From positions 64,319 to 128,318 of the forward strand of contig CAYXTA010000002.1 of the NCBI GenBank assembly GCA_964468315.1: a DNA stretch of 64,000 bases, in the 5' to 3' direction. The DNA comes from an uncultured Candidatus Saccharibacteria bacterium (GTDB lineage Bacteria; Patescibacteriota; Minisyncoccia; Phycocordibacterales; UBA9973). Shown piece by piece: positions 1-64,000 of this stretch; position 1 is the first letter of the stretch; every line of letters begins with the position of its first letter. The translations under genes were made by a program, and so were the position numbers. The notes below the pieces were generated by a model. That model saw nothing but the letters and a program-made list of their open reading frames with translations. It was not told the DNA's origin and ran no database searches.

Positions 1-1
1 A

Positions 2-1069
2 GGATATCAAAAAGTCTGCATTCCACACATTACAAAAAAAGAATTATACGAAACTTCCGGACACTGGGCAAAATATGCTGAAGATTTATTCAAAATTCAT
101 ACTCGCGAAGATCATCTTTATGCTATGAAGCCCATGAACTGTCCTCACCATACACAAATATTTGATTCTGTACCTCGTAGTTATCGTGATATGCCACAAC
201 GCTATGCAGAAACAACAATGGTTTATCGTGACGAACAATCAGGAGAATTATCAGGGCTTTCTCGTGTGCTTTCTATTACTCAAGATGATGCACATGTATT
301 TTGTCGTGAAAATCAAATCGAAACTGAAGCACTTGCTATATGGGAAATAATAGAAACTTTTTACAAAACTTTTGGTTTTGATTTACAGGTTCGTTTTTCT
401 ACTCACGATCCTATGCAAAGAGAAAAATATTTAGGTAGTGATGAGACTTGGATAAAAGCCGAAGGCGCACTCGAATCTTTAATGAAACAAAAAGGAGTAA
501 CATGGCTAGATGGCGTCGGTGAAGCTGCTTTCTACGGACCAAAAATTGACTTCATTGCAAAAGACTCTATCGGCCGTGTATTACAAGTAGCTACTATTCA
601 ACTCGATTTCAATCAACCAAAAAACTTCGGTCTTGTATGTACAAATGAAAAAGGAGAAAAAGAACAAATCGTAATGATCCACGCTGCTATCATGGGATCT
701 ATCGAGAGATTCTCTTCAACTCTAATCGAACATACAGCTGGTAATTTCCCTCTTTGGCTTTCACCTTTACAAGTCGCTATCGTACCAGTAAGAGAAAATC
801 ACCAAGAACTAGCAAAACAGATTAGAGATATATTAAAAGAAAAAGACATTCGCGTAGAATTATTTGAAGAAAATGATTCACTCGGCAAACGTATTAACCA
901 TGCTAAAGCAAACAAAATACCTTATGTAATAGTTCTCGGTGATAAAGAACAAACAGCAGGAATTCTCACTATTGAAAAAAGAGATGGCTCAAAAATAGAA
1001 GGTATATCTAAAGAAGATTTCTTAAATCAAATTTTAGAAAAAATAAACTCAAAATCTTTAGAATTATAA
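2..1069 (+). CDS. thrS: Threonyl-tRNA synthetase, C-terminal part (5' end outside window)
   Basis: Frame is open from the window edge; translation GYQKV...TSGHWAKYAEDLF...MNCPHHTQIF...FYGPKIDF matches the class II ThrRS catalytic core and anticodon-binding domain. Confidence 0.9.
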   Translation, partial: GYQKVCIPHITKKELYETSGHWAKYAEDLFKIHTREDHLYAMKPMNCPHHTQIFDSVPRSYRDMPQRYAETTMVYRDEQSGELSGLSRVLSITQDDAHVFCRENQIETEALAIWEIIETFYKTFGFDLQVRFSTHDPMQREKYLGSDETWIKAEGALESLMKQKGVTWLDGVGEAAFYGPKIDFIAKDSIGRVLQVATIQLDFNQPKNFGLVCTNEKGEKEQIVMIHAAIMGSIERFSSTLIEHTAGNFPLWLSPLQVAIVPVRENHQELAKQIRDILKEKDIRVELFEENDSLGKRINHAKANKIPYVIVLGDKEQTAGILTIEKRDGSKIEGISKEDFLNQILEKINSKSLEL

Positions 1070-1136
1070 TTCTATACAATATTTGCTTTTTTATTTGAAA
1101 GTTATATAGTTTGGAAAGAACTTAAAACTAAATATC

Positions 1137-1655
1137 ATGAAAAAGAAAACAAAGATAATAAAAGCAACGCTTGGTTTTCTCACAGGAAGAGACGAGCTAT
1201 GGCTTGCAATAAAAGCTGATAAAATTGGTAAGGGTAAACTTAATGGATATGGTGGAAAAATTAAAAAAGGTGAAACACCAGAACAATGTATGGAAAGAGA
1301 ATTACCAGAAGAATCTGGAGTCACAGCACATAAAGAGTATTTTGAAAAAGTAGGGGTAATTAATTTTCATAATACAAAGAAAACTGGTGAGAAATTCATA
1401 TGCAGGGCATATATCTATTTAATAAGATTTTTTAAGGGAGAACCTAAAGAAACAGAAACAGGAGAAATGCTCAATCCGCAAAAATTTCTTAAAGACAGAT
1501 TGCCCTTAAGAAAACTTATGCCTGCTGATAAAGACTGGCTTCCATTAGTATTAAACGGACTAAAAGTTACAGGATCAGTTTTTTATGGACCAAACCAGAA
1601 AAAATTAATAAAGAAAAGCCAAATTAAAATAGTAAAAGTGTTGCCGAAAAATTAA
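1137..1655 (+). CDS. Nudix hydrolase
   Basis: Nudix box GGKIKKGETPEQCMERELPEESGV (Gx5Ex7REUxEExGU). Confidence 0.75.
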   Translation: MKKKTKIIKATLGFLTGRDELWLAIKADKIGKGKLNGYGGKIKKGETPEQCMERELPEESGVTAHKEYFEKVGVINFHNTKKTGEKFICRAYIYLIRFFKGEPKETETGEMLNPQKFLKDRLPLRKLMPADKDWLPLVLNGLKVTGSVFYGPNQKKLIKKSQIKIVKVLPKN

Positions 1656-1669
1656 TTTTCAAAAATCAA

Positions 1670-1700
1670 AAAATCCCCACAAATGTGGGGATTTTTATTT
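1670..1700. terminator. Bidirectional rho-independent terminator (Nudix/gyrB convergent)
   Basis: Hairpin atccccacaaatgtggggat followed by a T-run; sits between convergent genes. Confidence 0.6.
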
Positions 1701-3757
1701 TATATATCAATCTGTGCGAGCTTGGCATTAGACTGGATGAAAGATTTACGAGGTGGGACTTCAGAGCCCATGAGGATGTCGAAGACTTTATTTGCTTCTT
1801 CGGCATCATCGATATTTACTTTCTTGAGAACACGGTTTTTAGGATCCATAGTAGTTTCCCAGAGCTCTTCCGCATTCATTTCTCCGAGACCTTTATATCT
1901 TTGAATATGTACTTTGTTTGATTTCTTTTTTGGATTTTCTTCCTCTTCTTCCTCAGAATTTTCAAGGACTTCCCCTTCTGCAATTTCTTCTATTTCCATA
2001 TCTTGCTCCCCTGCTATTTTTATTCTTTCTTCATCTGTATAAGCATAGAAAATTTCTCTACCTTTTTTAATTTTATAAAGAGGTGGTTGAGCAATATAAA
2101 CATAACCAGCTTCTAAAACATTTCTGAAATATCTATAAAACAAAGTAAGTAAAAGAGTACGGATGTGCGCACCGTCGACGTCAGCATCTGTAGCGATAAT
2201 TATTTTGTGGTAACGAATTTTTTCTAAATCAAATGTATCGCCGATAGATGTACCCATAGCAATAACAAGATTTTTTATTTGCTCAGATCCAAGCATACGA
2301 TCGAGACGTGCACGCTCAACGTTTAGAATTTTTCCGCGAAGTGGAAGAATAGCTTGAGTTTTTCTATCACGTCCCATTTTTGCTGTACCTCCAGCAGAAT
2401 CTCCCTCCACGATGAATATTTCTGATTCAGATGCAGATTTACTTTGACAATCAGCAAGTTTACCAGGAAGAGTCATGCCTTCAAGTGCTCCTTTACGCAA
2501 AATAGAATCCTTCGCTGCTTTCGCTGCTTTACGAGCCTTGAGTGCAAGAATTGCTTTGTTGATTACTACTTTTGCCTCATCAGGATTTTCTTCAAGGAAA
2601 TTTACAAATGCTTCACCAAAAACTTTTGCAACAGCACCTTGAGCTTCCATTGATCCGAGTTTTGCTTTAGTCTGTCCTTCGAATTGAATTTCAGGAAGCT
2701 TTACAGAAACGACAGCCACGAGACCTTCAAGAACATCTTCACCAGTGAATCCTCCTTCGGATTCTTTCATCATTTCATTTTTCTTGCAGTAAGTATTCAA
2801 AGTACGAGTAAGTGCAGTTTTAAAACCAGCAATATGTGTACCACCTTCTGGTGTGTAGATGTTGTTTGCAAATGGAATTATTTTGTCATTTATATCATCA
2901 ACATATTTAAGTGCTATTTCAACACCAACATTGTCTTGTTCTTTTTCTACATAAAAAATTTTACTACTTAGAGATTTTTGTAATCTTGTTGTATATTTTA
3001 CAAGAGAAACAAGACCTCCTTCGAAATAAAATGTAGTAGATGGAATTTCTAAATTAAGTTCTTGTAAATAAACAACATCATCTACATTTATCTTGCCTTC
3101 ATATTTACGAGCATCCATTATACGAATACGGAGTTTTTTTACTAGATATGCTTGTTGGCGAAAACGATTTACTATCGTATCGTAATCAAAAACAACTCCT
3201 TCTTTAAAAATTTCTGGATCTGGTTTAAAAGTTATGATAGTACCGTGGGCTTTTGAAGAACCAACTTTTTTCACAGCGTATTTTTTCTTACCTTGTTCGT
3301 ATTCTTGAACAAATTTTGCACCATCATGATGTACTTCTGCTTTTGTGTGAGTAGAAAGAGCATTTACAACAGAAGCACCTACACCGTGCAAACCTCCAGA
3401 AACTTTGTAACCAGAATTTTCTCCACCGAATTTACCTCCAGCGTGAAGAGTCGTCATAACAGTTTCCAATGCAGAAACTTTTGTTTTTGGATGAATGTCT
3501 GTAGGAATACCACGGCCATTGTCTGTAACACGAATAATATCTCCTGGAAGAATAACTACTTCGATTTCATCACAAAATCCTCCCATGGCTTCGTCACGAG
3601 AGTTGTCGAATATTTCCCATACCAGGTGGTGCAAACCATCTATACCTGTTGTACCAATGTACATACCAGGACGGCGACGAACAGGTTCAAGGCCCTCTAA
3701 GACAGAGATTTGATCAGCGCCATACTTAGCCTTTTTTTCTTCCTTTTCTTTTGCCAT
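1700..3757 (-). CDS. gyrB: DNA gyrase subunit B
   Basis: N-terminal GHKL ATPase (VLEGLEPVRRRPGMYIGTT), Toprim (EGDSAGG) and C-terminal GyrB tail; 685 aa. Confidence 0.88.
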   Translation of the reverse strand: MAKEKEEKKAKYGADQISVLEGLEPVRRRPGMYIGTTGIDGLHHLVWEIFDNSRDEAMGGFCDEIEVVILPGDIIRVTDNGRGIPTDIHPKTKVSALETVMTTLHAGGKFGGENSGYKVSGGLHGVGASVVNALSTHTKAEVHHDGAKFVQEYEQGKKKYAVKKVGSSKAHGTIITFKPDPEIFKEGVVFDYDTIVNRFRQQAYLVKKLRIRIMDARKYEGKINVDDVVYLQELNLEIPSTTFYFEGGLVSLVKYTTRLQKSLSSKIFYVEKEQDNVGVEIALKYVDDINDKIIPFANNIYTPEGGTHIAGFKTALTRTLNTYCKKNEMMKESEGGFTGEDVLEGLVAVVSVKLPEIQFEGQTKAKLGSMEAQGAVAKVFGEAFVNFLEENPDEAKVVINKAILALKARKAAKAAKDSILRKGALEGMTLPGKLADCQSKSASESEIFIVEGDSAGGTAKMGRDRKTQAILPLRGKILNVERARLDRMLGSEQIKNLVIAMGTSIGDTFDLEKIRYHKIIIATDADVDGAHIRTLLLTLFYRYFRNVLEAGYVYIAQPPLYKIKKGREIFYAYTDEERIKIAGEQDMEIEEIAEGEVLENSEEEEEENPKKKSNKVHIQRYKGLGEMNAEELWETTMDPKNRVLKKVNIDDAEEANKVFDILMGSEVPPRKSFIQSNAKLAQIDI

Positions 3758-3809
3758 ATATGAGAGATATTATAGCATTTTTTGAATAAAAACAAAATTA
3801 AAAATTTAA

Positions 3810-5006
3810 CTATTTTTTTACATTAAAAATAGGAATTACAACAGTAGAATGACCATAGCGAACAGAAATAGGGTCTCCTGTAGTAATAACTTGTGTCCAG
3901 TTTAACCCATCAGATGATGACCAAACATCATTACTTGGTTGAGTACAACCTGTAGTACTACAGGTAAGGGAAGATTTTAAACCAGCAACTAAGAAAATTT
4001 TATTACCTAAAACAAAAGATGAATGATATAAACGAATACCTGGAAAAGAAGATCCGCTAAGTTGTTGAATTGCCCAAGGTGCATGTGCTAAAACTAAAGT
4101 CCAATGTATTCCATCTACTGATGACCAAACATCATCGACATTCACAGAAGTACTACCTGAACTACTATTAGCACCACCTAAGATATAAAGTTTGTCATTA
4201 AATACTAACGCAGTATGACCTTCCCTTACATTCCAAGAAGCATCTTGTATGCCTGAAGTAAGTGAGTCTGTGTCTTCGTGCACCCAAGATATTCCATTAA
4301 CAGATGACCAGATATCATTAGTATCTAAAGAACTTACAGAATTTTGTCCTCCAAGGACCCACATTTTATTTTTAAATACTGTAAAAGTAAATTTATATTT
4401 AGAATTCCAAGGACTATCTTGTATACCAGGTAAGGTTAAATTAGTATCTTGGTGTATCCACTGTGTACCATTTGAAGAATACCAAATTGGGTTATTTAAT
4501 CCTCCATTTGCACCACCAATAACCCAAATCTTATTATTAAAGACTACTGTATGTATTTCATCTGAAACAAAAGGTAAGGTACCTTCTTGTATCCAAGATA
4601 TTCCATCCACAGAAGACCAAACATCTTGTGCAATTGGTCCCCCAACAGTACCTGAATCTTTTAATCCACCAATAATCCAAATCTTATTATTAAAATAAAC
4701 TGTATTATAACCAAAATCATAACGTGGTAACCATTTTGTAGTTGTAGTAGTATTTTGAGGAGAAATCAATTTCCAATTCTTTCCGTCAGTTGATGAAAAA
4801 ACATCGTTCATATAATAAGGACTTATGGAATTAATACCTCCGAGCAAAAAGACTTTTTGAGTTGCAGGTTTTACTTGAGATAGAACTGTTGCTGCACTAT
4901 TTTCTAAAATAGGAACATTAAAACCAAAACGTAAAACAAATATAGATAATATTGATAAACCAAAAGTGATAATACTTACAGCTAATAAGTTTGGATTTTT
5001 TTGCAT
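3810..5006 (-). CDS. Membrane-anchored Kelch-repeat beta-propeller protein
   Basis: N-terminal TM helix, then six or seven repeats of KIWxIGG...DVWSSxDGxSW (Kelch-like GG/W pattern). Confidence 0.6.
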   Translation of the reverse strand: MQKNPNLLAVSIITFGLSILSIFVLRFGFNVPILENSAATVLSQVKPATQKVFLLGGINSISPYYMNDVFSSTDGKNWKLISPQNTTTTTKWLPRYDFGYNTVYFNNKIWIIGGLKDSGTVGGPIAQDVWSSVDGISWIQEGTLPFVSDEIHTVVFNNKIWVIGGANGGLNNPIWYSSNGTQWIHQDTNLTLPGIQDSPWNSKYKFTFTVFKNKMWVLGGQNSVSSLDTNDIWSSVNGISWVHEDTDSLTSGIQDASWNVREGHTALVFNDKLYILGGANSSSGSTSVNVDDVWSSVDGIHWTLVLAHAPWAIQQLSGSSFPGIRLYHSSFVLGNKIFLVAGLKSSLTCSTTGCTQPSNDVWSSSDGLNWTQVITTGDPISVRYGHSTVVIPIFNVKK

Positions 5007-5037
5007 AAGATAATTATACCTTTTACAAAAGAAAAAG

Positions 5038-6864
5038 CTAACGTATCACAAAACCATCTAAAACTAATTTTTCAGTGATTTTTGCCATAGGAATAGCTAC
5101 TTCTTCGTCAGTCAAAGTCTTTTCTTTTGACTGAAAAACTAGGCGAAAAGCATATGAGATTTTACCTTCTTTTTTGAATGTATCGAAAAGCCTAGGCTCC
5201 TTTACCAAAAGATCTCCTGCATTTTCTTTTATTATTTTTTGTATTGATTCTAGGGAAATATTTTCATCTACCCATAATGCTATATCGCGCGCGATAAATG
5301 GATACAAGCTCCACATTTTGAATATTTGATTTGTTGAGCCAGAAGTATTTTCGGAAATGGTCTGGCTGAGCGTATTCGCGAAGAGATCCGAGGACCTTTC
5401 AGAAAATATTTCTGGTAATATATCCTTGCAATATTCATCGATAGTAATTTCTGTAATTTTTTTCTTATCGCCATAAGCAACACGAGTCTCTTCTTTATCC
5501 CCTAAAAATACTGTGCCAATTTCAAAAACCTTCACAGTATCTAAACCTAAAAACGGAGAATTTAAATTATTTAAATTTATACTATCTTTCAATCCGTCAG
5601 TCAGATTTTCTCTCAAATACTTCTTGTCTGATGCGCTCGCGAGCACTTGTACTTTTCCTTTATTACAAAATGAATAGGTCATGACTTCATTGTACCCTTC
5701 AGAAATTAATTTATTTCTCGCGTACGCAATCTTTGTAAAGATTTTATTTACTTCTGGTTTGAAATCAATCTCTGGAGCTTGTGGAGTAACTTTGTCATAA
5801 CCATATACTCTGCCTATTTCTTCTAACATGTCTTCTGGAATATTAAGATCGAGGCGCATTGAAGGCGGAGTAATTTCAAAATTCTCTCCTGTTCTTATGT
5901 AAGTATAATTGTATTGTTTTAAAATATTTTCAATTTCATCTGCAGAAATATTTGCACCAAGTTTTTTATTTACCAAATCCACAGAAAAAATAACTTTTCT
6001 ATCTTGTTGTTTGTTTTCATATAAATCGACAACATCTTCAAAATCTGTGAAACCGTATTCCACGAACAATCCTGAAAGTTCCACCATTGCGAAACTACAA
6101 AGTTCTGGAGATAAATCATTTTCAAATCGCTTTGAAGAATCTGTAATAATTCCCATTTTGCGTGAAGTCTTACGAACAGAAACTGGATCAAAATTTGCGA
6201 CTTCAATTAAAATATTTTTTGTATTTTCATCTACTTCTGCAATTTTTCCACCTTTTACTCCAGCAATAGCGAGTACATTGTTTTCATCTGCTATAACCAT
6301 ATCAGTTTCTTTTAAAAGAACTTCTTTATTATCAAGTGTAGTTATTTTCTCTCCAGCTTTTGCATAACGCACGATTAATTTCTCACTTGCTAATTTATCC
6401 AAATCAAAAGCATGACAAGGTTGGCCACAATCATACATAGTGATATTTGTAGCATCAACAATGTTGTTTATACTTCTCTGTCCTATCGATTCTAAATGCA
6501 TTTTGACCCAGTCAGGGCTCGGGCCAACTTTTATATTGCGAACAATTCTTCCAGAATATCTTCTACAATTTTCTGTTTGTAATTCTATTTTTAAATTTGT
6601 TGATTTTGATTCAGGTATTTTATATTTTGGTGTTGGGTCATTGAAAGCAATACCTAACTGCCCTGCGAGTTCACGAGCAATACCATGATGAGAAAGAAGG
6701 TCGTGAGCTCTATCAGGTAATATCTTCAAATCAAAAATACTGTCGCCATCTTTTTTCTCTACCTCCTCTACTTCACACAAATGCATAGTAAAAACATCCG
6801 CAAGCTTTTCCGCTTCAGGAATTTCAGGAACATACCATTTGAGCCAGTTATAAGATATTTTCAT
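5038..6864 (-). CDS. pheT: Phenylalanyl-tRNA synthetase beta subunit (short form)
   Basis: N-terminus MKISYNWLKWYVP...HLCEVEEV is typical of PheT; immediately downstream of pheS on the same strand. Confidence 0.85.
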   Translation of the reverse strand: MKISYNWLKWYVPEIPEAEKLADVFTMHLCEVEEVEKKDGDSIFDLKILPDRAHDLLSHHGIARELAGQLGIAFNDPTPKYKIPESKSTNLKIELQTENCRRYSGRIVRNIKVGPSPDWVKMHLESIGQRSINNIVDATNITMYDCGQPCHAFDLDKLASEKLIVRYAKAGEKITTLDNKEVLLKETDMVIADENNVLAIAGVKGGKIAEVDENTKNILIEVANFDPVSVRKTSRKMGIITDSSKRFENDLSPELCSFAMVELSGLFVEYGFTDFEDVVDLYENKQQDRKVIFSVDLVNKKLGANISADEIENILKQYNYTYIRTGENFEITPPSMRLDLNIPEDMLEEIGRVYGYDKVTPQAPEIDFKPEVNKIFTKIAYARNKLISEGYNEVMTYSFCNKGKVQVLASASDKKYLRENLTDGLKDSINLNNLNSPFLGLDTVKVFEIGTVFLGDKEETRVAYGDKKKITEITIDEYCKDILPEIFSERSSDLFANTLSQTISENTSGSTNQIFKMWSLYPFIARDIALWVDENISLESIQKIIKENAGDLLVKEPRLFDTFKKEGKISYAFRLVFQSKEKTLTDEEVAIPMAKITEKLVLDGFVIR

Positions 6865-6865
6865 A

Positions 6866-7588
6866 TTAAAATTGGTTAAGTCTCAGATCTCCTTGATAAA
6901 AAAGACGGATGTCGGGAATACCGAATTTTACGATAGTGAGGCGGTCGAGGCCGAAACCGAATGCAAATCCTTGCCATTCTTTTGGGTCGAGTCCACAATT
7001 CTTTATAACATTTGGATGCACCATACCTGCACCAAGAAGCTCCATCCATTTGCCATTGTGCTTCACGTCGACTTCAAACCCTGGCTCAACGAACGGAAAG
7101 AAAGATGGGCGCAATCGTATCTCTGCATCTTCACCGAGGAATTTCTTAAAAAATTCTGTAAGTACATATTTCAAGTTTGCTACATTAATATCTTTGCCAA
7201 TCATAAGCCCTTCGAGCTGGAAAAATTGCATCTCATGTCCTGCATCAGTTGATTCATTGCGAAAAACTTTACCTGGCACAACAATAGCAAATGGTGGTTG
7301 CTTCCCTTCTTTTACAAGTTGTTCCATATAACGAATCTGCACACCTGAAGTATGCGTACGAAGCACATGTTCTGGTTTATCTTTTATGAAAAAAGTATCT
7401 TGCATGTCACGAGCAGGATGATCTTTAGAAACATTAAGTGCATCGAAATTATGCCACTCATCTTCAAGCTCTGGACCAGTAGCTATCTCAAAACCCATAT
7501 CAGAGAATATAGAAACAACTTCATTTATAATGAGTGAAATAGGATGCTCGGTGCCTTTTTTCTGCTGTGTTTGTGCGTCGTCTGACAT
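6866..7588 (-). CDS. pheS: Phenylalanyl-tRNA synthetase alpha subunit (catalytic core only, 240 aa)
   Basis: Class II motifs FRNESTDAGHEMQFFQLEG and GFAFGFGLDRL; 2-nt gap to pheT. Confidence 0.9.
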   Translation of the reverse strand: MSDDAQTQQKKGTEHPISLIINEVVSIFSDMGFEIATGPELEDEWHNFDALNVSKDHPARDMQDTFFIKDKPEHVLRTHTSGVQIRYMEQLVKEGKQPPFAIVVPGKVFRNESTDAGHEMQFFQLEGLMIGKDINVANLKYVLTEFFKKFLGEDAEIRLRPSFFPFVEPGFEVDVKHNGKWMELLGAGMVHPNVIKNCGLDPKEWQGFAFGFGLDRLTIVKFGIPDIRLFYQGDLRLNQF

Positions 7589-7594
7589 TTCTCA

Positions 7595-7624
7595 ATTATA
7601 CTAGATTGGCTTCAAACGAGCCAA
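7595..7624 (-). promoter_or_regulatory. Candidate sigma70 promoter of pheS (TTGGCT-N18-TATAAT ending 6 nt before the ATG; possibly leaderless)
   Basis: On the minus strand: ttggctcgtttgaagccaatctagtataat tgagaa ATG. Confidence 0.3.
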
Positions 7625-7670
7625 TATATCTAATTCACAGTAAAAACCCCAAAAGAGTATAAAATAAAAA

Positions 7671-7711
7671 AACCAACAGAGGATACATTTTGTATCATGT
7701 TGGTTTTTAAT
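7671..7711 (-). terminator. Rho-independent terminator downstream of the 7715..8092 gene
   Basis: Long inverted repeat aaccaacagaggatacattttgtatcatgttggtt plus a T-run. Confidence 0.5.
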
Positions 7712-7714
7712 TTC

Positions 7715-8092
7715 TTATAATAAAAAGAATAATGAATCTATTAACCGGATTTTCCCTTTATTAAGAAATTCTACGATTTGTTCAAAATTTTGTCCGTCTC
7801 TGCCATTTAAAATGGCATCCAATCTTATATCTTTGTTTATGCAATGCTCAATTTTAATTTCTTTTTCCCCCATAAACAAAGATGGTTTAAAAAACTTGTT
7901 TTCGTCCCAAGTAAACTTTATAGAACGAACTTCTTTAATAAAAATAAAAGAAAATTTATTTGCATCTTCTTTTATTTTTAAGTCAGGTATAGCTTCTTTA
8001 AAAGAAGGGATAATTTTTGCATTAAGATGGTTACTCCATAATGCTGCTGGATTGAGTTCATGGGTTTCGAGCTCTATTTTTTTATGTGGCAT
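7715..8092 (-). CDS. Hypothetical protein
   Basis: 125-aa ORF with no recognisable motif. Confidence 0.35.
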   Translation of the reverse strand: MPHKKIELETHELNPAALWSNHLNAKIIPSFKEAIPDLKIKEDANKFSFIFIKEVRSIKFTWDENKFFKPSLFMGEKEIKIEHCINKDIRLDAILNGRDGQNFEQIVEFLNKGKIRLIDSLFFLL

Positions 8093-8173
8093 GGGAATTT
8101 ATTTAAAAGTTCAACGTATATTTATTTACCCTAAAATTACCAAATAAAAAACACTCTGTCAATAGGGTGTTTT

Positions 8174-9247
8174 TTATTTAACTTTCTCTAATTTAATCCT
8201 TTTATAATGCTTCTTATATTGATTATTGTGTTTCTGGCGAGATTTGCCTATCAATAATTGATTCAACTTTTTGGGAAATTTATCACAAATCTGACAAATA
8301 CGACTACAATAACCATCCAAATTTTTTTCACATTTCTTACAAGAAATAAAAAGAATATGACAAGAAAGATTTTTGCAATGAATATAATCATCGGATTTTT
8401 CTTTCTCACAAATCTGACAAGTAGAAACAATCTCATCTCCTATCCTTTCCCCCATTCTCTCATCAAAGACGAAATTCTTTCCTTTAAATTTATTTGGTAA
8501 TCCCAACTCTTTTACTCTGTGAGCATAATCAATGATACCTCCTTTTATATGCTTAACATTTTTAAAACCATTGTGTTTCATCCAAGCAGAAGCTTTTTCA
8601 CATCTAATACCTCCAGTACAATAAAGTAAAACATCTTCATCTTTTTTATCTTTAAACATATCTTGAACTTTTTGAAGTTGTTCTCGAAATGTATCTACGT
8701 CCATTATCTTCGCATTTTCAAAATGACCAATTACTGCTTCGTAAATATTGCGCATATCTATAACTGTCGTTCCACGATCTATCATTTCATTTACTTCTTC
8801 TGCGAGAGCGTACTGGCCAGTATTACTTGGATCAAAACTTTTATCATCGAGACCATCAGCAACTATTTTTTCTCGAACTTTTATTATGAGTTTAATGAAA
8901 CTACTACCCTTTTCTTCTACTGCAAATTTATATGGCACACCAGAAAATTCTGGTATATTTTGCAAAAATTTATCAAAAATTTCAAAGTTTGTTTCTGGCA
9001 CATTCATTTGTGCATTTATACCTTCATTCGCTATATAAATTCTACCGAGGCATTTGAGTTCTGAAAGTTTATCAAAAAGGAAATCACGCATCTCTTTTGA
9101 ATTTTCAATCTTTACATATTTATAAAAAGAAATAGTCTTGCGTTTAAAATTCTCTCGCGCCAAATCCTCTATAAGCTCCTTTTTACTTTTTTGATTAGCT
9201 TTTTCTACCATACTTTTCATATTAACGGCAAAAAGCTTTATTTGCAA
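8174..9247 (-). CDS. trhO: tRNA uridine(34) hydroxylase, rhodanese-like (YceA/TrhO family) with C-terminal Cys-rich zinc ribbon
   Basis: LLYCTGGIRCEKASAWMKHNGFKNV and GKNFVFDERMGERI are near-identical to E. coli YceA; C-terminal CxxC...CxxC clusters. Confidence 0.85.
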   Translation of the reverse strand: MQIKLFAVNMKSMVEKANQKSKKELIEDLARENFKRKTISFYKYVKIENSKEMRDFLFDKLSELKCLGRIYIANEGINAQMNVPETNFEIFDKFLQNIPEFSGVPYKFAVEEKGSSFIKLIIKVREKIVADGLDDKSFDPSNTGQYALAEEVNEMIDRGTTVIDMRNIYEAVIGHFENAKIMDVDTFREQLQKVQDMFKDKKDEDVLLYCTGGIRCEKASAWMKHNGFKNVKHIKGGIIDYAHRVKELGLPNKFKGKNFVFDERMGERIGDEIVSTCQICEKEKSDDYIHCKNLSCHILFISCKKCEKNLDGYCSRICQICDKFPKKLNQLLIGKSRQKHNNQYKKHYKRIKLEKVK

Positions 9248-9565
9248 GATTTATAGTATAATCAAAACATGAAAAGAAATATCATTATTTTGATTATTAT
9301 ATTCCTAGCAATAGGTATAACTCTCGGCTGGCTCGATAATGGACCTAGTTTGTTTTAATTGATTTTTCTCAAAAACAAGAGTAATCTAAACTTGTATCAT
9401 TATTGAGTAGTTTTGCTAAACCCAATAGACCTAATTGATTAGCACCCAAAAGGTTTGGACACATAGAAAGCAAAATGCTCCGATACTATCATGTATCAAA
9501 ATAGGGGTACAAAGCATAAAACTGCTCTTGTCACAAAGAGCAACCCTCGTTCTTTGACATATTAA

Positions 9566-9930
9566 GGTTATCAACAAAATTAAGATTAATTTAAAAATTT
9601 AAAAGCTATGAAGGACGTGATAAGCTACGATAAGCTTTGGGTATCTGCAAATAAGAGCCAATCCAAAGATTTCCGAATGGGGCAACCCAGTATTACTAAG
9701 TAATACTATTCCGAAAAGAAAGCTATAATCCGGAGAACTGAAACATCTAAGTACCCGGAAGAAGATAACAATCCTTAAGTAGTGGTGAGCGAAAAAGGAA
9801 AAGCCCAAACCAAGGTTGTAATTGTAATCTTGGGGTTGTAGGACTGTGATCATGTGCAGTATCCTGAGTACCGCAAGGATGGAGAAAACTTGTGGGAATC
9901 CACCGGCACCATCCGGTAAGGCTAACTTCT
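9566..9930 (+). rRNA. 23S rRNA 5' domain-I fragment (about 365 nt; truncated after approx. E. coli position 435; degenerate 5' helix), likely an rRNA relic or pseudogene
   Basis: Conserved 23S blocks are present in the right order: gatgaaggacgtg, gataagct...gataagcttt, tttccgaatggggcaaccc, ggagaactgaaacatctaagtaccc, agtagtggtgagcgaaa...gcccaaacc, ggggttgtaggactg, accatccggtaaggctaa. The conserved ccgatagtgaaccagtaccgtgagggaaagg block that should follow is absent. Confidence 0.7.
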
Positions 9931-9994
9931 GAATTAAATTTATTAAATTAATTTTAATCTAGGTGCAAAACATGATGAATTTCATGTGCATCTA

Positions 9995-10033
9995 ATCTCC
10001 CTGCGACTAAACGTTACAGGGAGATTTTTTTTA
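9995..10033 (+). terminator. Terminator-like hairpin immediately after the 23S fragment
   Basis: atctccctg cgactaaacgtta cagggagat followed by tttttttt. Confidence 0.5.
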
Positions 10034-10061
10034 TTTGACTTTAATCATATAAAGTGTTAAT

Positions 10062-10550
10062 TTGAAGAAAAGTACAAATAAACTAAAATATAATAAAATG
10101 GGAACTAAAAATATCATAAAGAAACATGGATTAGATTTTCTGTGGACTGTATGTATTGAAAAATCATCAGGAAAACACGAATCTCTCGATGAACACATTA
10201 GACAGTGTGAACAAGACGATGAAACTGTACAAAAAGAAAAAATAACCAAGAAATTTGTTGATAAATTAGGAGAAATATTTAAGAAGGACAAGGACGTATT
10301 TTTCTTTGTACACGATAGTCAATTTATGTTTTCTCCTGTCTTCTGTGTATTATCTGATATTGCAACACCAGAAGAACATAACTTGCTCAACCAAACAAAA
10401 CTTGCAATTGCTAAAAAGTTTAAAGAGTCTAATTTCTCAAATGAAGAAGTAAGGGATTTATTTTATAAATTACTTTATTCAAAAGAAAACAAGAAGAGGC
10501 TTGCAAATTTTGATTTAGAAATTTATGAAATAGAACACTACGATTACTAA
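10062..10550 (+). CDS. Hypothetical protein (162 aa; may start at MGTKNII, 10098)
   Basis: ORF only; no recognisable motif; directly follows the rRNA fragment. Confidence 0.35.
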   Translation: MKKSTNKLKYNKMGTKNIIKKHGLDFLWTVCIEKSSGKHESLDEHIRQCEQDDETVQKEKITKKFVDKLGEIFKKDKDVFFFVHDSQFMFSPVFCVLSDIATPEEHNLLNQTKLAIAKKFKESNFSNEEVRDLFYKLLYSKENKKRLANFDLEIYEIEHYDY

Positions 10551-10578
10551 ATCGTAACTTATTTCTGAGAAGAACAAA

Positions 10579-10613
10579 AATAGCTCTATAGTATTATAGA
10601 GCTATTTTTTTAT
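10579..10613. terminator. Bidirectional terminator
   Basis: atagctctatagtattatagagctat plus T-run between convergent genes. Confidence 0.6.
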
Positions 10614-13588
10614 TTAAACTTTTTTATTAACGAACAATATTCACACTCATCTTTACTACTTCCCCAAGGTTTGTAATGGCAAATATTATCTACCCATTCT
10701 CCACTTTCTAAATCTCGAACATAGTCACCAATATCTCTTTTTAATAAATCAATTTTCTCTGCATCTATATGTGTAGAATATAAAGCATTTTTATCTCCTT
10801 CTTCTGCTTCGAGGAAAAGAAGTCTTGAAGTATCAACGCTCTTCCCTTTCTCAGCTCCAGCAACAAGATACGAATACATAGCAAGCTGACGCATATATGA
10901 AGACAAGCGACCTTCGTCATCTATTTTTTCTATTTCACTTTTTATTTTTGGTTTACCAGTTTTGAAATCAGTAATTGTAATATTTCCATTTTCTCTTTCT
11001 GTTAAGTCTAGTTTTCCATACATAAGCAAATCTGGGAATTTTGGATCAGTAAATTGAACTGATCTTTCAGATATATAATCTTTTGATAAAGAATCATAAT
11101 AATTTTTTATCCAATTCATAACAGCTTTCTCAGCGTCTTTTGTAAGTCTTTTTATTTCTTTTTCATCGATTAATCCTTCTTTTAGCAAAGATTCATTTAT
11201 CTTTTCTTTTATTTGTTTATCACTTGGTATTTCTTTATTTTTCAAAATAAATTCGATAGTGGAGTGAACAGCAGAACCAAGTGCAAGTGAAACACCTTTG
11301 ACTTCTGGAAGTTTCAAGAAATTTCTAAAATACCATTTCCATGTACATTCAAAAAAATTATTGAGCAATGAAACAGAAACTTTACTTTCTTTATAATGTT
11401 CCTTTACGAATTTTTTAATTTCTTCTATTATGTTCCCTTCTTTTTTTTCTACAATATTTGTAAAAATCTTTACTCCAATATCATCGGAAGATATTTCTTT
11501 TTCTGTTTCTTCTTTTGTTTTTTTAATAAAATGAGTATGTGGCAATTCACGGATTATTTGTGCGAGTTCTAACTCCCCTCCATTATAGTTCTCACTTGCA
11601 TATGAAATAACACAATTCTCTTTCGCACGAGTAATAGCGACATAAAGCTCTCTTTTAGCATTCTCTACATCACGCTCAGCAATATGAGCTTTTATCTTTT
11701 CTGGCAAAGTAAAACCATTTCTCTTTTCAGACATAAGTACTTCTTCATTCATATACGCAATCCAAACATTTTTATATTCCAAACCTTTTGATTTGTGAAG
11801 TGTCATAACTTGTATACCAGTATCTGCGCCAAAAGTAGCAAGGCTAATATTATTTCCATATTCTTTAAGTCTCAAAAAATACTCTATAAAATCTTTCAAA
11901 CTTGCATTTGTATGTTTTGCTTCAAACATCAAAGCTATATGAATGAAAGTCCTCACCACTTCTACATTTTTCAAAAGTTCACTATGGTTTTCAGATTTAT
12001 CTATCAAAAGCTCATTGCCTATCTTACTAATAACTACAGAGATTTTTTCATTTGCCAATTCTATCCAATTTTTTAAATTTCCTCCCCATTTTGAAATATT
12101 ATTTTCTCCTGCAAAAAGTCCATCCCCTTCGCCATGATTGATAATATCTTCTAAGGTTATTTTTTCAGGTTTAATACTTTTTAAAAATTTATGCGCTTCA
12201 AATACACCTATTCTACTTGTATTATCAAGCAGTGATTCTGATAACAAAATAGGATTATATGGATCAATTACTATATTGAGTATTCTCAAAAAACTATATG
12301 TTTCTTTTACATTAAAAAGTGACACGCTTTTCCCTGTTGAAACAGGAAGTCCTAAATCAGAAAGTATCTGCATTGCACTACGTACATGGAAATTTTTTGG
12401 TACAAGTATCGCACATTGTTCTGGTATATCTCCACTTGCAATTTTATTTTTAAAATAAAGCCCAGCACCTATTATCTCGTCTCTATGATAACTATATTCA
12501 TTAAGTAATATTTTTTCTTTTCCTTTTATATTTGAATTTAATTTTTCTTTTGTAATAGAACTACTAAGCAGATTATCAGCCAAGTCCAATATAGGTGCAG
12601 TGGATCGATAATTTTCTGTAAGAATAATTAATTTTGCTTTACCGAAAAAGTGTGCGAATTCTTCGAAATATGAAAGTTTAGCACCAGAGAAAGCGTAAAT
12701 AAGTTGCCTATCATCTCCTACGACAAAAATATTTGGTTTCTCTATGTCTTTCCAAACAGCTTTAAGAAAATTGTTTTGTACTCCGCTAGAATCTTGATGT
12801 TCATCTACTAAAACATAATTATAGTTTTCATAAATATCGGCACGTACATCTTCGTATTTTTCTACAAGATTTACTGCATATTCCAAAACATCATCATAAT
12901 CCATAAGATTTTCTTCTTTCTTTTTATCTTCATATATACGATAAAATTCGACAACTTCACGAGTGCGTTCTAATGATTCTATTTTCTTTTCGATTTCTTT
13001 TTTTAATTTACCCTTACTTTCTCCACGAGACGAAATACTATCTGGATCATTTTTTAAAAACTTTATATCACCTTCAACTTCTTTTAAGAATTCTTCTGGA
13101 TTCAATCTTTCGCGTTTAAGTATAGAAATAAGCTGTTTCAAATCGTTAAAATACATGGTAGGGTTTGTGCGAGGACGAAGATATTCCCAAGTATTATTTT
13201 GCATTATTTCATCTGCTAAAAATACAGCTTCATCTTCTTCTATTAATTTTGGCATTCTTTTGAAATCCAAAAGTTCATAATTGTTTTCTACTAAAGAAAT
13301 AGCAAAAGAGTGAAAAGTAGAAATATGAACATTATTTGCATCAATACCTATATATTCTTCAAGTCTTTTCTTCATTGCTTTTACACCAGAATTTGTAAAA
13401 GTAAGACAAAGTATACTGTCAGCTTTATTGTCAGTTTTTTTTAAAATATTTCCAATACGCAGAGCAAGTACTTGCGTCTTCCCTGTTCCAGGCCCAGCAA
13501 CAACCATAACAGGTCCATCTAATGTATCGACAGCTTCTTTTTGTGCATTATTTAATTTTTTATATTCTTGTAAAAAAATATTAATCAT
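10610..13588 (-). CDS. UvrD/PcrA-family SF1 helicase fused to a C-terminal RecB/Cas4-like PD-(D/E)XK nuclease with Cys cluster (AddAB-like single chain)
   Basis: Walker A VVAGPGTGKTQ at the N-terminus, UvrD-like motifs throughout. C-terminus has GKLDL...ITDFKTGK (D...DxK), QLAMYSYL (QxxxY) and C...CHYKPWGSSKDECEYC (four-Cys Fe-S type as in AddB/Cas4). Confidence 0.75.
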   Translation of the reverse strand: MINIFLQEYKKLNNAQKEAVDTLDGPVMVVAGPGTGKTQVLALRIGNILKKTDNKADSILCLTFTNSGVKAMKKRLEEYIGIDANNVHISTFHSFAISLVENNYELLDFKRMPKLIEEDEAVFLADEIMQNNTWEYLRPRTNPTMYFNDLKQLISILKRERLNPEEFLKEVEGDIKFLKNDPDSISSRGESKGKLKKEIEKKIESLERTREVVEFYRIYEDKKKEENLMDYDDVLEYAVNLVEKYEDVRADIYENYNYVLVDEHQDSSGVQNNFLKAVWKDIEKPNIFVVGDDRQLIYAFSGAKLSYFEEFAHFFGKAKLIILTENYRSTAPILDLADNLLSSSITKEKLNSNIKGKEKILLNEYSYHRDEIIGAGLYFKNKIASGDIPEQCAILVPKNFHVRSAMQILSDLGLPVSTGKSVSLFNVKETYSFLRILNIVIDPYNPILLSESLLDNTSRIGVFEAHKFLKSIKPEKITLEDIINHGEGDGLFAGENNISKWGGNLKNWIELANEKISVVISKIGNELLIDKSENHSELLKNVEVVRTFIHIALMFEAKHTNASLKDFIEYFLRLKEYGNNISLATFGADTGIQVMTLHKSKGLEYKNVWIAYMNEEVLMSEKRNGFTLPEKIKAHIAERDVENAKRELYVAITRAKENCVISYASENYNGGELELAQIIRELPHTHFIKKTKEETEKEISSDDIGVKIFTNIVEKKEGNIIEEIKKFVKEHYKESKVSVSLLNNFFECTWKWYFRNFLKLPEVKGVSLALGSAVHSTIEFILKNKEIPSDKQIKEKINESLLKEGLIDEKEIKRLTKDAEKAVMNWIKNYYDSLSKDYISERSVQFTDPKFPDLLMYGKLDLTERENGNITITDFKTGKPKIKSEIEKIDDEGRLSSYMRQLAMYSYLVAGAEKGKSVDTSRLLFLEAEEGDKNALYSTHIDAEKIDLLKRDIGDYVRDLESGEWVDNICHYKPWGSSKDECEYCSLIKKFK

Positions 13589-13592
13589 ATTT

Positions 13593-14507
13593 TTAACTTC
13601 TTCTTAGCTCAATTTTTGATTTCCAAAAAAAGAAACTAATAATGACAACAGTAACGAGAGGTGAAAGATATTCTGGTATATGAAAACCAAAACTATGAAG
13701 TATCATAATAACACCAAGAACTAATATAGAATACATAGCACCATTTTTTAAATAAATATATTTCTTTATGCGTTCAATATTACTAATAGTAACCTGTCTT
13801 ACTATTAGTGCCCCAACACCATTACCTAAAAGTATCAATGGTACAGAAAGTGTAAACGCAAAAGAACCAAGAACACCATCGATAGAAAATGTAGTATCAA
13901 TAATCTCTAAGAAAAATAATTTTGAAAGATCTGATTGTGCACTACCTAAAAGTTTTCTTTCTTGTTCTTCAGCATTTTGTTTGAAACCATGTGTAATAAA
14001 AAACAATGTAGAACCAACCACTGCTCCAAAACCCATAAGATTACTTTCTTTTAATGCAAACCATGCGATAACAGTAAGAAAAATAGAAACACAAGCATAA
14101 AACCAAACACCCTTAGACATAAAAAATTTTTCAGTTTTTGGAAGCCCAAATTTCTTTTCTTCTAAAAAGAGCCAATGTAAAAACAAAAACAACAAAAAAA
14201 CTCCTCCTGCAATCAAAAGTATAGGAGCAGATTTTTGTATTGATTCAACGACGAGAGGGTCTGAAGACCATGCAGCAGAAAATACTTGAAATGGTGTAAG
14301 TGATGTATTAAAAGCCCATATAATAATAAATGGCAATAAACCACGCACAAGAAAAACAGCGATAAGCATACCCCAAGTCAAAAACCATCTACGAGCTCGA
14401 GCTCCCATAGTTGAAAGCACTTCTGCATTAATAATAGCATTATCAACAGAGGAAACTGCTTCAAAAACTGAAAGGCCTAATATAGTAAAAATGGCTGAAA
14501 AAATCAT
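13593..14507 (-). CDS. Polytopic integral membrane protein (TerC/DUF475-like, SVDNAI motif)
   Basis: Multiple TM helices; N-terminal motif SSVDNAIINAEVL. Confidence 0.4.
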   Translation of the reverse strand: MIFSAIFTILGLSVFEAVSSVDNAIINAEVLSTMGARARRWFLTWGMLIAVFLVRGLLPFIIIWAFNTSLTPFQVFSAAWSSDPLVVESIQKSAPILLIAGGVFLLFLFLHWLFLEEKKFGLPKTEKFFMSKGVWFYACVSIFLTVIAWFALKESNLMGFGAVVGSTLFFITHGFKQNAEEQERKLLGSAQSDLSKLFFLEIIDTTFSIDGVLGSFAFTLSVPLILLGNGVGALIVRQVTISNIERIKKYIYLKNGAMYSILVLGVIMILHSFGFHIPEYLSPLVTVVIISFFFWKSKIELRRS

Positions 14508-14530
14508 AATAAATTAATTATAGCATCTTT

Positions 14531-15286
14531 TTAAGACAGACTAAATCTGCCAATTTTTGTGCGTTTTATTGAAAAAGCAAGTGCTGGAATACTTAATTTT
14601 TCTCCAATTTCATTGGATATCGAGCGCACGTAAGTGCCAGAAGTACATTTTATTTTAAACGAAGCAATAAAAAATCTCTCTTGTATTTTTTTATCATTTC
14701 CTTTTTTGTTCCAAATTTTTATAATTTCTTTTTGTCTAAAATCACCTTGAACTTTATTAATTCTTTTTTCTATGTTAAAAAAAAGTTTTTCTTTGTTTAT
14801 TTTTTTAATCTTTATTAATTTTAAACTTTTTATACATACTTCTCTTTCTGGTATTTCAACATCTTTGCTATTTCTTGCATACATAAAAAGTGGAACTCCA
14901 TCAACTGTCTTTGATGAATAAATGGGATATTTTTGAATTCTATTACCTAAAAAACTCGGCAATATTTGAATTATATTTTTTCTTAATCCTATTTCTGAAA
15001 TATTAAAATTTTTATTATCTATAACCTTACCCAGAATATCATATGTATCCGTAAAAAAACCAAAAAGTATACTAAATTCATATTCTTTATCTAGAGATAA
15101 ATATTTTTCTTTATTTTTTGTTTCTTCCCCAGCTAATACTAAAAGAAGTCCGCAAGCCATTGGGTCAAGCCTGCCAGCATAAGTCATTGGAAGATTTTTA
15201 TATTCTTTATTTTTAGAACGAAAATACTCCAAAGCTTGGAGTGGAGTTTCACCTTCTTTTTTATTTATTAAAATAACTTTTTTCAA
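14531..15286 (-). CDS. truB: tRNA pseudouridine(55) synthase
   Basis: AGRLDPMACGLLLVLAGE matches the TruB catalytic Asp motif GxLDPxAxGxL. Confidence 0.85.
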   Translation of the reverse strand: MKKVILINKKEGETPLQALEYFRSKNKEYKNLPMTYAGRLDPMACGLLLVLAGEETKNKEKYLSLDKEYEFSILFGFFTDTYDILGKVIDNKNFNISEIGLRKNIIQILPSFLGNRIQKYPIYSSKTVDGVPLFMYARNSKDVEIPEREVCIKSLKLIKIKKINKEKLFFNIEKRINKVQGDFRQKEIIKIWNKKGNDKKIQERFFIASFKIKCTSGTYVRSISNEIGEKLSIPALAFSIKRTKIGRFSLS

Positions 15287-15323
15287 AATAGCCTTGCAAT
15301 TATTATATACTTTAGTATAATGT

Positions 15324-15394
15324 TTTTATCTTACGCGGGGTGGAGAAGTGGTATCTCATAAGGCTCATAACCTTAGGACTCAGGTTCAATTCCT
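15324..15394 (+). tRNA. tRNA-Met (anticodon CAT), initiator-like (C1:A72 mismatch, A11:U24)
   Basis: Cloverleaf by eye: acceptor cgcgggg/ccccgca, D-arm gaga-agtggta-tctc, anticodon arm taagg-ctCATaa-cctta, T-arm tcagg-ttcaatt-cctga. CCA is not encoded. Confidence 0.8.
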
Positions 15395-15407
15395 GACCCC
15401 GCAACAA

Positions 15408-16031
15408 TTAAATGTGTCCAAATTCTCTAAATACTTTTTCGTAGAGATAAATAACTCTTTGTGCTTCACGTTTTGTAATATCAAATTTCAAGCCCTCGTG
15501 AGCTATTTTATTGCGTACCAAGTGTGCTTCCCAAGCATCGTCGAGACTTTTAAATCTATCCTTTCCGACTGATTTCAAACGCTCCCCTAAATTCTCACCT
15601 TGAAATTCAAGCAAATCTGTCATGTCTTCTAAAATAGAATCTGCTTCAATTATAGCGAGTTTCCAATCACTCATACTTTCAGATTCTAAGTATTTCAAAA
15701 CATTTTGCCAACGTGGATTTTTAAATTTCTTATTTTCTTTTTCCTCATGATGATGTTTGTATTCTGCTATTTCGTGATGAAGGTGTTCATGTTCTGCTTT
15801 TCTGATTTCTAAAATTCTTACGATAGAGTAACAAATGATGATAATAAAGAAAATTGAAAGAAGAGATAGTGTTGTATAAAAAACAGAACTAAAACCAGCA
15901 TCTGTAAGAAAAGAAAAAATATATTGAAAAAATTCCAATACTTTATTGAAAACAAATTCCAAATTTATAAATGTCGGAGCTATCGCATACATTTGATATT
16001 TTTTAATAGAAAATTGTTTTAAAAAGTTCAT
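15408..16031 (-). CDS. Membrane-anchored protein with His-rich linker and C-terminal HEPN-like domain (RNx3H motif)
   Basis: TM helix FSSVFYTTLSLLSIFFIIIICYSIV, HEHLHHEIAEYKHHHEE linker, and LDDAWEAHLVRNKIAHEG near the C-terminus. Confidence 0.4.
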   Translation of the reverse strand: MNFLKQFSIKKYQMYAIAPTFINLEFVFNKVLEFFQYIFSFLTDAGFSSVFYTTLSLLSIFFIIIICYSIVRILEIRKAEHEHLHHEIAEYKHHHEEKENKKFKNPRWQNVLKYLESESMSDWKLAIIEADSILEDMTDLLEFQGENLGERLKSVGKDRFKSLDDAWEAHLVRNKIAHEGLKFDITKREAQRVIYLYEKVFREFGHI

Positions 16032-16038
16032 ATATATA

Positions 16039-17439
16039 TTATATATTTTTTTCTATATCTTTAGCTACTTCAAATAAACTTTGGTCTTTATAAAGTGGTG
16101 CCATTGCTTGTATTCCATAAGGTAAACCATCTTTTGAAAATCCAGTAGGTATAGAAATACTAGGAATACCAGCTATATTTGCTGGTACTGTAAAGATATC
16201 TGAAAGATACATCTGCAAAGGATCTTTCTTCTCTCCAAATCTAAAAGCTGTCGTAGGAGCAGTGGGCGTAAAAACAAAATCAACTTCTTTAAAAATATTT
16301 TCATATTCTTTTTCAATAGCATGACGCACTTTCCATGCTTTATTATAATATGCATCATAATATCCATGAGAAAGAACATATGTACCTAAAATAATTCTAC
16401 GACGAGTTTCGAGTCCGAATCCTAATGAACGAGATTTCTTAAAACTATCAAACATAGTCTCACCTTCTTTACGCAAACCATATCTTACACCATCGAGACG
16501 TGAAAGATTTGTACTTACTTCTGCCGGCATCAAAATATAATAAACAGCAAGAGAATATTTTGAATAAGGTAGATCTATATCTTTTGTTTCATAACCGAGT
16601 TTTTTTAATTTTTCTATTTGCTCTTCAAAATTCTGCATTACATCCGTATCAATTCCCTCTTTAAGCCAATTTCGTGGAATACCAATAACTTTTTTAGACT
16701 CTATAGAATTAGGTAATTGTATTGAGGTAGAATCCATTTCATCTTTTCCTGAAATATAATCAAAAATAATTTTTGCATCTTCAGCATTTTTTGTAAGTGG
16801 ACCAATTTGATCAAGAGAAGAAGACATAGCCATCGTACCACTACGAGAAACTCCTCCATAAGAAGGTTTCATTCCTACTATTCCACAAAAACTCGCAGGC
16901 TGACGAATTGACCCACCTGTGTCAGTACCGAGCGAGACAATACACATACCAGAAGCGACAGCAACAGCAGAACCACCAGAAGAACCACCTGGCACTCTAG
17001 AAGTATCGTAAGGATTTTTTGTTGGTCCATATGCAGAATTTTCAGTAGAAGATCCCATAGCGAATTCATCCATATTCGCACGACCCATAAAAACAACTCC
17101 GGCGTCACGTAATTTTTTAATAACATATGCATCATAACTCGCCACATAATTTTCAAGCATTTTAGAAGACGCACTAACTTTCCTACCATTTATCAAAATA
17201 TTATCTTTAATAACCATCGGGATACCTACAAGCTTTCCCTTGTTTCCAGAAGCAATCATTTCATCTGCTTTTTTTGCTTGGTCTAAAACATCACCAAAAA
17301 CTTCAAGCAAAGCATTTAATTCACCATTTTTTTCTTTTATATTTTCGAGACATGCTGAAACTAAATCAACAGATGTAATTTCTTTATTTTGAAGCATAAC
17401 ACTCGCCTTTTCTATTGTGAGATTTTTTATATCGATCAT
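16039..17439 (-). CDS. gatA: Glu/Asp-tRNA amidotransferase subunit A
   Basis: Amidase signature GGSSGGSAVAVASG; gatC is immediately upstream. Confidence 0.9.
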   Translation of the reverse strand: MIDIKNLTIEKASVMLQNKEITSVDLVSACLENIKEKNGELNALLEVFGDVLDQAKKADEMIASGNKGKLVGIPMVIKDNILINGRKVSASSKMLENYVASYDAYVIKKLRDAGVVFMGRANMDEFAMGSSTENSAYGPTKNPYDTSRVPGGSSGGSAVAVASGMCIVSLGTDTGGSIRQPASFCGIVGMKPSYGGVSRSGTMAMSSSLDQIGPLTKNAEDAKIIFDYISGKDEMDSTSIQLPNSIESKKVIGIPRNWLKEGIDTDVMQNFEEQIEKLKKLGYETKDIDLPYSKYSLAVYYILMPAEVSTNLSRLDGVRYGLRKEGETMFDSFKKSRSLGFGLETRRRIILGTYVLSHGYYDAYYNKAWKVRHAIEKEYENIFKEVDFVFTPTAPTTAFRFGEKKDPLQMYLSDIFTVPANIAGIPSISIPTGFSKDGLPYGIQAMAPLYKDQSLFEVAKDIEKNI

Positions 17440-17440
17440 A

Positions 17441-17713
17441 TTACAAAACTTTTTTTACTTTAACAAAATCGTCTTGTGCATCTGGAAATTGTTCTTTTAT
17501 AATTTCTTTACTATATTCTTTTACTTTATTCTCATCTTCCCTCCAAATATTACGCACAGGATATTCTAAATCAATATCTGGAACTTGAACACTTTCTATT
17601 TGCTTCACATAACCCAAAATACCTTCCATATCTGAAAGGACTTTTGTTTTTTCCTCTGCTGAAAGCTCGATTTTTGCCAATTCTGCCAAATTTTCCACAT
17701 CCTGTATTTCCAT
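17441..17713 (-). CDS. gatC: Glu/Asp-tRNA amidotransferase subunit C
   Basis: 90-aa protein 2 nt upstream of gatA; LAKIELSAEE...GILGYVKQI. Confidence 0.75.
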   Translation of the reverse strand: MEIQDVENLAELAKIELSAEEKTKVLSDMEGILGYVKQIESVQVPDIDLEYPVRNIWREDENKVKEYSKEIIKEQFPDAQDDFVKVKKVL

Positions 17714-17822
17714 AGGTCTAGTATAGCAAAAAAACTTAACAATTTAAAGGATTAAATAAACTATTGACTTTTTATATTATATATGATATATTTTATCTAG
17801 AAACCAATAAAAAATATTTATT

Positions 17823-18155
17823 ATGGAAAAAATAGTAAGGGGCTTTAACAAGCTTGCAATAAAAACGCTAATTAACAATCTAGAGATTCTTTCATCTAAT
17901 AATCAAATCTTTAAAAAAGGCAAAGAAACCAAAGAAGAAACAGGGCTGACAGAAATAGCTCGACTACTGTTTAGTGATATTGTTTATATCACAGGTACAA
18001 AATTTCCTAATTTTGATCCAACTGAAGATTCAAAAGAAAAAAATGTAGAATCTTGGAACTCTGTTTTTTCAAAATTAAACCATGATTTGCACACAAAATT
18101 AAACTGCTATTTCAATGATGATGAGCAACCTTTAATGTTTCTTATTGAAAGCTAG
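17823..18155 (+). CDS. Hypothetical protein
   Basis: 110-aa ORF followed by a terminator; no recognisable motif. Confidence 0.3.
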   Translation: MEKIVRGFNKLAIKTLINNLEILSSNNQIFKKGKETKEETGLTEIARLLFSDIVYITGTKFPNFDPTEDSKEKNVESWNSVFSKLNHDLHTKLNCYFNDDEQPLMFLIES

Positions 18156-18173
18156 CATTCTGACCTAAGTAGC

Positions 18174-18212
18174 AAACCCATTATTAAATTATTTTAATAA
18201 TGGGTTTTTTAT
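18174..18212. terminator. Bidirectional terminator
   Basis: aaacccattattaaa...tttaataatgggttt plus T-run. Confidence 0.6.
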
Positions 18213-20773
<2,561 letters not shown>

Positions 20774-20778
20774 AATAA

Positions 20779-21342
20779 TTAATACCAACCAAGTAAATCT
20801 TCTGAAAAAGAAACACTGTGTTCTCCTGAATTTTGCATCCAAGAAACAGTCGAAGTAATATGAATAATATTTGGATCATCAGAAGTGAAAGTCACAACTC
20901 TTTTAAAACCAGAATCTGGATTAGGATTTAAAATAATAGGACTATATTTACCTTCATAAAGACCAAGTTCACAATCGGTTGAATTACTATCTCCACAATA
21001 ATATACATCTGTATCTAATTGGAAAGGAGTAGAAAGATCTATAAATCCGCAACCTTCTGTATTTAAACAATTTTTATTATTTAAAGCTTTATTGAAATCA
21101 ATAAAACCGTTTGTTCCATAAAGCATATAATTATCTCTAATATTTCTAAAATACTCTACCCCTTCTTGGGCTAAATATGTAGCAACTAATTTATTCTTTG
21201 CGTAACTTGTCTGCGATATACCCTGAGAAAGAATTATAAGCATAGCGAGAACTGCTGTAGTAAATATAGAAAGAGCAACTAATGTCTCTACTAATGTAAA
21301 ACCTTTCTTTGAACTATTATTTTTTGTAAAAAAGTTTTTCAT
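20779..21342 (-). CDS. Type IV pilin-like minor pilin (pseudopilin)
   Basis: Prepilin leader and N-terminus KKGFTLVETLVALSIF. Confidence 0.7.
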   Translation of the reverse strand: MKNFFTKNNSSKKGFTLVETLVALSIFTTAVLAMLIILSQGISQTSYAKNKLVATYLAQEGVEYFRNIRDNYMLYGTNGFIDFNKALNNKNCLNTEGCGFIDLSTPFQLDTDVYYCGDSNSTDCELGLYEGKYSPIILNPNPDSGFKRVVTFTSDDPNIIHITSTVSWMQNSGEHSVSFSEDLLGWY

Positions 21343-21343
21343 A

Positions 21344-21946
21344 TTAATTTGTATCTATATCTACTAATCTTTGAGAAATTGAGGACTCAAGAGAAAAAGG
21401 AATTGTGTCATTTTTATATTTTATAACACCTGAAAGTTTCATTATGACATAAGGTTGTTGTGCGTCACGAGAAACACTTTCTTTTTCTGCACCAATAATA
21501 TCAAAACCAGAACCATAATCAAAAATGATTTCTTCTGGATTTATTAAAATTGCATCATCTAATGTCGATTTTGTTATACGATAAACATCATAATGGCCAG
21601 GTATTGATTTGTATAAATTCACAACATTATTTTCTTCAATAAAAGAATATTTCCACAAAGGATTTGTATCATCATTATGATTTATAAAACTCAATTCTGT
21701 CATATCTGTATTTGAAATATTTTCATTATAATCACTACCTGTTCTGATATTTGTAGACATATCTTCCATAATAAAAGACAAGCTATCCATTAGAGAACGA
21801 ATTTTCTGGTTTTTCTTATGTACAGCGTTTGCATTAAGTAATGCTCCTATACCAATAGTAACAAGAGTCGTAAATAGAGCTATTGCAACCATGAGTTCAA
21901 TAAGCGTAAAGCCGGTATTATTATTTTTATTTTTAAAAATTTTCAT
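21344..21946 (-). CDS. Type IV pilin-like minor pilin (pseudopilin)
   Basis: NTGFTLIELMVAIALF N-terminus. Confidence 0.7.
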   Translation of the reverse strand: MKIFKNKNNNTGFTLIELMVAIALFTTLVTIGIGALLNANAVHKKNQKIRSLMDSLSFIMEDMSTNIRTGSDYNENISNTDMTELSFINHNDDTNPLWKYSFIEENNVVNLYKSIPGHYDVYRITKSTLDDAILINPEEIIFDYGSGFDIIGAEKESVSRDAQQPYVIMKLSGVIKYKNDTIPFSLESSISQRLVDIDTN

Positions 21947-21947
21947 A

Positions 21948-22607
21948 TTAAATAATTTCGACTTTTCCAGAAGAATAAATATTTATAACTTTTTTTAGGC
22001 GACCTTCTGTATCTGAGATAGTAATTTCAGCTTTAAATTTAGTAATAAATTGATCATCAAAAATAATTGCATTTGAGTTTGGTCTTTTAAAATAAATATT
22101 TAATGTATTAGTAGAACAATCAGAAGTTGAGTTTTGATCTTCAAAAGTACATATACTTAAAATTTTATTATTTTTATCTATGGGTATTTTTTTTATTACT
22201 TTAGTCGGGTCATTTACATCAAAAAAGGTAAATGAGTAATCACTATAACTATCAATAAGATATACAAAACTAGAAGGATCTGAAATACTAAAAAACATTC
22301 CATATGTAGGCTTCCACAAAGGTAAAGCAGTGTCATAATTTAGATTTACTGGATTGTTTATAATAGTTGATCCAGCTTCGCCGGTATTTGGTATTTTACC
22401 AGCAATAGCACTTTTTTGTGCAGTTATTATTTGTAACGCTATATTTTGAGCAGTGTTTTGTAGGCTTATTTGTTTATCAAAATCTCCATATTTAAAAAGA
22501 AGTATGGAAGACATTGTACCAAAAATAGCGAGCACAACAATAAGTTCAACATAGGTCATTCCCCTGCTTAAATGATATTTTTTATTTTTAAAAAAGTTTT
22601 TAATCAT
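21948..22607 (-). CDS. Type IV pilin-like minor pilin (pseudopilin)
   Basis: SRGMTYVELIVVLAIFG N-terminus. Confidence 0.65.
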   Translation of the reverse strand: MIKNFFKNKKYHLSRGMTYVELIVVLAIFGTMSSILLFKYGDFDKQISLQNTAQNIALQIITAQKSAIAGKIPNTGEAGSTIINNPVNLNYDTALPLWKPTYGMFFSISDPSSFVYLIDSYSDYSFTFFDVNDPTKVIKKIPIDKNNKILSICTFEDQNSTSDCSTNTLNIYFKRPNSNAIIFDDQFITKFKAEITISDTEGRLKKVINIYSSGKVEII

Positions 22608-22612
22608 AAAAT

Positions 22613-23404
22613 TTAAAATACGAAGTTAAAGAAATTTAAATTAAATAAGAAAACTAAAATAGTACCAACAACTAAAAACGGAGCAAATGGTAATTCGCTT
22701 TTTATTTTATATTTCTTAGAGAAAATCAATAAACCGACACTTATAAATCCCCCTATCCAAAAAGACATTACAACAGCAGAGAAACCTTGTGATATGCCAA
22801 GCATCCAGCCAAGACCAAGAGCGAGCTTTGCATCACCAAAACCCATCCAAGTTCCACGGGATACAAACCAAAGAAAAGCAAAAGGTAAAGCAAGAAGTGG
22901 ACCAGAGAGAAATGCATACAAAGTAGGAATATGGATATTTAGTATTCCATCTGAAAAAATAAATATTCCACCAAAAGCAATAATGCCAAAAATAAGAGAC
23001 ATAAGATCTGGAATTATTTTATGTCTCATGTCATAAACAGAAATAACTATGAGTAAAGAAAAAAGAGTTGCATAATATGCAAGCAATATAGAAAAATTAA
23101 AAGTATTTGCCCAAAATAAATCTTGGTACTTTAAAAATATCACTGCAAAGAGGAAACCTATTATCATTTCTACTAGTGGATATTGAATAGAAATTTTTGA
23201 TTTGCATCCCCGGCACCTTCCTCCTTGGATCAAAAAACTTCCAAGCGGTATAAGCTCGTACCAACACAAATTTTTATTGCAAGACATACATGCAGACCTA
23301 CCACCAAAATTTCTTTGAGTATTATATCTACAAATAACCACATTCAAAAAACTACCGATCACGAGACCATAGATAAACAAAATAATAGTAATTGCCAAAG
23401 TCAT
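22613..23404 (-). CDS. pilD: Prepilin leader peptidase / N-methyltransferase (A24 family)
   Basis: N-terminal CxxC...CxxC Zn motif (CMSCNKNL...CRGCKSK), polytopic membrane protein, GFGDAKL region. Confidence 0.85.
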   Translation of the reverse strand: MTLAITIILFIYGLVIGSFLNVVICRYNTQRNFGGRSACMSCNKNLCWYELIPLGSFLIQGGRCRGCKSKISIQYPLVEMIIGFLFAVIFLKYQDLFWANTFNFSILLAYYATLFSLLIVISVYDMRHKIIPDLMSLIFGIIAFGGIFIFSDGILNIHIPTLYAFLSGPLLALPFAFLWFVSRGTWMGFGDAKLALGLGWMLGISQGFSAVVMSFWIGGFISVGLLIFSKKYKIKSELPFAPFLVVGTILVFLFNLNFFNFVF

Positions 23405-23460
23405 AAGATAATTATATCACATAAGCTAAAAACAAAAACAATTCATTTATGGAACTATTT

Positions 23461-23901
23461 TTAACTACATGAAAATTCACCAGTAATAACATTTGTATTC
23501 ATGGCACCATGTATTGAGGCACCCGATGAGTCAACACACCAAGAAGTTCCGTCACTTAAAATATGTTCTGCTGCCCAAGATGTTACAGTAGCTCTGCAAT
23601 CTGGAGGTATGGTACCTCCAGGATAATTAACAGCTCTTGTAAGAGCATTCATTCCCGAAGCTACGTCCGTAAACATACCAGAATTACAGTCACCTGCTGC
23701 ACCATAACCATTATTGTCTGTATAATATATCTCCGCAGCAGCTCTAATACTTGCTAATTGTGATTTTACTTTTGCATCATTACCTTTTGAACGAGCACTG
23801 TTAAGTGAAGCTAATACCACTGATGCTAAGATACCGATAATAGCGACTACGACCAAGAGTTCGATAAGTGTGAAACCTTTTTTGTAATTTATTTTAAGCA
23901 T
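23461..23901 (-). CDS. pilA: Type IV major pilin (paralog 1)
   Basis: KKGFTLIELLVVVAIIGILASVVLASLNSARSKGNDAK; Cys pair near the C-terminus. Confidence 0.85.
   Translation of the reverse strand: MLKINYKKGFTLIELLVVVAIIGILASVVLASLNSARSKGNDAKVKSQLASIRAAAEIYYTDNNGYGAAGDCNSGMFTDVASGMNALTRAVNYPGGTIPPDCRATVTSWAAEHILSDGTSWCVDSSGASIHGAMNTNVITGEFSCS
23747..23884. repeat. Near-identical about 140-nt block (pilin 5' coding region), copy 1
   Basis: atacttgctaattgtga...gttcgataagtgtgaaacctttttt is repeated at 24296..24434 with two or three mismatches. Confidence 0.8.
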
Positions 23902-23950
23902 ATTTTTATTTTTATAAATATTAAATAATACTCTTTCATTATATCACAAA

Positions 23951-23986
23951 CAAAAAACCTCAGAACAAGTCTGAGGTTTTTTAACT
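23951..23986 (-). terminator. Terminator between the two pilin paralogs
   Basis: aacctcagaacaagtctgaggtt flanked by A/T runs. Confidence 0.55.
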
Positions 23987-23996
23987 TTCTAAATAA

Positions 23997-24458
23997 TTAT
24001 GAACAAGATGTAGCGCCTCCAAGAACAGCTCCTTCTTCTTTTGAATTACCACTAGAATCTACACACCACCATTTATTTGCATCACTACTGAAAACATGAT
24101 CAACTGCCCAAGTAGTACCGTTAGCTGCAACATTACATTCATTTATACCAACCAATCCAGGATAATTAGTATTTAATAAAAGACTAGCTAAACCAGTTGT
24201 ATCAGCTCCAACAGCGCCTGGAGCGCAAACACTAACACTATTAGCCACATCATTATAAGTATTATGTTCTGTATAGAATATCTCTGCAGCAGCACGAATA
24301 CTTGCTAATTGTGACTTTATTTTTGCATCATTACCTTTTGAACGAGCACTGTTAAGTGAAGCTAATACCACTGATGCTAAGATACCGATAATAGCGACTA
24401 CGACCAAGAGTTCGATAAGTGTGAAACCTTTTTGCAAACTTGATTTACTAATTTTCAT
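23997..24458 (-). CDS. pilA: Type IV major pilin (paralog 2; identical N-terminal about 55 aa, divergent C-terminal domain)
   Basis: QKGFTLIELLVVVAIIGILASVVLASLNSARSKGNDAK. Confidence 0.85.
   Translation of the reverse strand: MKISKSSLQKGFTLIELLVVVAIIGILASVVLASLNSARSKGNDAKIKSQLASIRAAAEIFYTEHNTYNDVANSVSVCAPGAVGADTTGLASLLLNTNYPGLVGINECNVAANGTTWAVDHVFSSDANKWWCVDSSGNSKEEGAVLGGATSCS
24296..24434. repeat. Near-identical about 140-nt block, copy 2
   Basis: See copy 1 at 23747..23884. Confidence 0.8.
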
Positions 24459-24576
24459 AATTTTAATTTTTTTAATATAAATAATTCGACTTATTTTTTA
24501 ATTGTTTCCAATTGTTTTTAATGTATTCATTATATCACTAATAAAGTAAATAATACTACTACCTGTGGAAATCTTC

Positions 24577-25782
24577 TTATTGAATACTACCAGCAATATT
24601 ATAAATAGGTACAAGTACAGAAGTAAGTAATACTCCAACACCGAAACCAAGTACTACGATCATAACAGGTTCAATAAGTCCTACAAGAGTATCTACAGCA
24701 TCATCAACTTCACGCTTATAAAACAAAGCTAAAGTTTTCAAAATATTTCCTATAGATCCTGTCTCTTCTCCAACTCTCACCATCTGCACCAAGATACCTG
24801 GCATTTCTTCATGTTTCTGTAATGAATTTGAAAATGAAAGACCAGACTTCACCCCATCAGCGACTTCTTTTAAAATAGTTTTATAAACCTGACTACCTAC
24901 AACAGTAGAAGTAATATCGATAGCACGAACAATAGGGATACCTGAAGACAGCATTGTATCCATGTTATCTGAAATACGAGAAAGATAAAGCTTCTTGTAC
25001 AAATTGCCCACGACAGGTATTGATAATTTCATTCTGTCTAGATACATTTGTCCTCTTTCTGTAGAAGAAACTCTCCAAGACCAAAGACCACCAAGCACAA
25101 GGAAAATAACAAAAATAAATCCATAGTGAACAAAGAAATCTGAAAGAGCAATAATTATTTTTGTATAAAAAGGAATACTAGTACCAGAGTCAGCGATAAT
25201 AGCTGAAAGTTTTGGAATAACTACAACAAACATCAAGCCCATAACTACGAAGAATGTAACAATAACGAATGCTGGATAGATAAGAGCATTACGTGTCTTT
25301 GAAGTAAGAGAGTATTGTCTATCCAAATAATCAGCTAAGTAAGAAAATATCTGACTCAATTTTCCAGACTCCTCACCAGCACGAACCATGTTTACATAGA
25401 AATCAGAAAACACATCGTCGTGTTTTGCTAAAGCTCCTGAAATAGAAATACCACTTTGTAAATCATCAGTGATTTGATTTAGTTTTATTTGCAATAATTT
25501 ATTTTCAGAATTAGATGCGAGCATTGAGAAAGCTTTGAGCGCTGAGACTTGTGCTTCGAAAAGCGTAGAAATCTGGCGAGAAAGTATCACCACATCTTTC
25601 ATTGAAATTTTATTAAAGAAATGGAAACTAAGTAATGATTTTTGTTCTCCTTCTTCTTTTATAGAAAGTACAATAAGTCCGCGTCTTTGAAGACCTGAAA
25701 TAGCTACATCTTTTGATGGTGCATCTATAGAACCTTCTTTATTTACTCCTTTTTCATCAACAACTTTATATTTAAAAAGCAT
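24577..25782 (-). CDS. pilC: Type IV pilus inner-membrane platform protein (GspF/PilC family)
   Basis: Two T2SS-F domains with three TM segments; 401 aa. Confidence 0.85.
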   Translation of the reverse strand: MLFKYKVVDEKGVNKEGSIDAPSKDVAISGLQRRGLIVLSIKEEGEQKSLLSFHFFNKISMKDVVILSRQISTLFEAQVSALKAFSMLASNSENKLLQIKLNQITDDLQSGISISGALAKHDDVFSDFYVNMVRAGEESGKLSQIFSYLADYLDRQYSLTSKTRNALIYPAFVIVTFFVVMGLMFVVVIPKLSAIIADSGTSIPFYTKIIIALSDFFVHYGFIFVIFLVLGGLWSWRVSSTERGQMYLDRMKLSIPVVGNLYKKLYLSRISDNMDTMLSSGIPIVRAIDITSTVVGSQVYKTILKEVADGVKSGLSFSNSLQKHEEMPGILVQMVRVGEETGSIGNILKTLALFYKREVDDAVDTLVGLIEPVMIVVLGFGVGVLLTSVLVPIYNIAGSIQ

Positions 25783-25785
25783 ATA

Positions 25786-26844
25786 TTATAAAAGTCTCTC
25801 TAGACCTTTTGGATTAAGTGAATACTGATAAGCAGATTCTATTGATATCTCCCCTGCACGAACAAGTTCTACAAGTGAACGATTTAAATCAACCATTCCC
25901 TGTTCAGAACCAGTCTCAATAACAACGTCTATTTCATTTGTTCTTTTCTCGCGGATTAAGTTTGCAACAGCATTATTATTCAGGAGTATTTCATAAGCTG
26001 GCACAAGTCCTCCTGATATTCTAGGTATTAAACGCTGAGAGAAAATACAAAGCAAACTTGAAGCAAGCTGTATGCGTATTTGATCTTGTTGGTTACCAGG
26101 AAAAGAGTCAATAATACGATCGATAGCTTGTGAAGCATTGTTCGTGTGTAAAGTAGAAAGAACGAGGTGGCCAGTCTCAGCAGCAGTCACTGCTGTACCT
26201 ATAGTTTCAATATTACGCATTTCACCGATCATAATAACATTTACATCTTCACGAAAAGTGGATTTAAGTGCCACATGGAAATCAGTAGTATCTATACCAA
26301 CTTCACGCTGATCAATAATTGCTTTATTTGGAGTATAAATATGTTCTATTGGGTCTTCGATTGTTATGATATGTCTCGCCTCTTCGTTATTGATAAGGTT
26401 TATCATTGCAGCAAGTGTAGTGGACTTACCTTGTCCAACAGATCCAACACAAAGAAAGAATCCTTGCTTCTTACGAGTAAGCTCAGCAATAATAGGGGGC
26501 AACCGTAATTCTTCCAAAGTTTTTACTTTTGGAATTAAACGCATTGCAAGACTGATACTTCCCTTTTGAAAAAAAGCATTACAACGAAAACGAGATTCTC
26601 CTTTGTAATCATAAGAGAAATCAATCTCTTGTTTTTTCATAAACTCATCCAATTTTTCTTTATTCAAAAGTATAGATAAAATACCAAGCATATCGTCTCG
26701 AGTAAGCTCTGGATATTTTAAAAGAAAAGTAAGCTCACCTAAAACTCTGACAACAGGACGACGTCCAACACCTAAATGCAAGTCTGAACCAGACTCCCTG
26801 ATAATTGTTAAAATAAGTTCTTCAAGTGTTTTTTGATAATCCAT
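25786..26844 (-). CDS. pilT: Type IV pilus retraction ATPase
   Basis: 352 aa; Walker A GSVGQGKSTT; PilT/PilU-size hexameric ATPase. Confidence 0.85.
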   Translation of the reverse strand: MDYQKTLEELILTIIRESGSDLHLGVGRRPVVRVLGELTFLLKYPELTRDDMLGILSILLNKEKLDEFMKKQEIDFSYDYKGESRFRCNAFFQKGSISLAMRLIPKVKTLEELRLPPIIAELTRKKQGFFLCVGSVGQGKSTTLAAMINLINNEEARHIITIEDPIEHIYTPNKAIIDQREVGIDTTDFHVALKSTFREDVNVIMIGEMRNIETIGTAVTAAETGHLVLSTLHTNNASQAIDRIIDSFPGNQQDQIRIQLASSLLCIFSQRLIPRISGGLVPAYEILLNNNAVANLIREKRTNEIDVVIETGSEQGMVDLNRSLVELVRAGEISIESAYQYSLNPKGLERLL

Positions 26845-26856
26845 ATTTAATATATT

Positions 26857-27246
26857 TTATTTTACTTTATTTAAAATTTCGTTTACTTGAGATACTACTT
26901 CCGCAGGAGTATTACTTGCTTTGATTATGTATCCAGAGGCACCGAGTTTTATACCTGTATCGATATCAGATTGCTGGCCTTTATTTGATAAAATAATTTT
27001 CACTGAACTAGGAGAAATATTTTCTGTATTTATTTTTTTTAACATTTCAAAACCATCCATCTCGGGCATCATAATATCTAATAAGATAATATCTGGAGAA
27101 AAACCTGCATTTAGTTTTTCTATTGCTTCTTTACCATTGAAAGCTGTTGAGACAATAAAATTATTTTGAGTAAATTTTAAAGCATACATATCGATAAGAA
27201 ACGCATCATCGTCCACTATTAGAATTTTTTTATTTTCTGTATCCAT
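26857..27246 (-). CDS. Single-domain response regulator (CheY/PilH-like receiver)
   Basis: ILIVDDDAFL...DIILLDIMMPEMDGFEML...KIILSNKG. Confidence 0.8.
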   Translation of the reverse strand: MDTENKKILIVDDDAFLIDMYALKFTQNNFIVSTAFNGKEAIEKLNAGFSPDIILLDIMMPEMDGFEMLKKINTENISPSSVKIILSNKGQQSDIDTGIKLGASGYIIKASNTPAEVVSQVNEILNKVK

Positions 27247-27284
27247 TGTTTTATTATATCAAATAATCTAATAAAAAGTGCAAA

Positions 27285-29033
27285 TTAATCAATATCACTA
27301 GTAAAATCATAGACTTCTTGGAAAGGTATTGTTCCTTCTATTGATTTCAACATAGCATCTTCTTGCATTGTAAACATACCATTTTTGCGAGCTACTTTAT
27401 AAATCTCAGCCCCAACTGGGTTTTTTAAAATAACTTGTTGCATTTCTTTATCAACTTTAAACATTTCAAAAACAGCAATACGACCCCGTGTTCCTGATGG
27501 ACATTCTGCGGATGGAACTGTTTCGTAATATTGTTCACCTATCTTTACATCTTTTTTAAATTCTTCTGGCAAATCAGCTAATGATTTTTCTATTTGTGCT
27601 TTTATCAAAGGATCCATAGGTGAAAGTTTTTTGGAACTTGGACAAGTAAGACGAGCAAGACGTTCTGCCATAGAAAGAATGAGTGTAGGCGCAATAAGAT
27701 AAGGATCAACTCCCATATCCACAAGTCTAGGAATTGCTCCGATAGCATTGTTCGTGTGCAAAGTAGAAAGAACGAGGTGACCAGTAAGAGCAGCTTGAAT
27801 AGCAAGCTGTGCTGTTTCTTTATCACGTATTTCTCCCACAAGAATAATATCTGGGTCTTGTCTCAAAATAGAACGTAGTCCAGAAGCAAAATCATAACCG
27901 ATTTCTGGCATCATTTGTGATTGGTTAATATCTGGTATGTGATATTCTACTGGGTCTTCCAATGAAACAATATTTCTTTTTTCTTTATCAAGTTCATTGA
28001 TCATAGAATAAAGTGTTGTGGACTTACCGGAACCTGTCGGACCAGTGATAAGTATAAGTCCGTAAGGACGACTAATAGCTTCACGGACCATTTCCAAATT
28101 TCTCTTTGAAAGACCTAGAGAATCAAGTGGTTTTACACCTTTTTCAGAATCCAATATACGCATCACAACTTTTTCTCCATAATACGCAGGCATTGTAGAA
28201 ACACGAAAATCAACTTTTCGTCCATCGATATTCATAGAGAAACTTCCATCTTGTGGTTTTCTTTTTTCGTCGAGTCTTAATTTTGAAAGTATTTTAATAC
28301 GAGAAACAATACCATTGTAAATATTTGGAGGGAGAACAATAGTAGTATGAAGTGTACCGTCAACACGATAACGGACTTTTACTTTTTCTCCATTAAATTC
28401 TATGTGTATATCAGAAGCACCTCCTTCAATAGCATTGCGTAAAATCACAGCAACGATTTTTATAACAGGAGCGCTTTCGACTATTTTTGCTTCATCATTT
28501 GATTTAACATCTTTCAAACTTTTTTCTAAAGACAAATCTCCAAGATCTTTTATGTCCGTAGTATCTTCATCATCAAATTTATCGAGACTTTCAGCAATAC
28601 CTCCGACGATACCTTTGTAATTTTCCATAATACTGTCATAGTCTTTTTTTGAAATAAGAAAAATTTTAAAAGGTATGTTTAATTTTGCAGAAATAAATTG
28701 CAAAGCATCCATAGAGCTTATATTTTCAGGATCAGTAATACCAACCTCCAAAACTCCATCAGAAAGAGTAATAGGCGCAAAATGATAATGAGTAGCGGAG
28801 TCTTCTGGTATATATTTTAATGCTTCGAAAGAAAGAGATTTTGTAGTTATTTTTTTTACTGGTATAGAAAAATATTCGCCTTTTATTTTTAAAGCTTCGT
28901 CTATGTCTACGCCAAATTCGGTAAGAGCATCTTCTATTTCTCCAGAATATTTTTCACCTGCTCTACTTTTAATTTGCGCTATTTGGCTTTCTTGTATTAA
29001 GCCTTTTTTAGCAAGTTCTTCTAAAAAACTCAT
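27285..29033 (-). CDS. pilB: Type IV pilus assembly ATPase (GspE family)
   Basis: N-terminal GSPII_E_N domain, Walker A GPTGSGKSTT, tetracysteine CPSS...CPSG. Confidence 0.9.
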   Translation of the reverse strand: MSFLEELAKKGLIQESQIAQIKSRAGEKYSGEIEDALTEFGVDIDEALKIKGEYFSIPVKKITTKSLSFEALKYIPEDSATHYHFAPITLSDGVLEVGITDPENISSMDALQFISAKLNIPFKIFLISKKDYDSIMENYKGIVGGIAESLDKFDDEDTTDIKDLGDLSLEKSLKDVKSNDEAKIVESAPVIKIVAVILRNAIEGGASDIHIEFNGEKVKVRYRVDGTLHTTIVLPPNIYNGIVSRIKILSKLRLDEKRKPQDGSFSMNIDGRKVDFRVSTMPAYYGEKVVMRILDSEKGVKPLDSLGLSKRNLEMVREAISRPYGLILITGPTGSGKSTTLYSMINELDKEKRNIVSLEDPVEYHIPDINQSQMMPEIGYDFASGLRSILRQDPDIILVGEIRDKETAQLAIQAALTGHLVLSTLHTNNAIGAIPRLVDMGVDPYLIAPTLILSMAERLARLTCPSSKKLSPMDPLIKAQIEKSLADLPEEFKKDVKIGEQYYETVPSAECPSGTRGRIAVFEMFKVDKEMQQVILKNPVGAEIYKVARKNGMFTMQEDAMLKSIEGTIPFQEVYDFTSDID

Positions 29034-29035
29034 AA

Positions 29036-29605
29036 TTAATTACCTTTATTAGGTGTTATCGTTATGTTACTTACCGGTGTTTGTGTATTTGGAACTATAA
29101 CTGGTGTACTAGTAGGTGTTATGGTGTTTTGTGTTGGCAAAACAAAATCAACACTTGTGCCACCGCTTGAATCTATTGATATATTTGGAATACTTGTGTT
29201 CGTATCTGTAGCAGTATTTGTAACTGTTGCAGGTGCTATAGGATCGGTACCAATAGGCGCAAATGGATTTGGTCTTCCCTCATTACCATCTGGAACAAGT
29301 TCTATTGTAGAATTTTGTAATGTTCCAAAAGCTGGTTCTTTAAATATTTCTTGATTCAAATTTATTTTTCTAACACTCAGTAATATAGTTAAAAAATCTT
29401 GTTCAGACATCGTAGGATTTGTAGTAGTTGCCACAGAAGAAGTATTTGTATTTTGACCTGTTGTACTTGCAACAGGTGCTATTGGAGCAGATACTGTGTT
29501 TGACACAGGCATAGCAGTATCTTGTTTTGAAAAATAAAAATAAATACCATAACCAATTCCGGCCAAGACGATAAGTATTAAAATTGTTTTTATTATTGAA
29601 GACAT
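29036..29605 (-). CDS. TM-anchored Thr/Pro-rich pilus-associated protein (PilP-like?)
   Basis: N-terminal TM then low-complexity T/P/N-rich sequence; sits between pilO and pilB. Confidence 0.4.
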   Translation of the reverse strand: MSSIIKTILILIVLAGIGYGIYFYFSKQDTAMPVSNTVSAPIAPVASTTGQNTNTSSVATTTNPTMSEQDFLTILLSVRKINLNQEIFKEPAFGTLQNSTIELVPDGNEGRPNPFAPIGTDPIAPATVTNTATDTNTSIPNISIDSSGGTSVDFVLPTQNTITPTSTPVIVPNTQTPVSNITITPNKGN

Positions 29606-29606
29606 A

Positions 29607-30212
29607 TTAATTTTTTAACCAATAAGTTTTTATCTTTATTGTATATTTATAATCATCGGAATTAACTTTTTGTGAAGAAATAGCAAGTCCTCCTCCTGAA
29701 GGAGCATCTGAAGCAAATTCTATTGAAGACACATCTACTATTCTCAAATTCTTTTCAAGATCTTTTAAGAAAGCAGTGAAATTTCCATATGTTCCTTGTG
29801 TTGAAAATTGAAGATCCCAACTTCCATAATCTTTTCTGGAATTACCAGTTTTGTCCATTGGCTTTGCTGCTGCACCTGTTTTTGCTTTATCATCTTCAGA
29901 ACTATATTTTACATCTTTCAAAGACATATTGTATGGAGATGCTATTTTCTCTATTTCAAGAATAAGACGAATATTATCTACACTGTCTGGCAAAAGAACT
30001 TTTAACTTATCTAAATCTTCTTTAGACATTGAATTTTGTTTTGTTACAAGTTTATCTCTCTCTTGTTCCAATGCTTTAGAATTTGTCAGTGCTTGGTTGT
30101 ATGAATCAGACTTTGTACGTAAATCTTGAATGTCATTATATACAGGACTTAGGAACATGAAAAAACCTGCTATTGCCATACCTATTAAAATGATTGGAAT
30201 AACGAATCTCAT
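29607..30212 (-). CDS. pilO: Pilus assembly protein PilO-like
   Basis: Single N-terminal TM, coiled-coil, position after the pilN-like gene. Confidence 0.55.
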   Translation of the reverse strand: MRFVIPIILIGMAIAGFFMFLSPVYNDIQDLRTKSDSYNQALTNSKALEQERDKLVTKQNSMSKEDLDKLKVLLPDSVDNIRLILEIEKIASPYNMSLKDVKYSSEDDKAKTGAAAKPMDKTGNSRKDYGSWDLQFSTQGTYGNFTAFLKDLEKNLRIVDVSSIEFASDAPSGGGLAISSQKVNSDDYKYTIKIKTYWLKN

Positions 30213-30213
30213 A

Positions 30214-30813
30214 TTAATTTGAAAGACTTGTCTTGACTAATTGTTGATAATTTACAAAAGATGGATTCACTGTGAAAGATAATTCAAAAATAACATTACC
30301 TTTAGTGTCGAGTGAAAGATTTGAGAAAACTGGATCTATGATATTTTTGTCTTTACTAAGTAAATCAGCTTGTAATGCTACTGCTCTATAATTGACTGCT
30401 TGACCACTCATTTTTACAACTACTTTATTATCTGTATCCCCTTGTACGTAACTAAACTTTGTATAACGAATAGTTTTCAAAGTTGAAGCTTGTAATGCTT
30501 CAAATATAGGAGTAGTTGCTAAGTGTTTAGATAAAATATAAGTTGAAGCATTGAGACGCTTGTCGAGCTCTTGTAATTCAGTAATTTTTTTACCTTCAAA
30601 TCTACTTGAAGCCAGTCTCAATTCATTTTTCATTGAATCAACTTTTTGATTCAAAACATTTTTATAAAAATAAAGACCAGCATAAGCTATACCAACAGAA
30701 AGAAAAACAAAAATAGAAAGTATAAGCAAAAAACTCGTCGGACGTGCTTTAGCAGTACGAGTATCAGCTACTGGTGCTTTTGGTATAAATGATGTTTGAA
30801 AATTTTGATCCAT
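30214..30813 (-). CDS. pilN: Pilus assembly protein PilN-like
   Basis: Single TM after about 25 aa, coiled-coil; follows pilM. Confidence 0.55.
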   Translation of the reverse strand: MDQNFQTSFIPKAPVADTRTAKARPTSFLLILSIFVFLSVGIAYAGLYFYKNVLNQKVDSMKNELRLASSRFEGKKITELQELDKRLNASTYILSKHLATTPIFEALQASTLKTIRYTKFSYVQGDTDNKVVVKMSGQAVNYRAVALQADLLSKDKNIIDPVFSNLSLDTKGNVIFELSFTVNPSFVNYQQLVKTSLSN

Positions 30814-30841
30814 TATATATTTTTACACTCTATACATTATC

Positions 30842-31978
30842 TCATTGCAATTTTCTAAGTGCAAGGCCAAGTGCTATTGCAAACTCAGGTCCAGTCGAAA
30901 CTAAAACTTTTTCTAGGAATGCTGGTGCACCAACTTTTGCAAAAGGATTACCTGTAACAACTTCTACCGGAAATGTACTTACTGCACTTTCTTTGAAACC
31001 TTTAAGTAGAGTCCCTCCGCCAGTCAAAATAATCTTACTAATAGTCTTGTTGTATTTCTTCTCGTAATTTAATAATACACTATTTGTTTCAGAAAATACA
31101 TAATCAGTGTGGATTTTTATTATTTCTGGTAAAGCTTTTTCTACAGGATTGTCGAGTAAGCCAAATTCTTTTTTCATTTCTTCTGCTTTTGCAAAAGGAA
31201 TGCTTAAAGATTTTGAAATTGATTCTGTTATGTCTGCCCCACCACGATTGATAGTATGAAAACTTTTTACAGAACCGAATTCTACTATTGAAAGTTTTGT
31301 TTTGTATGCGCCAAAATCTATCATGAGTACTGGGGAGAGTTCGTGTTCGAAATTTGCACGAACAGCAGAGAAAATTTCTAATTCAAAAAAATCAGCAGCG
31401 AAATCACATTGTTTTACTATTGTCTGATATTTTGAAATAGTTTCGTTTTGAATAGCTACTACGAGCACTTCTATTTTTTCTACATCCTGAGCTGGAAGAT
31501 CTGGATTATTTGATTCTTCAAATGAAGCTTGTTTTCTTGGTAAGATAAAATAATCGAGTGAAACTTCGTCTATAGGAACAGGGATATATTTTCTTGCTTC
31601 TGTTGGAATAATGTCTTTCAAATCACTTTCTCTGACTGTCGCAGGAAGCTCTATGAGAAATATCAAACTTGATTGTGAAGGAATAGACAAAGCAGATGAA
31701 GCCGTTGTAACACCTGATTGTTTCAAAACTTCTTTCAAAGCAGTGATAGTCTTTTCTATTTCTAGATTTGTAACTCTACCTATTTCTATATCAGCATATG
31801 GACCAAGAGCAATAGAACCGTACGTCTCAAGTACAGCCTTACCACCTTTCTTTTTTATTTGTACTATTTTAATAGCTGAAGTACCTATATCTATACCGAC
31901 AGCACTATCTGATGAAGAACCAGAAGACGCGAAAATACTTTTGCCCATATCTACTATTTTTTGAAAAGGATTGTCCAT
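30842..31978 (-). CDS. pilM: Type IV pilus assembly protein PilM (actin-like ATPase)
   Basis: GIDIGTSAIKIVQIK...; FtsA/PilM fold motifs. Confidence 0.8.
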   Translation of the reverse strand: MDNPFQKIVDMGKSIFASSGSSSDSAVGIDIGTSAIKIVQIKKKGGKAVLETYGSIALGPYADIEIGRVTNLEIEKTITALKEVLKQSGVTTASSALSIPSQSSLIFLIELPATVRESDLKDIIPTEARKYIPVPIDEVSLDYFILPRKQASFEESNNPDLPAQDVEKIEVLVVAIQNETISKYQTIVKQCDFAADFFELEIFSAVRANFEHELSPVLMIDFGAYKTKLSIVEFGSVKSFHTINRGGADITESISKSLSIPFAKAEEMKKEFGLLDNPVEKALPEIIKIHTDYVFSETNSVLLNYEKKYNKTISKIILTGGGTLLKGFKESAVSTFPVEVVTGNPFAKVGAPAFLEKVLVSTGPEFAIALGLALRKLQ

Positions 31979-31992
31979 GAAAATTTAAAATT

Positions 31993-32673
31993 ATGATAAA
32001 ATACTTTATAAGTATATCATATATGACTTTTTTAGACACTATCTTGGATTTTATATTTCCTGTGAATTGTGTTTCTTGTGGTAAAAAAGGACAAGATTTT
32101 TGTTTATCTTGTTTATATGAATCTAGAATTGCCGAAAGAGAGACAAATCATTGGATTTATCCTGTTTTTGATTATAGGCACCCACCAATAAAGAAGGCTA
32201 TCTGGCTTTTAAAATATAAAGGTAAGCGCCGGATCGCGGAAATTTTCGGTGAAGTTTTGTATGGGAAAATAATGGAGGAATTATCGGAACTCTCGATATT
32301 TGAAAATTTCCGCGAGCCGATCCTTATCCCCATTCCCCTTTCTTCTAAACGTCTTCGTGAAAGAGGTTTTAATCAAGCAGAACTTATTTGTAAAAAAATT
32401 AAAAGTTTAGACAAAGAAAATATTTTTACTTTAGAAACAAAAATCTTAATCAAACCTAAAGATACAAAACATCAAGCGCAAATAGAAAATAGAAATGAAA
32501 GATTAAAAAATCTGATTGGTTCATTTGATATAAATTTTCCTGAAAAAATACAAGGAAGAAATATTATTCTAATAGATGATGTGACGACCACAGGTGCAAC
32601 ATTTGCTGAAGCAAAGAAAATCCTAAAATCCCATGGTGCTAAAAAAATTATCGGTTTTGCTGTGGCGCATTAA
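31993..32673 (+). CDS. comFC: ComF-family competence protein (phosphoribosyltransferase domain)
   Basis: N-terminal Cys4 (CVSCG...CLSC) and C-terminal PRTase motif IILIDDVTTTGAT. Confidence 0.8.
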   Translation: MIKYFISISYMTFLDTILDFIFPVNCVSCGKKGQDFCLSCLYESRIAERETNHWIYPVFDYRHPPIKKAIWLLKYKGKRRIAEIFGEVLYGKIMEELSELSIFENFREPILIPIPLSSKRLRERGFNQAELICKKIKSLDKENIFTLETKILIKPKDTKHQAQIENRNERLKNLIGSFDINFPEKIQGRNIILIDDVTTTGATFAEAKKILKSHGAKKIIGFAVAH

Positions 32674-33287
32674 GATTTTTTATTTTTGACGAACTCTTTA
32701 AATGCTTCTGTGTCGTTTTTTGACCCAAGTACGAAAACTTGGCTCATATCAAGTACGACATATTGAGTATTATATTGTGTGAATCTTGATAAGAAATCTT
32801 TTTCTATCAGACCATCAGCATTATTATCTTTGATAATCTGCAACTCTTTGTCTGAAATTTTATCAAGACCAAATTTCCATCTTCCCCATATTTTTTTATT
32901 TAATGGGTTTTTAATATCTAAAAGAATGGAATGAATAGTACTTCTCTGTTGGTAATCTTTACTCCCACTCTTTATGTAAGCTTTTGCTCGACTTCTACTG
33001 CCAGTAAAATACAATCCGTGTTTACCACCTAATTCTCCAGTAAAAGAATCTTTTCCTCTATCCTGATCAATCAATGTACCACCATGGTATACAATACTAT
33101 CAACTATACTCTCAGGGAAAATACTATCTAAATATTCTGAATATTGTTCTTTTGTTCCTATTATTGAAATTTCTGGATGTTGCTCAAACACAAAATCAAC
33201 ACCTTCCTTTATTTGAGGTTTTTCAATCTTACTTTCTTCTTGTTGCACTTTTTCAATTTTTGGAATATTTTTAGGAAATCCTTCCAT
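32670..33287 (-). CDS. Hypothetical protein with PARP/H-Y-E-type ADP-ribosyltransferase-like motifs
   Basis: VYHGGT (H68), GKHGLYFTGSRSRAKAY (Y93, Y104), QYNTQYVVLD (Q175). Order and spacing mirror PARP1 HGS...GKGIYFA...Y...YNEYIVYD, with Gln in the catalytic Glu position. Confidence 0.35.
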   Translation of the reverse strand: MEGFPKNIPKIEKVQQEESKIEKPQIKEGVDFVFEQHPEISIIGTKEQYSEYLDSIFPESIVDSIVYHGGTLIDQDRGKDSFTGELGGKHGLYFTGSRSRAKAYIKSGSKDYQQRSTIHSILLDIKNPLNKKIWGRWKFGLDKISDKELQIIKDNNADGLIEKDFLSRFTQYNTQYVVLDMSQVFVLGSKNDTEAFKEFVKNKKS

Positions 33288-33306
33288 ATAATTTATAATT
33301 TCTTAG

Positions 33307-33395
33307 CGGAGCCGGACGGATTCGAACCGTCGAGGGGTTTTGAAGCCCCTGCCTCTTTAGCAAAGAGGTACGTTAGACCACTCTGACACGGCTCC
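33307..33395 (-). tRNA. tRNA-Ser (anticodon GCT), long variable arm
   Basis: Reverse complement folds as ggagccg...D-arm...cctct-ttGCTaa-agagg-long variable arm-T-arm ggttcgaatcc...cggctcc-g. Confidence 0.85.
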
Positions 33396-33503
33396 TATAT
33401 TATACTAAACTTACAAACCAATAACACATAACACTTCTACAGTTTTGACTTTATCATGTTTGGCTCTATTTTTCCATAAAAGATAAAATGCTACAATGTA
33501 ACT

Positions 33504-34265
33504 ATGTTATTTAGACGTAAAACAAAAACTGGAGATAGTGTTGAAGAAGTAGAAAAATTAAAAAAATTACTGAATGCAAAATCAGAAATGGTTTCTATTG
33601 GTGCACACCAAGTGCGCACTTCCCTTTCTGCTATCAAATGGATTATAAAAATGTTCCTCGATGGTGATTTAGGTAAGCTTACAGCAGAACAAGAAAATCT
33701 TTTGCGAAAAGCATATGACGGAAATGATAAAGCGATAAATCTCGTAAGTGAAATCTTGCTCGTGAATAAATCTGAGGAAGTTGTCGAAAAAAAATATGTC
33801 TTCGAAAAAGTGAATATCGTAGAAATGATTGAGAATACTATTTTCGATTTCTCTGGTGAATCTCTCTGGCGTGGCATTGAGATAATTTTCCTCAAAACAG
33901 AAACATTATTACCAGAAACAAAAGTTGATAAAGAAAAAATATTAGTTGTATTGCAAAACTTAATAGAGAATGCGATTAAATACAGCAAATATCACGGGAA
34001 AATATTCGTCTCAGTTAAAACAGAAAAAGAAAATATAGAAATCTCAGTCAAAGATGCAGGCATAGGTATAAACGAAGATTCAAAAACAAAAATATTTGAA
34101 AAATTCTATCGTACAGAAAATGCACAAAAGAAAGAGGCTATGGGTTCTGGTATCGGCCTTTACACAACGAAAGATATAGTAGAGAAACACGGAGGCAAAA
34201 TATGGTTTGAATCAAAAGAAAACGAAGGCACAACATTTTTCGTGTCTTTACCAATATCAAAATAG
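33504..34265 (+). CDS. Small cytoplasmic sensor histidine kinase (HisKA + HATPase_c only)
   Basis: H-box GAHQVRTSLSAI; N-box NLIENAIKYS; G-boxes DAGIGI and GSGIGL. Confidence 0.8.
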   Translation: MLFRRKTKTGDSVEEVEKLKKLLNAKSEMVSIGAHQVRTSLSAIKWIIKMFLDGDLGKLTAEQENLLRKAYDGNDKAINLVSEILLVNKSEEVVEKKYVFEKVNIVEMIENTIFDFSGESLWRGIEIIFLKTETLLPETKVDKEKILVVLQNLIENAIKYSKYHGKIFVSVKTEKENIEISVKDAGIGINEDSKTKIFEKFYRTENAQKKEAMGSGIGLYTTKDIVEKHGGKIWFESKENEGTTFFVSLPISK

Positions 34266-34304
34266 CTTAGTTGCGAGGCTTTTAGTATGTAGTACAATAT
34301 ACGT

Positions 34305-34676
34305 ATGTCCAAAAAAATACTTATAATCGAAGATGATTTATTCTTACAAGGCCTAGAAGTTACAAAACTTAAAAAAGATGGTTATGAAATAGAAACGGCT
34401 GTAAATAGTGTAGAAGCTTTTAAAATATTAGAAAAAATGAAACCCGATATGATATTACTCGATCTTCTCTTACCAGAAGTGGATGGTTTTATGATTCTAG
34501 AAAAAATACGCGAGAATAAAGACATGGTGACTATTCCTGTTATAGTATTCTCAAATCTTTCTGAAGATAAAGACATAAAACGCGCACAGAAACTCGGCAT
34601 CAGTGAATTCATGATCAAGTCCAACTTTACGCTCGATGAGCTAACAAAGAAAATCAAAGAACTCATTGGTGCTTAA
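34305..34676 (+). CDS. Single-domain response regulator (receiver only)
   Basis: KILIIEDD...MILLDLLLPEVDGF...VIVFSNL...K. Confidence 0.8.
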   Translation: MSKKILIIEDDLFLQGLEVTKLKKDGYEIETAVNSVEAFKILEKMKPDMILLDLLLPEVDGFMILEKIRENKDMVTIPVIVFSNLSEDKDIKRAQKLGISEFMIKSNFTLDELTKKIKELIGA

Positions 34677-36846
34677 AACAATGCAATTGCATGACAAACT
34701 CGAAGAGACTTTTCGCCTCGACATAAACCAGAAAAAAGCTCTAAAAAAATTAGGGCTTATATCTCTACACGATTTACTTTTTTACTTCCCTACTCGGTAT
34801 TCTGATATGAGTCAGATAAAACAAATCAAAGATTTGGAAGTCGGTGAAAATGCCACAGTCTACGGAAAAATTTCAAAATTAAAAACAAAAAAAGGATTCA
34901 AATCAAAAATCCCTATGGGAGAAGCAGAGATAGAAGACCTTTCTGGAAAGATAAAAATTATTTGGTTTCATCAAGCATACTTGGCAAAAATGATACACGA
35001 AGGAGATAATGTAAAACTCACTGGTCGTGTAACAGAAAACAAAAGTGGTAAATATCTTACAAATCCAGAATTTGAAAAAGCACCAAACTTACCGATAGAT
35101 TCACACGACACACTTTTCGCAAAAGAAGGACAAAGAATAGATGAAGGTTTGTCATATCCAATATATCGTGAAACAAATGGCATCACTTCAAAATGGTTTT
35201 ATCATACAATAGAAAAAATATTTCACGCTGGAGTACTTAAAGAATTAGAAGATTATATACCAGAAGAAATAATTGAAAAATATCATTTACCAAGTTTGCG
35301 TACTGCCCTAGTATGGATACATACACCAAAAAATGAAAAAGATTCTACTTCTGCTCGCAAACGTTTTGCTTTCGAAGAAGTTTTCTTTATTCAATTGCAA
35401 AGACAAAAAGATAAACTTGAATATAAAAGAAATAAATCATTTCAAATAACAACAAATAAAAAGCTTGTAGATGAATTCTTAGAACGCTTCCCTTTTTCTC
35501 CGACAAAAGGACAATTAGATGCAATAGAAACTATTTCAAAAGATATTTCAAAAACAGAACCAATGTCTCGTCTTCTTGAAGGTGATGTAGGATCTGGTAA
35601 AACTGCAGTGGCTGCTACGGCTGCATATAGTGCGGTTACACAAAGACCAAATGGTCAGAATTTTGGAAACCTCCAAGTCGCTTATATGGCTCCGACAGAA
35701 ATATTAGCGACTCAACATTTTGAAAGTTTTATAAAATATTTTAAACATTTACCCATAAACATAGGACTCATCACTGGTTCTGGTTGTAGAAAATTTCCTT
35801 CAAAAGTAAATCCTGATGGGTGGACAACTATCTCACGCGCACAACTTTTGAAATGGACAGCAAATGGAGAAATGCCGATACTCATAGGTACACACGCTCT
35901 TATTCAAAAATCAGTAAAATTCAAAAATCTATCACTCGTCGTAATAGATGAACAACACCGCTTCGGCACTATGCAAAGAAAAAATCTAGTTCGTAAAGAC
36001 GGCTTCGCACCACATTTACTTTCAATGACCGCGACACCTATACCCCGTACTCTTGCACTCACGATTTATGGTGACCTTGATTTAACATTGCTTGATGAAA
36101 TGCCAGCAGGAAGAAAACAAGTAATCACTGATATCATCACTCCCGACAAGCGCGACGAAACGTATGAAAAAATAAAATTGGAAATGGCCAAAGGAAGACA
36201 GCTCTATGTCATCTGCCCTCGCATAGATGAACCAGATCCGGAGAAAGAAACTGCGCTCAATATGAAGTCTGCTGTTGCTGAAGCAAAACGTTTAAAGAAA
36301 GAAGTTTTTAAAGATTGTGAGATTGGAGTGCTTCACAGTAAAATGACTAAGCAGAAAAAAGAAGAAGTTATGGCGGAGTTCAGCGATGGAAAAATTGATA
36401 TTTTAGTAGCTACTTCTGTTATAGAAGTCGGCGTTAATGTTCCCAATGCAACAATAATTATCATCGAGGGGGCCGAAAGATTTGGCCTTGCTCAACTTCA
36501 TCAACTTCGTGGACGTGTAATACGTAGCAATGACCAAGCATACTGTTATGTATTCGCTGATGCAAAAACTGAAAAGACAATGCAAAGATTGAAAGCATTG
36601 AAAACTGCAAAAAATGGTTTTGAATTATCAGAGCTTGATTTAACTCTTCGTGGTGCAGGTGAACTCTCAGGTGCGAAACAATGGGGTATCACCGACCTCG
36701 GCATGGAAGCAATAAAAAATATAAAAATGGTTGAAGCCGCTCGTACCGAAGCAACTAACTTAATTTCCTCTGACCAAGATTTACACAACTATCCCCTCCT
36801 CAAAAAAATACTTTCAACAAAGCACTTAGAATTGCATTTTGAATAG
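34666..36846 (+). CDS. recG: ATP-dependent DNA helicase RecG
   Basis: Wedge/OB N-terminus, DEAH-type SF2 helicase (GDVGSGKT...VIDEQHRFG). Confidence 0.88.
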   Translation: MVLKTMQLHDKLEETFRLDINQKKALKKLGLISLHDLLFYFPTRYSDMSQIKQIKDLEVGENATVYGKISKLKTKKGFKSKIPMGEAEIEDLSGKIKIIWFHQAYLAKMIHEGDNVKLTGRVTENKSGKYLTNPEFEKAPNLPIDSHDTLFAKEGQRIDEGLSYPIYRETNGITSKWFYHTIEKIFHAGVLKELEDYIPEEIIEKYHLPSLRTALVWIHTPKNEKDSTSARKRFAFEEVFFIQLQRQKDKLEYKRNKSFQITTNKKLVDEFLERFPFSPTKGQLDAIETISKDISKTEPMSRLLEGDVGSGKTAVAATAAYSAVTQRPNGQNFGNLQVAYMAPTEILATQHFESFIKYFKHLPINIGLITGSGCRKFPSKVNPDGWTTISRAQLLKWTANGEMPILIGTHALIQKSVKFKNLSLVVIDEQHRFGTMQRKNLVRKDGFAPHLLSMTATPIPRTLALTIYGDLDLTLLDEMPAGRKQVITDIITPDKRDETYEKIKLEMAKGRQLYVICPRIDEPDPEKETALNMKSAVAEAKRLKKEVFKDCEIGVLHSKMTKQKKEEVMAEFSDGKIDILVATSVIEVGVNVPNATIIIIEGAERFGLAQLHQLRGRVIRSNDQAYCYVFADAKTEKTMQRLKALKTAKNGFELSELDLTLRGAGELSGAKQWGITDLGMEAIKNIKMVEAARTEATNLISSDQDLHNYPLLKKILSTKHLELHFE

Positions 36847-36847
36847 A

Positions 36848-39800
36848 TTATTTCTCAATACTTACTTTAAAATTTAAAGTATCAACTTTTACCTCTTCCC
36901 CACTATTAGCCTCAAACTTTATTTCACTCACCAAAATAGTTTTCTTAAAATCAGCTTCGAATTTTTCAATTAGATTTTTTCCTACTTCGTCTGTTTCAAT
37001 AGAAAGTGAAATGACATCTGAAGGAGTTAGACCTACTTTTTTACGCATATCTTGAATAGCACGAACTAATTCGCGATAATTCCCTTCTTCTTTTAACTCT
37101 GGAGTTATTTCTGTATTAAGAATTGTATAACTTTCAATATTTTCATCAAAAATAACTTCTTTAATATTTACTTCATCTTTTATAAGTTCAATATATTCTT
37201 CACCAAGTTTCATTCCTTTTATTTTCAATTCAGATAATGGTTGGCGTACAGGAATACTTGCTTTCTGACGATCTTTCAAACCAAGAGAAACATTATTTCT
37301 AACACTTTGCATTTCTTCGATAACTTTATTATTTACATCTTGATTAATTAGCCACTCACAAAGATGCACAGACTCTGGTTCATTTTTATTTTTTAATTTT
37401 TGATAAATATCTTCTGAAGCGAAAGGTGCAAATGGAGCCATAATCTTTGTAAGATTTTTTAATACAAAATGCAATGTTTGTTTTGCTTCTTTATCTCCTT
37501 CCTTTATGCGTTCTCGTGAGCGACGCAAATACCAAGTAGAAAGATCATCGATAAATTCTCTTACAGCTCTAACTGGTTCGAGGGTTTTATAATTATCAAG
37601 ATTCTCTGTAACATTTTTCAAAAGCTCATTAAAACGAGCGAGTATCCAAACATCTAAAACATTTTCTGATTCTATTTTTTCAAAATTTTCTAAATCTTTT
37701 TCTCTATAAAGTTCATAAAAGGCTACAACGTTATAAAGAAGTCCAAAGAATTGTCTGTGTAATTCCATAACAGTACGCTCGTCGAAATTTTTAGATTCTC
37801 CTGGTTGATTCACAGAGTACATCCAAAGACGAATAGTATCTGCTCCATATTTTTCAAACATAATCCATGGGTCGACAACATTACCACGAGACTTAGACAT
37901 CTTTTGTCCATTTGCATCGAGAATGTGTCCAAGACAAACAACATTTTTGTAAGCATTATTTGCTTCATCTGAAAGTAAATTTGCTACTGCGTGCAAAGTA
38001 TAAAACCATCCACGAGTCTGATCTATCGCTTCTGAAATGTAATCTGCTTTTGCAGGTGCAAAGTTTATTTCTCCTCCGAGTTTATGATTTTGTGCATACG
38101 GCATTGCTCCAGAATCAAACCAAACATCCATAACTTCTGAAGTACGAGTTAATGTTTCTCCATTATATTCCAATCTTACTTGGTCAATATATGGTTTATG
38201 AAAATCGAGTTCGAAATTTTGATTGTGCGGTAATGGTGTAAAATCCAATTCTTTTATTTCTGCATTTTGGAAATAGTGGAAATCTTTCAAATCTGAAACC
38301 ATAGAGAGAGTTTCTTCTATATTTTTCGCTTGTGCTCCAGCAAACAAAAGCCATGCTGGTCCACCATGAGTAACAAATAAAATATTTTTGTCTTTATATT
38401 TTTCTTCTACTTCGTACAAAAATGCTGTAACACGATTCTTTACATCTTGATATGATTCATCTTCTGCTATATGAGATTTAAAATTCTCAGGAGTTTTTAT
38501 ATGAGATTTATGATACTCTTCCCAATTTTTTCCGTCAAAAGATTCGATACCCATTTCACGAAGTCTTTCGTCCACTATCACTTTCTCTTTATCTAAACCT
38601 ATCTTTTCTCTAACTATTTCTGCTGTTTCAAGAGTACGAATAAAATCTGAAGTAAAAATCAAATCAATATTTTTATCTTTCATAGTTTCTGCAGATTTTC
38701 CTGCTTGTTCAATACCGTCAGCGTCTAAATGCCATTCCCCGTTAGGAATAGAACAAATAATACTTTTCTTATTTGCCTCTGTTTCACCATGACGCATTAC
38801 AAAATATTTATTTCCACTTTTCTTTGTATTTTTTTTCAAATCTTCTAAAGAAGAAATAACTTTATAGCTTCCATCTTCTTTCTGCCAAATAGGAAGTGGT
38901 GTTCCCCAATAACGATCACGAGAAATAGCCCAGTCTTTTATACCATCTAGCCATTCACCGAATCTTCCCTCTTTTATATGTTTTGGTTCCCAATTTATTT
39001 TTTCATTTCCATCAAGCAATTGCTGACGAAGTGCACTCATACGGAAATACCAAGATGTACGTGCATAATAAATAAGTGGTGTATCACAACGCCAGCAGTG
39101 TGGATAGCTGTGCATATGATTTTCTTTTTTAAACAATAATCCTCGAGAGGTAAGGTTGTCGATAATATCCACAGCGAGTGTCGGCTTACCATTTTCATCT
39201 GTTTCTTTAACATATCTTCCTTCTAAAAATTCTGTTCCTGAAACAAATTTTCCTTCTTCGTTTACTGTATGATATTTCGGTAAATTAACTTTTGTACCAA
39301 GATCGAAATCATCTGCTCCATACATAACAGCAGTGTGAACTATTCCTGTGCCATCTGTAGTTGTCACAAAATCAGCCCCGTACACCTTAAAAGCATTTTT
39401 TAAATTTCCTATTTGTGTTGGAACTTCTTTTTCAATATTATTTTTCAAATATAGAAATAGCGGTTCGTATTCTAGTCCAATTAAATCTTTACCTTTTATT
39501 TTTTCTAAAATTTCATATTCTTCAGTAATTACTGATAATCTACTTTCAGCTAAAATTAAAAATTCTTTATCTGTTTTTATTTTTACGTATTCAATATCTT
39601 CACCTACAGCTAAAGCGACATTGCCCGGTAACGTCCAAGGAGTTGTTGTCCATGCAAGCAAATAGACTTCACCAGATATGTTTTCTGAATGGTCTGGTGA
39701 CTTCCCCCGAGGACCTGAAGAAAATATTTCTGGTGAAGTAACACAGAACTTCACATAAACAGAAAGATCTTTCACGTCTTTATATGCTCCCGGCTGAGAA

Positions 39801-40387
39801 AGTTCATGACTTGAAAGAGCAGTACCACAACGTGTACACCAAGGAAGTACTTTGAAATCTTTATATAGGTGTCCGCGTTCATTTGCTTTCGCAACGACGC
39901 CCCACAAAGCTTCAATGTAATTATTTCGGTAAGTCACATATGGATTTTCTTGATCTACCCAATATCCCATACGATATGTAAATTTTTCCCATAATTCTAA
40001 AAATTGCCAGACGCTTTCTTTACATTGATCATTAAATTTTGCTACTCCGTATTCTTCAATAGATTTTTTAGAATTAAGACCAAGGGCTTTTTCTACTTGT
40101 AATTCCACAGGCAGACCATGAGTGTCCCAACCAGCTTTTCTTGGCACATGAAAACCTTGCATTGTCTTATAGCGAGGAATCACATCTTTGAAAGACCTTG
40201 CTTCTAAGTGGTGTATTCCAGGTTTACCATTTGAAGTCGGAGGTCCTTCATAAAATATATATTCACCTTTTGAATTTTCAGGTTTATTTAAACTCTTCAA
40301 AAAGATATCATTCTTTTTCCAAAATTCTAAAACTCCTTCTTCACGAAGTGCTGTCTCTGATTTAATTGTTTCATTTTTTTCTTCCAT
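36848..40387 (-). CDS. ileS: Isoleucyl-tRNA synthetase with in-frame inserted histidine-phosphatase domain (1179 aa)
   Basis: HIGH-type motif PPTSNGKPGIHH, editing domain (TTPWTLPGN), WAISRDRYWGTP, DVWFDSG, KMSKS (GQKMSKSRGN). Extra about 170 aa between W501 and KPYID. Confidence 0.9.
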   Translation of the reverse strand: MEEKNETIKSETALREEGVLEFWKKNDIFLKSLNKPENSKGEYIFYEGPPTSNGKPGIHHLEARSFKDVIPRYKTMQGFHVPRKAGWDTHGLPVELQVEKALGLNSKKSIEEYGVAKFNDQCKESVWQFLELWEKFTYRMGYWVDQENPYVTYRNNYIEALWGVVAKANERGHLYKDFKVLPWCTRCGTALSSHELSQPGAYKDVKDLSVYVKFCVTSPEIFSSGPRGKSPDHSENISGEVYLLAWTTTPWTLPGNVALAVGEDIEYVKIKTDKEFLILAESRLSVITEEYEILEKIKGKDLIGLEYEPLFLYLKNNIEKEVPTQIGNLKNAFKVYGADFVTTTDGTGIVHTAVMYGADDFDLGTKVNLPKYHTVNEEGKFVSGTEFLEGRYVKETDENGKPTLAVDIIDNLTSRGLLFKKENHMHSYPHCWRCDTPLIYYARTSWYFRMSALRQQLLDGNEKINWEPKHIKEGRFGEWLDGIKDWAISRDRYWGTPLPIWQKEDGSYKVISSLEDLKKNTKKSGNKYFVMRHGETEANKKSIICSIPNGEWHLDADGIEQAGKSAETMKDKNIDLIFTSDFIRTLETAEIVREKIGLDKEKVIVDERLREMGIESFDGKNWEEYHKSHIKTPENFKSHIAEDESYQDVKNRVTAFLYEVEEKYKDKNILFVTHGGPAWLLFAGAQAKNIEETLSMVSDLKDFHYFQNAEIKELDFTPLPHNQNFELDFHKPYIDQVRLEYNGETLTRTSEVMDVWFDSGAMPYAQNHKLGGEINFAPAKADYISEAIDQTRGWFYTLHAVANLLSDEANNAYKNVVCLGHILDANGQKMSKSRGNVVDPWIMFEKYGADTIRLWMYSVNQPGESKNFDERTVMELHRQFFGLLYNVVAFYELYREKDLENFEKIESENVLDVWILARFNELLKNVTENLDNYKTLEPVRAVREFIDDLSTWYLRRSRERIKEGDKEAKQTLHFVLKNLTKIMAPFAPFASEDIYQKLKNKNEPESVHLCEWLINQDVNNKVIEEMQSVRNNVSLGLKDRQKASIPVRQPLSELKIKGMKLGEEYIELIKDEVNIKEVIFDENIESYTILNTEITPELKEEGNYRELVRAIQDMRKKVGLTPSDVISLSIETDEVGKNLIEKFEADFKKTILVSEIKFEANSGEEVKVDTLNFKVSIEK
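38290..38830 (-). other. Histidine-phosphatase (phosphoglycerate-mutase family) domain embedded in IleS, approx. aa 520-700
   Basis: YFVMRHGETEANKK (RHG catalytic motif, codons at 38789..38794), DLIFTSDFIRTLETAEIV, IVDERLREMGIESFDGKNWEEY, LFVTHGGPAWLL (second His motif, codon at 38366..38368). Confidence 0.75.
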
Positions 40388-40690
40388 AATATTATTAAAG
40401 AAATCAAGATATGTATTTTAGGGGGTTGCTCATTCGACGGAATGAGCACTTCAGAAATTTTAAAGCTTTAAAATTTCGTACCCTAAAATATATTTCTGAT
40501 TTCTATTGTTAAAAATAAAAAAACTCGTCCCCGTACAACAATTTAAAATTGCTATACAAGGACGAGTTTCTCGTGGTACCACCTTGCTTACTTCTCATTT
40601 AATGGGTTCTACTTCCCGAAGGTTTCTTCCCAAAGCTCAGGGGTGATATCCCCTTCAACGCTTATATTTAAATATTACTACATATTTATA
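40388..40690 (-). promoter_or_regulatory. T-box riboswitch leader of ileS
   Basis: Minus strand carries the T-box sequence aaggtggtaccacgag, then terminator aaactcgtcc...ggacgagttt with a U-run. Upstream hairpin agggg-atATCac-cccct exposes AUC(A), the Ile specifier; the UGGU bulge matches discriminator A. Confidence 0.65.
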
Positions 40691-40698
40691 AAAAAGAA

Positions 40699-40730
40699 AA
40701 CCCCGCATCGCAGGGTTTACTTGTTTTTAA
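40699..40730 (-). terminator. Terminator of the 40727..41059 gene
   Basis: Minus strand aaaccctgcgatgcggggttttctttttt. Confidence 0.55.
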
Positions 40731-41059
40731 TTATTTACTTTTTTAAGCAATTCATCAATTTTTAATGCAATATCATTACTTTTTTTCCTTTGCAAATTTT
40801 TAGAAAAGAAATATTGTTTAGCACCATTTTTTTTACTTTGAATAAAAGCATAAAATGATAATTCAGAAGTTTTAAAAGTATCTAATATCATTTTACTTAC
40901 AGGAAAAAGTGGAACATGAATTTTAGTCCTTCCAATGAAACAGACTGCATTTCGTTCTGGCTCTTCTTGTTCTAAAGATGGATGTTTTGAAATGATCTCA
41001 TTTGCAAAATCACTTGCAGGAAAAATAAAATACTGCTCGACAAATTTTTTTGTTCCCAT
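40727..41059 (-). CDS. Hypothetical protein
   Basis: 110-aa ORF with its own terminator; no recognisable motif. Confidence 0.35.
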   Translation of the reverse strand: MGTKKFVEQYFIFPASDFANEIISKHPSLEQEEPERNAVCFIGRTKIHVPLFPVSKMILDTFKTSELSFYAFIQSKKNGAKQYFFSKNLQRKKSNDIALKIDELLKKVNN

Positions 41060-41149
41060 TTTATATAGTTTTAAAAGTTAATATTCTAAAATATTTATAG
41101 CAGAAAAAACAAACTTTGTCAAAAGCTGGTTTTAAAGAATATTAAAAAT

Positions 41150-42850
41150 TTACATTCTCTCGGGTAAAGAAATACCGAGAAGCCAAAGACCATTTTGCAT
41201 TGTTGAAAGAAATGCTTTTGTTATACCTACGTAATAATGTGAATATTTATCTTTAGTATTTAGTATTTGTGTTTGTGCATAGAAAGAATTAAAAGTTGAA
41301 GCAAGGTTTATCAGATATGTAGCAATATGATTTGGTTCTAATTCTTGATATGAATAACTAACAACTTCAGGAAAACGATATAGAACTTTTTCTAAATCTG
41401 AAACCTCATTTGGAATATCTGAGAAAGATGTATGACCCAATGCTTTTGCAAGGATGGATTTCGCACGAATAGCGGAATATTGAAGATATGGACCAGAGTC
41501 CCCTTCGAAAGAAATAGATTTTTCAAAATCATAAACAATATCTGAACCAAGTGATGAGCGAAGTATGGAATATTTCAAAGCAGACACACCGACTATTTCA
41601 GAAAGTTTTTTCTTTTCATCTTCTGTAAACTCTCGATCTTTTATTTTTTCTAAAACAACATCCATAGAATCACGAAGTAAAGATTCCCCAGTGACTACAT
41701 TCCCTTTTCTTGAAGACATCTTACCAGTAGCAAGGCGCATCATACCGTGAGTTATGTGTTTCATACGAGACTGAATTTCAGGATGCATTATAGCGATAGC
41801 TTGCTCTACGACTTTCATATACTCAGCTTGTTCAATAGCTGTAGTAACGATAGAAATATCTGGATTTTCTTTTTCAAATTTTGTAATAGTCAGACCTATT
41901 TCTTTTGTCTCATATGTTGGAAGTCCTTTTGAATTTATAAAAACTCTTGTGTGGAGCTTTGGATTATAATTTTCTGCTTTGAAAACTATTGCTCCATCAG
42001 ATTCCTCAAAAATTTTACCAACATTTTCACGCACTATTTTCTCACCAATAGGCGCCATGATACTTTCGAAAAAGTAATAATCGAATTTCGTTCCGAGAGT
42101 TTTATATATTTCTTCAAAAGCTTCTAATGTGACCTTCCTTCCCCAATCATAAATCTTATTTATTTCTTCATCGCTTCTGTCGTAAACTTTTTTATTAATT
42201 TCATCAATTTCTTTTTTTGCATCTCCGTCATTGTCATATGCATCACTACCTTTTGAATAACATTCTCCAATATATTGAGCGAGTACTGAAGATGAAGCTG
42301 ATTCATCTGCTGGAGCTCCAGCTTTCTGCATTCCATAAATAGCTTTCGCAACGTGCGGACCGACATCACCTTGATAGTTTGCTCGCACAACTTTAGCACC
42401 TGAAAATTCAACAATACGAGAAATTGATTCTCCTATTGCATTACTCATTAAGTGGCCAATATGAAATGGTTTAAAAGGATTTGGTTGAGTATACTCTACC
42501 ATCACTTTTTTATTTTTTAATATTTCATTACTTCCCCAATTTTCATTGGACTCTATTATTTCTTTTATAGAATTACTGAAAAATTCTCTTGATAAATAAA
42601 AATTAATAAATCCTGCACCAGCGACTTCTACTTTTTCGATTTGATCATCTTTAGCAGAAAAAATTTCTGCAGAAATTTTTTCTGCTAATTCTCTCAGATT
42701 CATCTTTAAATTTTTAGCACATACCATCGCCACATTCGTAGAATAGTCCCCATTCTTAAAATCTTCCGGATGTTCAACAGAAAAATTCCCAGCTTCTATG
42801 TCTAGGCTTTTCAATGCTTGTAGTATTAAATTCTCTATTTTTTGTTTCAT
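41150..42850 (-). CDS. argS: Arginyl-tRNA synthetase
   Basis: HIGH motif PFHIGHLMSN, MSSRKG (KMSKS variant), C-terminal DALR anticodon-binding domain. Confidence 0.9.
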   Translation of the reverse strand: MKQKIENLILQALKSLDIEAGNFSVEHPEDFKNGDYSTNVAMVCAKNLKMNLRELAEKISAEIFSAKDDQIEKVEVAGAGFINFYLSREFFSNSIKEIIESNENWGSNEILKNKKVMVEYTQPNPFKPFHIGHLMSNAIGESISRIVEFSGAKVVRANYQGDVGPHVAKAIYGMQKAGAPADESASSSVLAQYIGECYSKGSDAYDNDGDAKKEIDEINKKVYDRSDEEINKIYDWGRKVTLEAFEEIYKTLGTKFDYYFFESIMAPIGEKIVRENVGKIFEESDGAIVFKAENYNPKLHTRVFINSKGLPTYETKEIGLTITKFEKENPDISIVTTAIEQAEYMKVVEQAIAIMHPEIQSRMKHITHGMMRLATGKMSSRKGNVVTGESLLRDSMDVVLEKIKDREFTEDEKKKLSEIVGVSALKYSILRSSLGSDIVYDFEKSISFEGDSGPYLQYSAIRAKSILAKALGHTSFSDIPNEVSDLEKVLYRFPEVVSYSYQELEPNHIATYLINLASTFNSFYAQTQILNTKDKYSHYYVGITKAFLSTMQNGLWLLGISLPERM

Positions 42851-43275
42851 TATTTATGCCCCGTACTTCCTTCTCTACCTTCTCCACGGACAGTATCAGA
42901 AAGTTCACTTACTTCCACAATATCACAATCTTCGAATTTTTGTATAATCATCTGTGTACATTTTTGCCCCTTCTCAATAACTTGTGTTTCTTTTGATAAA
43001 TTCACAAGTGAAGCAATAAATTCACCACGATATCCTGCATCTATAACTCCTCCCATTATTTTCAAACTTTTATTAAAAGAAATACTAGATTTATCCCATA
43101 TCAAACCAACACATCCTTCTGGAATTTCAAAAGATATACCTGTGTGCACACGTTTTTGCTCACCCGGCAAAAATATTACTTCTTCAAGGGCATATATATC
43201 TATACCAGCATCCCCAGGATGCCCATGAGTTGGCATCTTCGCATCATTATTTAATTTTTTAATTTTTAGTTGCAT
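42850..43275 (-). CDS. dut: dUTP pyrophosphatase
   Basis: GHPGDAGIDIYA, IMGGVIDAGYRGE and the other dUTPase motifs are conserved. Confidence 0.9.
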   Translation of the reverse strand: MQLKIKKLNNDAKMPTHGHPGDAGIDIYALEEVIFLPGEQKRVHTGISFEIPEGCVGLIWDKSSISFNKSLKIMGGVIDAGYRGEFIASLVNLSKETQVIEKGQKCTQMIIQKFEDCDIVEVSELSDTVRGEGREGSTGHK

Positions 43276-43685
43276 TACTTTAATATATTAACAAAAATTT
43301 CTGGCAAATCAGAAACTTCTTTGTATTCTACACAATTTATATTTTTGTTCCCCGCAATCATAGCTGAAAGTCTTTTGTCTTCACTTTTTCTATATAAAGC
43401 AATAATTTTCTTTCCCAAAGATTCTGCAAAACCTAATTCATAGCCGACACCAAGAGAAGTATTTGTAACTTCAGCAACCACAACATCTGCTTCTTTTATC
43501 CAGTTAACATCTTTTGTGTAAATTTCAACATCAGTCATATTCGTCTGACCATAACTAGAAATCTTTGCGTCAGCAATATGTTCCGTAAGAACTTGTCCAT
43601 AGTTTTGAAGAATAGTAATAATTTGACCATAGATTTCTCTGTCACCCCTTCCTCCTCTTATTGACCCTGCAAAATATATTTTCAT
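43275..43685 (-). CDS. Nucleoside 2-deoxyribosyltransferase-fold protein, DNPH1/Rcl-like 2'-deoxynucleoside 5'-phosphate N-hydrolase
   Basis: MKIYFAGSIRGGRGDREIY...VLTEHIAD...SLGVGYELGFAESLGKKI (compare DNPH1 YFCGSIRGGR...VLTEHVA). Confidence 0.7.
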   Translation of the reverse strand: MKIYFAGSIRGGRGDREIYGQIITILQNYGQVLTEHIADAKISSYGQTNMTDVEIYTKDVNWIKEADVVVAEVTNTSLGVGYELGFAESLGKKIIALYRKSEDKRLSAMIAGNKNINCVEYKEVSDLPEIFVNILK

Positions 43686-43686
43686 A

Positions 43687-44376
43687 CTATTTCAAAAATT
43701 TCTTAACTTCCTTATAAATCATGTCGTGAATTTTTTCACGAGTAAGTATTTGTCCTTTATCAGAACAATCTATTTTCACAAATTCTTTTTGGGTTTTCGC
43801 AAGCCATATTGCACTTTTTGTAGAGTTAGTAAGATATGGAATATTTCCTTCAACAATATCTTTTTTCTTTTGAACGTATTCACGATTTGTTTTTTTATTT
43901 CTTTCTTTTATTAATTTCAAAATTATAGGCATTGGTAAACTAAGATAAAAAACAACATCAGGTCTAGGTATTTTAAAAACTCCATATTCCATTTCATCTA
44001 ACCACTCGATAAATGCTTCGCGTTTTTTTGCATTAGCGATTTTTCCTCCTTGGTGTATTTGATTTGCTGAAACATATCTATTAGCTAAAACAATATAACC
44101 TTTCTTTAGCCATTCATTTATTTTTTCTTTTGTTTCAAATCTATCTGCTGCATAAAGAACAGATGCTATTTTTGGATGAATATTTACAAAATTAAAATAT
44201 TGTTCAGTTAAACAATGACCAATGAATTTACCAAAAAAATTATTATAATAATCAGGAAAATCAACAAGTTTAACAACATAACCTTTTTCTTTTAAGGTTT
44301 TAGATAAAAGCTCAACCTGCGTCGCCTTTCCACTTCCGTCTGTACCATCTATAACAATTAATTTTCCTTTTTTCAT
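43687..44376 (-). CDS. tmk: Thymidylate kinase
   Basis: P-loop IVIDGTDGSGKATQ and DRF motif AADRFETK. Confidence 0.8.
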   Translation of the reverse strand: MKKGKLIVIDGTDGSGKATQVELLSKTLKEKGYVVKLVDFPDYYNNFFGKFIGHCLTEQYFNFVNIHPKIASVLYAADRFETKEKINEWLKKGYIVLANRYVSANQIHQGGKIANAKKREAFIEWLDEMEYGVFKIPRPDVVFYLSLPMPIILKLIKERNKKTNREYVQKKKDIVEGNIPYLTNSTKSAIWLAKTQKEFVKIDCSDKGQILTREKIHDMIYKEVKKFLK

Positions 44377-44378
44377 AA

Positions 44379-45635
44379 TTATACAAAACTCTTTGGTATC
44401 GGATGCTTATGGGCGAGAGATTTTATTTTATTTTTAATTTCAATTTTCTTTTCAGTATTATCTTTATTCCTAAGTGTTTCTATTAAAAAACGTGCAACTT
44501 CGGCACAGTCTTCTTCTTTAAATCCCCTTGTTGTAATAGCTGGTGTACCGAAACGAATACCTGATGGATCAAGCGGTTTGCGTGTATCATTTGCTATTGA
44601 ATTCATATTTAAAGTGATGCCGACTTCATCGAGCACTGTTTGCGCTTCCTTACCAGTCACTCCTAAAGAACCGAAAACATCAGCAAGTATTAAATGATTA
44701 TCTGTTCCCCCACCGATCATACGCACACCCTCTTCACGCAAAACATTTTCCATTGCTTTCGCATTTTTTAAAATTTGTTTAGTGTATTCCTTAAACTCTG
44801 GGCGAAGTGCTTCACCGAAGGCCACAGCTTTCGCAGCGATAGTATGCATATGTGGACCTCCTTGAATTCCAGGGAAAATAGCTTTATCTATTTTCTTTGC
44901 AATCTCTTCGTTGGCGCGGGTTAAAATCATTCCTCCACGAGGACCACGCAAGGTCTTGTGTGTAGTTGTTGTGATAATATCAAAACCAAAATCAAAAGGA
45001 TTCTCAAGTGCTTCGCCTGCTATGAGTCCTGCAATATGTGCCATATCTGCCACAGTAATAGCTCCGACTTCGCGAGCAATCTCTACAAATTTTTTATAAT
45101 TAAGAGTTCTTGAATAAGCAGAAAATCCTGCGAGAATAATTTTTGGTTTATTTTCTAAAGCAACTTGGCGGAGCGCTTCATAATCGATCTCCCCTGTTTC
45201 AGTATCTTTCATTTTATAAGTAACAAAATTATAAATCTTTGCAGGTAATGTCATAGGGTGCCCGTGTGTAAGATGACCTCCATGAGAAAGATCCATGCCG
45301 AGTACTGTGTCACCTTGTTCAAGTAATGCAGAATACACAGCAAGGTTAGCTGGTGCGCCAGAGTGTGGTTGAACATTTGCAAATTTACATTTGAAAAGTT
45401 TACAAGCACGCTCTATGGCAAGTCTCTCTACGGCATCAGTAAAATCCTGACCACCATAATATCGCTTACCGGGATAACCTTCGGAATATTTATTAGTAAA
45501 AACGGAACCGTTTGCTTCGCGGACAGCCAAAGATACGTAGTTTTCAGATGGAATAAGTTCAAGCCCATCTTCTTCCCGCTTCTCTTCCCCAAGTATTGCT
45601 TTCATTACCTCTTCGTCCTGTTGTTCGATATACAT
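44379..45635 (-). CDS. glyA: Serine hydroxymethyltransferase
   Basis: LIPSENYVS...[13 protein letters not shown]...[13 protein letters not shown] (PLP-binding Lys). Confidence 0.9.
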
Positions 45636-45801
45636 ATGTCTATTTTAACACAAAACCAAACAGACAAAAACCAGCATTTTAGGCGTTGATGGCTGATTAC
45701 ATTTATCAAAAGTGGTTTTTGTAACACATAGAGCTTTTTGACAAATTATATTAATAATGATATTATCTATAAAAATAGATATTCATTTAAAATTAAATAT
45801 C

Positions 45802-46110
45802 ATGAAAAAATTCAAAAAGTTGTTGTCTTTTTTGGACTACATAGTAGAAAGTATAACCACCTATAAAGTTGTTTTCACTACTTATAATGAGCTACAGACC
45901 GATAGTGATTACTCTCGTTTTTGGTATGAAAAAAAACCTACATATAAAATATATAAATGTATTATAGGTATAGTTGTGGACAAAAACGTCTGTCACTGTA
46001 ATTACGCTGATTTATCTTCAGCAAATGAGGCTTGTGAAAAATTAAACAGTGGTGGTTACTATGAGGGGAAATATTTTCCATTATCAAAAGTGGATCATAT
46101 GCCTCATTGA
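45802..46110 (+). CDS. Hypothetical small protein (start re-set to MKKFKK)
   Basis: ORF followed by a terminator; Cys pairs CHC...C. Confidence 0.3.
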   Translation: MKKFKKLLSFLDYIVESITTYKVVFTTYNELQTDSDYSRFWYEKKPTYKIYKCIIGIVVDKNVCHCNYADLSSANEACEKLNSGGYYEGKYFPLSKVDHMPH

Positions 46111-46131
46111 ATTGGAATTCTTATCAAAAAA

Positions 46132-46167
46132 AACACATTTGGAAACTTTCCAAATGTGTTTTTTTAT
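46132..46167. terminator. Bidirectional terminator
   Basis: aacacatttggaaactttccaaatgtgtt plus T-run. Confidence 0.6.
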
Positions 46168-46177
46168 TTCATTATTT

Positions 46178-47488
46178 TTACGCTGGTACGAAAGTGAGCG
46201 CTGTTCCCTTTTTATCAGAACGGCCAGTACGGCCGATGCGGTGTACATATGTATCGTATGTTTGAGGAATATCGTAGTTGATTACATGAGTAACATCTGG
46301 AATATCGAGTCCGCGAGCAGCGACATCTGTAGCAATCAAGATATTTATCTTGTCTTGTTTGAATAAGTCTAAAGTACGAATACGTTCACGACTTCTCTTG
46401 TCACCATGAATACAACCAACTTTGAAACCAGATTGTGAAAGTTCTTTTGTAAGAGAATCACAAGCATGTTTCATTTCACGGAAGATAAGTACTTTGTCAG
46501 ATCCATCTTTTTTCAAGACTTCGATCAACATATCCAATTTATTATCTCTTGTAACTTTCACAACATCTTGATCAATATTTTTTGAAGTCTCCCCTGTCGT
46601 AACAGAAATAAATACTGGGTCTTTCAAAAAGTCAGTTGTAAGTTTTTTAATTTCTGGAGAAAGTGTAGCTGAGAAGAAAAGTGTTTGTCTTTCTTTATCA
46701 GTTTTTCCGAGAATAAAAATCATATCGTCACGGAATCCCATATCAAGCATTCTGTCTGCTTCATCGAGAACCACTGATTTGTATGGTGTAAGGTCGAGAA
46801 CTTTTCTTTTTATTAAATCAGTCACGCGTCCTGGTGTACCGATAACAAAAGAAACTCCATGTTTTATTTCACTAATTTGTTTTTGTATTGGCATACCTCC
46901 AACAACACAAACTCCAAAGAGTCCTGAACCACTAGCCATACTACGAAGATCTTCTTCGATTTGCATTGCAAGTTCACGAGTAGGAGCAAGTACTAGTACT
47001 TTTTCAGATTTATCTTTCATTACTTTATCAATAAGTGGCAAAAGGAAAGCTGCTGTTTTACCTTGTCCTGTATTTGCCATACCAAAAACATCCTTACCTT
47101 TAAGTACAGAAGGGATAGCTTGGTCTTGAATAGGACGAGGATTTACGTAACCTTTTTTTATAATATTTTTTTGTAATTGTGGAGCAAAAGGAAAATCAGC
47201 GAATACATGTTTTGAAACATATGGTTTCTCTTCTACTTTTACAGCTTTCTGGATGAAACGAGAATAATCTATTCTCTCTCCTCCAAATCTTTTATTACTA
47301 TTTCTTTTAGGTCCAAATTTTGGTCTTCCACCAGAACTTGGTCTACCAAATTTACTGCCATGTCTGACAGGTGCACCAACAGAACTAGAATGACTTCTAG
47401 TACCGAATGGTGGTTTCTTCCCCGCAAAGCGAGAAGGAGCGTGCGAAGGAGCTGATGCTCCACGCGCGAAACTGCGTGTTTTTATCAT
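46178..47488 (-). CDS. DEAD-box ATP-dependent RNA helicase with Arg/Gly-rich N-terminal extension
   Basis: Q motif, Walker A ANTGQGKT, DEAD box VLDEADRML, SAT, HRIGRTGR. Confidence 0.85.
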   Translation of the reverse strand: MIKTRSFARGASAPSHAPSRFAGKKPPFGTRSHSSSVGAPVRHGSKFGRPSSGGRPKFGPKRNSNKRFGGERIDYSRFIQKAVKVEEKPYVSKHVFADFPFAPQLQKNIIKKGYVNPRPIQDQAIPSVLKGKDVFGMANTGQGKTAAFLLPLIDKVMKDKSEKVLVLAPTRELAMQIEEDLRSMASGSGLFGVCVVGGMPIQKQISEIKHGVSFVIGTPGRVTDLIKRKVLDLTPYKSVVLDEADRMLDMGFRDDMIFILGKTDKERQTLFFSATLSPEIKKLTTDFLKDPVFISVTTGETSKNIDQDVVKVTRDNKLDMLIEVLKKDGSDKVLIFREMKHACDSLTKELSQSGFKVGCIHGDKRSRERIRTLDLFKQDKINILIATDVAARGLDIPDVTHVINYDIPQTYDTYVHRIGRTGRSDKKGTALTFVPA

Positions 47489-47687
47489 ATAATTTTTTGT
47501 GTCATGGTAACCAATCGCACGACACAAAAGTCATAATTGATTTCCACAAGTTTCAGTCTCGTTAAATAAGAGTGAGATTGATAATTTAAGAATAGCATTA
47601 TAAGAGTATTTTGTCAAATTTACCTAAAAATGTTTAATATGTTAGTGTTATAAAAAATCATATACATTAACAATAAAAAATACTACA

Positions 47688-48647
47688 ATGGAAACAATGA
47701 ATAATAACATAGAAAAACATGTTGATACTAAGTACCTCAATCTACTTGAACACATTTTACAAAATGGTGAAATAAAAACTGACCGTACTGGAACAGGAAC
47801 AAAAAGCATTTTTGGCTATCAAATGCGCTTTGACCTCAATGAAGGTTTCCCTCTTCTAACTACTAAAAAGGTTTTTCTTAAATCAGTCATCCATGAACTA
47901 ATTTGGTTCCTCCGTGGTGATACAAGCTTGAAATATCTTGAAGACAACGATGTTCACATTTGGGATGAATGGCCTTACAAAAATTATCTCAAAGAACAAA
48001 ATTTGGAAATTCCTAAAACAACAAGCGAAGAATGGAAAAAAGGGATTACTGAGTTCGTGGAAAAGATTAAAAATAACCCAAATTTTGCAAAACAATATGG
48101 AGATTTGGGACCAATTTATGGTTATCAATGGCGCAGTTGGCCAAAGGTAAATGGTGAATATATCGACCAAATAAAAATAGTTATAGACCAACTGAAAAAT
48201 TCTCCTGATTCTCGTAGAATGATTGTGTCTGCGTGGAATGTCGGACAATTAGATGAAATGTCTAAATCTGGACTTCCTCCTTGTCACTGCTTTTTCCAAT
48301 TTTATGTAGCTAAAGGTAAACTTTCATGTCAACTTTATCAAAGGAGTTGTGATACTTTTTTGGGTGTTCCATTCAACATTGCTTCGTATGCACTTCTAAC
48401 AATGATGATTGCACAAGTTTGTGGGCTTGAACTTGGAGAATTTATATGGACCGGTGGTGATGTTCACATTTACAACAATCACTTCGATCAGGCAAAATTA
48501 CAAATTTCAAGAAGGAATGATATTCGTCCAATGCCAAAGATGAAAATAAACCCTGAAAGAAAAAACATTGAAGAGTTTGTTTTTGAAGATTTTGAACTTG
48601 TTGGTTATGATCCACATCCTTTAATTAAAGCACCAATAGCTGTATAA
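47688..48647 (+). CDS. thyA: Thymidylate synthase (ThyA, long form)
   Basis: [16 protein letters not shown] and catalytic [11 protein letters not shown]. Confidence 0.9.
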
Positions 48648-48649
48648 AT

Positions 48650-49138
48650 ATGAAAATTTCTATCATAGCAGCAATTGGTAAGAATAATGAGATTGGTAAA
48701 GAAAATAAACTTCTTTGGTATTTACCTGCAGACTTAAAACACTTTAAAGAAATCACTTCTGGAAATCCTGTTATTATGGGTCGCAAGACTTTTGAATCTA
48801 TTGGTAAGGTTTTACCAAATAGAAGAAATATAATTATAACTAGAAACACCAAATACGAAGTTGATAATACAGAAGTTGTGTATTCTTTGGAACAAGCCTT
48901 AGCTTTATGTAAAAAAGAAGATGAGGTTTTCATAATTGGTGGATCTGAAATCTACAAACAAGCAATGTCTTTCGCTGATAAACTTTATATAACAGAAGTA
49001 GAAGCTGAAGATAAAAAAGCTGATGCATTCTTCCCTGAAATTATTCCAATAGTTTTTGGAGAAGAAAAAAGAGAGTTTCATAAAGCTGATGAGAAAAACA
49101 AGTACTCATATTCATTTATAGAATACAAAAAGTTTTAA
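48650..49138 (+). CDS. folA: Dihydrofolate reductase
   Basis: ISIIAAIGKNNEIGKENKLLWYLPADLKHFKEITSGNPVIMGRKTFESIG; 2-nt gap to thyA. Confidence 0.9.
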   Translation: MKISIIAAIGKNNEIGKENKLLWYLPADLKHFKEITSGNPVIMGRKTFESIGKVLPNRRNIIITRNTKYEVDNTEVVYSLEQALALCKKEDEVFIIGGSEIYKQAMSFADKLYITEVEAEDKKADAFFPEIIPIVFGEEKREFHKADEKNKYSYSFIEYKKF

Positions 49139-49144
49139 AATAAA

Positions 49145-49171
49145 AAGCCTCACAAAAGTGAGGCTTTTTTT
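49145..49171. terminator. Bidirectional terminator
   Basis: aagcctcacaaaagtgaggctt plus T-run. Confidence 0.6.
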
Positions 49172-49499
49172 ATGGATCTATATCTGTTTTTTCTCTAATA
49201 AAAATATCTTTTCCGTCTGGTGATTTTGCTTTTTTATATTTACGATTTTTATTTATTTCTATTTTTCTAACCAATTCTTTTTCTAAATCATAACCAAGTA
49301 TTTCACACATGCCAAGTAAAAACACAGCAACATCAGCGAACTCTTCTGCTACACCATCTTGGTTTTTATTAAATTTTGAAAAAGCTTCTGAAAGCTCTTC
49401 GTGTGCACGACAAAATTCTAATGCTACATCAGTAGTATTGAAACCTTTTTCAAGCTTATTTCGCATTACTTCTTTTTGTAATTCTTTTAGATCTACCAT
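49170..49499 (-). CDS. MazG-like nucleoside triphosphate pyrophosphohydrolase (small all-alpha NTP-PPase)
   Basis: EExEL...AHEELSEA...EEFADVAVFLLGMCEILGYDLE (E-rich metal-binding helices). Confidence 0.65.
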   Translation of the reverse strand: MVDLKELQKEVMRNKLEKGFNTTDVALEFCRAHEELSEAFSKFNKNQDGVAEEFADVAVFLLGMCEILGYDLEKELVRKIEINKNRKYKKAKSPDGKDIFIREKTDIDP

Positions 49500-49503
49500 A
49501 TAT

Positions 49504-49989
49504 TTATTGATTTTCGTATTTTACTACTTCTTCATTTAATAATTCATACACGACCCCAGCTTCAGCAAAAATATCTTTTGCTCTAGCTCCTCCATGATAA
49601 TAATTTCTTGCGATAACACGTTTGATTCCTGAATTAATAATCATCTTTGCACAAGCATAACACGGGGTCATATTACAATAAAGTGTGCCTCCTTCAAGTG
49701 CAATACCAGTACGTGCAGCGTGGACGATCGCATTTTGTTCAGCATGAGCAGTGCGGATGCAATGCATAGATTGTGTACAATCAGCATGAGTGATCGTATG
49801 CATTTCATGCCCAACTTCATCACAATGCTTTGTACCAGCCGGAGAACCCACATAACCAGTAGCCAAAATTCTGTTATCTTTTACAATTACACAACCACTT
49901 CTTCCCCTGTCACAAGTCGCCCGTTTTGCAACAGTATCCATTATCTCTAGAAAGTATTCATCCCAACTTGGTCTTTTGTAATTTTCAGA
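49504..49989 (-). CDS. dCMP deaminase (CMP/dCMP-type zinc deaminase); start re-set to MSENYKRP
   Basis: HAEQNAI and PCYACAKMI zinc motifs, WDEYFLEIM N-terminus. The longer ORF reading runs through the rplK terminator hairpin. Confidence 0.85.
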   Translation of the reverse strand, partial: SENYKRPSWDEYFLEIMDTVAKRATCDRGRSGCVIVKDNRILATGYVGSPAGTKHCDEVGHEMHTITHADCTQSMHCIRTAHAEQNAIVHAARTGIALEGGTLYCNMTPCYACAKMIINSGIKRVIARNYYHGGARAKDIFAEAGVVYELLNEEVVKYENQ

Positions 49990-50023
49990 CATAACTTTAG
50001 TATAGCTTAAAAGAATTAAAACA

Positions 50024-50060
50024 AAAGCCCCGCCAGGCATGTCTGGCGGGGCTTTTTAAG
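50024..50060 (-). terminator. Terminator of the secE-nusG-rplK transcript
   Basis: aagccccgccaggcatgtctggcggggctt plus T-run. Confidence 0.65.
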
Positions 50061-50071
50061 TTCTAAAATTA

Positions 50072-50497
50072 TTATCCTTTTATTTCGATTCCAGCACTTC
50101 TTGCAGAACCAGCGATAATATTGATAAGTCCTTCGTCATCTTTTGCATTAAGGTCAGCAGCTTTTTTCTTTCCGATTTCTAATGCTTGTGCACGAGTGAT
50201 TTTTCCTACTTTTGATGTATTAGGTTTTCCTGAACCTTTTTCTACGCCAGCAGCTTTAAGTATAAGGTCTGTAGCAGGAGCTGTTTTTATAACGAAATCA
50301 TAAGTACGATCTTCGTAAACATAAACAATACATCCTACCTTCTCACCCATCATAGCTGAAGTCGCTGCATTGAACTTGGTAACGAAATCACCAATGTTTA
50401 TACCAGCTTGTCCAAGTGCAGGACCAAGAGGAGGAGCGGGAGTTGCTCTTCCACCCATAATTTGTAACTTTATTTTCTTTGTTATTTTCTTTGCCAT
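50072..50497 (-). CDS. rplK: 50S ribosomal protein L11
   Basis: MAKKITKKIKLQIMGGRATPAPPLGPALGQAGINI. Confidence 0.9.
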   Translation of the reverse strand: MAKKITKKIKLQIMGGRATPAPPLGPALGQAGINIGDFVTKFNAATSAMMGEKVGCIVYVYEDRTYDFVIKTAPATDLILKAAGVEKGSGKPNTSKVGKITRAQALEIGKKKAADLNAKDDEGLINIIAGSARSAGIEIKG

Positions 50498-50516
50498 TTG
50501 TGTTTGTTATATTAGC

Positions 50517-51062
50517 TTATATCTTCTTAACTTGCAAGAAGTCGAGTTCTACTGGTGTCTCACGACCGAACATTGATACCAATACTTTTATCTTGCCTCT
50601 TTCTTGATCAATTGAACTTACTTTACCTTCAAGCTCTTTGAAAGGTCCATCATTTATCATTACCATTTCATCAACAGCGAGATCGATGTTATGTTTGAAT
50701 GTATCTGTATCCATTTTCTTGAACAAATACTCAACTTCATCAGCACGAAGAGGAACTGGGTTCACTCCTGCTCCAACGAAACCTGTAACACGTGGAGTGT
50801 TACGAACAACATACCAAGAATCATCTGTAACTATCATATCTACGAGTACGTATCCAGGATAAATCTTTTCTTCTACTTCAACACGCTTCCCTGCTTTGAT
50901 TTTAATATTTTTTTCAGTTGGAACGATCACATTGAAAATTTTCTCTTGCATACCCAAAGATTCAATACGTTGTTTAAGATTACGCAAAACTGCGTTTTCA
51001 TATCCAGCATATGTGTGGATTGCGTACCAATTTCTTTCTCCTTGTGTTTCTTGTTTTGACAT
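50517..51062 (-). CDS. nusG: Transcription termination/antitermination factor NusG
   Basis: NWYAIHTYAGYEN NGN domain and C-terminal KOW. Confidence 0.9.
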   Translation of the reverse strand: MSKQETQGERNWYAIHTYAGYENAVLRNLKQRIESLGMQEKIFNVIVPTEKNIKIKAGKRVEVEEKIYPGYVLVDMIVTDDSWYVVRNTPRVTGFVGAGVNPVPLRADEVEYLFKKMDTDTFKHNIDLAVDEMVMINDGPFKELEGKVSSIDQERGKIKVLVSMFGRETPVELDFLQVKKI

Positions 51063-51067
51063 AAAAA

Positions 51068-51247
51068 TTATGAAATTATTTTTTCTAGACCTTTAGAAAA
51101 TAAGAAGTCAAAAAAACCTAAGATGTATGCTATCCCCACAGAAAGAACTATAACAATAAGAGTATAGAAAATAGTCTGAGTTTTTGTTGGCCAGTTTACT
51201 TGTTTTAATTCTGTTTTTGTTTCTTTGAAATATTCAGTGATTTTTGA
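51068..51247 (-). CDS. secE: Preprotein translocase subunit SecE (short form; start at MSKITEY)
   Basis: Single TM, KQVNWPTKTQTIFYTLIVIV; canonical position upstream of nusG. Confidence 0.7.
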   Translation of the reverse strand, partial: SKITEYFKETKTELKQVNWPTKTQTIFYTLIVIVLSVGIAYILGFFDFLFSKGLEKIIS

Positions 51248-51370
51248 CATATATTTTAAAAATAAATTGCTCCTTTTAAAAAAGCCCCGTCGAGGGCTAT
51301 AAACTAAATATACTCTTTTATTCAAAAATAGTCAAATATACCTGTAAATAGCCCGCAATAGCACAAAAAC

Positions 51371-51398
51371 TTGCTTTTTTATTAAAAAGGTGTATAAT
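51371..51398 (+). promoter_or_regulatory. Sigma70-type promoter TTGCTT-N16-TATAAT for the 51423 gene
   Basis: ttgcttttttattaaaaaggtgtataat, 24 nt upstream of the ATG. Confidence 0.5.
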
Positions 51399-51422
51399 AT
51401 ATCTAAATAAAAACTTTGAAAA

Positions 51423-51731
51423 ATGAAAAAACAGAAAATAAATTTGAAAGAGTTTATTAATATTGTTAAGAATGTAAAAGATTTTTGGAAACGCCTCGAC
51501 AAAATTCACGAAAGATATATTTTTGAAAGAAAAAACTTTGGAAAAACAACTTCTAATTACCTAAACATGGTAAGAAAAGAATGCCCAAACTACCTTTTGG
51601 GTAAGGAAGAAACATGGGTAAAAATTGTAGGTTTCTATACAAACTATATTCCAAAATGGATAGAAGAATACGAAGAAATTGTCGAGAATTACAAAAAACA
51701 AAAAAAGGGGGTACAATTACATTTTTTTTAA
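51423..51731 (+). CDS. Hypothetical protein
   Basis: 102-aa ORF with promoter and terminator; no recognisable motif. Confidence 0.35.
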   Translation: MKKQKINLKEFINIVKNVKDFWKRLDKIHERYIFERKNFGKTTSNYLNMVRKECPNYLLGKEETWVKIVGFYTNYIPKWIEEYEEIVENYKKQKKGVQLHFF

Positions 51732-51737
51732 TAAACA

Positions 51738-51772
51738 AAACACCCAACTCAGTTGGGTGTTTTTTATTTTTT
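51738..51772. terminator. Bidirectional terminator
   Basis: aacacccaactcagttgggtgtt plus T-run. Confidence 0.6.
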
Positions 51773-51789
51773 ACAAGTTTATTTAATTT

Positions 51790-52263
51790 TTAGAGGCGGT
51801 CGAAACCTCCACCGAGCATACCCATTCCTTTCATATTACTGTGTCCATTTTTCATCTTTCCATTTATCTTATCAGCAAACTTTTGCATTGTAGCGATTCT
51901 TGAATCAGCTTGTGCTTGAGTTATTACACCTTTTTCTACGAGAGTTTGTAGTTCGGTTTTCATTTGTGTTTCACGAAGAGTTTTCATTTTAGCTTTCAAT
52001 GCATCTTCAGTGACACCTTTTGATTTTGCTAAATCAACAAAACTAGTACCATTTGCCCAAGCATTTTTTACTTCATCTAAGCTAGCACCTATGAGATCTG
52101 CTTGCTGTTGGAACATATCATTGTGTCGAGCAACGATTTGGTCTGGTGTTAGATTGTTTTTACTAAATGCACCAAAACCACTTGCCGAAGCTGTACCCGC
52201 TCCTACAAGCAAAGTAATTGCTAATGCTGGTAATCCATATCTCAAAAATTTCTTTTTATTCAT
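51790..52263 (-). CDS. Secreted LTXXQ-motif protein (CpxP/Spy-like periplasmic stress protein)
   Basis: Signal peptide, LTPDQ motif, helical and Gly/Met-rich C-terminus. Confidence 0.5.
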   Translation of the reverse strand: MNKKKFLRYGLPALAITLLVGAGTASASGFGAFSKNNLTPDQIVARHNDMFQQQADLIGASLDEVKNAWANGTSFVDLAKSKGVTEDALKAKMKTLRETQMKTELQTLVEKGVITQAQADSRIATMQKFADKINGKMKNGHSNMKGMGMLGGGFDRL

Positions 52264-52341
52264 ATAATTTATTTAAGTAATTATTTATAATGGTGGGGAT
52301 ATCTCCCACACTTATTACTACAATAAATAAATTTAATTATT

Positions 52342-52890
52342 TCAAAAAGGATAGTTCATCATTTTCTGTGGGATCATTTTCACCCTAAACTCAATTCTAT
52401 CTTCTAAGTTTCCACGATAATACCTATGCATTGGTCCAAGTATTATTACATGAGTATTTTCTCCAAAACGTGCAAAACGAAAATTATCATCAAATATATG
52501 AATAACATAACCTATAAAAATAGTTAAAAATATAAGTCCAAAAAAACTATATATAAAAGGCTTTTCATAAACAAAAGCATATTTCTTTATAAGAATATAA
52601 AAAACTATTAAAAAAATAATTGAAAGAAAGACTACGATCCAAGGTAATGAAAACATAAAATCATACAGTCCTCGTGGACCGAGATTAAAAATATCAAAAA
52701 GATACTTCTCATGAATTATCAAACCGATGAAACTTATCAAATAAATTAATACCAAAAACAAAATCAAAGAAATGAGCACTGTAAATGCTGTCTTTAACAT
52801 AAAGTGCCATTTAGGTTTCATTGCCACCTTCCCTGCTTTTATTGCTTCTACTATAGAAGTCTCTATTTTGTTTTCATTATTATTTATCAT
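52342..52890 (-). CDS. Membrane protein, probable anti-sigma factor
   Basis: Overlaps the ECF sigma gene by 11 nt; short cytoplasmic N-terminus then several TM helices. Confidence 0.45.
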   Translation of the reverse strand: MINNNENKIETSIVEAIKAGKVAMKPKWHFMLKTAFTVLISLILFLVLIYLISFIGLIIHEKYLFDIFNLGPRGLYDFMFSLPWIVVFLSIIFLIVFYILIKKYAFVYEKPFIYSFFGLIFLTIFIGYVIHIFDDNFRFARFGENTHVIILGPMHRYYRGNLEDRIEFRVKMIPQKMMNYPF

Positions 52891-53452
52891 ATGTAAATTT
52901 ATTAATTAATAATAATTCTTTTAATTTTTCTTTTCCTCTTTTAATACGCACACCGACAGTCGAAACAGGAATACCTAAAATAGAAGATATTTCTTTATAA
53001 TCCATCTCTTCAAAAAAATAAAGCACTAGAGCTTCTCGAAATTTTGGATCTATAGAAGAAAGATGTTCGTCTAATATTTCTTTTGTAAAATTATTTTCTG
53101 TTTTTTCATCTGATGTTTCTTTTGCTTCTGGGTGTGGTAAAAAAGTATCAAAGTCTAAAGAGAATATTTTATAAGAAAGTTTTTTCTTAAGTGCATTTAT
53201 AAATTCATTGTGAGCAATACGATAAATCCAAGGAGAAAATTTTTGTGCAGTATCAAAGCTTTGCAAATTAACATAAGTTTTAATAAAAACTTCTTGCACA
53301 AGATCATCTGTATGTTCGCTATCAAATAAAAATTTTCTAGCATAACGCCTCATCTTTGCCTCATACCTATGTATGATTTCACCAAAAAGGTCTTTGTCCC
53401 CTTTAATAATAAAGTCTACTATTTCTTCATCTGTTTTTTCATTTTGTGCCAC
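52880..53452 (-). CDS. ECF-family RNA polymerase sigma factor (sigma-70 regions 2 and 4)
   Basis: DLVQEVFIKTY...FSPWIYRIAHNEFINA...ISSILGIPVSTVGVRIKRGKEKL. Confidence 0.85.
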   Translation of the reverse strand: MAQNEKTDEEIVDFIIKGDKDLFGEIIHRYEAKMRRYARKFLFDSEHTDDLVQEVFIKTYVNLQSFDTAQKFSPWIYRIAHNEFINALKKKLSYKIFSLDFDTFLPHPEAKETSDEKTENNFTKEILDEHLSSIDPKFREALVLYFFEEMDYKEISSILGIPVSTVGVRIKRGKEKLKELLLINKFTYDK

Positions 53453-53490
53453 TATGTTTATTACAAACTAAAATAGAATTTATTTCACTG

Positions 53491-53564
53491 TGCGCCCTCA
53501 TGGATTCGAACCATGGACCCCAGAGGTATAAGCTCTGTGCTCTAACCAACTGAGCTAAGGGCGC
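53491..53564 (-). tRNA. tRNA-Ile (anticodon TAT)
   Basis: Reverse complement folds as gcgccct-ta-gctc-agttggtta-gagc-a-cagag-ctTATac-ctctg-gggtc-catgg-ttcgaat-ccatg-agggcgc-a. Confidence 0.8.
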
Positions 53565-53602
53565 AATAACAAAATTCTTTTAAAAGAATTTTGTTTGGTT
53601 AA

Positions 53603-55519
53603 TTACTTTATATCACTTTCCTTCTTCTTTGGCAAAATTCCGTGAGAGATTATAACCTTGTCATACTCTTCTTGCTCCAATGTTTCTACTTCTATCAATT
53701 TCTTTGCAATAGCATCTAAGACTTTCCTGTGTTCAGTAAGTACTTTTTCTGCAGAAGATATACCGTCATTTATAATTCTCAAAACTTCTGCATCGACTTT
53801 CGATGAAACATTTTCTGAATAAGCTTTTTCTTCTCTCATACCAAATTGATTTGATCCACCCTCAGTACCAAGTGCTACAGGTCCAATAACATCAGACATA
53901 CCCCAGCGAGTAACCATAGCTTTCGCTAAGTTTGTCGCAACTTGTAAATCACTAGAAGGACCTGTAGTAATATCTCCAAAAATCATTTTCTCTGCAACAT
54001 ATCCACCAAGAGACATTGCGATATCATCAATAAATTCTTTTTTAGATTGTAAGCGACGATCCTCTAAAGGAAGCTTTAGTGTATAACCACCAGCACTACC
54101 GCGAGAAACAATAGAAACTTTGTGTACTGGATCAGCGTGTGGCAACACAGAAGCAACGAGTGCATGCCCTGCTTCGTGATACGCTGTGATTTCTTTTTCT
54201 TTCTTTGAAAGTAAATGACTTTTTCTCTCAGGGCCAAGCATGACTTTTTCAATTGCACGAATAAGATCGTATTGGAAAACTTTCTTTCTGTTTTCGCGTG
54301 CAGCAAGTATCGCACCTTCATTCATAAGTGAATATAAATCTGCACCAGAAAAACCTGGTGTACGTTCTGCTATAACTTTCAAATTTACATCTTCTGCAAG
54401 AGGTTTTTTTATTGCGTGAATATTTAAAATTTCTTCGCGATCAGCTCTATCTGGAAGATCAAGCATTACTCTTCTGTCGAAACGTCCTGGGCGAAGAAGT
54501 GCTGGGTCTAAAACATCTGGGCGATTTGTCGCAGCCATAACTATAACTTTTTCATTTGGTTCGAAACCATCCATCTCTACGAGAATTTGGTTAAGTGTTT
54601 GTTCACGTTCATCATTACCTCCTCCGTATCCACCTCCACGCACGCGTCCAACAGCATCTATCTCATCTACGAAAATAATTGCAGGTGCTGCTTTTTTAGC
54701 CATTTTGAAAAGGTCACGCACGCGACTTGCTCCAACACCGACGAACATCTCGACGAATTCAGAACCTGACAAATGGAAAAATGGTACACCAGCTTCCCCT
54801 GCTACTGCACGAGCAAGCAATGTCTTTCCTGTTCCTGGCGCACCATTTAGCATTACGCCCTTTGGAATACGAGCACCAATTTCCAAAAACTTTTTTGGAG
54901 CTTTGAGAAAATCTACGATTTCAGAAAGTTCTTGTTTTGCTTCTTTGTTTCCTGCGACATCTTTGAAAGTGACTTTATTGTTTTTATCATTTGGGTCTGT
55001 GATACGAGCTTTTGATTGACCAAAAGAAAATGCTTGCATACCAGCACCTTTGACTGATCGAGACATATACCAAAGGAAAAATACTATTAGAAGTACAGGC
55101 AAAGCAATCGGCAAAATATTTATAAGCCAATAAACAAAACCTGTTTCGTTTTTAATTTCAATTTGTGTTTTTGCCAATGCTTCAGGTTTTACTCCGTAAT
55201 TAAATAAAGTTTGTGAAAGTGATGCTTCTGTTTCTTTTTTTGCATTTTTTACTTCATCGTTTTTGTAGGTAATAACAAGCTTCTCTCCTTGTACTTGTAT
55301 ATTTTTTACATCACCCAATGAAACACTATTTGCTAGATCTGAAATACTTACTTCTTTTACTTCTTTATAATTTCCTGTAAGCACTAAATAAAGTGCAGTT
55401 ATAAGCATAAAAAATAAAATCGCACCTGCAATACTACGAGAAAAACTACCTCCTTTTTCTTTTTTCTTATTATCTTTTTTGTTCATAAAATTTAAATCCA
55501 TAGTTGAAATATAGCACAA
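53603..55519 (-). CDS. ftsH: ATP-dependent zinc metalloprotease FtsH (true start may be M7 or M12 of the ORF)
   Basis: Two N-terminal TM helices, AAA Walker [12 protein letters not shown], zinc motif HEAGHAL. Confidence 0.9.
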
Positions 55520-55540
55520 AAAATACTTTTATAAAAATAA

Positions 55541-55576
55541 AAAGCCCCGTCTGTTTTACAGATCGGGGGTTTTTAG
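55541..55576. terminator. Terminator hairpin copy A
   Basis: gccccgtctgttttacagatcggggg flanked by A- and T-runs. Confidence 0.55.
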
Positions 55577-55840
55577 GTTTTCATTTGGCAACTAAAGGCC
55601 ATAGCGAATGAAACCATTGTCCTTAATCCCAAGGACATGTGGGGTTAACCAAGCTTTACCCGGTATTTTAGTGGATTATCTTTCCACTTCCACCACCCCG
55701 GCAACTTTTTGTTGAAAAATCGGCAAAAAATAAATTTTTAAAATTGGCTACATTTGTAGCGGTTGGGCTGTGACCCTGGCTTTTTATTTTCATCGTTTTT
55801 ACGATTTTTGGTTTAACAATATAAATGAACTTTACCCAAA
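55545..55840 (-). ncRNA. Candidate about 290-nt noncoding transcript (or mRNA for a 41-aa peptide) between promoter and terminator A
   Basis: Bounded by a TTGACA-N16-TATACT promoter and terminator A. Internal hairpins (gtcctt-gggatt-aaggac, gtgg-aaagataat-ccac). No ORF of 60 aa or more. Confidence 0.3.
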
Positions 55841-55841
55841 C

Positions 55842-55869
55842 AGTATAGCAGATTAAAAACTTTTGTCAA
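55842..55869 (-). promoter_or_regulatory. Strong sigma70-like promoter (TTGACA-N16-TATACT) on the minus strand
   Basis: Minus strand ccttgacaaaagtttttaatctgctatactg. Confidence 0.45.
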
Positions 55870-55905
55870 GGAATTATTTATGCAACAAATAAATGGTTTT
55901 TTAAA

Positions 55906-55944
55906 AATAAAAAATCCCCGTCTTTTTACAGATCGGGGTTTTAA
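55906..55944. terminator. Terminator hairpin copy B (probable end of the smpB-ssrA transcript)
   Basis: tccccgtctttttacagatcgggg; a near-copy of terminator A. Confidence 0.55.
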
Positions 55945-56158
55945 ATTGCAGAACTCTTTTTTAGGTTCGCATATTAATGGTTGTTGCGGCCACAGTTTTC
56001 GCTTCCTTTTGTGAAATTACGTTGTTACTTGAACAACTTTCATGTTGGCTCTTTGCCAGGCTAAACTTTTTCATGTTTTTTGTTTTTTTAATTAAGTTAA
56101 GAACTATAAACTATAAAAAGAATAGCAAAAAGAAAAACAATGAGCAAGTTTTATTTTG

Positions 56159-56552
56159 TGGAACTGTGGAGAATTGAACTCCAGTGCAGAAGGTATTTGC
56201 AAAGAAATCTACATGTGTAGCGAGCTTTTTTGTTTAAATCAAAAAATTCTTAAGCGAGCGAAATATTTTTTGATCGATTCTCTTTGTTTTGGAAGAAAGT
56301 CGAGAAAGTCTTTTTCCTATCCCGATAATATTATGCCTCAACACATATATCGGAAGTCTATGAGTGAGACACCAGCCGAGCCTATTAGGCGAAAGCTGGA
56401 GCGAAAGCGAAATCTTTCATACCGAAGTATGGAGATGCTTTAGCCTTAGAAGCTAATTTTGCAATTAAGCTATGAACGAAATTTTACGAGTATACGTTCA
56501 TCCTCGACATGCATCAATAGTAAACAGTCTCCTGTCTATGCCTTGCAGTCCC
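56159..56552 (-). ncRNA. ssrA: tmRNA (transfer-messenger RNA)
   Basis: 5' GGGACUG pairs with 3' CAGUUCC-A (G3:U70 Ala identity pair). T-arm GGAG-UUCAAUU-CUCC; GCAUGUCGAGG...CUCGUAAAA blocks as in E. coli tmRNA. Tag frame ...AKLASKAKASPYFGMKDFAFAPAFA ends with a double stop UAA UAG. Lies 2 nt after the smpB stop. Confidence 0.75.
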
Positions 56553-56554
56553 AA

Positions 56555-56998
56555 TTAACTTTTCAAAGTTCTTCTGATCTCACGATCAGTCTCACGTTTT
56601 TTTGTAGTCTCACGTTTGTCGTGTTTCTTTTTTCCTTTTACTAAAGCAATTTCTACTTTAATTTTCCTGTTTTTATTATACACTGAAATAGGCACTATCG
56701 TCAAACTCTTATTTTTTTCATTTCCTGCGAGTTCTGTAATTTCTTTTTTCGTCAAAAGAAGTTTGCGATTTCGAAGCGGATCATAATCTTTTGGTGCATT
56801 TGCTACTTGATATGGAGGAATATTTGAATTAATAATATACGCTTCCCCGCCACGGACTATCACGAAAGCCCCTTCTAAAGACATGCGTCCACCACGGACA
56901 GATTTTACCTCTGTACCAAGAAGTTCTATACCTACTTCAAATTTTTCTAAAATTTCATAATCAAATCTTACTTTTCTGTTTTCTGCATAATGCGACAT
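56555..56998 (-). CDS. smpB: SsrA-binding protein
   Basis: VRFDYEILEKFEVGIELLGTEVKS...KLLLTKKE...KGKKKHDKR closely parallels E. coli SmpB. Confidence 0.9.
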   Translation of the reverse strand: MSHYAENRKVRFDYEILEKFEVGIELLGTEVKSVRGGRMSLEGAFVIVRGGEAYIINSNIPPYQVANAPKDYDPLRNRKLLLTKKEITELAGNEKNKSLTIVPISVYNKNRKIKVEIALVKGKKKHDKRETTKKRETDREIRRTLKS

Positions 56999-57111
56999 AG
57001 ATTTATAGTATCACATTTTTATATAGATTTGAGATACTAATAAAAATTGACTTTATAGAGCGAATAAGCTATATTATAGAAGCTCTGTTTTACTCTCAGA
57101 GTTTATAAAAA

Positions 57112-57618
57112 TTGCGTGAAAGAATAAACAATCAAATACGAGCTAAAGAACTCCGGGTCTTAGACAATGAAAATAAGAACCTTGGAATTTTAACTTTTAA
57201 AGAAGCCTTAGAATTGGCTACACAGAAAGGCTTGGATTTAATTGAAATATCCCCTAATGGAAATCCACCAATTGCAAAAATAGCTGATTTTGGTAAATAC
57301 CAATATGAGCAGAGTAAAAAATTGAAAAAAGCTAAAGCAGGAGCAAAGTCTACAGAAACCAAATCTATCCAAGTAAAGATAGGTACTGGTGACCATGACC
57401 TTGAGCTCAAAGCAAAAACTGCTTCAAAATGGCTAAAAGAAGGACATAGAATCAAAGTTGAACTTTTCTTATCTGGTAGAGCAAAATATATGGATGAGAA
57501 ATTTTTAAAAGAAAGATTAGATAGAGTACTTCACTTAATAACAGAAAATTACAAAATATCAGATTCATATAAAAGAGGACCGAAAGGTTTGATAGTAACA
57601 ATAGAGAAAGATAAATAA
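57112..57618 (+). CDS. infC: Translation initiation factor IF-3 (non-ATG start, TTG in the ORF track)
   Basis: ELRVLDNENKNLGILTFKEALELA...DLIEISPNGNPPIAKIADFGKYQYE. Confidence 0.85.
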   Translation: MRERINNQIRAKELRVLDNENKNLGILTFKEALELATQKGLDLIEISPNGNPPIAKIADFGKYQYEQSKKLKKAKAGAKSTETKSIQVKIGTGDHDLELKAKTASKWLKEGHRIKVELFLSGRAKYMDEKFLKERLDRVLHLITENYKISDSYKRGPKGLIVTIEKDK

Positions 57619-57632
57619 TTTAAAATAAATAA

Positions 57633-57818
57633 ATGAAAACAAATAAATCATATTCAAAAAGATTAAAAGTAACAAAGAACGGAAAAATTATTTCACGTGC
57701 TCCGGGTTTTAACCATTTCAATGCAAAACAATCACGCACAACTCAACTCGCAGGACGCAAAGGAAACACATTTGTTATCAAGAATAAACCAAAAAGTCAT
57801 TTATTGCCTTTCAGTTAA
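57633..57818 (+). CDS. rpmI: 50S ribosomal protein L35
   Basis: 61-aa basic protein MKTNKSYSKRLKVTKNGKI in the infC-rpmI-rplT order. Confidence 0.85.
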   Translation: MKTNKSYSKRLKVTKNGKIISRAPGFNHFNAKQSRTTQLAGRKGNTFVIKNKPKSHLLPFS

Positions 57819-57849
57819 TCCATTTAATTAATAATTTAGATAAAATCAC

Positions 57850-58194
57850 ATGACAAGAGTAAAAAAAGGAGTACATGCATTAAAAAGAAGAAGAAGTGTC
57901 TTAAAACAGACAAAGGGTTTTCGCCAACAACGAAGCACGAAAGAAAGAGCAGCTAAGGATGCTCTCCTTCACGCTGGAGCTTACTCCTTTGCACACCGAA
58001 GAGATAAGAAGTCTCACAACAGGAAGCTATGGAACATCAAGATCAACGCTTCATCCAGAGAGCTCGGCGTGTCTTACTCAAAGCTCATCGGAGAACTCAA
58101 GAAGAAGAATATCGAGATCGACCGCAAGATCCTCTCCGACCTCGCAGAAAACAATCCGAAAGTATTCGAAAGAGTCATCGCTAACGTAAAATAA
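57850..58194 (+). CDS. rplT: 50S ribosomal protein L20
   Basis: MTRVKKGVHALKRRRSVLKQTKGFRQQRS... Confidence 0.9.
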   Translation: MTRVKKGVHALKRRRSVLKQTKGFRQQRSTKERAAKDALLHAGAYSFAHRRDKKSHNRKLWNIKINASSRELGVSYSKLIGELKKKNIEIDRKILSDLAENNPKVFERVIANVK

Positions 58195-58200
58195 AAATTA

Positions 58201-58228
58201 AAAAATCCCCATATGGGGATTTTTTAAT
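58201..58228. terminator. Bidirectional terminator
   Basis: aaaaatccccatatggggatttttt. Confidence 0.6.
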
Positions 58229-58237
58229 ACCACCTAT

Positions 58238-60856
58238 TTAATATTTAAACTTCCTAAAAAGGGTATGTGATTTGTGGACTGCGTACTTTGCACCTTCAAT
58301 AAGGAGAATATTTAAAATAAGCCACAAAAATACAAACGGTAGCCATTCCACAGGCAACGGTGCAATGTCAAAAATTTCTCGGATTGGTCTGACAGTCATG
58401 GTTAAAATGAGTATTGCAATAGAGATCAAAATCGAGACATTGAGCTTCTTGTTTGAAAATGTTTTATACGAAAATATAAATTTATGCAGAGAACGAAAAG
58501 AAAATGAAATAAACAAAATGTAAGAAGAGAAACATACAAAGAATATCGAGCGTACCACATCCTCTTGTATATCGAGCTGATTTAAAAAATAATAGAGACC
58601 GAATAAAAAGAGAGAACTCAATATTCCTATGCCGAAGGTCAATGATTTTACTTCCGGTGTAAAAACTTTTTTCAAATTGTTGCCCTTATACATTTCTTTG
58701 TCTAAATCTTCATCAAACGCAAAAGAGAGAGCCGGCAAGGCTCCGGTAAAAAGATTAACCCAGATGATCTGCAAAGCAGTAATAGGAATAGCTAGTCCTG
58801 CGATCAAGCTCCCTCCGACCACTACAACTTCATCGAAGGAATTGGAAAGGAGGTAGACGAAAGTCTTACGTATATTTCCCAATATCCTGCGCCCTTCATC
58901 GATGGCGAGGCTGATCGTATTAAAATTATCATCAAGTAGTACCAGGTCAGCAGCAGACTTGGCGACATCAGAACCAGTGCCGAGTGATATGCCTATATCC
59001 ATAGCTTTGAGTGCAAGGGCATCATTGACACCATCGCCAGTCATTGCGACTACCTCACCGTGGCGTTGATAGAGAAGTCCGATACGAAGCTTGTCTTCAG
59101 GAGTCGCTCGAGCGAAAATCTTGATTCTCGGTAAAGCAACAAAAAGTTCTTCGTCTGTCATTGCTCGCAACTCTACACCAGAGAGAATCTCGTCGTCTTT
59201 AACAATCCAACCGAGATCACGCGCAACAGCTTTGGCAGTACCGACCAAGTCGCCAGTAATGAGAACAATTTTGACGCCATGCGATTCTATATTTTTTATC
59301 GCCTGAGGGACTTCAGGTCGTATCGGGTCAACGAAAGCCAGAATTCCAAGAAACTCCAGATCTTGTACTTCATCCGGCAAAATATTTTCCTTATGGTGTT
59401 TTTTTGGCAACCGTGCGACGCCGATAATACGCTTGCCTTCACTACTTGTTTTTTCTATCCATTCTTCAAACAAAATATATTCTTCTTTAGATATGTTTGA
59501 GCGTTTGAGCAGGATGTCAGGGGCACCCAAAACGGAGTATGCGCCGTTTTGGGTGCCTACAGAAAACTTATTCGTAGAATTAAAAGAAAGTAAAATAGTA
59601 GAAATATGATTCAAAAATTTATCCAAAGAAATCCCAGAATCACGACAAGCTTTCACGATATTCACTTCGAAAGGCCTTCCATGAAAAATCCATTTGTCTT
59701 CTGGTTCATTCATATTCTCAATCGAAACATCAGTGTTAAGCAATGCTGTTGCAAGGACTTCCCTCTGTTCTTTACTCATATTGTCCATGCTCATTTGAAA
59801 AGAATTCAATATCGAAGTCCGATCATAAATACCAACAAGCTTCATATCAGCCAAGGTAAGTGTTCCTGTCTTGTCAGTCATGACGATCGTCGCAGAGCCC
59901 AATGTCTCAGCGGCAGAAAGTTTTTTAATAACGCCTTTTTTCTTTGCAAGCTGTTCTGCGCCTAGTGCCAAAATAACCGTCAATGCTATCGGCAGAGATT
60001 CTGGGACAGCACCGACTGCGACAGCAGAAGATAACACAAGCATCGGCAAGAACGCCATTCCCTTAGAAACACCGAGTATAAATAAAATAGCTACCAACAA
60101 AAGTACTAAAACAAATATGAGCCACGCGATATGGTCGATCCCTTTTTGTAAAGGAGTTTTTACACGGTCGATCTTTGAGACGATACCAGCGATCTTGCCG
60201 ATCTCAGTGTTGTTACCTATTGCATACACAACCGCAGTGGCATAACCTTCCACTACGAGTGTGCCAGCAAAAGCGATATTTTTCTTCTCAGCCACCAATG
60301 CTGACACTGACAACTCTGTGTCTATTTTTTCAACAGGAAGAGATTCACCAGTCAAAATAGCTTCATCCACGCGGAAATTATTTGAAGTTAAAATCCTCGC
60401 ATCAGCTGAAATACGAGAACCGTATGAGAGCTTTATCACATCTCCTGGCACCAATGCTTCAGAATCGATCTCTTGTTCGACACCACCTCTTACCACTCGC
60501 GCACGGTCTTTAATATATGTTGTCAGTTTATCTAATGTATTTTCTGCATGATACTCGTGATAAAAACCTAAAAACACGTTGAGAAAAGTTGCAAATAAAA
60601 TCACTCCGGTATTCAACCACTCCCCTAAAATAGCAGTCAGAATGCTCGCAATAATCAAAAGAAATATAAGCGGGCTGATGAATTGTTTAAAAAAGAGAGA
60701 GGCCATGCCCTTTTTTTCTTTAGAATAAAAAGTATTCATTCCATAGAGAGCTACCCGCTCTGCTACAGTAGCATCCGAAATACCTAGAGCAGTAGACTCC
60801 AAAGCTCTCAATGCATCTTCTTTATTTAAAGCCCAAGGTTGTATTATTTTATCCAT
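58238..60856 (-). CDS. P-type cation-transporting ATPase (P2/P3-like; start re-set to MDKIIQ)
   Basis: DKTGTLT phosphorylation motif, TGES-like actuator region, MTGDGVNDALALKAMDIGISLG, ten predicted TM helices. The longer ORF reading overlaps tRNA-His. Confidence 0.85.
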   Translation of the reverse strand: MDKIIQPWALNKEDALRALESTALGISDATVAERVALYGMNTFYSKEKKGMASLFFKQFISPLIFLLIIASILTAILGEWLNTGVILFATFLNVFLGFYHEYHAENTLDKLTTYIKDRARVVRGGVEQEIDSEALVPGDVIKLSYGSRISADARILTSNNFRVDEAILTGESLPVEKIDTELSVSALVAEKKNIAFAGTLVVEGYATAVVYAIGNNTEIGKIAGIVSKIDRVKTPLQKGIDHIAWLIFVLVLLLVAILFILGVSKGMAFLPMLVLSSAVAVGAVPESLPIALTVILALGAEQLAKKKGVIKKLSAAETLGSATIVMTDKTGTLTLADMKLVGIYDRTSILNSFQMSMDNMSKEQREVLATALLNTDVSIENMNEPEDKWIFHGRPFEVNIVKACRDSGISLDKFLNHISTILLSFNSTNKFSVGTQNGAYSVLGAPDILLKRSNISKEEYILFEEWIEKTSSEGKRIIGVARLPKKHHKENILPDEVQDLEFLGILAFVDPIRPEVPQAIKNIESHGVKIVLITGDLVGTAKAVARDLGWIVKDDEILSGVELRAMTDEELFVALPRIKIFARATPEDKLRIGLLYQRHGEVVAMTGDGVNDALALKAMDIGISLGTGSDVAKSAADLVLLDDNFNTISLAIDEGRRILGNIRKTFVYLLSNSFDEVVVVGGSLIAGLAIPITALQIIWVNLFTGALPALSFAFDEDLDKEMYKGNNLKKVFTPEVKSLTFGIGILSSLFLFGLYYFLNQLDIQEDVVRSIFFVCFSSYILFISFSFRSLHKFIFSYKTFSNKKLNVSILISIAILILTMTVRPIREIFDIAPLPVEWLPFVFLWLILNILLIEGAKYAVHKSHTLFRKFKY

Positions 60857-60930
60857 TTTGATACGACAAAAATACTTACTCATGTAGTATAGCAATTTTT
60901 TTATATGATAAGTAACTAGTTGGAAACTTG

Positions 60931-61003
60931 GGTGCCCATCGGGAGTTGAACCCGAATTGAGAGTTCCACAAACTCTAGTGTTAACCATTACACCATGGGC
61001 ACC
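60931..61003 (-). tRNA. tRNA-His (anticodon GTG) with encoded G-1
   Basis: Reverse complement G-gtgccca-tg-gtgt-aatggtta-acac-t-agagt-ttGTGga-actct-caat-tcggg-ttcaact-cccga-tgggcac-C; G-1:C73 pair is typical of tRNA-His. Confidence 0.85.
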
Positions 61004-61070
61004 ATACTACTATTTCGAGCGAAACAGCCTTTTATTTATAACAGATTTTGTCTTTCGAGTAAAGTTTTAC

Positions 61071-61448
61071 CTATTTAAAACCCAGAAGGCATTGAGCATC
61101 GATTTTTGAAGCGACAATGTAATCATTTTCAGTTAATCCATTTACTGAATGTGTATAAAGTTCTAAAACAACTTTATTGTAAAAAATATGAATATCTGGA
61201 TGATGACCTTCTAACTCAGCTACATCTGCAACACGCTCTACGAAGTTTACAGACCCGATAAAATCTTTAAATTTATATTCTCGAGAGATTCTTGCACCAA
61301 TATTTGCTTTGTCACTTTCAGGATCATTTTCAAGTACGATATTCCAATGAGGAATTTCTGACATCATATCACTAGCCTCCCCTAAAGACATTGGTTTGGT
61401 GTCTTTTTTTTCACAAGGTACACATTTTTTCTTTAATAAGTCTGACAT
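61071..61448 (-). CDS. Pterin-4a-carbinolamine dehydratase (PCD/DCoH family)
   Basis: ELEGHHPDIHIFYNKVVLELYTHSVNGLTENDYIVA matches the PCD signature [E]xxxHHPx5-6[YW]x12H. Confidence 0.8.
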   Translation of the reverse strand: MSDLLKKKCVPCEKKDTKPMSLGEASDMMSEIPHWNIVLENDPESDKANIGARISREYKFKDFIGSVNFVERVADVAELEGHHPDIHIFYNKVVLELYTHSVNGLTENDYIVASKIDAQCLLGFK

Positions 61449-61462
61449 GTATAAAATATGTT

Positions 61463-63196
61463 TTATGCTTCACAACTAATACACACATTAGCATTTTGAT
61501 TATCATCTGATTCTATGTTTTGTTTTCTTTTTATTTCTGCTTCTTGTAATTTTTTTCTACCAAACTGTTGTGCTGCATTCATGCTATGTTGATAATATAA
61601 AGTTTTTACTCCTTTCTCCCATGCATACAAATACAATGCATTTAAATCTTTTGTTTGCATAGTAGGATCAATCAACAAATTAAGTGATTGAGATTGATCT
61701 ATATGTTTTTGTCTATCAGAGGCTTGGTCAATAATTGCCTTTTGGTCTATCTCAGAAAAAGTTCTAAAAACCTTTTTTTCGTGTGTTGTTAAACAATCTA
61801 GTAGCTGAACAGAACCATCGTTTTCTCTAATACTATTCCAAGTTTCAGGTGTATTGAAGCCTTTTTCTTCGAGTAATGCCTCTAGTGTAGGATTCTTAAT
61901 TGTTACCTTCATTTTATCAACATCTTTAACAAAACAATTAGACATTACAGGCTCTATACTTTGTGAAACTTGGCCCAAAATAAAAGCTGAAGAAGTTGTA
62001 GGTGCTACAGCTAACAATGTTGTATTCCTACGACCATAACCTTTTAAAATTTCTGGTTCTCCATATTCTTTAGCTAAATCCTCTGAAGCTTTGTAAGCCT
62101 TTTCTTCTATTAATTGAAAAATTTCTTTATTTAGATCAAAAGCTTTTTTATCTTCAAAAGCTATATTGTTCTCCTGAAGAAATGTGTGCCATCCTAAAAC
62201 CCCTAACCCTAATGCTCTATGTTCTTTCGCAAACTTATAACCTCTTTGCATAAAATAAAATGCTGATCTTTTTTGCTCATCTTCACTATCACGAAGAATT
62301 TCCAATGTTTTAATAAAATCAGAAATAACTGTGTCTAAAAACATAACTAAGGTTTCTACTGCATCTGTGTCTTTCCATTCATTGTAGTGACGTAAATTCA
62401 TAGAAGAAAGACAGCAGACGAAAGATATTTCATCACTAGTTGGAAGACAAATTTCTGAACACAAATTACTTCCATGTATTTTCATTTTTTTATCTTTGTA
62501 AACATCCACAGTATTATTGTTTACTGTGTCAGTAAACAATATGTATGGGTATCCAATTTCAGTCCTTCTTTGTATTATTTTTGCCCAAATCCTTCTTTTT
62601 TCCTGATCTCCAGCAACCATGTCCTCTAACCATTTATCAGTAACAGTAACAGCATAAGTAGATTCTTGTATAGGATGACCTTCCTTACCTATATTTAAAA
62701 ACTCTTCAATATCAGCATGTTCAACAGGTAAATATGGAGCAAAATGTCCTCTACGGACAGAACCTTGACTTACGATATTTATAAGATTATCAAACAATTC
62801 CATAAAATGAACTGCTCCAGAAGAAAAACCGTTGTCTTTAATAATTGCTCCTCGAGGTCTTAATCCTGAAAAATGACCTGCAGTTCCTCCACCATATTTT
62901 GTCATCATGCCAACTTCAGCGTGTGTAAATAAAATTCGAGACATATCGTCTGCAATATAACTAGAAAAACAACTAATAGGTAAACCTCTACTTAAACCAT
63001 AATTAGACCAGACAGGAGAAGCTAAAGAATAAAAACCTTTTGACATATAATCATAAAATTTATCAGCAAAACCAGGTTTATTTAAATATTTTTCTGCAAC
63101 ATTTGCAATTTCTCTTATACGCTCTTCTGCTGTAACCCCTTCCATTAAATATCCTTTTGATAAGAATTTTTTACTATTTTCATTTAGCCAGTACAT
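61463..63196 (-). CDS. nrdA: Ribonucleotide reductase large (R1/alpha) subunit, short form
   Basis: Active-site SNLCSEICLPT (N-x-C-x-E), C-terminal CISCEA redox pair; 577 aa. Confidence 0.8.
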   Translation of the reverse strand: MYWLNENSKKFLSKGYLMEGVTAEERIREIANVAEKYLNKPGFADKFYDYMSKGFYSLASPVWSNYGLSRGLPISCFSSYIADDMSRILFTHAEVGMMTKYGGGTAGHFSGLRPRGAIIKDNGFSSGAVHFMELFDNLINIVSQGSVRRGHFAPYLPVEHADIEEFLNIGKEGHPIQESTYAVTVTDKWLEDMVAGDQEKRRIWAKIIQRRTEIGYPYILFTDTVNNNTVDVYKDKKMKIHGSNLCSEICLPTSDEISFVCCLSSMNLRHYNEWKDTDAVETLVMFLDTVISDFIKTLEILRDSEDEQKRSAFYFMQRGYKFAKEHRALGLGVLGWHTFLQENNIAFEDKKAFDLNKEIFQLIEEKAYKASEDLAKEYGEPEILKGYGRRNTTLLAVAPTTSSAFILGQVSQSIEPVMSNCFVKDVDKMKVTIKNPTLEALLEEKGFNTPETWNSIRENDGSVQLLDCLTTHEKKVFRTFSEIDQKAIIDQASDRQKHIDQSQSLNLLIDPTMQTKDLNALYLYAWEKGVKTLYYQHSMNAAQQFGRKKLQEAEIKRKQNIESDDNQNANVCISCEA

Positions 63197-63228
63197 ATTA
63201 TAATTTTTGGTTATTGTTATTAATTAAT

Positions 63229-64000
63229 TTAAAATAAATCTTCACTTGTTATACTTTTTGTTTTTTTACTATAATTTATTGATTTTTTATTAAAGAAGTC
63301 CCCATGTTTTGTTGCTATAACTTCGTCATAAAACCAATCTGATTCTTTAAGAAAAGTTTCGTCTGTATCAAATATTTTATGAATACCTATACTTTCTAAA
63401 GAATTATTAAATCTTTGTTTAATAAATTCAAACACAACATTTTTAGGCATAAAATCTAATTCTCCATCTTCAAAAATCCAATCTACTACCTTTTTCTCTG
63501 CATCAAATGCTTCACGACAAAGCTTTACGACTTGATCTGTAAAATCATCATCGAACCATTCGGGGTGTTCACTTTTTATTATATTAATAACATCAGTACC
63601 AAAAAGACCATGTATCTGTTCTTCTTTTGAGGTTGCTTCTACTGCATTCGAAATTCCCTTAAATAGATTTTTATGTTTATTAAAAGACATTATAATCAAG
63701 AACTGAGAAAATAAAGAAACATGCTCAATAAACAGAGAAAAGAGAAGTACAGACTGACTATATTCCCTATTATCATCACTTCTTGAATTTTTCAAAGATT
63801 TTTCTAAATAATTTACTCTATCCATCAACGCCGGTATTTCTTTGATTTTAGTAAATTCAGAATTTAAATTAAGTATTTCTAAAAGATGAGAATATGCATC
63901 AGTATGTCTAACTTCACTTTCTGCAAAAGTTGCACCAACTGCACCTATTTCTGGTTTTGGCATTTTCTTATAGATATCAGCCCAAAAAGTTTTTACAGCA
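63229..64000 (-). CDS. nrdB: Ribonucleotide reductase small (R2/beta) subunit, partial (N-terminus beyond window end)
   Basis: Di-iron ligand motifs ESEVRHTDAY (ExxH...Y radical Tyr) and KEEQIHG (ExxH). The frame stays open upstream of the first Met through the window end. Confidence 0.7.
   Translation of the reverse strand, partial: AVKTFWADIYKKMPKPEIGAVGATFAESEVRHTDAYSHLLEILNLNSEFTKIKEIPALMDRVNYLEKSLKNSRSDDNREYSQSVLLFSLFIEHVSLFSQFLIIMSFNKHKNLFKGISNAVEATSKEEQIHGLFGTDVINIIKSEHPEWFDDDFTDQVVKLCREAFDAEKKVVDWIFEDGELDFMPKNVVFEFIKQRFNNSLESIGIHKIFDTDETFLKESDWFYDEVIATKHGDFFNKKSINYSKKTKSITSEDLF

Follow-up and report, generated by a model that had tools for sequence, protein, structure and literature searches.

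A stand-alone piece of 23S rRNA, corresponding to the core of domain I, lies far from any rRNA operon in the window, by which we mean the whole 64,000-nucleotide stretch of DNA that was analysed. On balance, and with modest confidence, we interpret this cassette as an accessory, self-contained transcription unit that is a paralogue of the 23S domain-I core, with a product that is probably a stable RNA or RNP. From 5' to 3' the cassette consists of a BoxA element, a 17-bp AU helix that is stacked on helix H4 and closes the domain-I core, a second hairpin and an intrinsic terminator. The host is a Nomurabacteria-like member of the CPR with a tiny genome, and the names of related MAGs suggest a genomic GC content of about 33%.

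The 23S piece was delimited with the covariance models of Rfam. Using cmscan, LSU_rRNA_bacteria (RF02541) was matched at 9596-9936 of the forward strand with 223.2 bits (E = 2.6e-69), far above the gathering score of 50 that Rfam sets for this model. The match was not cut by a sequence end and covered model positions 37-483 of 2925. The first-pass annotation, which had recognised about 365 nt of 23S rRNA (E. coli positions ~45-435) and had proposed a check under a 23S covariance model, was thus essentially right. The cassette of a second species (L010, JAZKCM01) spanned the same model range, 37-483, and also exceeded the gathering threshold (223.5 and 214.7 bits). With 341 nt against a model of 2925 positions, the piece represents ~12% of a 23S rRNA and does not extend over the six domains (~2900 nt, with H1 formed from the 5' and 3' ends) of a complete molecule. 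H1-H3, most of the H19-H20 arm, H23-H25, domains II-VI and everything past position 483 are absent. No 23S-like sequence could be recognised upstream of model position 37 (the GGTGGATGCCTTGGC helix region). The Rfam scan of the 64-kb window returned no other LSU or SSU piece, even at E <= 1, in agreement with the earlier statement that the rest of the 23S gene is absent from the next 54 kb. In the ~9 kb that precede the window (L134/L135), neither the called genes nor a fragment BLAST revealed any rRNA.

Within the core, the conserved domain-I loops GAACUGAAACAUCUAAGUA, AGUAGUGGUGAGCGAAA and AAGGCUAA were intact, while three internal reductions were observed. The hairpin at model positions 150-177 was shortened, a 9-nt hairpin near model positions 225-233 was gone, and the H19-H20 arm, which we take to be the main uL24/uL4 site, was cut down to a short hairpin. 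This arm measured 31 nt in the window and 31 or 58 nt across the cassettes, compared with 106-114 nt in 111 ordinary 23S sequences.

The boundaries of the piece coincide with the two strands of helix H4. The 5' boundary is the 5' strand of this helix and not a degenerate 5'-terminal helix, as had been supposed. An abrupt stop of the homology at 9930 had also been described; the homology does end there (more exactly at 9936), but since the 3' boundary is the 3' strand of H4, the stop reflects the closure of a helix and not a truncation. H4 is lengthened by 17 AU pairs formed from flanking, non-rRNA sequence, in which the 5' strand at 9579-9595 pairs with the 3' strand at 9941-9958 (both on the forward strand). 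The duplex had an energy of -15.8 kcal/mol, a value equalled by 2 of 2000 shuffles, and the pairing was retained in L010, with 21 pairs common to both species. A second hairpin, of 13 pairs (9960-9994), follows the closing stem and precedes the terminator. Its sequence is not 23S-like and found no match in ordinary 23S loci, and it was ~93% identical in L010. The intrinsic terminator (9995-10033, forward strand) comprises a 12-pair, GC-rich hairpin at 9995-10025 and a run of eight T at 10026-10033. It was conserved in L010 and L141, and was missed by a simple hairpin scan because its stem is interrupted. A strong hairpin and a T-run had previously been noted in this region, after the end of the homology.

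Upstream of the core, the element GTTCTTTGACA at 9549-9559 (forward strand) matched the BoxA antitermination consensus GYTCTTTAANA (10.1101/091223) at 10 of 11 positions, with the critical C4 retained. Of 87 ordinary 23S loci, 50 carried the identical 11-mer at a distance of 218-374 nt upstream from the H13 motif, and the bases directly 3' of it in the cassette were similar to a real 23S leader. The cassette therefore carries the BoxA leader that is characteristic of bacterial LSU rRNA genes. BoxA was shared by the window, L010/L141, L003 and L005/L006, and was intact even in those relatives in which the cassette is internally deleted. The TTGACA inside this element could suggest a -35 promoter element, but in none of four lineages is it followed by a good -10, and the 11-mer equals BoxA; this reading was therefore rejected. 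A 12-pair inverted repeat directly 5' of BoxA (9518-9547, forward strand) would occupy the BoxB position of rrn leaders, and a hairpin of different sequence was found at this site in L010 and L006. A consensus -10 element, TAGTATAAT, is located at 9254-9262 (forward strand). It lacks a good -35, is conserved in L141 and also occurs ahead of tRNA-Met and tRNA-Ser within the window; we regard it as the probable promoter of the whole unit. It precedes a small ORF of 29 aa (MKRNIIILIIIFLAIGITLGWLDNGPSLF, 9269-9358, forward strand), which is possibly co-transcribed with the cassette. The 3' end of this ORF and the next 9 nt were identical in L141, and related peptides ending in GW(L/I/M)DNGP were found in L004, L008, L140 and L141, cassette-free genomes included. 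The genome also has genes for NusB and RNase III nearby, as the sequence that precedes the window contains thrS, rpmF, nusB, rnc, smc and a DGR.

The same junctions were recovered in three further assemblies (Logan L001, the NCBI metagenome L002 and the JGI contig L133/L136), and the second species (L010, L141) carried the same cassette at the same locus. The locus was empty in L140, L142, L143 and L009, and the helicase and trhO genes are direct neighbours in the cassette-free L142 (46-nt spacer), L140 and L009. Two different internal-deletion derivatives were identified, one in L003 (JAPLXQ01) and the other in L005 (JAPLXR01) and L006 (JAPLXO01); searched against Rfam, the L003 and L006 spacers gave sub-threshold chance matches only. 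Within one sister subclade the cassette has thus been lost (L140) or internally deleted (L003, L005/L006). The phylogeny indicated a single gain, with the cassette intact in the two earliest branches, and the lineages of the two intact carriers are not sisters of each other. The deletion derivatives show that the cassette is dispensable and able to decay, and its patchy presence and independent deletions are those expected of a relic. Among viral contigs, two cassette-specific patterns found no match, and a BoxA-gap pattern found 19 matches, approximately the estimated chance number, without 23S similarity.

Between the window and L010 the cassette was 94-99% identical per 100 nt, including the non-rRNA parts (leader, 3' stem strand, second hairpin and terminator). 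The parts specific to the cassette, namely the 3' stem strand, the second hairpin, the terminator and the shortened arm, were about 93-97% identical. By comparison, the neighbouring genes were only 76-79% identical, the identity along the flanking genes was 72-86%, without an increase toward the cassette, fourfold-degenerate sites were only 44-48% identical (saturated), and the remaining spacer was unalignable. The cassette has consequently neither evolved at the neutral rate (94-99% versus 44-48% at fourfold-degenerate sites) nor acquired structure-blind boundaries, its ends being the strands of H4. A recent recombination that brought in the cassette was rejected, as the adjacent gene ends show no raised identity. 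Several substitutions preserved or improved pairing: a U-A to C-G swap in the helix at 9616/9625, a U.G to C-G change in H4, and a hairpin at 9810-9833 that was recoded with its pairing preserved in the window, L010 and L006. The substitute arm of L010 and L006 showed co-varying stems (TAAAAG/CTTTTA versus TAAATTTTG/CAAAAATTTA) around a conserved loop, and the GCGAAAGCGAGUC..AAUAGGGC loop was shared by both. Two pairs were fully compensated, a number for which covariation statistics are weak because there are only two distinct intact sequences. An antisense frame of 84/119 aa is broken in L010, and a coding role for it was therefore rejected.

These data lean toward purifying selection on the cassette in two species, with gene conversion from the main gene as a live rival. 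Such concerted evolution could mimic purifying selection, since the main 23S gene of the lineage, whose leader and trailer might resemble the flanks of the cassette, was not found. A metagenome scan with the pattern CCGGCACCATCCGGTAAGGCTAA-N8-22-CCGATAG retrieved 120 ordinary loci, the best of them 78% identical, and not the main 23S of the lineage; the pattern is widespread and not lineage-specific, and these loci served only as controls. A protein search for the main gene with the 119-aa antisense frame returned distant spurious ORFs only, at <= 51% identity.

The strongest alternative is that the cassette is a decaying relic, i.e., a functionless partial duplicate of the 23S unit that is overwritten by gene conversion or is younger than its flanks suggest. 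We consider this a reasonable but less probable explanation. It would account for the patchy presence, the nested internal deletions in L003 and L005/L006 and the absence from L140, all within one subclade. In addition, the pattern of conserved and variable segments copies that of real 23S, and BoxA with the bases following it is an ordinary 23S leader, so that conversion tracts could exist. A random break, however, would not yield two ends that are strands of one helix and flanks that extend it by 17 pairs. The parts that are absent from ordinary 23S have kept about 93-97% identity despite 44-48% at fourfold-degenerate sites, and the loss of the 9-nt hairpin and the H19-H20 deletion are each retained in the two species, where conversion would be expected to repair them. 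The flanking genes are without a recombination tract, and BoxA is retained even in the deletion derivatives. The first-pass annotation had left the choice between a relic and an expressed small RNA derived from domain I. Because a BoxA leader, a closing stem and a terminator are present and the identity is 94-99% where neutral sites are saturated, the balance tips toward a maintained transcription unit.

A second alternative, which we regard as improbable, is a 23S rRNA in pieces, in which the main gene would lack positions ~37-483 and the unlinked cassette would supply the domain-I core in trans. The closed sub-domain, the rRNA-level conservation, the BoxA leader and a duplex resembling a processing stem would all fit such an arrangement, as would the lack of other 23S sequence in the 64 kb and in the ~9 kb to the left (the latter judged from gene content and fragment BLAST only). 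On the other hand, the closest relatives (L140, L003, L006) either lack the cassette or have an internally deleted version, and as the intact carriers are not sisters, two separate losses of domain I from the main gene would be required. The H19-H20 arm is also largely missing (31 or 58 nt versus 106-114 nt in 111 ordinary 23S), and a survey of CPR 23S rRNAs lists only H9 and H63 as generally missing (PMC9297842). The cassette is thus not intact in all members of the lineage, nor are all helices of the segment kept, as would be expected of an rRNA in pieces.

That the piece is the 5' exon of a 23S gene with a very large insertion of the CPR type, or the product of a misassembly, had been raised earlier; both were rejected as very improbable. 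The rRNA genes of CPR bacteria often contain protein-coding insertions (PMC11270868), and the contigs of several relatives (L004, L005, L134, L135, L137) end near the cassette. However, four independent assemblies (the window, L001, L002 and L133/L136) and the second species (L010 and L141, at the same locus) agree on both junctions. The piece begins at model position 37 and not at 1, H4 and its extension by 17 bp close it, and a terminator of its own ends it. Its flanking genes adjoin each other in cassette-free genomes, and no 3' part exists within 54 kb. In CPR rRNA genes with an insertion or intron, a 5' and a 3' part of the rRNA flank the insert in the same orientation, and the cassette was not assigned to this class because no 3' part lies in this range and a terminator directly follows the piece; the published pipeline for such insertions joins hits <= 5 kb apart.

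The ORF that follows the cassette provides no indication of an interrupted 23S gene either. The open frame at 10062-10550 had been annotated as a 162-aa ORF, and while this frame is correct, the likely start is the ATG at 10098, which gives a protein of 150 aa (ORF150, 10098-10550, forward strand), as gene callers also predict on other assemblies. ORF150 is located between the cassette terminator and the helicase gene. No match was obtained in Pfam, PHROG, PADLOC or PDB sequences, and an AF2 model with a pLDDT of 87 did not match any PDB fold. The check for a homing endonuclease (LAGLIDADG, HNH or similar), for which a fold search had been suggested previously, therefore yielded neither an endonuclease nor another known fold, and this role was rejected. 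ORF150 belongs to a small family (15 representatives), one homologue of which sits between greA and metK. As it is absent in L010/L141 and lies beyond the terminator, it was rejected as a part of the element; it is a lineage-specific insertion, an unrelated orphan gene that does not belong to the cassette.

The cassette, read as a maintained transcription unit, may have originated when the 23S leader (BoxA and adjoining bases) and the 5' ~480 nt of 23S were copied. This would have happened in the ancestor of one Nomurabacteria-like subclade, where the copy would have been inserted into the spacer that separates the small-peptide/trhO genes from the helicase gene. The copy would have lost the distal leader, H1-H3 and everything 3' of H4. 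Transcription would probably start at the consensus -10 before the small ORF. BoxA is predicted to recruit NusB/S10, and the untranslated RNA could consequently be made full length, in an rRNA-like manner. The core would fold like domain I, and the terminal duplex may shield the ends or undergo RNase III trimming like the processing stem of pre-rRNA, resulting in a stable RNA of ~340-380 nt. Since H1-H3, H19-H20 and H23-H25 are missing, this RNA could not be assembled into a normal 50S subunit. It could instead present conserved domain-I surfaces as a mimic of 23S domain I or as an RNP. A tentative extension is that the product is a stable, BoxA-dependent 'mini pre-rRNA' with the fold of the domain-I core. 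Its role would be extra-ribosomal: it might serve as a decoy or buffer that binds factors recognising nascent 23S, for instance L-proteins of early assembly, NusB/S10 or RNase III, or else an enzyme or toxin that targets rRNA.

Natural examples of separate RNAs for part of the LSU rRNA include 5.8S, the 5.8S-like 5' fragment of alpha-proteobacterial 23S, the 7S and 3S RNAs of the Chlamydomonas chloroplast, and the scrambled mitochondrial pieces. The cassette resembles these in encoding part of 23S domain I as a separate RNA that is flanked by a processing-type duplex. To our knowledge, such natural LSU pieces are indispensable and present in every member of their lineage, and the bacterial ones are cut from a contiguous precursor. 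The cassette, in contrast, is unlinked and structurally incomplete, and close relatives can do without it. With bacterial 23S genes (RF02541) it shares the homology to positions 37-483 and a BoxA 11-mer identical to many real leaders, but it is located outside an rRNA operon, closed by a non-rRNA AU helix and equipped with its own terminator. Orphan or truncated rRNA pseudogenes are comparable as partial rRNA genes outside operons with patchy presence and deletion derivatives in relatives; the cassette differs in its helix-set boundaries, closing stem, BoxA, terminator and 94-99% interspecies identity. The leaders of ribosomal-protein operons (L1, L10, L20, S10) similarly provide an extra-ribosomal RNA with an rRNA-like protein-binding surface, which may indicate a possible mode of action only: these leaders are short, convergent mimics in 5' UTRs, whereas the cassette is a 340-nt true homologue. 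No ribosomal-protein gene is found downstream, where the terminator is followed by ORF150 in the window or by the convergent helicase gene in L010, in which nothing lies downstream of the cassette on the same strand. An autoregulatory leader was therefore rejected, as it would have to lie in the 5' UTR of ribosomal-protein genes. The CPR rRNA genes that carry protein-coding insertions (PMC11270868) occur in the same group of organisms and also have an ORF after an rRNA segment, but the cassette has no 3' exon and is terminated before the ORF, which is absent in the other species. The literature search on rRNA mimics and orphan fragments of 23S in CPR bacteria yielded nothing pertinent.

Partial rRNA genes outside operons are usually written off as junk or misassembly, while here a streamlined CPR genome retains a 480-nt non-coding unit across species with saturated silent sites. 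If expressed, the cassette would be a natural case in which a single rRNA domain exists as an RNA in its own right, with bearing on the autonomous folding and protein recruitment of rRNA domains, on rRNA gene fragmentation, and on the control of ribosome assembly in CPR with few biogenesis factors. Should it act as a decoy, it would represent a new class of rRNA-derived regulatory RNA. In the most extreme version, the cassette would be the cell's sole copy of this part of 23S and a bacterial 23S rRNA would be made from two unlinked genes, which we consider much less likely than the decoy reading and hardly probable in itself. Such cassettes also have practical consequences: they interrupt assemblies, a MAG quality check can wrongly score them as '23S present', and binning that relies on rRNA can be misled by them.

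An Rfam scan of the whole window returned a single large-subunit rRNA match, at 9596-9936 (+), with 223 bits (Rfam score threshold 50 bits) and E = 2.6e-69. The match spans positions 37-483 of the 2925-position 23S model, and no sequence end cuts it short. A permissive scan (E ≤ 1) detected no second LSU or SSU piece across the 64 kb, and the remaining stable RNAs in the window were four tRNAs and a tmRNA. The first-pass annotation was therefore right about the 23S domain I match and about the missing remainder of the 23S, but its picture of a 5' fragment whose homology stops abruptly does not hold: the 5' strand of helix H4 (9596-9604) opens the match and the 3' strand (9927-9935) closes it. 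Because both ends are the two strands of one helix, the 23S piece is a closed sub-domain. Non-rRNA, AU flanks (9579-9595 paired with 9941-9958) lengthen H4, and in the thermodynamic fold the joined closing duplex measures ~24 bp with an energy of -15.8 kcal/mol, which was equalled in just 2 of 2,000 shuffles. The closing stem is directly followed by a 13-pair hairpin (hairpin 2, 9960-9994), and then by a GC-rich hairpin of 12 pairs (9995-10025) that runs into eight T's (10026-10033). The latter reads as a textbook intrinsic terminator, and is the strong hairpin and T-run (9995-10033) already noticed 3' of the 23S homology.

The genome is small and AT-rich (33% GC), and the MAGs nearest to it carry the name Candidatus Nomurabacteria or Patescibacteria. 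The cassette, comprising BoxA, closing stem, 23S core, hairpin 2 and terminator, has ordinary chromosomal genes as neighbours, among them a TrhO-type rhodanese (trhO, 8174-9247 (-)), an AddA-like helicase-nuclease (10610-13588 (-)), gyrB, pheS, pheT, a TerC-family gene and truB. The same locus was found at 100% identity over 3.9 kb in a Logan assembly (L001), and also in an NCBI metagenome assembly (L002) and a JGI contig (L133/L136). In a second species, represented by a GTDB MAG (L010) and a Logan assembly (L141), the cassette lies between the same genes and has identical model boundaries (37-483). In relatives that lack it, helicase and trhO directly adjoin, with a spacer of 46 nt in L142 and ~230 nt in L009; the spacer of L140 contains a small-peptide gene only. 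The recurrence of the locus in independent assemblies and of the cassette in a second species speaks against the earlier suggestion of an assembly chimera, and the direct adjacency of the flanking genes in cassette-free relatives against a 23S gene with a very large insertion; both are effectively excluded. In L140, a ~50-nt tandem duplication (GCTTTGCATAAAGAAAATA.ATTTCGCTTTCGCTT.ATTATTTTCCTAA; 700-830 (-)) was present in the spacer, overlapping the helicase 3' end, and may be a trace left by the rearrangement through which the cassette was removed or never taken up. Assembly breaks occurred a few hundred bases from the trhO/cassette spacer in L004, L005, L134, L135, L137 and the P0002 contig, and their clustering points to either a strain-level presence/absence polymorphism or a repeat that also occurs in the main 23S.

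A BoxA 11-mer, GTTCTTTGACA, was located at 9549-9559 (+). Ten of its 11 bases, the critical C4 among them, fit the consensus GYTCTTTAANA (10.1101/091223). A reading of GTTCTTTGACA as a -35 box was dropped, as no lineage has a -10 3' of it. Among 87 ordinary full-length 23S loci used as controls, 56 had a BoxA-like box 218-374 nt 5' of the conserved GAACUGAAACAUCUAAGUA loop, in 50 cases exactly GTTCTTTGACA; the corresponding distance in the cassette is 186 nt. Alignment with one ordinary 23S locus (L094) showed that the cassette keeps BoxA and a few following bases and lacks both the distal leader and the opening 36 nt of mature 23S (H1-H3, GGTGGATGCC region). Immediately 5' of BoxA the window has a leader hairpin (9518-9547), and L010 and the sister-subclade relative L006 have a hairpin of other sequence at the same place, from which we infer that it may occupy the BoxB position of rrn leaders. 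NusB and RNase III are encoded in the genome (Pfam matches on L134/L135, contigs to the left of the window). The most plausible putative promoter is the consensus -10 TAGTATAAT at 9254-9262, 5' of the small-peptide gene; this nonamer also stands 5' of tRNA-Met and of tRNA-Ser in the window.

The small-peptide gene (9269-9358 (+)) is conserved and divergent from trhO, and encodes a hydrophobic 29-aa product (MKRNIIILIIIFLAIGITLGWLDNGPSLF). Homologues ending in GW(L/I/M)DNGP were found in L004, L008, L140 and L141, cassette-free genomes included. Its final 36 nt and the next 9 nt are identical between the window and L141, despite silent-site saturation between the genomes. In the LacPavin MAGs, a conserved non-coding element of ~150-190 nt, reading GTACTTTGAAGATGTATTACTTTCAATGTGAACTGCG...CAAAGTCCGGCTGTA...CTACAATATTGAAACAATAC, lies between this gene and BoxA (L003 ~9690-9870, L005 ~60-240, L006 ~480-660, all (-)); it had no Rfam match and no likeness to ordinary 23S loci.

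Window and L010 were compared across the locus. For trhO and helicase, respectively, amino-acid identity was 83% and 80%, nucleotide identity 79% and 76%, and identity at fourfold-degenerate sites 44% and 48%, which indicates saturation. Spacer sequence beyond the cassette was unalignable. The cassette itself was 94-99% identical per 100 nt, a range that takes in the leader from BoxA on, the closing-stem 3' strand, hairpin 2 and the terminator. The existing differences preserve structure: a U-A pair is replaced by C-G at 9616/9625 with pairing kept, a U.G by C-G in H4, the closing duplex is retained (21 pairs, one U-A to U-G), and the hairpin at 9810-9833 is wholly recoded yet paired in the window, L010 and L006. 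A long antisense open frame was not conserved, so the constraint acts on the RNA.

We lean towards the view that the cassette is a maintained, expressed stand-alone RNA; what fits best is an accessory paralogue of the 23S leader and domain-I core, now a self-contained transcription unit. Such an RNA would be made like rRNA, via BoxA, closed and perhaps processed like rRNA through its long terminal duplex, RNase III being encoded in the genome, and its 3' end would be set by the cassette's own terminator. Its domain-I surfaces could then be shown to binders of nascent 23S (early-assembly L-proteins, Nus factors), and a decoy or buffer for these factors is the most economical guess. The main alternative, at a clearly lower probability, is that the cassette is a functionless partial duplicate kept alike through gene conversion from the main 23S gene. 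The adjoining gene ends showed no rise in identity between window and L010 of the kind a recent recombination tract would leave, and the cassette differs from ordinary orphan rRNA fragments in its helix-defined boundaries, added closing stem, retained BoxA and interspecies conservation. A true 23S-in-pieces arrangement is very improbable, since close relatives have lost the cassette, its two intact carriers are not sister lineages and it lacks the H19-H20 arm. The cassette cannot be a normal ribosome component. Homology places it within the bacterial LSU rRNA, but it does not qualify as an rRNA gene, which would be full-length, form H1 and lie in an operon. With fragmented rRNAs (5.8S-like pieces) it has in common only that it is a domain-I RNA on its own, and with r-protein leader mimics only a possible mode of action. 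Literature searches turned up no comparable unit described from CPR bacteria.

The core is reduced in several places. The H19-H20 arm (GGGGUUGUAGGA to CCUGAGUA), 106-114 nt long across 111 ordinary 23S, measures 31 nt in the window and has 58 nt in L010. Near model 225-233 the core lacks a 9-nt hairpin, and the hairpin at model 150-177 is shorter. Judged against a survey of CPR 23S that lists only H9 and H63 as generally missing regions (PMC9297842), the arm loss is probably specific to the cassette. In L010 (~9500-9540 (-)) and L006 (~300-340 (-)) the shortened arm bears the loop GCGAAAGCGAGUC(CG/UC)AAUAGGGC, on stems that co-vary between the two. This motif is found ~480 nt 3' of the H13 loop in all 100 ordinary 23S loci examined, so that two widely separated 23S segments are combined as a mosaic in the L010/L006 cassette.

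A neighbour-joining tree of TrhO gave (window, (L010/L141, (L140, (L003, L004, L005, L006)))), with lineages without the cassette as sister. The simplest history is one gain, with the cassette retained by the two earliest branches and relaxation in a single subclade, whose members indicate that the cassette is dispensable. Among them, L140 no longer has it; L003 still holds BoxA, the helices around CGAUAAGC, the H13 hairpin and a hairpin with T-run whose source may be the variable hairpin; and in L005/L006 BoxA remains together with the variable hairpin and the mosaic arm. BoxA is intact in all deletion derivatives.

The 150-aa ORF downstream of the terminator (ORF150, 10098-10550 (+)), annotated at first pass as of unknown function, indeed had no Pfam, PHROG, PADLOC or PDB sequence match. 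Its AF2 model is confident (pLDDT 87, alpha/beta) and gave no significant PDB fold match. The family is tiny (15 of 1.8 billion representatives, each about 145-150 aa long), with invariant residues I34, C83, Y127, N131, L135 and L140. ORF150 is missing from L010/L141, where the terminator abuts the helicase gene, and one family member sits between greA and metK without rRNA nearby; it is an orphan gene unrelated to the cassette.

Elsewhere in the window, a tRNA-Ile with anticodon UAU was found at 53490-53564 (-), which is unusual for bacteria, where AUA is normally read by a modified CAU anticodon. A T-box leader match at 40555-40667 (-) stays below the gathering score (45 bits, with 93 required; E = 1e-6) and may represent a T-box riboswitch in reduced form, here in a CPR genome. 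To the left of the window, L134 encodes a fused NusB-NUDIX protein of 299 aa and, at 1-2050, ~8 kb 5' of the window's first base, a diversity-generating-retroelement-like pair of a reverse transcriptase (RVT_1, 325 aa) and bAvd (98 aa).

Follow-up and report, generated by a model that had tools for sequence, protein, structure and literature searches.

What does a 205-residue protein with the motif layout of a poly(ADP-ribose) polymerase (PARP), but with glutamine in the place of the catalytic glutamate, do among chromosomal housekeeping genes and directly beside a tRNA gene? The question is raised by one locus in a 64,000-nt stretch of DNA from an uncultured Candidatus Saccharibacteria bacterium (assembly GCA_964468315.1, contig CAYXTA010000002.1), the whole of which is referred to here as the window. 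An initial annotation had described an open reading frame (ORF) with PARP-like ADP-ribosyltransferase (ART) motifs lying between comFC and tRNA-Ser, next to a two-component pair and with no macrodomain partner nearby. Direct numbering verified H68 (in YHGGT), Y93 (in GKHGLYFT), Y104 (in AKAY) and the segment QYNTQYVVLD (residues 171–180); the two tyrosines are 11 residues apart, and the glutamine meant is Q175, 82 residues past Y93. All the neighbours were found as described (Table 1), and the precomputed neighbour annotation, which covers ~8–53 kb of the window, contains no macro, NADAR or ARH domain.

The ART gene converges on the comFC-like gene, with stop codons overlapping by 4 nt, and the tRNA-Ser(GCU) gene lies on its own strand, 18 nt upstream. 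The spacer between tRNA and start codon has no clear Shine-Dalgarno sequence; it holds a TATAAA box (33292–33297) that ends 4 nt ahead of the ATG, and comparable TATAAT/TATAAA boxes occur ~5–7 nt ahead of the ATG at other ART loci. Another TATAAT box (33399–33404) lies just upstream of the tRNA gene. Judging from this arrangement, the ART gene may be transcribed leaderless or jointly with the tRNA. A compositional anomaly was rejected (G+C 30.7% for the gene vs 33.0% for the window), and there are no ART paralogues or silent cassettes within the window. The hydrophilic N-terminus of the protein shows no signal peptide, and its sequence contains no secretion or trafficking domain.

Table 1. Features of the ART locus, in coordinates of the window.
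Feature	Position (nt)	Strand	Description and basis
comFC-like gene	31993..32673	+	Convergent neighbour; ORF, weak Pribosyltran match in precomputed annotation
Low-divergence block	32655..33500	.	ART gene, tRNA-Ser and the stretch from there to the kinase gene; strain comparison
ART-PolyVal-type gene	32670..33287	-	ATG start, 205 aa, single-domain; ORF list
Q175 codon	32763..32765	-	First residue of predicted strand 5 (175–178 in both AF2 models)
D158 codon	32814..32816	-	Directly ahead of predicted strand 4
Strand 2 and helix, codons 93–104	32976..33011	-	GLYFTGSRSRAKAY; Y93 codon 33009–33011, Y104 codon 32976–32978
Clade-specific loop, codons 76–85	33033..33062	-	DRGKDSFTGE, between strands 1 and 2
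N-terminal conserved block, codons 22–70	33078..33224	-	EKPxIKEGVDFVFEQxPExxxIGTKEQYSEYLDxIFPESxVxxIVYHG; ends in strand 1 with H68 (codon 33084–33086)
Spacer, tRNA-Ser to ATG, 18 nt	33288..33305	-	TAAGAAATTATAAATTAT; read from sequence
tRNA-Ser(GCU)	33306..33395	-	ARAGORN; Rfam RF00005, 44.7 bits
Histidine kinase gene	33504–34265		ORF and precomputed annotation
Response regulator gene	34305–34676		ORF and precomputed annotation

The protein is not an orphan, as it falls into an already defined and automatically annotated family. ART-PolyVal (Pfam PF18760) is a predicted ADP-ribosyltransferase module of the 'polyvalent' proteins of phages and conjugative elements; in the giant phage proteins it often occurs in multiple copies, and it ranks among the commonest predicted enzymatic domains. 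Iyer et al. (2017, PMC5512222), who described the family, relate it to poly(ADP-ribose) polymerases and to the diphtheria and cholix toxins, give it a histidine, a tyrosine and an acidic residue, and predict that it modifies proteins of the host. We found no experimental paper on the family in the searchable literature. On profile evidence, the window protein is very probably a stand-alone copy of ART-PolyVal. Its own match to the PF18760 profile (25.9 bits, E = 1.8e-5) lies below the gathering cut-off of 31.2 bits; homologues P0056 (42.7 bits), P0064 (39.6 bits) and P0062 (34.8 bits) exceed that cut-off, and the window protein matches P0056 at E = 9e-28, so that homology is seen both directly and via relatives. 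Most of the 120 listed among 269 homologues carry a precomputed PF18760 match. At E ≤ 1e-3 the family comprised 1175 cluster representatives, some of them 1–5.8 thousand residues long and holding the whole module, and in IMG/VR viral contigs the module was located within ORFs of 1500–3300+ aa. Searches of the window protein against NCBIfam, PHROGs and PADLOC, including the PADLOC defence models, gave no match, nor did tblastn against 50,697 phage records.

Family members and the window protein have in common the strand 1 histidine, the strand 2 aromatic residue, the LN(I/V)KNP strand, the D-G strand and the C-terminal motifs (E/Q)-x-V-V ... Q-I-H-I-L-G-S. The N- and C-terminal blocks of the protein are also present in giant phage proteins, although the PF18760 model (140 positions) stops short of the conserved N-terminal block of ~45 residues. 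The differences lie in architecture and detail: ART-PolyVal is part of a multidomain virion protein, whereas the window protein is a separate product of a bacterial chromosome, has glutamine where the prototype has glutamate, and carries a clade-specific DRGKDSFTGE loop. As a stand-alone copy of a predicted phage ART domain, it is thus an addition to a known family.

Structure prediction agreed with this assignment. In Foldseek searches with two independent AF2 models (pLDDT 83.7 and 89.7), 29 matches in BFVD reached E ≤ 1e-3, many of them named PolyVal ART (best E 9e-6). Against 350,542 PDB chains, the best matches were almost all of the ADP-ribosyltransferase fold, led by the PARP family (tankyrase 1/2, PARP1, 2, 4, 14 and 15), but they were weak (best E = 0.014–0.017, TM ~0.35, none at E ≤ 1e-3). 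The predicted fold is that of an ART, with the PARP/tankyrase type as its nearest match, and the check by profile and structure prediction that had been proposed for this ORF came out in favour of an ART. That the motif resemblance is fortuitous, in a protein of another fold, is consistent with the sub-threshold Pfam score, with PDB sequence searches (single protein and profile) that returned nothing meaningful, and with an hhalign comparison of the family profile to the catalytic sequences of PARP1 and tankyrase 2, in which only GIYF...Y aligned, non-significantly. Matches to botulinum toxin and phospholipase D in the PDB sequence search were dismissed as noise (E > 0.1). Given homologues above the Pfam cut-off and two models that retrieve almost only ART-fold chains from the PDB and PolyVal ARTs from BFVD, we regard a chance resemblance as hardly credible.

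The predicted pocket is strongly conserved. We counted alignment columns over 278 homologous domains, with fewer aligned residues per column, as given with each count. The position of H68 is histidine in 255 of 266 aligned residues (96%), and that of Y93 is aromatic in 246/269 (92%; Y 181, F 54, W 11). Position 94 is phenylalanine in 234 aligned domains, and position 104 is Y or F in 195 of 241 (Y 163, F 32). H68 and Y93 lie within predicted strands 66–70 and 92–95 in both AF2 models. Loss of conservation at H68, Y93 and Y104 had been named as the finding that would speak against an ART; these positions are conserved across the family, and H68-G69 (strand 1), Y93-F94 (strand 2) and Y104 (helix) form a conserved, predicted NAD+-pocket signature. 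By motif comparison, the spacing HG...G-x-Y-F...Y (11 residues)...x-Y-V-V-x-D-x-x-Q-V matches that of PARP1 and TNKS2, with glutamine at the glutamate position. The triad of the window protein would accordingly be H-Y-Q rather than the H-Y-E of PARPs, in parallel with those mono-ART PARPs that have an H-Y-[non-E] triad. The protein also differs from PARPs in having no match to the PARP catalytic domain profile (PF00644; weak and sub-threshold in two homologues, E ~0.01), no helical regulatory domain, and other N- and C-terminal helices.

The acidic partner in this pocket is harder to assign. Q175 opens predicted strand 5; in the family prototype, which comes from Roseovarius Plymouth podovirus 1 (RPP1), the aligned residue is the glutamate of DGEIMVV. 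On strand register and motif alignment, it is therefore reasonable to place a glutamine at the catalytic position, as initially proposed. Because the hhalign alignment was non-significant, that comparison did not confirm the equivalence of Q175 with Glu988. Family-wide, position 175 is mixed (E 94, Q 93, D 7, and various residues in the remainder); since it is not E, Q or D in about one quarter of the family, it may be non-essential. The published family description has an aspartate on strand 5, whereas strand 5 of the window protein starts with a non-acidic residue. D158 could instead be the key acid: this position is aspartate in 241 of 259 aligned residues, it aligns with the aspartate of YDGAIV in the RPP1 prototype, and the 'D' in the H-Y-D formula of the family's describers may refer to it.

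Does glutamine signify a dead enzyme? On one rival view the protein would have the ART fold without the catalysis, binding NAD+, ADP-ribose or some partner and serving as a sensor, decoy or scaffold. Glutamine stands where H-Y-E enzymes need glutamate for efficient catalysis, and a Glu-to-Gln exchange strongly lowers the activity of diphtheria toxin and abolishes chain elongation by PARP1. The variability of position 175 across the family and the lack of a reversal enzyme or immunity gene nearby (neighbour annotation and 38 loci) fit the same idea. However, the pattern within the clade of the window protein argues for a constrained protein. Position 175 is glutamine in 53 of 54 clade members, H68, G69, Y93, F94, Y104 and Q175 are at least 95% conserved although identity within the clade falls to 49%, and ~55 residues in all reach that level of conservation. 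The acidic and basic clade-specific loop is conserved as well: D76, R77, G78, K79, D80, F82 and T83 are each at least 95% conserved in the 44 clade members compared (49–61% identical to the window protein), and 41 of 54 members share the exact 8-mer DRGKDSFT, even though the loop is predicted at lower confidence (pLDDT 60–78). A clade that keeps both Gln175 and this invariant loop is under selection and not decaying; the alignment points to strong purifying selection on the pocket residues and on Gln175. Many PARP-family mono-ARTs that lack the glutamate are active. We therefore consider an inactive protein improbable.

Conservation is not confined to the pocket. Among the loci, pairwise amino acid identity is 69–73% over codons 22–70, 11–31% over residues 71–157 and 40% over residues 158–200, and the N-terminal block recurs in domains of giant proteins. 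An RNA-level cause was ruled out, because codons for identical amino acids agree no more often in the block (0.61–0.62) than elsewhere (0.51–0.63); the constraint thus acts on the protein.

A toxin is a further reading that the family context brings up. The describers of ART-PolyVal put it in a group with Tox-ART-HYD2, which belongs to polymorphic toxins, and one toxin–antitoxin class (PMC5512222), and one homologue adjoins RelB/ParE and AbiEii genes. At the window locus, though, no small partner gene is adjacent: the tRNA lies upstream and the convergent, overlapping comFC-like gene downstream. An all-against-all comparison of ORFs in 38 loci likewise yielded no conserved protein partner or neighbour, comFC included, and the absence of secretion signals and trafficking domains speaks against a delivered toxin. 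A Tox-ART-HYD2-related toxin of a toxin–antitoxin or polymorphic-toxin system is therefore very unlikely. Compared with H-Y-D ARTs of the Tox-ART-HYD2 and Arr types, the window protein lacks an aspartate at 175, a toxin-delivery domain, an immunity gene and an antibiotic-resistance context, although Arr is among its weak fold matches. It differs from DarT–DarG in having no DarG-like macrodomain partner within the annotated span. A lone ART without an immunity or reversal partner should do no harm to the cell that makes it, which also fits an inactive or a tightly specific protein.

Chromosomal copies lie next to tRNA genes far more often than expected by chance. A same-strand tRNA gene ends 2–180 nt upstream of 14 of 37 chromosomal ART copies, while the figure for the other genes of these loci is 4% (13 of 328; Fisher p = 5e-9). 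The adjacency recurs in metagenome contigs, and tRNAs of at least eight identities are involved. In phage-like contigs, core relatives are found within tRNA arrays; one of them is followed by a tRNA that starts 5 nt past its stop codon and has a Ro60/TROVE gene nearby. (Homology of the 536-aa gene upstream of phage-type relatives to the Ro60/TROVE protein of another contig was considered and rejected.) Close relatives otherwise occupy unrelated genomic contexts, some in phage-like contigs, and only 3–4 of 38 loci have a serine recombinase gene upstream in divergent orientation. The genomic locations of the ART gene are thus variable, with a marked preference for the site directly downstream of a tRNA gene, in contrast to the ART-PolyVal modules of virion proteins.

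This preference raises the possibility of an RNA-directed ART acting on tRNA or RNA ends, like Tpt1/KptA, RhsP2 or PARP10/TRPT1, with the adjacent tRNA as substrate, decoy or replacement supply. Apart from the linkage itself, such an activity would suit the basic core of the window protein (residues 60–205, pI 9.4) and its clade-conserved basic and aromatic residues (R77, K79, R100, K132, W134, W137 and K138). By contrast, the family median pI is 5.7, unlike that of typical nucleic-acid enzymes, and 60–75% of ART copies have no nearby tRNA, among them relatives 65–72% identical; viral polyvalent copies have none within 5 kb. The ART fold is common to the window protein, Tpt1/KptA and DarT, but neither the Tpt1/KptA (PF01885) nor the DarT profiles match the window protein (Pfam, PADLOC). 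The structural match to Tpt1 (8tfi) has E = 0.18, one homologue (P0070) has a sub-threshold PTS_2-RNA match, and the window protein lacks the Arg-His-Arg-Arg catalytic set of Tpt1. tRNA genes are general insertion hot spots for mobile elements, and ART–tRNA junctions carry att-like integration scars in which the tRNA 3′ end is directly repeated, so the adjacency needs no functional link. We consider an RNA target unlikely. An island flanked by tRNA repeats, with the ART gene as its cargo, was itself rejected, as no repeat lies downstream and the existing ones lie between tRNA and gene.

Strain comparison suggested that tRNA and ART gene also travel together. Across strains, the tRNA-Ser and ART block is 99–100% identical, whereas the flanking genes are 88–96% identical. 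Over the ~846 nt of the block, 8 positions differ from L001 and L004; 5 of them fall in the ART gene, and all of these 5 are synonymous third-position changes. For the flanks, the same comparison gives identities of 91.5% (comFC) and 88% (kinase gene). Relative to L003, identity is complete over 32515–33784, with flanks at 90–95%. The block has probably been exchanged recently between strains. [quoted passage not shown]

We hypothesize that the gene probably encodes a cytoplasmic, stand-alone ART-PolyVal protein, a predicted phage-derived mono-ADP-ribosyltransferase that functions in phage–host conflict. Judging from the sequence and the models, the protein would bind NAD+ and move a single ADP-ribose onto its target, with chain elongation made unlikely by the exchange of glutamate for glutamine. 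Catalysis might be slow, substrate-assisted or aided by an acid of the DRGKD loop. Its role would lie in conflict with phages or mobile elements rather than in housekeeping, and the gene may have reached the flanks of chromosomal tRNA genes via mobile-element traffic at these sites.

As a small, soluble, single-domain protein, this ART offers an easier entry to biochemistry and structure than a virion protein of 2,000–5,000 residues, and it is part of a large CPR subfamily with a naturally fixed glutamine at the glutamate position. The recurrent placement after tRNA genes, together with the apparent strain-to-strain sweep of the tRNA-Ser and ART block, provides a testable biological lead, either to a target related to tRNA or translation or to an entry route of phage genes into chromosomes at tRNA loci. 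Should it prove to be a phage mono-ART that was domesticated and acts on a protein, the finding would be useful but ordinary; were the tRNA-linked cassette real, it would represent a conflict module of a new type, coupled to tRNA and dependent on NAD+.

The initial annotation had described a small protein with PARP-like ADP-ribosyltransferase (ART) motifs and Gln in the catalytic position, encoded between comFC and a tRNA-Ser beside a two-component pair, with no macrodomain partner nearby. Direct residue numbering bears this out: H68 (IVYHGGT), Y93 (GKHGLYFT), and Y104 (AKAY) are present, QYNTQYVVLD spans residues 171-180, and the Gln at the putative equivalent of the catalytic Glu is Q175. 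The neighbours are as described, and the precomputed annotation of ~8-53 kb of the window lists housekeeping genes, with macro, NADAR, and ARH domains all absent; no ART paralogue was found elsewhere in the window. That the protein is a toxin with a missing antitoxin seems to us highly improbable.

Pfam returned a single match, PF18760 (ART-PolyVal, 'ADP-ribosyltransferase in polyvalent proteins'; E = 1.8e-5), at 25.9 bits, below the cut-off of 31.2, and searches of NCBIfam, PHROGs, PADLOC profiles, and PDB sequences gave no match. A word-indexed search yielded 269 homologous proteins at E ≤ 1e-3, and an exhaustive one 1175 cluster representatives at E ≤ 1e-3 (512 at E ≤ 1e-10). Among the matches listed, homologues were mostly ~200 residues long, mostly carried a precomputed PF18760 match and, where named, came from Patescibacteria or Paceibacteria MAGs. 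Homologues found at E 1e-27 and weaker exceeded the Pfam cut-off (P0056, 42.7 bits; P0064, 39.6; P0062, 34.8), and two homologues showed faint matches to PARP and Tpt1, both ADP-ribosyltransferase families. The whole module (query residues ~14-204) recurs, often twice or thrice, inside representatives of 600 to 5,837 residues; in IMG/VR viral contigs it lies within ORFs of 1,500-3,300+ residues, and one carrier (P0124, 2,341 aa) is located in a phage-like gene array. Stand-alone copies occurred in 38 species-representative genomes, all candidate-phyla-radiation (CPR) MAGs except two doubtfully labelled. Given these many relatives, the modules in giant proteins, and the stand-alone CPR copies, the window protein is by homology a stand-alone chromosomal member of ART-PolyVal. 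The family is already known: defined computationally in 2017 by Iyer et al. using polyvalent proteins of phages and plasmids (PMC5512222), it is applied automatically in databases, and JGI already names one homologue 'ADP-Ribosyltransferase in polyvalent proteins'. No experimental work on any member was found in the literature searched. The window protein differs from the family description in being stand-alone and chromosomal, in its Gln at the strand-5 position, and in a clade-specific loop; by profile it belongs to none of PARP, Tpt1/KptA, or DarT.

Two AlphaFold2 models, one of the full-length protein (pLDDT 83.7, pTM 0.79) and one of residues 26-205 from a deeper alignment (pLDDT 89.7, pTM 0.85), had identical topology. 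Foldseek retrieved 29 viral predicted structures at E ≤ 1e-3 (best 9.4e-6), many named PolyVal ADP-ribosyltransferase or ART-PolyVal-like. The top PDB ranks were nearly all ART-fold (tankyrase 1/2, PARP1, 2, 4, 14, and 15, followed by Arr, Tpt1, ParT, and pertussis- or cholera-type toxins), with weak matches (best E = 0.014-0.017, TM ~0.35, 0 at E ≤ 1e-3). Profile search and structure prediction, the latter proposed with the initial annotation, each retrieved ARTs. On these models, the ART fold assignment appears secure at family level; a particular affinity with PARPs is no more than suggested. A resemblance to ARTs by chance is barely credible.

Across 278 aligned domains, the motif residues are conserved: H68 is H in 255/266 aligned residues, position 93 is Y (181), F (54), or W (11), and position 104 is Y (163) or F (32). 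F94 (F in 234), D158 (D in 241/259), and Q183 (Q in 234) are likewise maintained, and L187, G188, S189, D192, and F196 are close to invariant. Position 175 is E in 94 and Q in 93, the remainder being V, T, S, N, D, and others; the most frequent triads are H-Y-Q (76) and H-Y-E (66). The family prototype, the ART of the Roseovarius Plymouth podovirus 1 virion RNA polymerase (CBX87992.1), aligns through LYHGTG / GLFFTNS..ARDY / VDLQKP / YDGAIV / DGEIMVV, with Glu at position 175 and Asp at 158; D158 may be an alternative for the published 'Asp'. Within the window's own clade (P0001-P0054, identity down to 49%), Q175 is Gln in 53/54 members, and ~55 residues reach ≥95% conservation, including H68, G69, Y93, F94, Y104, D158, Q175, and Q183 as well as the clade-specific loop D76-R77-G78-K79-D80-x-F82-T83 and K132, W134, W137, K138, and D142. 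Because Gln and so many other residues are kept throughout the clade, Gln175 is best read as a selected state, not decay. By analogy with what is established for H-Y-E enzymes, Gln here would disfavour chain elongation and favour a predicted mono-transfer, in which the substrate or an acidic residue of the DRGKD loop may assist. We consider it improbable that the protein is an inactive binder or sensor.

Conservation is uneven along the chain. Among chromosomal copies, pairwise amino-acid identity is 69-73% over residues 22-70, 11-31% over 71-157, and 40% over 158-200. Because the N-terminal block shows no rise in codon identity where residues are identical, the block is, judged by sequence, constrained as protein and not as an RNA or DNA element. 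The Pfam model begins only at ~residue 58, leaving it uncovered. Giant proteins repeat this block, (K/E)G(V/I)xxxFExNPELxxIGTxxQYSxYLDTIFPxSKVKDIVYHG, together with a C-terminal FEPEQIHILGS. Eight giant proteins of 600-5,800 aa (P0123, P0124, P0131, P0133, P0136, P0145, P0147, and P0171) carry two or three tandem whole modules with near-constant N- and C-terminal blocks and highly divergent middles, reminiscent of a constant scaffold into which diversifying segments are set. The window protein has the look of a chimera, with an N-terminal block of chromosomal type and a core (residues 59-187) that is nearest, at 50-60% identity, to P0015, P0051, and P0011, which lie in phage-like contigs and lack the canonical N-terminal block (conserved IKEGVDFVFEQ-type sequence). 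The core is also similar to those within giant proteins P0122 and P0139.

Besides ART, no gene family was common to more than 5 of 38 loci in an all-against-all ORF comparison, and the neighbourhoods of close relatives were unrelated to each other. A same-strand tRNA, however, lay 2-180 nt upstream of the stand-alone ART gene in 14/37 evaluable chromosomal copies, versus directly upstream of 13/328 other gene proxies (4.0%) at the same loci (Fisher p = 5e-9, run with n = 36). These tRNAs comprise Ser with five anticodons, Ile-UAU, Trp-CCA, and Arg-CCG. At six further loci, a tRNA-Ser on the same strand lies 0.5-3.8 kb upstream, separated from ART by genes such as serine recombinase or RelB/ParE, and an independent metagenome-contig scan found adjacency in ~10/47 loci, including new Ile(UAU) and Trp(CCA) cases. 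Together, these adjacency observations cover the window and loci L008-L045 and L073-L125. Polyvalent copies in IMG/VR contigs had no tRNA within 5 kb; two phage-like contigs carried core relatives of the window ART within tRNA arrays. This linkage, the phage tRNA-array settings, the basic core of the window protein (pI 9.4), and the invariant basic and aromatic residues of its clade would suit RNA or tRNA as the target, a rather unlikely reading given that the majority of ART copies have no tRNA close by, that family members as a whole are acidic (median pI 5.7), and that tRNA genes attract insertions in general. We instead favour, as the probable explanation, a phage-derived stand-alone ART-PolyVal enzyme that would bind NAD+ and mono-ADP-ribosylate a target in phage-host or mobile-element conflict, and whose gene would have been gained at tRNA loci, and retained close to them, via mobile-element traffic.

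At three loci, a 15-19 nt stretch of the tRNA 3' end recurs as a direct repeat 150-200 nt past the tRNA, resembling a scar left when elements integrate into and leave tRNA genes; the L008 repeat terminates 18 nt ahead of the ART start codon, as would be seen had an earlier tRNA-ART junction been interrupted by an insertion. Divergent serine recombinase/resolvase genes lie directly upstream of ART at four loci, in L016 between tRNA-Ser and ART. A box resembling TATAAT or TATAAA is seen at many junctions, its end ~5-7 nt from the ATG, and such proximity suggests leaderless ART transcripts; for tRNA-ART gaps of 2-6 nt, we infer that the transcript must start within or before the tRNA.

Several side observations concern these surroundings. 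The phage-like contig L053 (ERZ27267608 k141_645369, 499-9196) encodes nine tRNAs, one suppressor-type with anticodon UUA, which would read the UAA stop codon; its tRNA-Arg begins 5 nt past the stop codon of the core relative, near which lies a Ro60/TROVE and vWA protein gene. Well-formed tRNA-Ser(ACU) genes (A at position 34, anticodon loop TTACTAA), mostly in a divergent pair with tRNA-Ser(GCU), occur in at least eight CPR genomes. An A34 serine tRNA is unusual in bacteria, and no paper on tRNA-Ser(ACU) was found in the literature searched. The window's cluster of sensor-less histidine kinase (253 aa), single-domain response regulator (123 aa), and recG is shared in part: kinase and regulator with L011, L038, and L044, and recG with L009, L026/L027, L038, and L044. 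ART borders this cluster on differing sides, behind differing tRNAs, from genome to genome. The window's isoleucyl-tRNA synthetase has a histidine-phosphatase domain of the His_Phos_1 family, with an RHGE motif, inserted between its catalytic-core halves (precomputed Pfam). The window's tRNA-Ile(UAU), which reads AUA without the usual lysidine route, is of the type immediately upstream of ART copies in other genomes.

Features of the ART gene, its protein, and compared loci (L handles)
Feature	Locus	Position	Strand	Remark
ART gene	window	32670-33287	(-)	ORF call; ATG start; 205 residues
comFC-like gene	window	31993-32673		convergent with ART; stop codons overlap by 4 nt
TATAAA	window	33292-33297		ends 4 nt before ATG
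tRNA-Ser(GCU)	window	33306-33395	as ART	18 nt to start codon
Histidine kinase, response regulator	window		opposite to ART	beside ART
Kinase/regulator/recG cluster	window	33504-36846
Isoleucyl-tRNA synthetase	window	36848-40387	(-)	1179 aa
tRNA-Ile(UAU)	window	53490-53564	(-)
tmRNA	window	56158-56552	(-)	tag AKLASKAKASPYFGMKDFAFAPAFA
tRNA-Ser(ACU)	L008, L009, L017, L021, L028			34-178 nt to start codon
tRNA-Ser(GGA)	L012/L013			63 nt to start codon
tRNA-Ser(UGA)	L024			89 nt to start codon
tRNA-Ser(CGA)	L030			121 nt to start codon
tRNA-Arg(CCG)	L010			71 nt to start codon
tRNA-Trp(CCA)	L035			5 nt to start codon
tRNA-Ile(UAU)	L009 second copy, L038, L044			2-6 nt to start codon
tRNA-Ser(ACU) site	L009	5646-5915
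tRNA-Ser(ACU) site	L021	2231-2480
tRNA-Ser(ACU) site	L028	5663-5905
tRNA-Ser(ACU) site	L038	10626-10866
tRNA-Ser(ACU) site	L008, L017, L018, L042
tRNA 3'-end repeat	L008	879-893
tRNA 3'-end repeat	L026	5674-5690
tRNA 3'-end repeat	L033	1871-1889
Recombinase/resolvase	L011	5331-5810
Recombinase/resolvase	L016	4385-5704
Recombinase/resolvase	L031	526-1842
Recombinase/resolvase	L051	3861-4553
Strand 1 (AlphaFold2)	window protein	residues 66-70		after N-terminal helices; H68; then loop
Strand 2 (AlphaFold2)	window protein	residues 92-95		Y93; then helix with Y104
Strand 3 (AlphaFold2)	window protein	residues 117-123
Strand 4 (AlphaFold2)	window protein	residues 159-162		D158 just before
Strand 5 (AlphaFold2)	window protein	residues 175-178		Q175 first
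Strand 6 (AlphaFold2)	window protein	residues 184-186		then C-terminal helix

We compared the window with three related contigs (L001, L003, and L004). Flanking DNA is 88-96% identical (kinase 88-91%, comFC 91-95%, recG 93%, ileS 92%, pilB 96%), whereas the ART gene is 99.2-100% and the tRNA 100% identical across all three. Against L001/L004, only 8 mismatches fall in 32655-33500, with dense differences up to 32654 and again from 33518. The block is sharply bounded by the stop codon of ART on one side and the start of the kinase gene on the other; the 5 differences within ART are all synonymous third-position changes, compared with ~35-50 expected in 618 nt at flank divergence. Against L003, 32515-33784 is identical. 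Protein-level selection cannot account for the absent synonymous changes, and the pattern would fit a recent import by recombination, or a recent sweep, of ART, tRNA-Ser, and the intergenic block, a lead from three comparators.

The ART annotation is correct but unsurprising. New here are the adjacency to tRNA genes, the conservation of the N-terminal block, and the apparent sweep between strains, observations that make ART-PolyVal function testable.

What the first reader, a model, noticed from the sequence alone, without database searches (positions are those of the whole stretch)
38290..38830. Isoleucyl-tRNA synthetase carrying an in-frame histidine-phosphatase (PGM-family) domain
The 1179-aa ileS ORF is continuous. 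Between the post-editing WAISRDRYWGTPLPIW block and the KPYID...DVWFDSG/KMSKS half of the Rossmann fold sit about 170 extra residues. This segment has the full catalytic signature of the histidine phosphatase superfamily: FVMRHGETEANKK (phospho-acceptor His), the central DxxFTSDxxRxxETAEIV and VDERLRE blocks, and LFVTHGGPAWLL (the second conserved His). Canonical IleS has only a short CP2/CP3 linker in this position. I am not aware of this architecture being described. A phosphatase embedded in an aaRS could act on tRNA 3' ends (3'-phosphate or 2',3'-cyclic phosphate repair), on Ap4A/alarmones made by the synthetase, or on a phosphorylated regulator. These functions are speculative; the domain itself is seen directly in the sequence.
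Basis: partly seen in the sequence, partly recalled or inferred. Interest (0 to 1): 0.85.

Follow-up and report, generated by a model that had tools for sequence, protein, structure and literature searches.

The report
Phosphatase domain nested inside isoleucyl-tRNA synthetase
A complete phosphatase enzyme whose catalytic residues are all intact sits inside the isoleucyl-tRNA synthetase of this ultra-small (Patescibacteria/CPR) bacterium; related bacteria encode the same phosphatase as a separate gene directly in front of the synthetase gene, so the two very probably work together, but on what is still unknown.

Summary
ORF 36848..40387(-) is a continuous 1179-aa type-2 IleRS (GxHH motif, KMSKS and editing motifs intact). 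A ~194-aa histidine phosphatase (His_Phos_1, E=1e-33) is nested in its CP3 subdomain at aa 524-716. R532, H533, R584, E611 and H674 are invariant in 121 orthologues from independent assemblies, so it is not a chimera.

The architecture is common in Patescibacteria: 16 of 80 sampled IleRS2 species, all labelled CPR lineages or unclassified apart from one 'Gammaproteobacteria' MAG label, and 0 of 64 others. Relatives carry 1-3 copies, use other insertion sites, or add a GNAT domain. Many CPR ValRS carry a separately recruited set, up to four copies.

In 7 of 7 lineages checked, the closest free homologue lies immediately 5' of an insert-less ileS (argS-HP-ileS-recO in six). This window has the same synteny with the phosphatase moved inside the gene. 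The operon-encoded free forms are far more basic than their own IleRS; the fused forms are not.

It is a PhoE-like phosphatase, not a phosphoglycerate mutase. The substrate is unknown; I favour a phosphorylated tRNA acceptor end (about 0.35).

Kantor et al. 2013 mentioned such an IleRS in one sentence. I found no functional study in the searchable library.

The parts
36848..40387 (-). Whole gene: type-2 isoleucyl-tRNA synthetase (IleRS2) with a nested phosphatase, 1179 aa
   Evidence: ORF. TIGR00392 861 bits; closer to the MupA/MupB models than to other IleRS models. Best fold match is P. megaterium IleRS2 8c8w/8c8v, TM 0.8. Full-length model pLDDT 84.6, pTM 0.75.
38819..40387 (-). IleRS N-terminal part (aa 1-523): first half of the Rossmann fold, CP core, CP1 editing domain, CP2, first half of CP3 up to WGTPLPIW...VISSLEDLKKNTKK
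   Evidence: Pfam tRNA-synt_1 stretch 19-524. Editing motif TTTPWT at 39632..39649. Invariant columns.
40208..40219 (-). [quoted passage not shown]
   Evidence: Read directly. H59 and H60 invariant, G57 at least 90% conserved in relatives. Brkic et al. 2023 link GXHH in IleRS2 to mupirocin hyper-resistance.
38240..38818 (-). Inserted histidine phosphatase domain (aa 524-716), equivalent to a whole free phosphatase protein
38309..38803 (-). Pfam His_Phos_1 (PF00300) match, aa 529-693
   Evidence: E=9.7e-34, 117.2 bits.
38789..38794 (-). R532-H533 of the RHG motif (H533 is the predicted phospho-acceptor)
   Evidence: Invariant in 121/121 sequences. Coordinates checked.
38636..38638 (-). R584, second phosphate-binding arginine (S-x3-R-x2-E-T block)
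   Evidence: Invariant 121/121; S580 and T588 also invariant.
38555..38557 (-). E611, predicted proton donor (DERLRE block)
   Evidence: Invariant 121/121. The free family has Asp at this position.
38366..38368 (-). H674, second catalytic histidine (THGGP block)
   Evidence: Invariant 121/121.
36851..38239 (-). IleRS C-terminal part (aa 717-1179): end of CP3 (PLPHN..HKPYID), second half of the Rossmann fold (DVWFDSG), KMSKS (37889..37903), anticodon-binding domain, DUF5915 C-terminal domain
   Evidence: Pfam Anticodon_1 912-1052 and DUF5915 1089-1179. Motif coordinates.
41150..42850 (-). Arginyl-tRNA synthetase gene upstream of ileS. Same argS...ileS synteny as in relatives, where the free phosphatase gene lies between the two.
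   Evidence: ORF and its translation; identified as ArgS by reading the translation and by synteny, not run against a family library here. The argS-HP-ileS order is seen in six loci.
40388..41149 (-). argS-ileS spacer containing a 110-aa ORF (40727..41059) with no family. This is where the free phosphatase gene sits in relatives; no remnant of it is detectable here.
   Evidence: No Pfam hit for the ORF. No hit of the free-phosphatase HMM in any frame of the spacer.

Best explanation
What it is (shown, confidence above 0.9):
- A complete PhoE-type histidine phosphatase with its catalytic residues intact, permanently nested in the CP3 surface subdomain of a functional GxHH-type IleRS2.
- It belongs to the same Patescibacteria-specific phosphatase family that other members of the phylum encode as a separate gene immediately upstream of ileS. 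The fusion is the covalent version of a conserved two-gene partnership.

How it most likely works (inferred; the confidence given below applies to this part):
- The phosphatase acts on a phosphorylated polyanionic ligand of the synthetase.
- The most likely ligand is tRNA-Ile carrying a blocking phosphate (3'- or 2'-phosphate, or the remainder of a 3'-pyrophosphate) at or near its acceptor end.
- H533 would take the phosphate as a phospho-histidine intermediate, with R532, R584 and H674 holding it and E611 acting as acid. Water then releases phosphate and leaves a chargeable tRNA on the enzyme that will aminoacylate it.
- The operon-encoded free forms appear to find this ligand through a very basic surface concentrated around the active-site cap. 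The tethered form is delivered by IleRS and does not carry that charge.
For: Identity and integrity:
- His_Phos_1 E=9.7e-34.
- Catalytic R532, H533, R584, E611, H674 and also S580, T588 are invariant in 121 orthologues, while the domain as a whole is only 45% pairwise identical against 69% for the synthetase body. That means selection on catalysis specifically.
- Host enzyme intact: GIHH, TTTPWT, KMSKS. No second IleRS in the window.

Coupling to IleRS:
- 7 of 7 free homologues looked up, chosen mainly for long contigs and not by context, lie directly 5' of ileS on the same strand with gaps of about 1 to 130 bp. Six are in argS-HP-ileS-recO order. One is next to an HYGH-type ileS.
- Their IleRS lacks the insert exactly at the junction.
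- The window keeps the argS...ileS synteny with no free copy.
- In 16 fused GTDB loci, no separate copy lies in whatever flank is held, up to 3 kb.
- IleRS inserts and the free proteins form one sequence group.
- The domain has been recruited repeatedly into class Ia synthetases: two IleRS2 clades, at least three IleRS sites, 1-3 copies in IleRS, and a separate family in about 70 full-length CPR ValRS with up to four copies.

Polyanionic ligand:
- Operon-encoded free phosphatases are +6 to +18 charges per 100 aa more basic than their own IleRS (mean +10.3). In L001 this is like SmpB and IF3.
- Fused inserts match their host body: median -1.4 over 121 sequences, and -3.1 to +1.9 in nine other lineages.
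- Their IleRS is itself neutral to basic, so the charge is not for docking on IleRS.
- 9 of the ~25 extra charges lie in the cap over the active site, which is 20% of the domain length.
Against: - No substrate was tested, and no member of this superfamily is known to me to act on tRNA ends.
- Inserts occur at several sites, including one at the start of the helical anticodon-binding domain. That argues against a strict geometric requirement.
- Tandem arrays of 2-4 apparently active copies are not needed for end repair.
- The charge argument rests on six loci from a single family, so they are not independent. Among the 50%-identity representatives of free relatives only about 27% are strongly basic.
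- The adjacency was not replicated for ValRS: 0 of 3 insert-less valS loci have a His_Phos gene within 5 kb.
- The co-inserted Nudix (Kantor 2013) and GNAT domains fit a small-molecule housecleaning theme at least as well.
Confidence: 0.35

Rival explanations
1. Small-molecule housecleaning at the synthetase. The phosphatase, together with the Nudix and GNAT domains in relatives, removes or inactivates nucleotide-type by-products or antimetabolites next to the active site. Candidates are products of Ap4A/ApnA breakdown, nucleoside phosphates, or phosphorylated or phosphoramidate mimics of aminoacyl-adenylate that would poison IleRS.
For: - The closest characterised relatives are all small-molecule phosphatases: PhoE, PspA, GpgP, CobC, riboflavin HFP.
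- Nudix, His_Phos and GNAT, which are found together in relatives' IleRS, are the classic housecleaning or detoxifying families (own knowledge).
- The host carries the GxHH motif associated with resistance to an IleRS inhibitor, which suggests inhibitor pressure on this enzyme.
- Tandem arrays could provide several specificities.
- Tolerance of several insertion sites suits a diffusible substrate.
- Natural Nudix+His_Phos fusions exist, e.g. MutT1, which acts on ApnA and 8-oxo-GTP through its Nudix half.
Against: - It does not explain why the operon-encoded free forms carry about +22 net charge concentrated at the cap.
- It does not explain why the link is specific to IleRS and ValRS rather than to all synthetases that make Ap4A.
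- I know of no phosphate-bearing natural IleRS inhibitor.
- No PADLOC or other defence-family signal.
Confidence: 0.25
2. Hitch-hiking housekeeping enzyme. A general phosphatase needed by these minimal cells is simply co-expressed with an essential gene, first in the argS-ileS operon and later nested in a permissive loop. There is no mechanistic link to aminoacylation.
For: - CP3 is topologically variable between IleRSs, so it is probably permissive.
- CPR genomes fuse other unrelated-looking domains into tRNA enzymes: a RAYT-like and a GNAT domain in P0231 IleRS, and TrmD-GNAT in L092.
- The insert evolves faster than the host.
- Several sites and copy numbers are tolerated.
Against: - The adjacency is conserved across IleRS proteins only 39-49% identical to the window protein, with tiny intergenic gaps.
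- Independent recruitments always land in IleRS or ValRS, among everything the insert-only search returned.
- Free and fused forms were never found together at the loci examined.
- The charge differs systematically between free and tethered forms.
Confidence: 0.17
3. Protein phosphatase guarding the synthetase. The domain removes an inhibitory phosphate from IleRS itself (for example a KMSKS-loop serine, as Hip-type kinase toxins do to GltX and TrpS; own knowledge) or from a partner protein.
For: - The superfamily includes protein phosphatases: SixA, PGAM5, Sts, and the MutT1 C-terminal domain acting on sensor kinases.
- All insertion sites are in or next to the catalytic body.
- Acting in cis would explain the tethering.
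Against: - The best sequence and fold matches are small-molecule phosphatases, and SixA-type hits score lower.
- No kinase or toxin gene in the window or in the relatives' loci.
- The basic charge of the free form is unexplained, because its IleRS is not acidic.
Confidence: 0.1
4. Artefact or non-enzymatic insert: an assembly chimera, an intein-like or mobile element, or a degenerate structural domain.
For: None beyond the unusual architecture. The C-terminal junction reads ...PLPHN, which superficially resembles an intein end.
Against: - 120 of 120 relatives from independent assemblies share the architecture.
- No Hint, intein or endonuclease domain.
- The residue after HN is Q/E, not C/S/T, and PLPHN is native IleRS sequence.
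- The catalytic residues are invariant.
- Composition is uniform across the junctions.
Confidence: 0.02

Closest known systems
PhoE (YhfR) broad-specificity phosphatase of Geobacillus stearothermophilus (PDB 1EBB/1H2E), with PspA phosphoserine phosphatase (4IJ5) and GpgP (6S2Q)
   Different: Only about 25% identical. Those enzymes are free-standing metabolic proteins. This one is nested in, or operon-linked to, an aminoacyl-tRNA synthetase, and its substrate is unknown. No NCBIfam equivalog cut-off is reached.
[quoted passage not shown] 2013, mBio, PMC3812714)
   Same: Same phenomenon in the same superphylum: histidine-phosphatase (PGM-family) domains interrupting IleRS.
   Different: The window protein has one copy and no Nudix domain. 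The 2013 paper gives one descriptive sentence, with no analysis of residues, distribution, free homologues or function.
GxHH-type IleRS2 (Brkic et al. 2023, Nat Commun, PMC10485003; P. megaterium IleRS2 structures 8C8U-8C9D)
   Same: The host enzyme is an IleRS2 with the swapped signature motif (GIHH). Best structural match, TM 0.8 and 32% identity.
   Different: The characterised IleRS2 enzymes have a short CP3 without any inserted catalytic domain.
NCBIfam NF040702 'isoleucine--tRNA ligase, N-acetyltransferase domain-containing' (ileS_w_GNAT)
   Same: Another curated case of an IleRS carrying an extra small-molecule enzyme domain. A relative here (P0231) carries both His_Phos and GNAT.
   Different: The window protein scores 338 bits against a cut-off of 1999 and has no GNAT domain.
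Bifunctional fusions of branch-1 histidine phosphatases with nucleic-acid or nucleotide enzymes: RNase H/acid phosphatase (NF005567, Rv2228c type) and mycobacterial MutT1 (Nudix + RHG domain)
   Same: A His_Phos domain is covalently joined to an enzyme of nucleic-acid or nucleotide metabolism.
   Different: Those are end-to-end fusions, not nested inserts. The role of their phosphatase halves is itself unclear or protein-directed. None involves a synthetase.
CP1 editing domain of class Ia synthetases (own knowledge)
   Same: A hydrolytic domain nested in the connective-polypeptide region of IleRS and ValRS that acts on the tRNA acceptor end delivered by the same enzyme. This is the functional analogy behind the favoured mechanism.
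   Different: Unrelated fold and chemistry (ester hydrolysis). It is universal, not restricted to one lineage.

Membership tests
Histidine phosphatase superfamily, branch 1 (Pfam PF00300 His_Phos_1) | Profile match above the curated gathering score | tested here: met
   117.2 bits against 21.7, E=9.7e-34, profile positions 2-166 of 194.
Histidine phosphatase superfamily, branch 1 (Pfam PF00300 His_Phos_1) | Catalytic core: RHG nucleophilic His, two Arg, second His, acidic proton donor | tested here: met
   R532, H533, R584, H674 and E611 are present and invariant in 121 orthologues.
Histidine phosphatase superfamily, branch 1 (Pfam PF00300 His_Phos_1) | Alpha/beta fold of the superfamily | tested here: met
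Histidine phosphatase superfamily, branch 1 (Pfam PF00300 His_Phos_1) | Phosphatase or mutase activity through a phospho-histidine intermediate | not testable with these tools
   Needs an enzyme assay.
   dPGM_arch 75 bits against 225, GpmB 49 against 261, PRK01112 30 against 320.
   The sequence reads DERLREMGIESFDGKNWEEY, which aligns with PhoE DERLREIHLGDWEGKTHDEI.
Named small-molecule phosphatases (CobC alpha-ribazole phosphatase, PspA/phosphoserine phosphatase 1, SixA) | Reaches the NCBIfam equivalog cut-off | tested here: not met
   ribazole_cobC 82.6 bits against 162.9, PspA 50 against 350, PRK13463 50 against 277, SixA 27.5 against 74.5.
Isoleucyl-tRNA synthetase, type 2 (IleRS2), GxHH subclass | ileS equivalog model above cut-off, and type-2 affinity | tested here: met
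   TIGR00392 861 bits against 621. MupA/MupB models are the next best hits. Best fold matches are IleRS2 and eukaryote-type IleRS.
Isoleucyl-tRNA synthetase, type 2 (IleRS2), GxHH subclass | Signature motifs: GxHH in place of HxGH, KMSKS, and the editing-domain Thr-rich motif | tested here: met
   GIHH at 40208..40219, KMSKS at 37889..37903, TTTPWT at 39632..39649. All conserved in relatives. Motif definition from Brkic 2023.
Isoleucyl-tRNA synthetase, type 2 (IleRS2), GxHH subclass | Aminoacylation activity and mupirocin hyper-resistance | not testable with these tools
   Needs biochemistry.
IleRS with GNAT domain (NCBIfam NF040702) | Model cut-off reached and an acetyltransferase domain present | tested here: not met
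   338 bits against 1999. No GNAT Pfam hit.
Intein or other self-splicing or mobile insert | Hint or endonuclease domain, and a C/S/T nucleophile after the C-terminal junction | tested here: not met
   No such Pfam hit. The junction ...PLPHN|Q is native IleRS sequence, also present in insert-less relatives and Thermus-type IleRS.
Known anti-phage defence system components (PADLOC) | Match to any PADLOC model | tested here: not met
   No hit for the window protein or for free homologue P0273. One marginal, irrelevant hit for P0302.

The most novel reading that the evidence does not exclude
Patescibacteria couple a dedicated phosphatase to their branched-chain class Ia synthetases, as an operon partner or as a nested domain, to repair or proofread phosphorylated tRNA acceptor ends on the enzyme. 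It would sit beside the CP1 editing site as a second, previously unknown layer of tRNA quality control built into an aminoacyl-tRNA synthetase. It might work as a counter-measure to toxins that phosphorylate or pyrophosphorylate tRNA 3' ends.
Probability: 0.25. Interest if true: 0.85.

Novelty: new variant of a known kind. Interest (0 to 1): 0.6.

Why it matters
Aminoacyl-tRNA synthetases are among the best-studied enzymes. Apart from the editing domain, catalytic domains nested in their cores are rare.

This case has three features that make it worth following:
- The phosphatase's catalytic residues are conserved across 121 orthologues.
- It was recruited repeatedly into IleRS and ValRS across a huge, uncultivated bacterial radiation.
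- It has a Rosetta-stone partner gene, which says the association is functional.

If the substrate is tRNA, it would be a new kind of synthetase-linked tRNA repair. If the substrate is a nucleotide or an inhibitor, it would be a built-in detoxification module on an antibiotic target. Either way the question is directly testable with one recombinant protein and an H533A control.

There is also a practical point. These genes are currently annotated only as 'class I tRNA ligase family protein'. That name hides both the IleRS or ValRS identity and the extra domain.

Tried and rejected
1. Assembly chimera: rejected. 120 of 120 relatives share the architecture, and composition is uniform.

2. Intein or mobile insert: rejected.

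3. Glycolytic dPGM, CobC or PspA identity: every equivalog score is below its cut-off.

4. Remnant of a free phosphatase gene in the argS-ileS spacer, or a second copy in the window: none found. The spacer ORF has no family.

5. Defence-system link: PADLOC search negative.

6. Literature: ten searches found only Kantor 2013's single sentence about this architecture.

7. MutT1 as a functional precedent: I remembered its RHG domain as a nucleotide phosphatase. The paper says 'unknown activity', and later work points to sensor kinases. It therefore only shows that Nudix+His_Phos fusions exist.

8. Raw charge contrast between free and fused forms: this turned out to be confounded by basic proteomes and by heterogeneity among free relatives. 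I kept only the within-genome version, with caveats.

9. Replicating the adjacency for ValRS: 0 of 3.

The 16 of 80 figure is therefore a sample, not a prevalence, and close relatives of the window were not among the loci returned.

11. Geometry of the phosphatase active site relative to the tRNA path: not obtainable, because the tools return no model coordinates.

12. Technical failures: a wrong file name, a stop codon inside L021, and a BLAST time-out. All three were rerun successfully.
Full report
**1. Checking the observation**

The window carries one continuous 1179-aa ORF on the minus strand, 36848..40387, from ATG to TAA. Pfam finds the class I synthetase core split in two, with His_Phos_1 (PF00300) between the halves at aa 529-693 (E=9.7e-34, 117 bits against a cut-off of 21.7). 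Anticodon_1 and DUF5915 follow at the C-terminus. NCBIfam calls the protein ileS (TIGR00392, 861 bits against 621). The MupA and MupB type-2 models are the next best hits.

Base composition is uniform across the junctions. The only correction is that the insert is about 194 residues (aa 524-716, 38240..38818), not about 170.

**2. It is real and under selection**

All 120 best relatives in a 5.8-billion-protein collection have the same Pfam architecture. They are 58-87% identical and come from NCBI, JGI, ENA and Logan assemblies, on contigs up to 357 kb. Where named, they are Nomurabacteria, Paceibacteria, Minisyncoccia or Patescibacteria MAGs. This rules out a chimera.

In an alignment of 121 sequences, R532, H533, S580, R584, T588, E611 and H674 are invariant, and G534 and N539 are 99% conserved. 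The domain overall is only 45% pairwise identical, against 69% for the rest of the protein. So the catalytic apparatus is specifically preserved.

AlphaFold2 gives a confident full-length model (pLDDT 84.6, pTM 0.75). The insert is its best-predicted part, at 85-96. Folded alone, the insert gives pLDDT 87 and pTM 0.87.

**3. The host enzyme**

The scaffold is a type-2 IleRS. The best fold matches are Priestia megaterium IleRS2 (8c8w/8c8v, TM 0.8, 32% identity), yeast IleRS with tRNA (8wnd), and T. thermophilus IleRS.

Its class I signature is G57-I-H-H rather than HxGH. Brkic et al. 2023 found this swapped motif in 86 of 163 IleRS2 sequences and tied it to mupirocin hyper-resistance. KMSKS and the editing-domain TTTPWT motif are intact, so this looks like a working, editing-competent IleRS. 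No other IleRS is present in the 64 kb.

**4. Where the insert sits**

Alignment with insert-less relatives places the insert between '...WG.P.P.W-(CxxC)-..VIGS.EELK..' and '..PLP....HRPYID..(CxC)..DVWFDSG'. That is inside the CP3 subdomain. In T. thermophilus, CP3 carries a zinc motif, and its topology differs between IleRSs (Chung et al. 2020).

About half of the fused clade keeps the four cysteines. The window protein has lost all four (K503, G506, Y741, N742).

**5. What kind of phosphatase**

No NCBIfam equivalog cut-off is reached: CobC 83 bits against 163, archaeal dPGM 75 against 225, PspA 50 against 350. The 'DERLRE..G..W' block is the phosphatase-type motif, not the mutase-type one (for the alignment; own knowledge for the mutase motif).

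I therefore file it as a branch-1 histidine phosphatase of the PhoE-like group. It is not a phosphoglycerate mutase.

**6. The wider phenomenon**

I ran an exhaustive HMMER search with the insert alone against 1.84 billion cluster representatives. It gave 9378 hits at E<=1e-3. Of the best 150:
- 65 are full IleRS.
- 28 are IleRS fragments.
- 53 are free proteins of about 185-210 aa, 29-42% identical.

Relatives show several variations:
- One, two or three copies at the same CP3 site. Three is from the truncated P0267; the Peribacteria IleRS L072 (1472 aa) has two.
- A copy after DSG..MPYAQ (P0187).
- A copy at the start of the helical anticodon-binding domain (P0187).
- A GNAT domain and a RAYT-like domain in P0231.

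P0155 is a ValRS with four copies. One lies after SPQWF. The other three lie after WGHRIPVW, the equivalent of the IleRS site. About 70 of the 120 best relatives of P0155 are full-length ValRS carrying PF00300. They come from Gracilibacteria and Peregrinibacteria, on contigs up to 1.37 Mb.

The ValRS domains form a separate sequence group. They are about 30% identical to all the others and about 52% identical among themselves. IleRS inserts from both GxHH and HxGH hosts group with the free proteins at 39-47%. So there were at least two recruitments.

- Their record titles name Paceibacteria, Minisyncoccia, Yanofskybacteria, Spechtbacterales, 'Saccharibacteria', Peregrinibacteria, Peribacteria and Patescibacteria.
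- Several are labelled only 'bacterium', and one is labelled Gammaproteobacteria.
- The other 64 loci carry it neither inside the gene nor in the flank held (up to 3 kb). They are almost all from other phyla, such as Clostridia, Ignavibacteria, Chloroflexi and Actinobacteria. At least one insert-less Patescibacteria MAG is among them.

**7. The key contextual result**

The closest free homologues are themselves Patescibacteria proteins (Nealsonbacteria, Parcubacteria). I looked up seven of them, chosen mainly for long contigs. In all seven, the gene lies directly upstream of ileS on the same strand, with gaps of about 1 to 130 bp.
- Six loci have the order L20-L35-IF3 / SmpB / argS - phosphatase - ileS - small ORF - recO.
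- The seventh sits next to a canonical HYGH-type ileS at a contig end.

Those IleRS proteins (931-966 aa) lack the insert precisely at the junction and keep the zinc knuckle. The free protein aligns with the window insert from its first residues (..NKY-hhh-RHGET) to its last.

The window has the same argS...ileS synteny. However, the 760-bp spacer holds only an unrelated 110-aa ORF. The free-family HMM hits nothing in the window except the IleRS insert (E=8.7e-45).

The 16 fused GTDB loci also have no separate copy in the flanks held. Fusion and adjacency therefore look like alternative states of one partnership. This is a classical Rosetta-stone argument for functional coupling. It was not replicated for ValRS: 0 of 3 insert-less valS loci have a His_Phos neighbour within 5 kb.

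**8. A clue to the ligand**

The 118 free homologues retrieved with P0158 are very basic (median pI 10.0, net +22). The 121 fused inserts are acidic (median pI 5.6, net -6).

This raw contrast is confounded. The genomes with free copies have basic proteomes, and among more distant free representatives only about 27% are strongly basic.

A within-genome comparison survives the confounding:
- In six loci the free phosphatase exceeds its own IleRS by +6.0 to +17.8 charges per 100 aa (mean +10.3). In L001 that puts it with SmpB and IF3.
- Fused inserts differ from their host body by a median of -1.4 (maximum +2.6, n=121).
- In nine further lineages the difference is -3.1 to +1.9.

The cognate IleRS in those loci is neutral to basic, so the charge is unlikely to serve docking onto IleRS. 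About 9 of the ~25 extra charges fall in the cap segment (aa 607-645). That is 20% of the domain length, and the cap lines the active-site entrance. Further charges lie in the RHG loop and helix alpha-1.

I read this as the free enzyme recruiting a polyanion, most plausibly RNA, to its active site. The tethered enzyme is brought to that ligand by IleRS. The six loci belong to one family, so this is suggestive and not strong.

**9. Mechanism**

Shown:
- A phosphatase with an intact catalytic set.
- Specific, conserved genetic coupling to IleRS.
- Repeated recruitment into IleRS and ValRS.

Inferred: that it dephosphorylates a ligand of the synthetase.

My preferred candidate (about 0.35) is a blocking phosphate on the tRNA acceptor end. 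H533 would act as the phospho-acceptor. Against this stand several points:
- Inserts occur at multiple sites.
- Tandem arrays exist.
- No member of the superfamily is known to act on tRNA ends.
- I could not inspect the model's geometry.

The rivals are:
- Small-molecule or inhibitor housecleaning (0.25). The nearest characterised relatives and the co-inserted Nudix and GNAT domains favour this.
- Hitch-hiking without a mechanistic link (0.17).
- A protein phosphatase protecting the synthetase (0.10).
- An artefact (0.02).

**10. Prior knowledge and novelty**

Ten full-text searches found one relevant statement. Kantor et al. [quoted passage not shown] NCBIfam curates an IleRS-with-GNAT model.

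The searches found no prior analysis of any of the following:
- the catalytic residues
- the distribution of the architecture
- the ileS-adjacent free homologue
- the ValRS counterpart
- the function

Public annotation calls these genes only 'class I tRNA ligase family protein'.

I rate this a new variant of a known kind, namely synthetases carrying accessory catalytic domains. The architecture was previously glimpsed but not studied. Interest is 0.6. An aaRS specialist would find it surprising, and it is directly testable. It is also widespread in databases, and its function is still open.

Noticed in passing
window 40208..40219 (-): The IleRS class I signature motif is GIHH (GxHH) instead of HxGH. 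Brkic et al. 2023 associate this swapped motif with mupirocin hyper-resistance in IleRS2. It is conserved in the fused clade and in the insert-less IleRS of L001, L003 and L005.
   Followed up: partly
window 53490..53564 (-): tRNA-Ile with anticodon UAU, which is unusual for bacteria (they normally read AUA with a lysidine-modified CAU tRNA). The gene has no encoded 3' CCA. I did not check whether tilS is absent from the genome or whether this relates to the IleRS peculiarities.
   Followed up: partly
window 9596..9936 (+): An isolated fragment of 23S rRNA (model positions ~37-483 of 2925, 223 bits) flanked by protein ORFs. No other rRNA piece lies within 7500..11000 or elsewhere in the window. 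It could be a fragmented or intron-rich rRNA gene or a pseudogene.
   Followed up: partly
window protein aa 503, 506, 741, 742 (about 38162..38881, -): The window IleRS has lost all four cysteines of the CP3 zinc knuckle that flanks the insert (K, G, Y, N instead). About half of the fused relatives and all the insert-less neighbours examined keep them.
   Followed up: partly
P0231 (relative; aa 326-472 and 921-1065): An IleRS relative carries three in-frame additions: a REP-associated tyrosine transposase/IS200-like domain inside the editing-domain region (NF047646, 81 bits against a cut-off of 80), the phosphatase, and a GNAT acetyltransferase inserted after DSG..MPYAQ.
   Followed up: partly
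L003 6597..7959 and L004 6638..7711: In a Nealsonbacteria genome, a diversity-generating-retroelement-like pair (bAvd accessory protein + reverse transcriptase RVT_1) sits between argS and the free phosphatase gene, directly upstream of the phosphatase. Its target gene was not identified.
   Followed up: no
L092 11462..12688 (-): In a Peregrinibacteria genome (CP065009.1), the tRNA m1G methyltransferase TrmD is fused to GNAT acetyltransferase domains (408 aa). This is another accessory enzyme domain attached to a tRNA enzyme in CPR.
   Followed up: no
L001 2314..2769; L005 and L006 1..219; L007 1..76: A stand-alone NUDIX gene recurs a few kb upstream of the argS-phosphatase-ileS cluster in several lineages. 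This may matter, given the Nudix insert reported in SR1 IleRS, or it may be coincidence.
   Followed up: no
window 40727..41059 (-): A 110-aa ORF with no detectable family occupies the argS-ileS spacer, where relatives encode the free phosphatase.
   Followed up: partly
window 56156..56552 (-): A tmRNA gene (tag peptide AKLASKAKASPYFGMKDFAFAPAFA). This is an ordinary feature, recorded for completeness.
   Followed up: no
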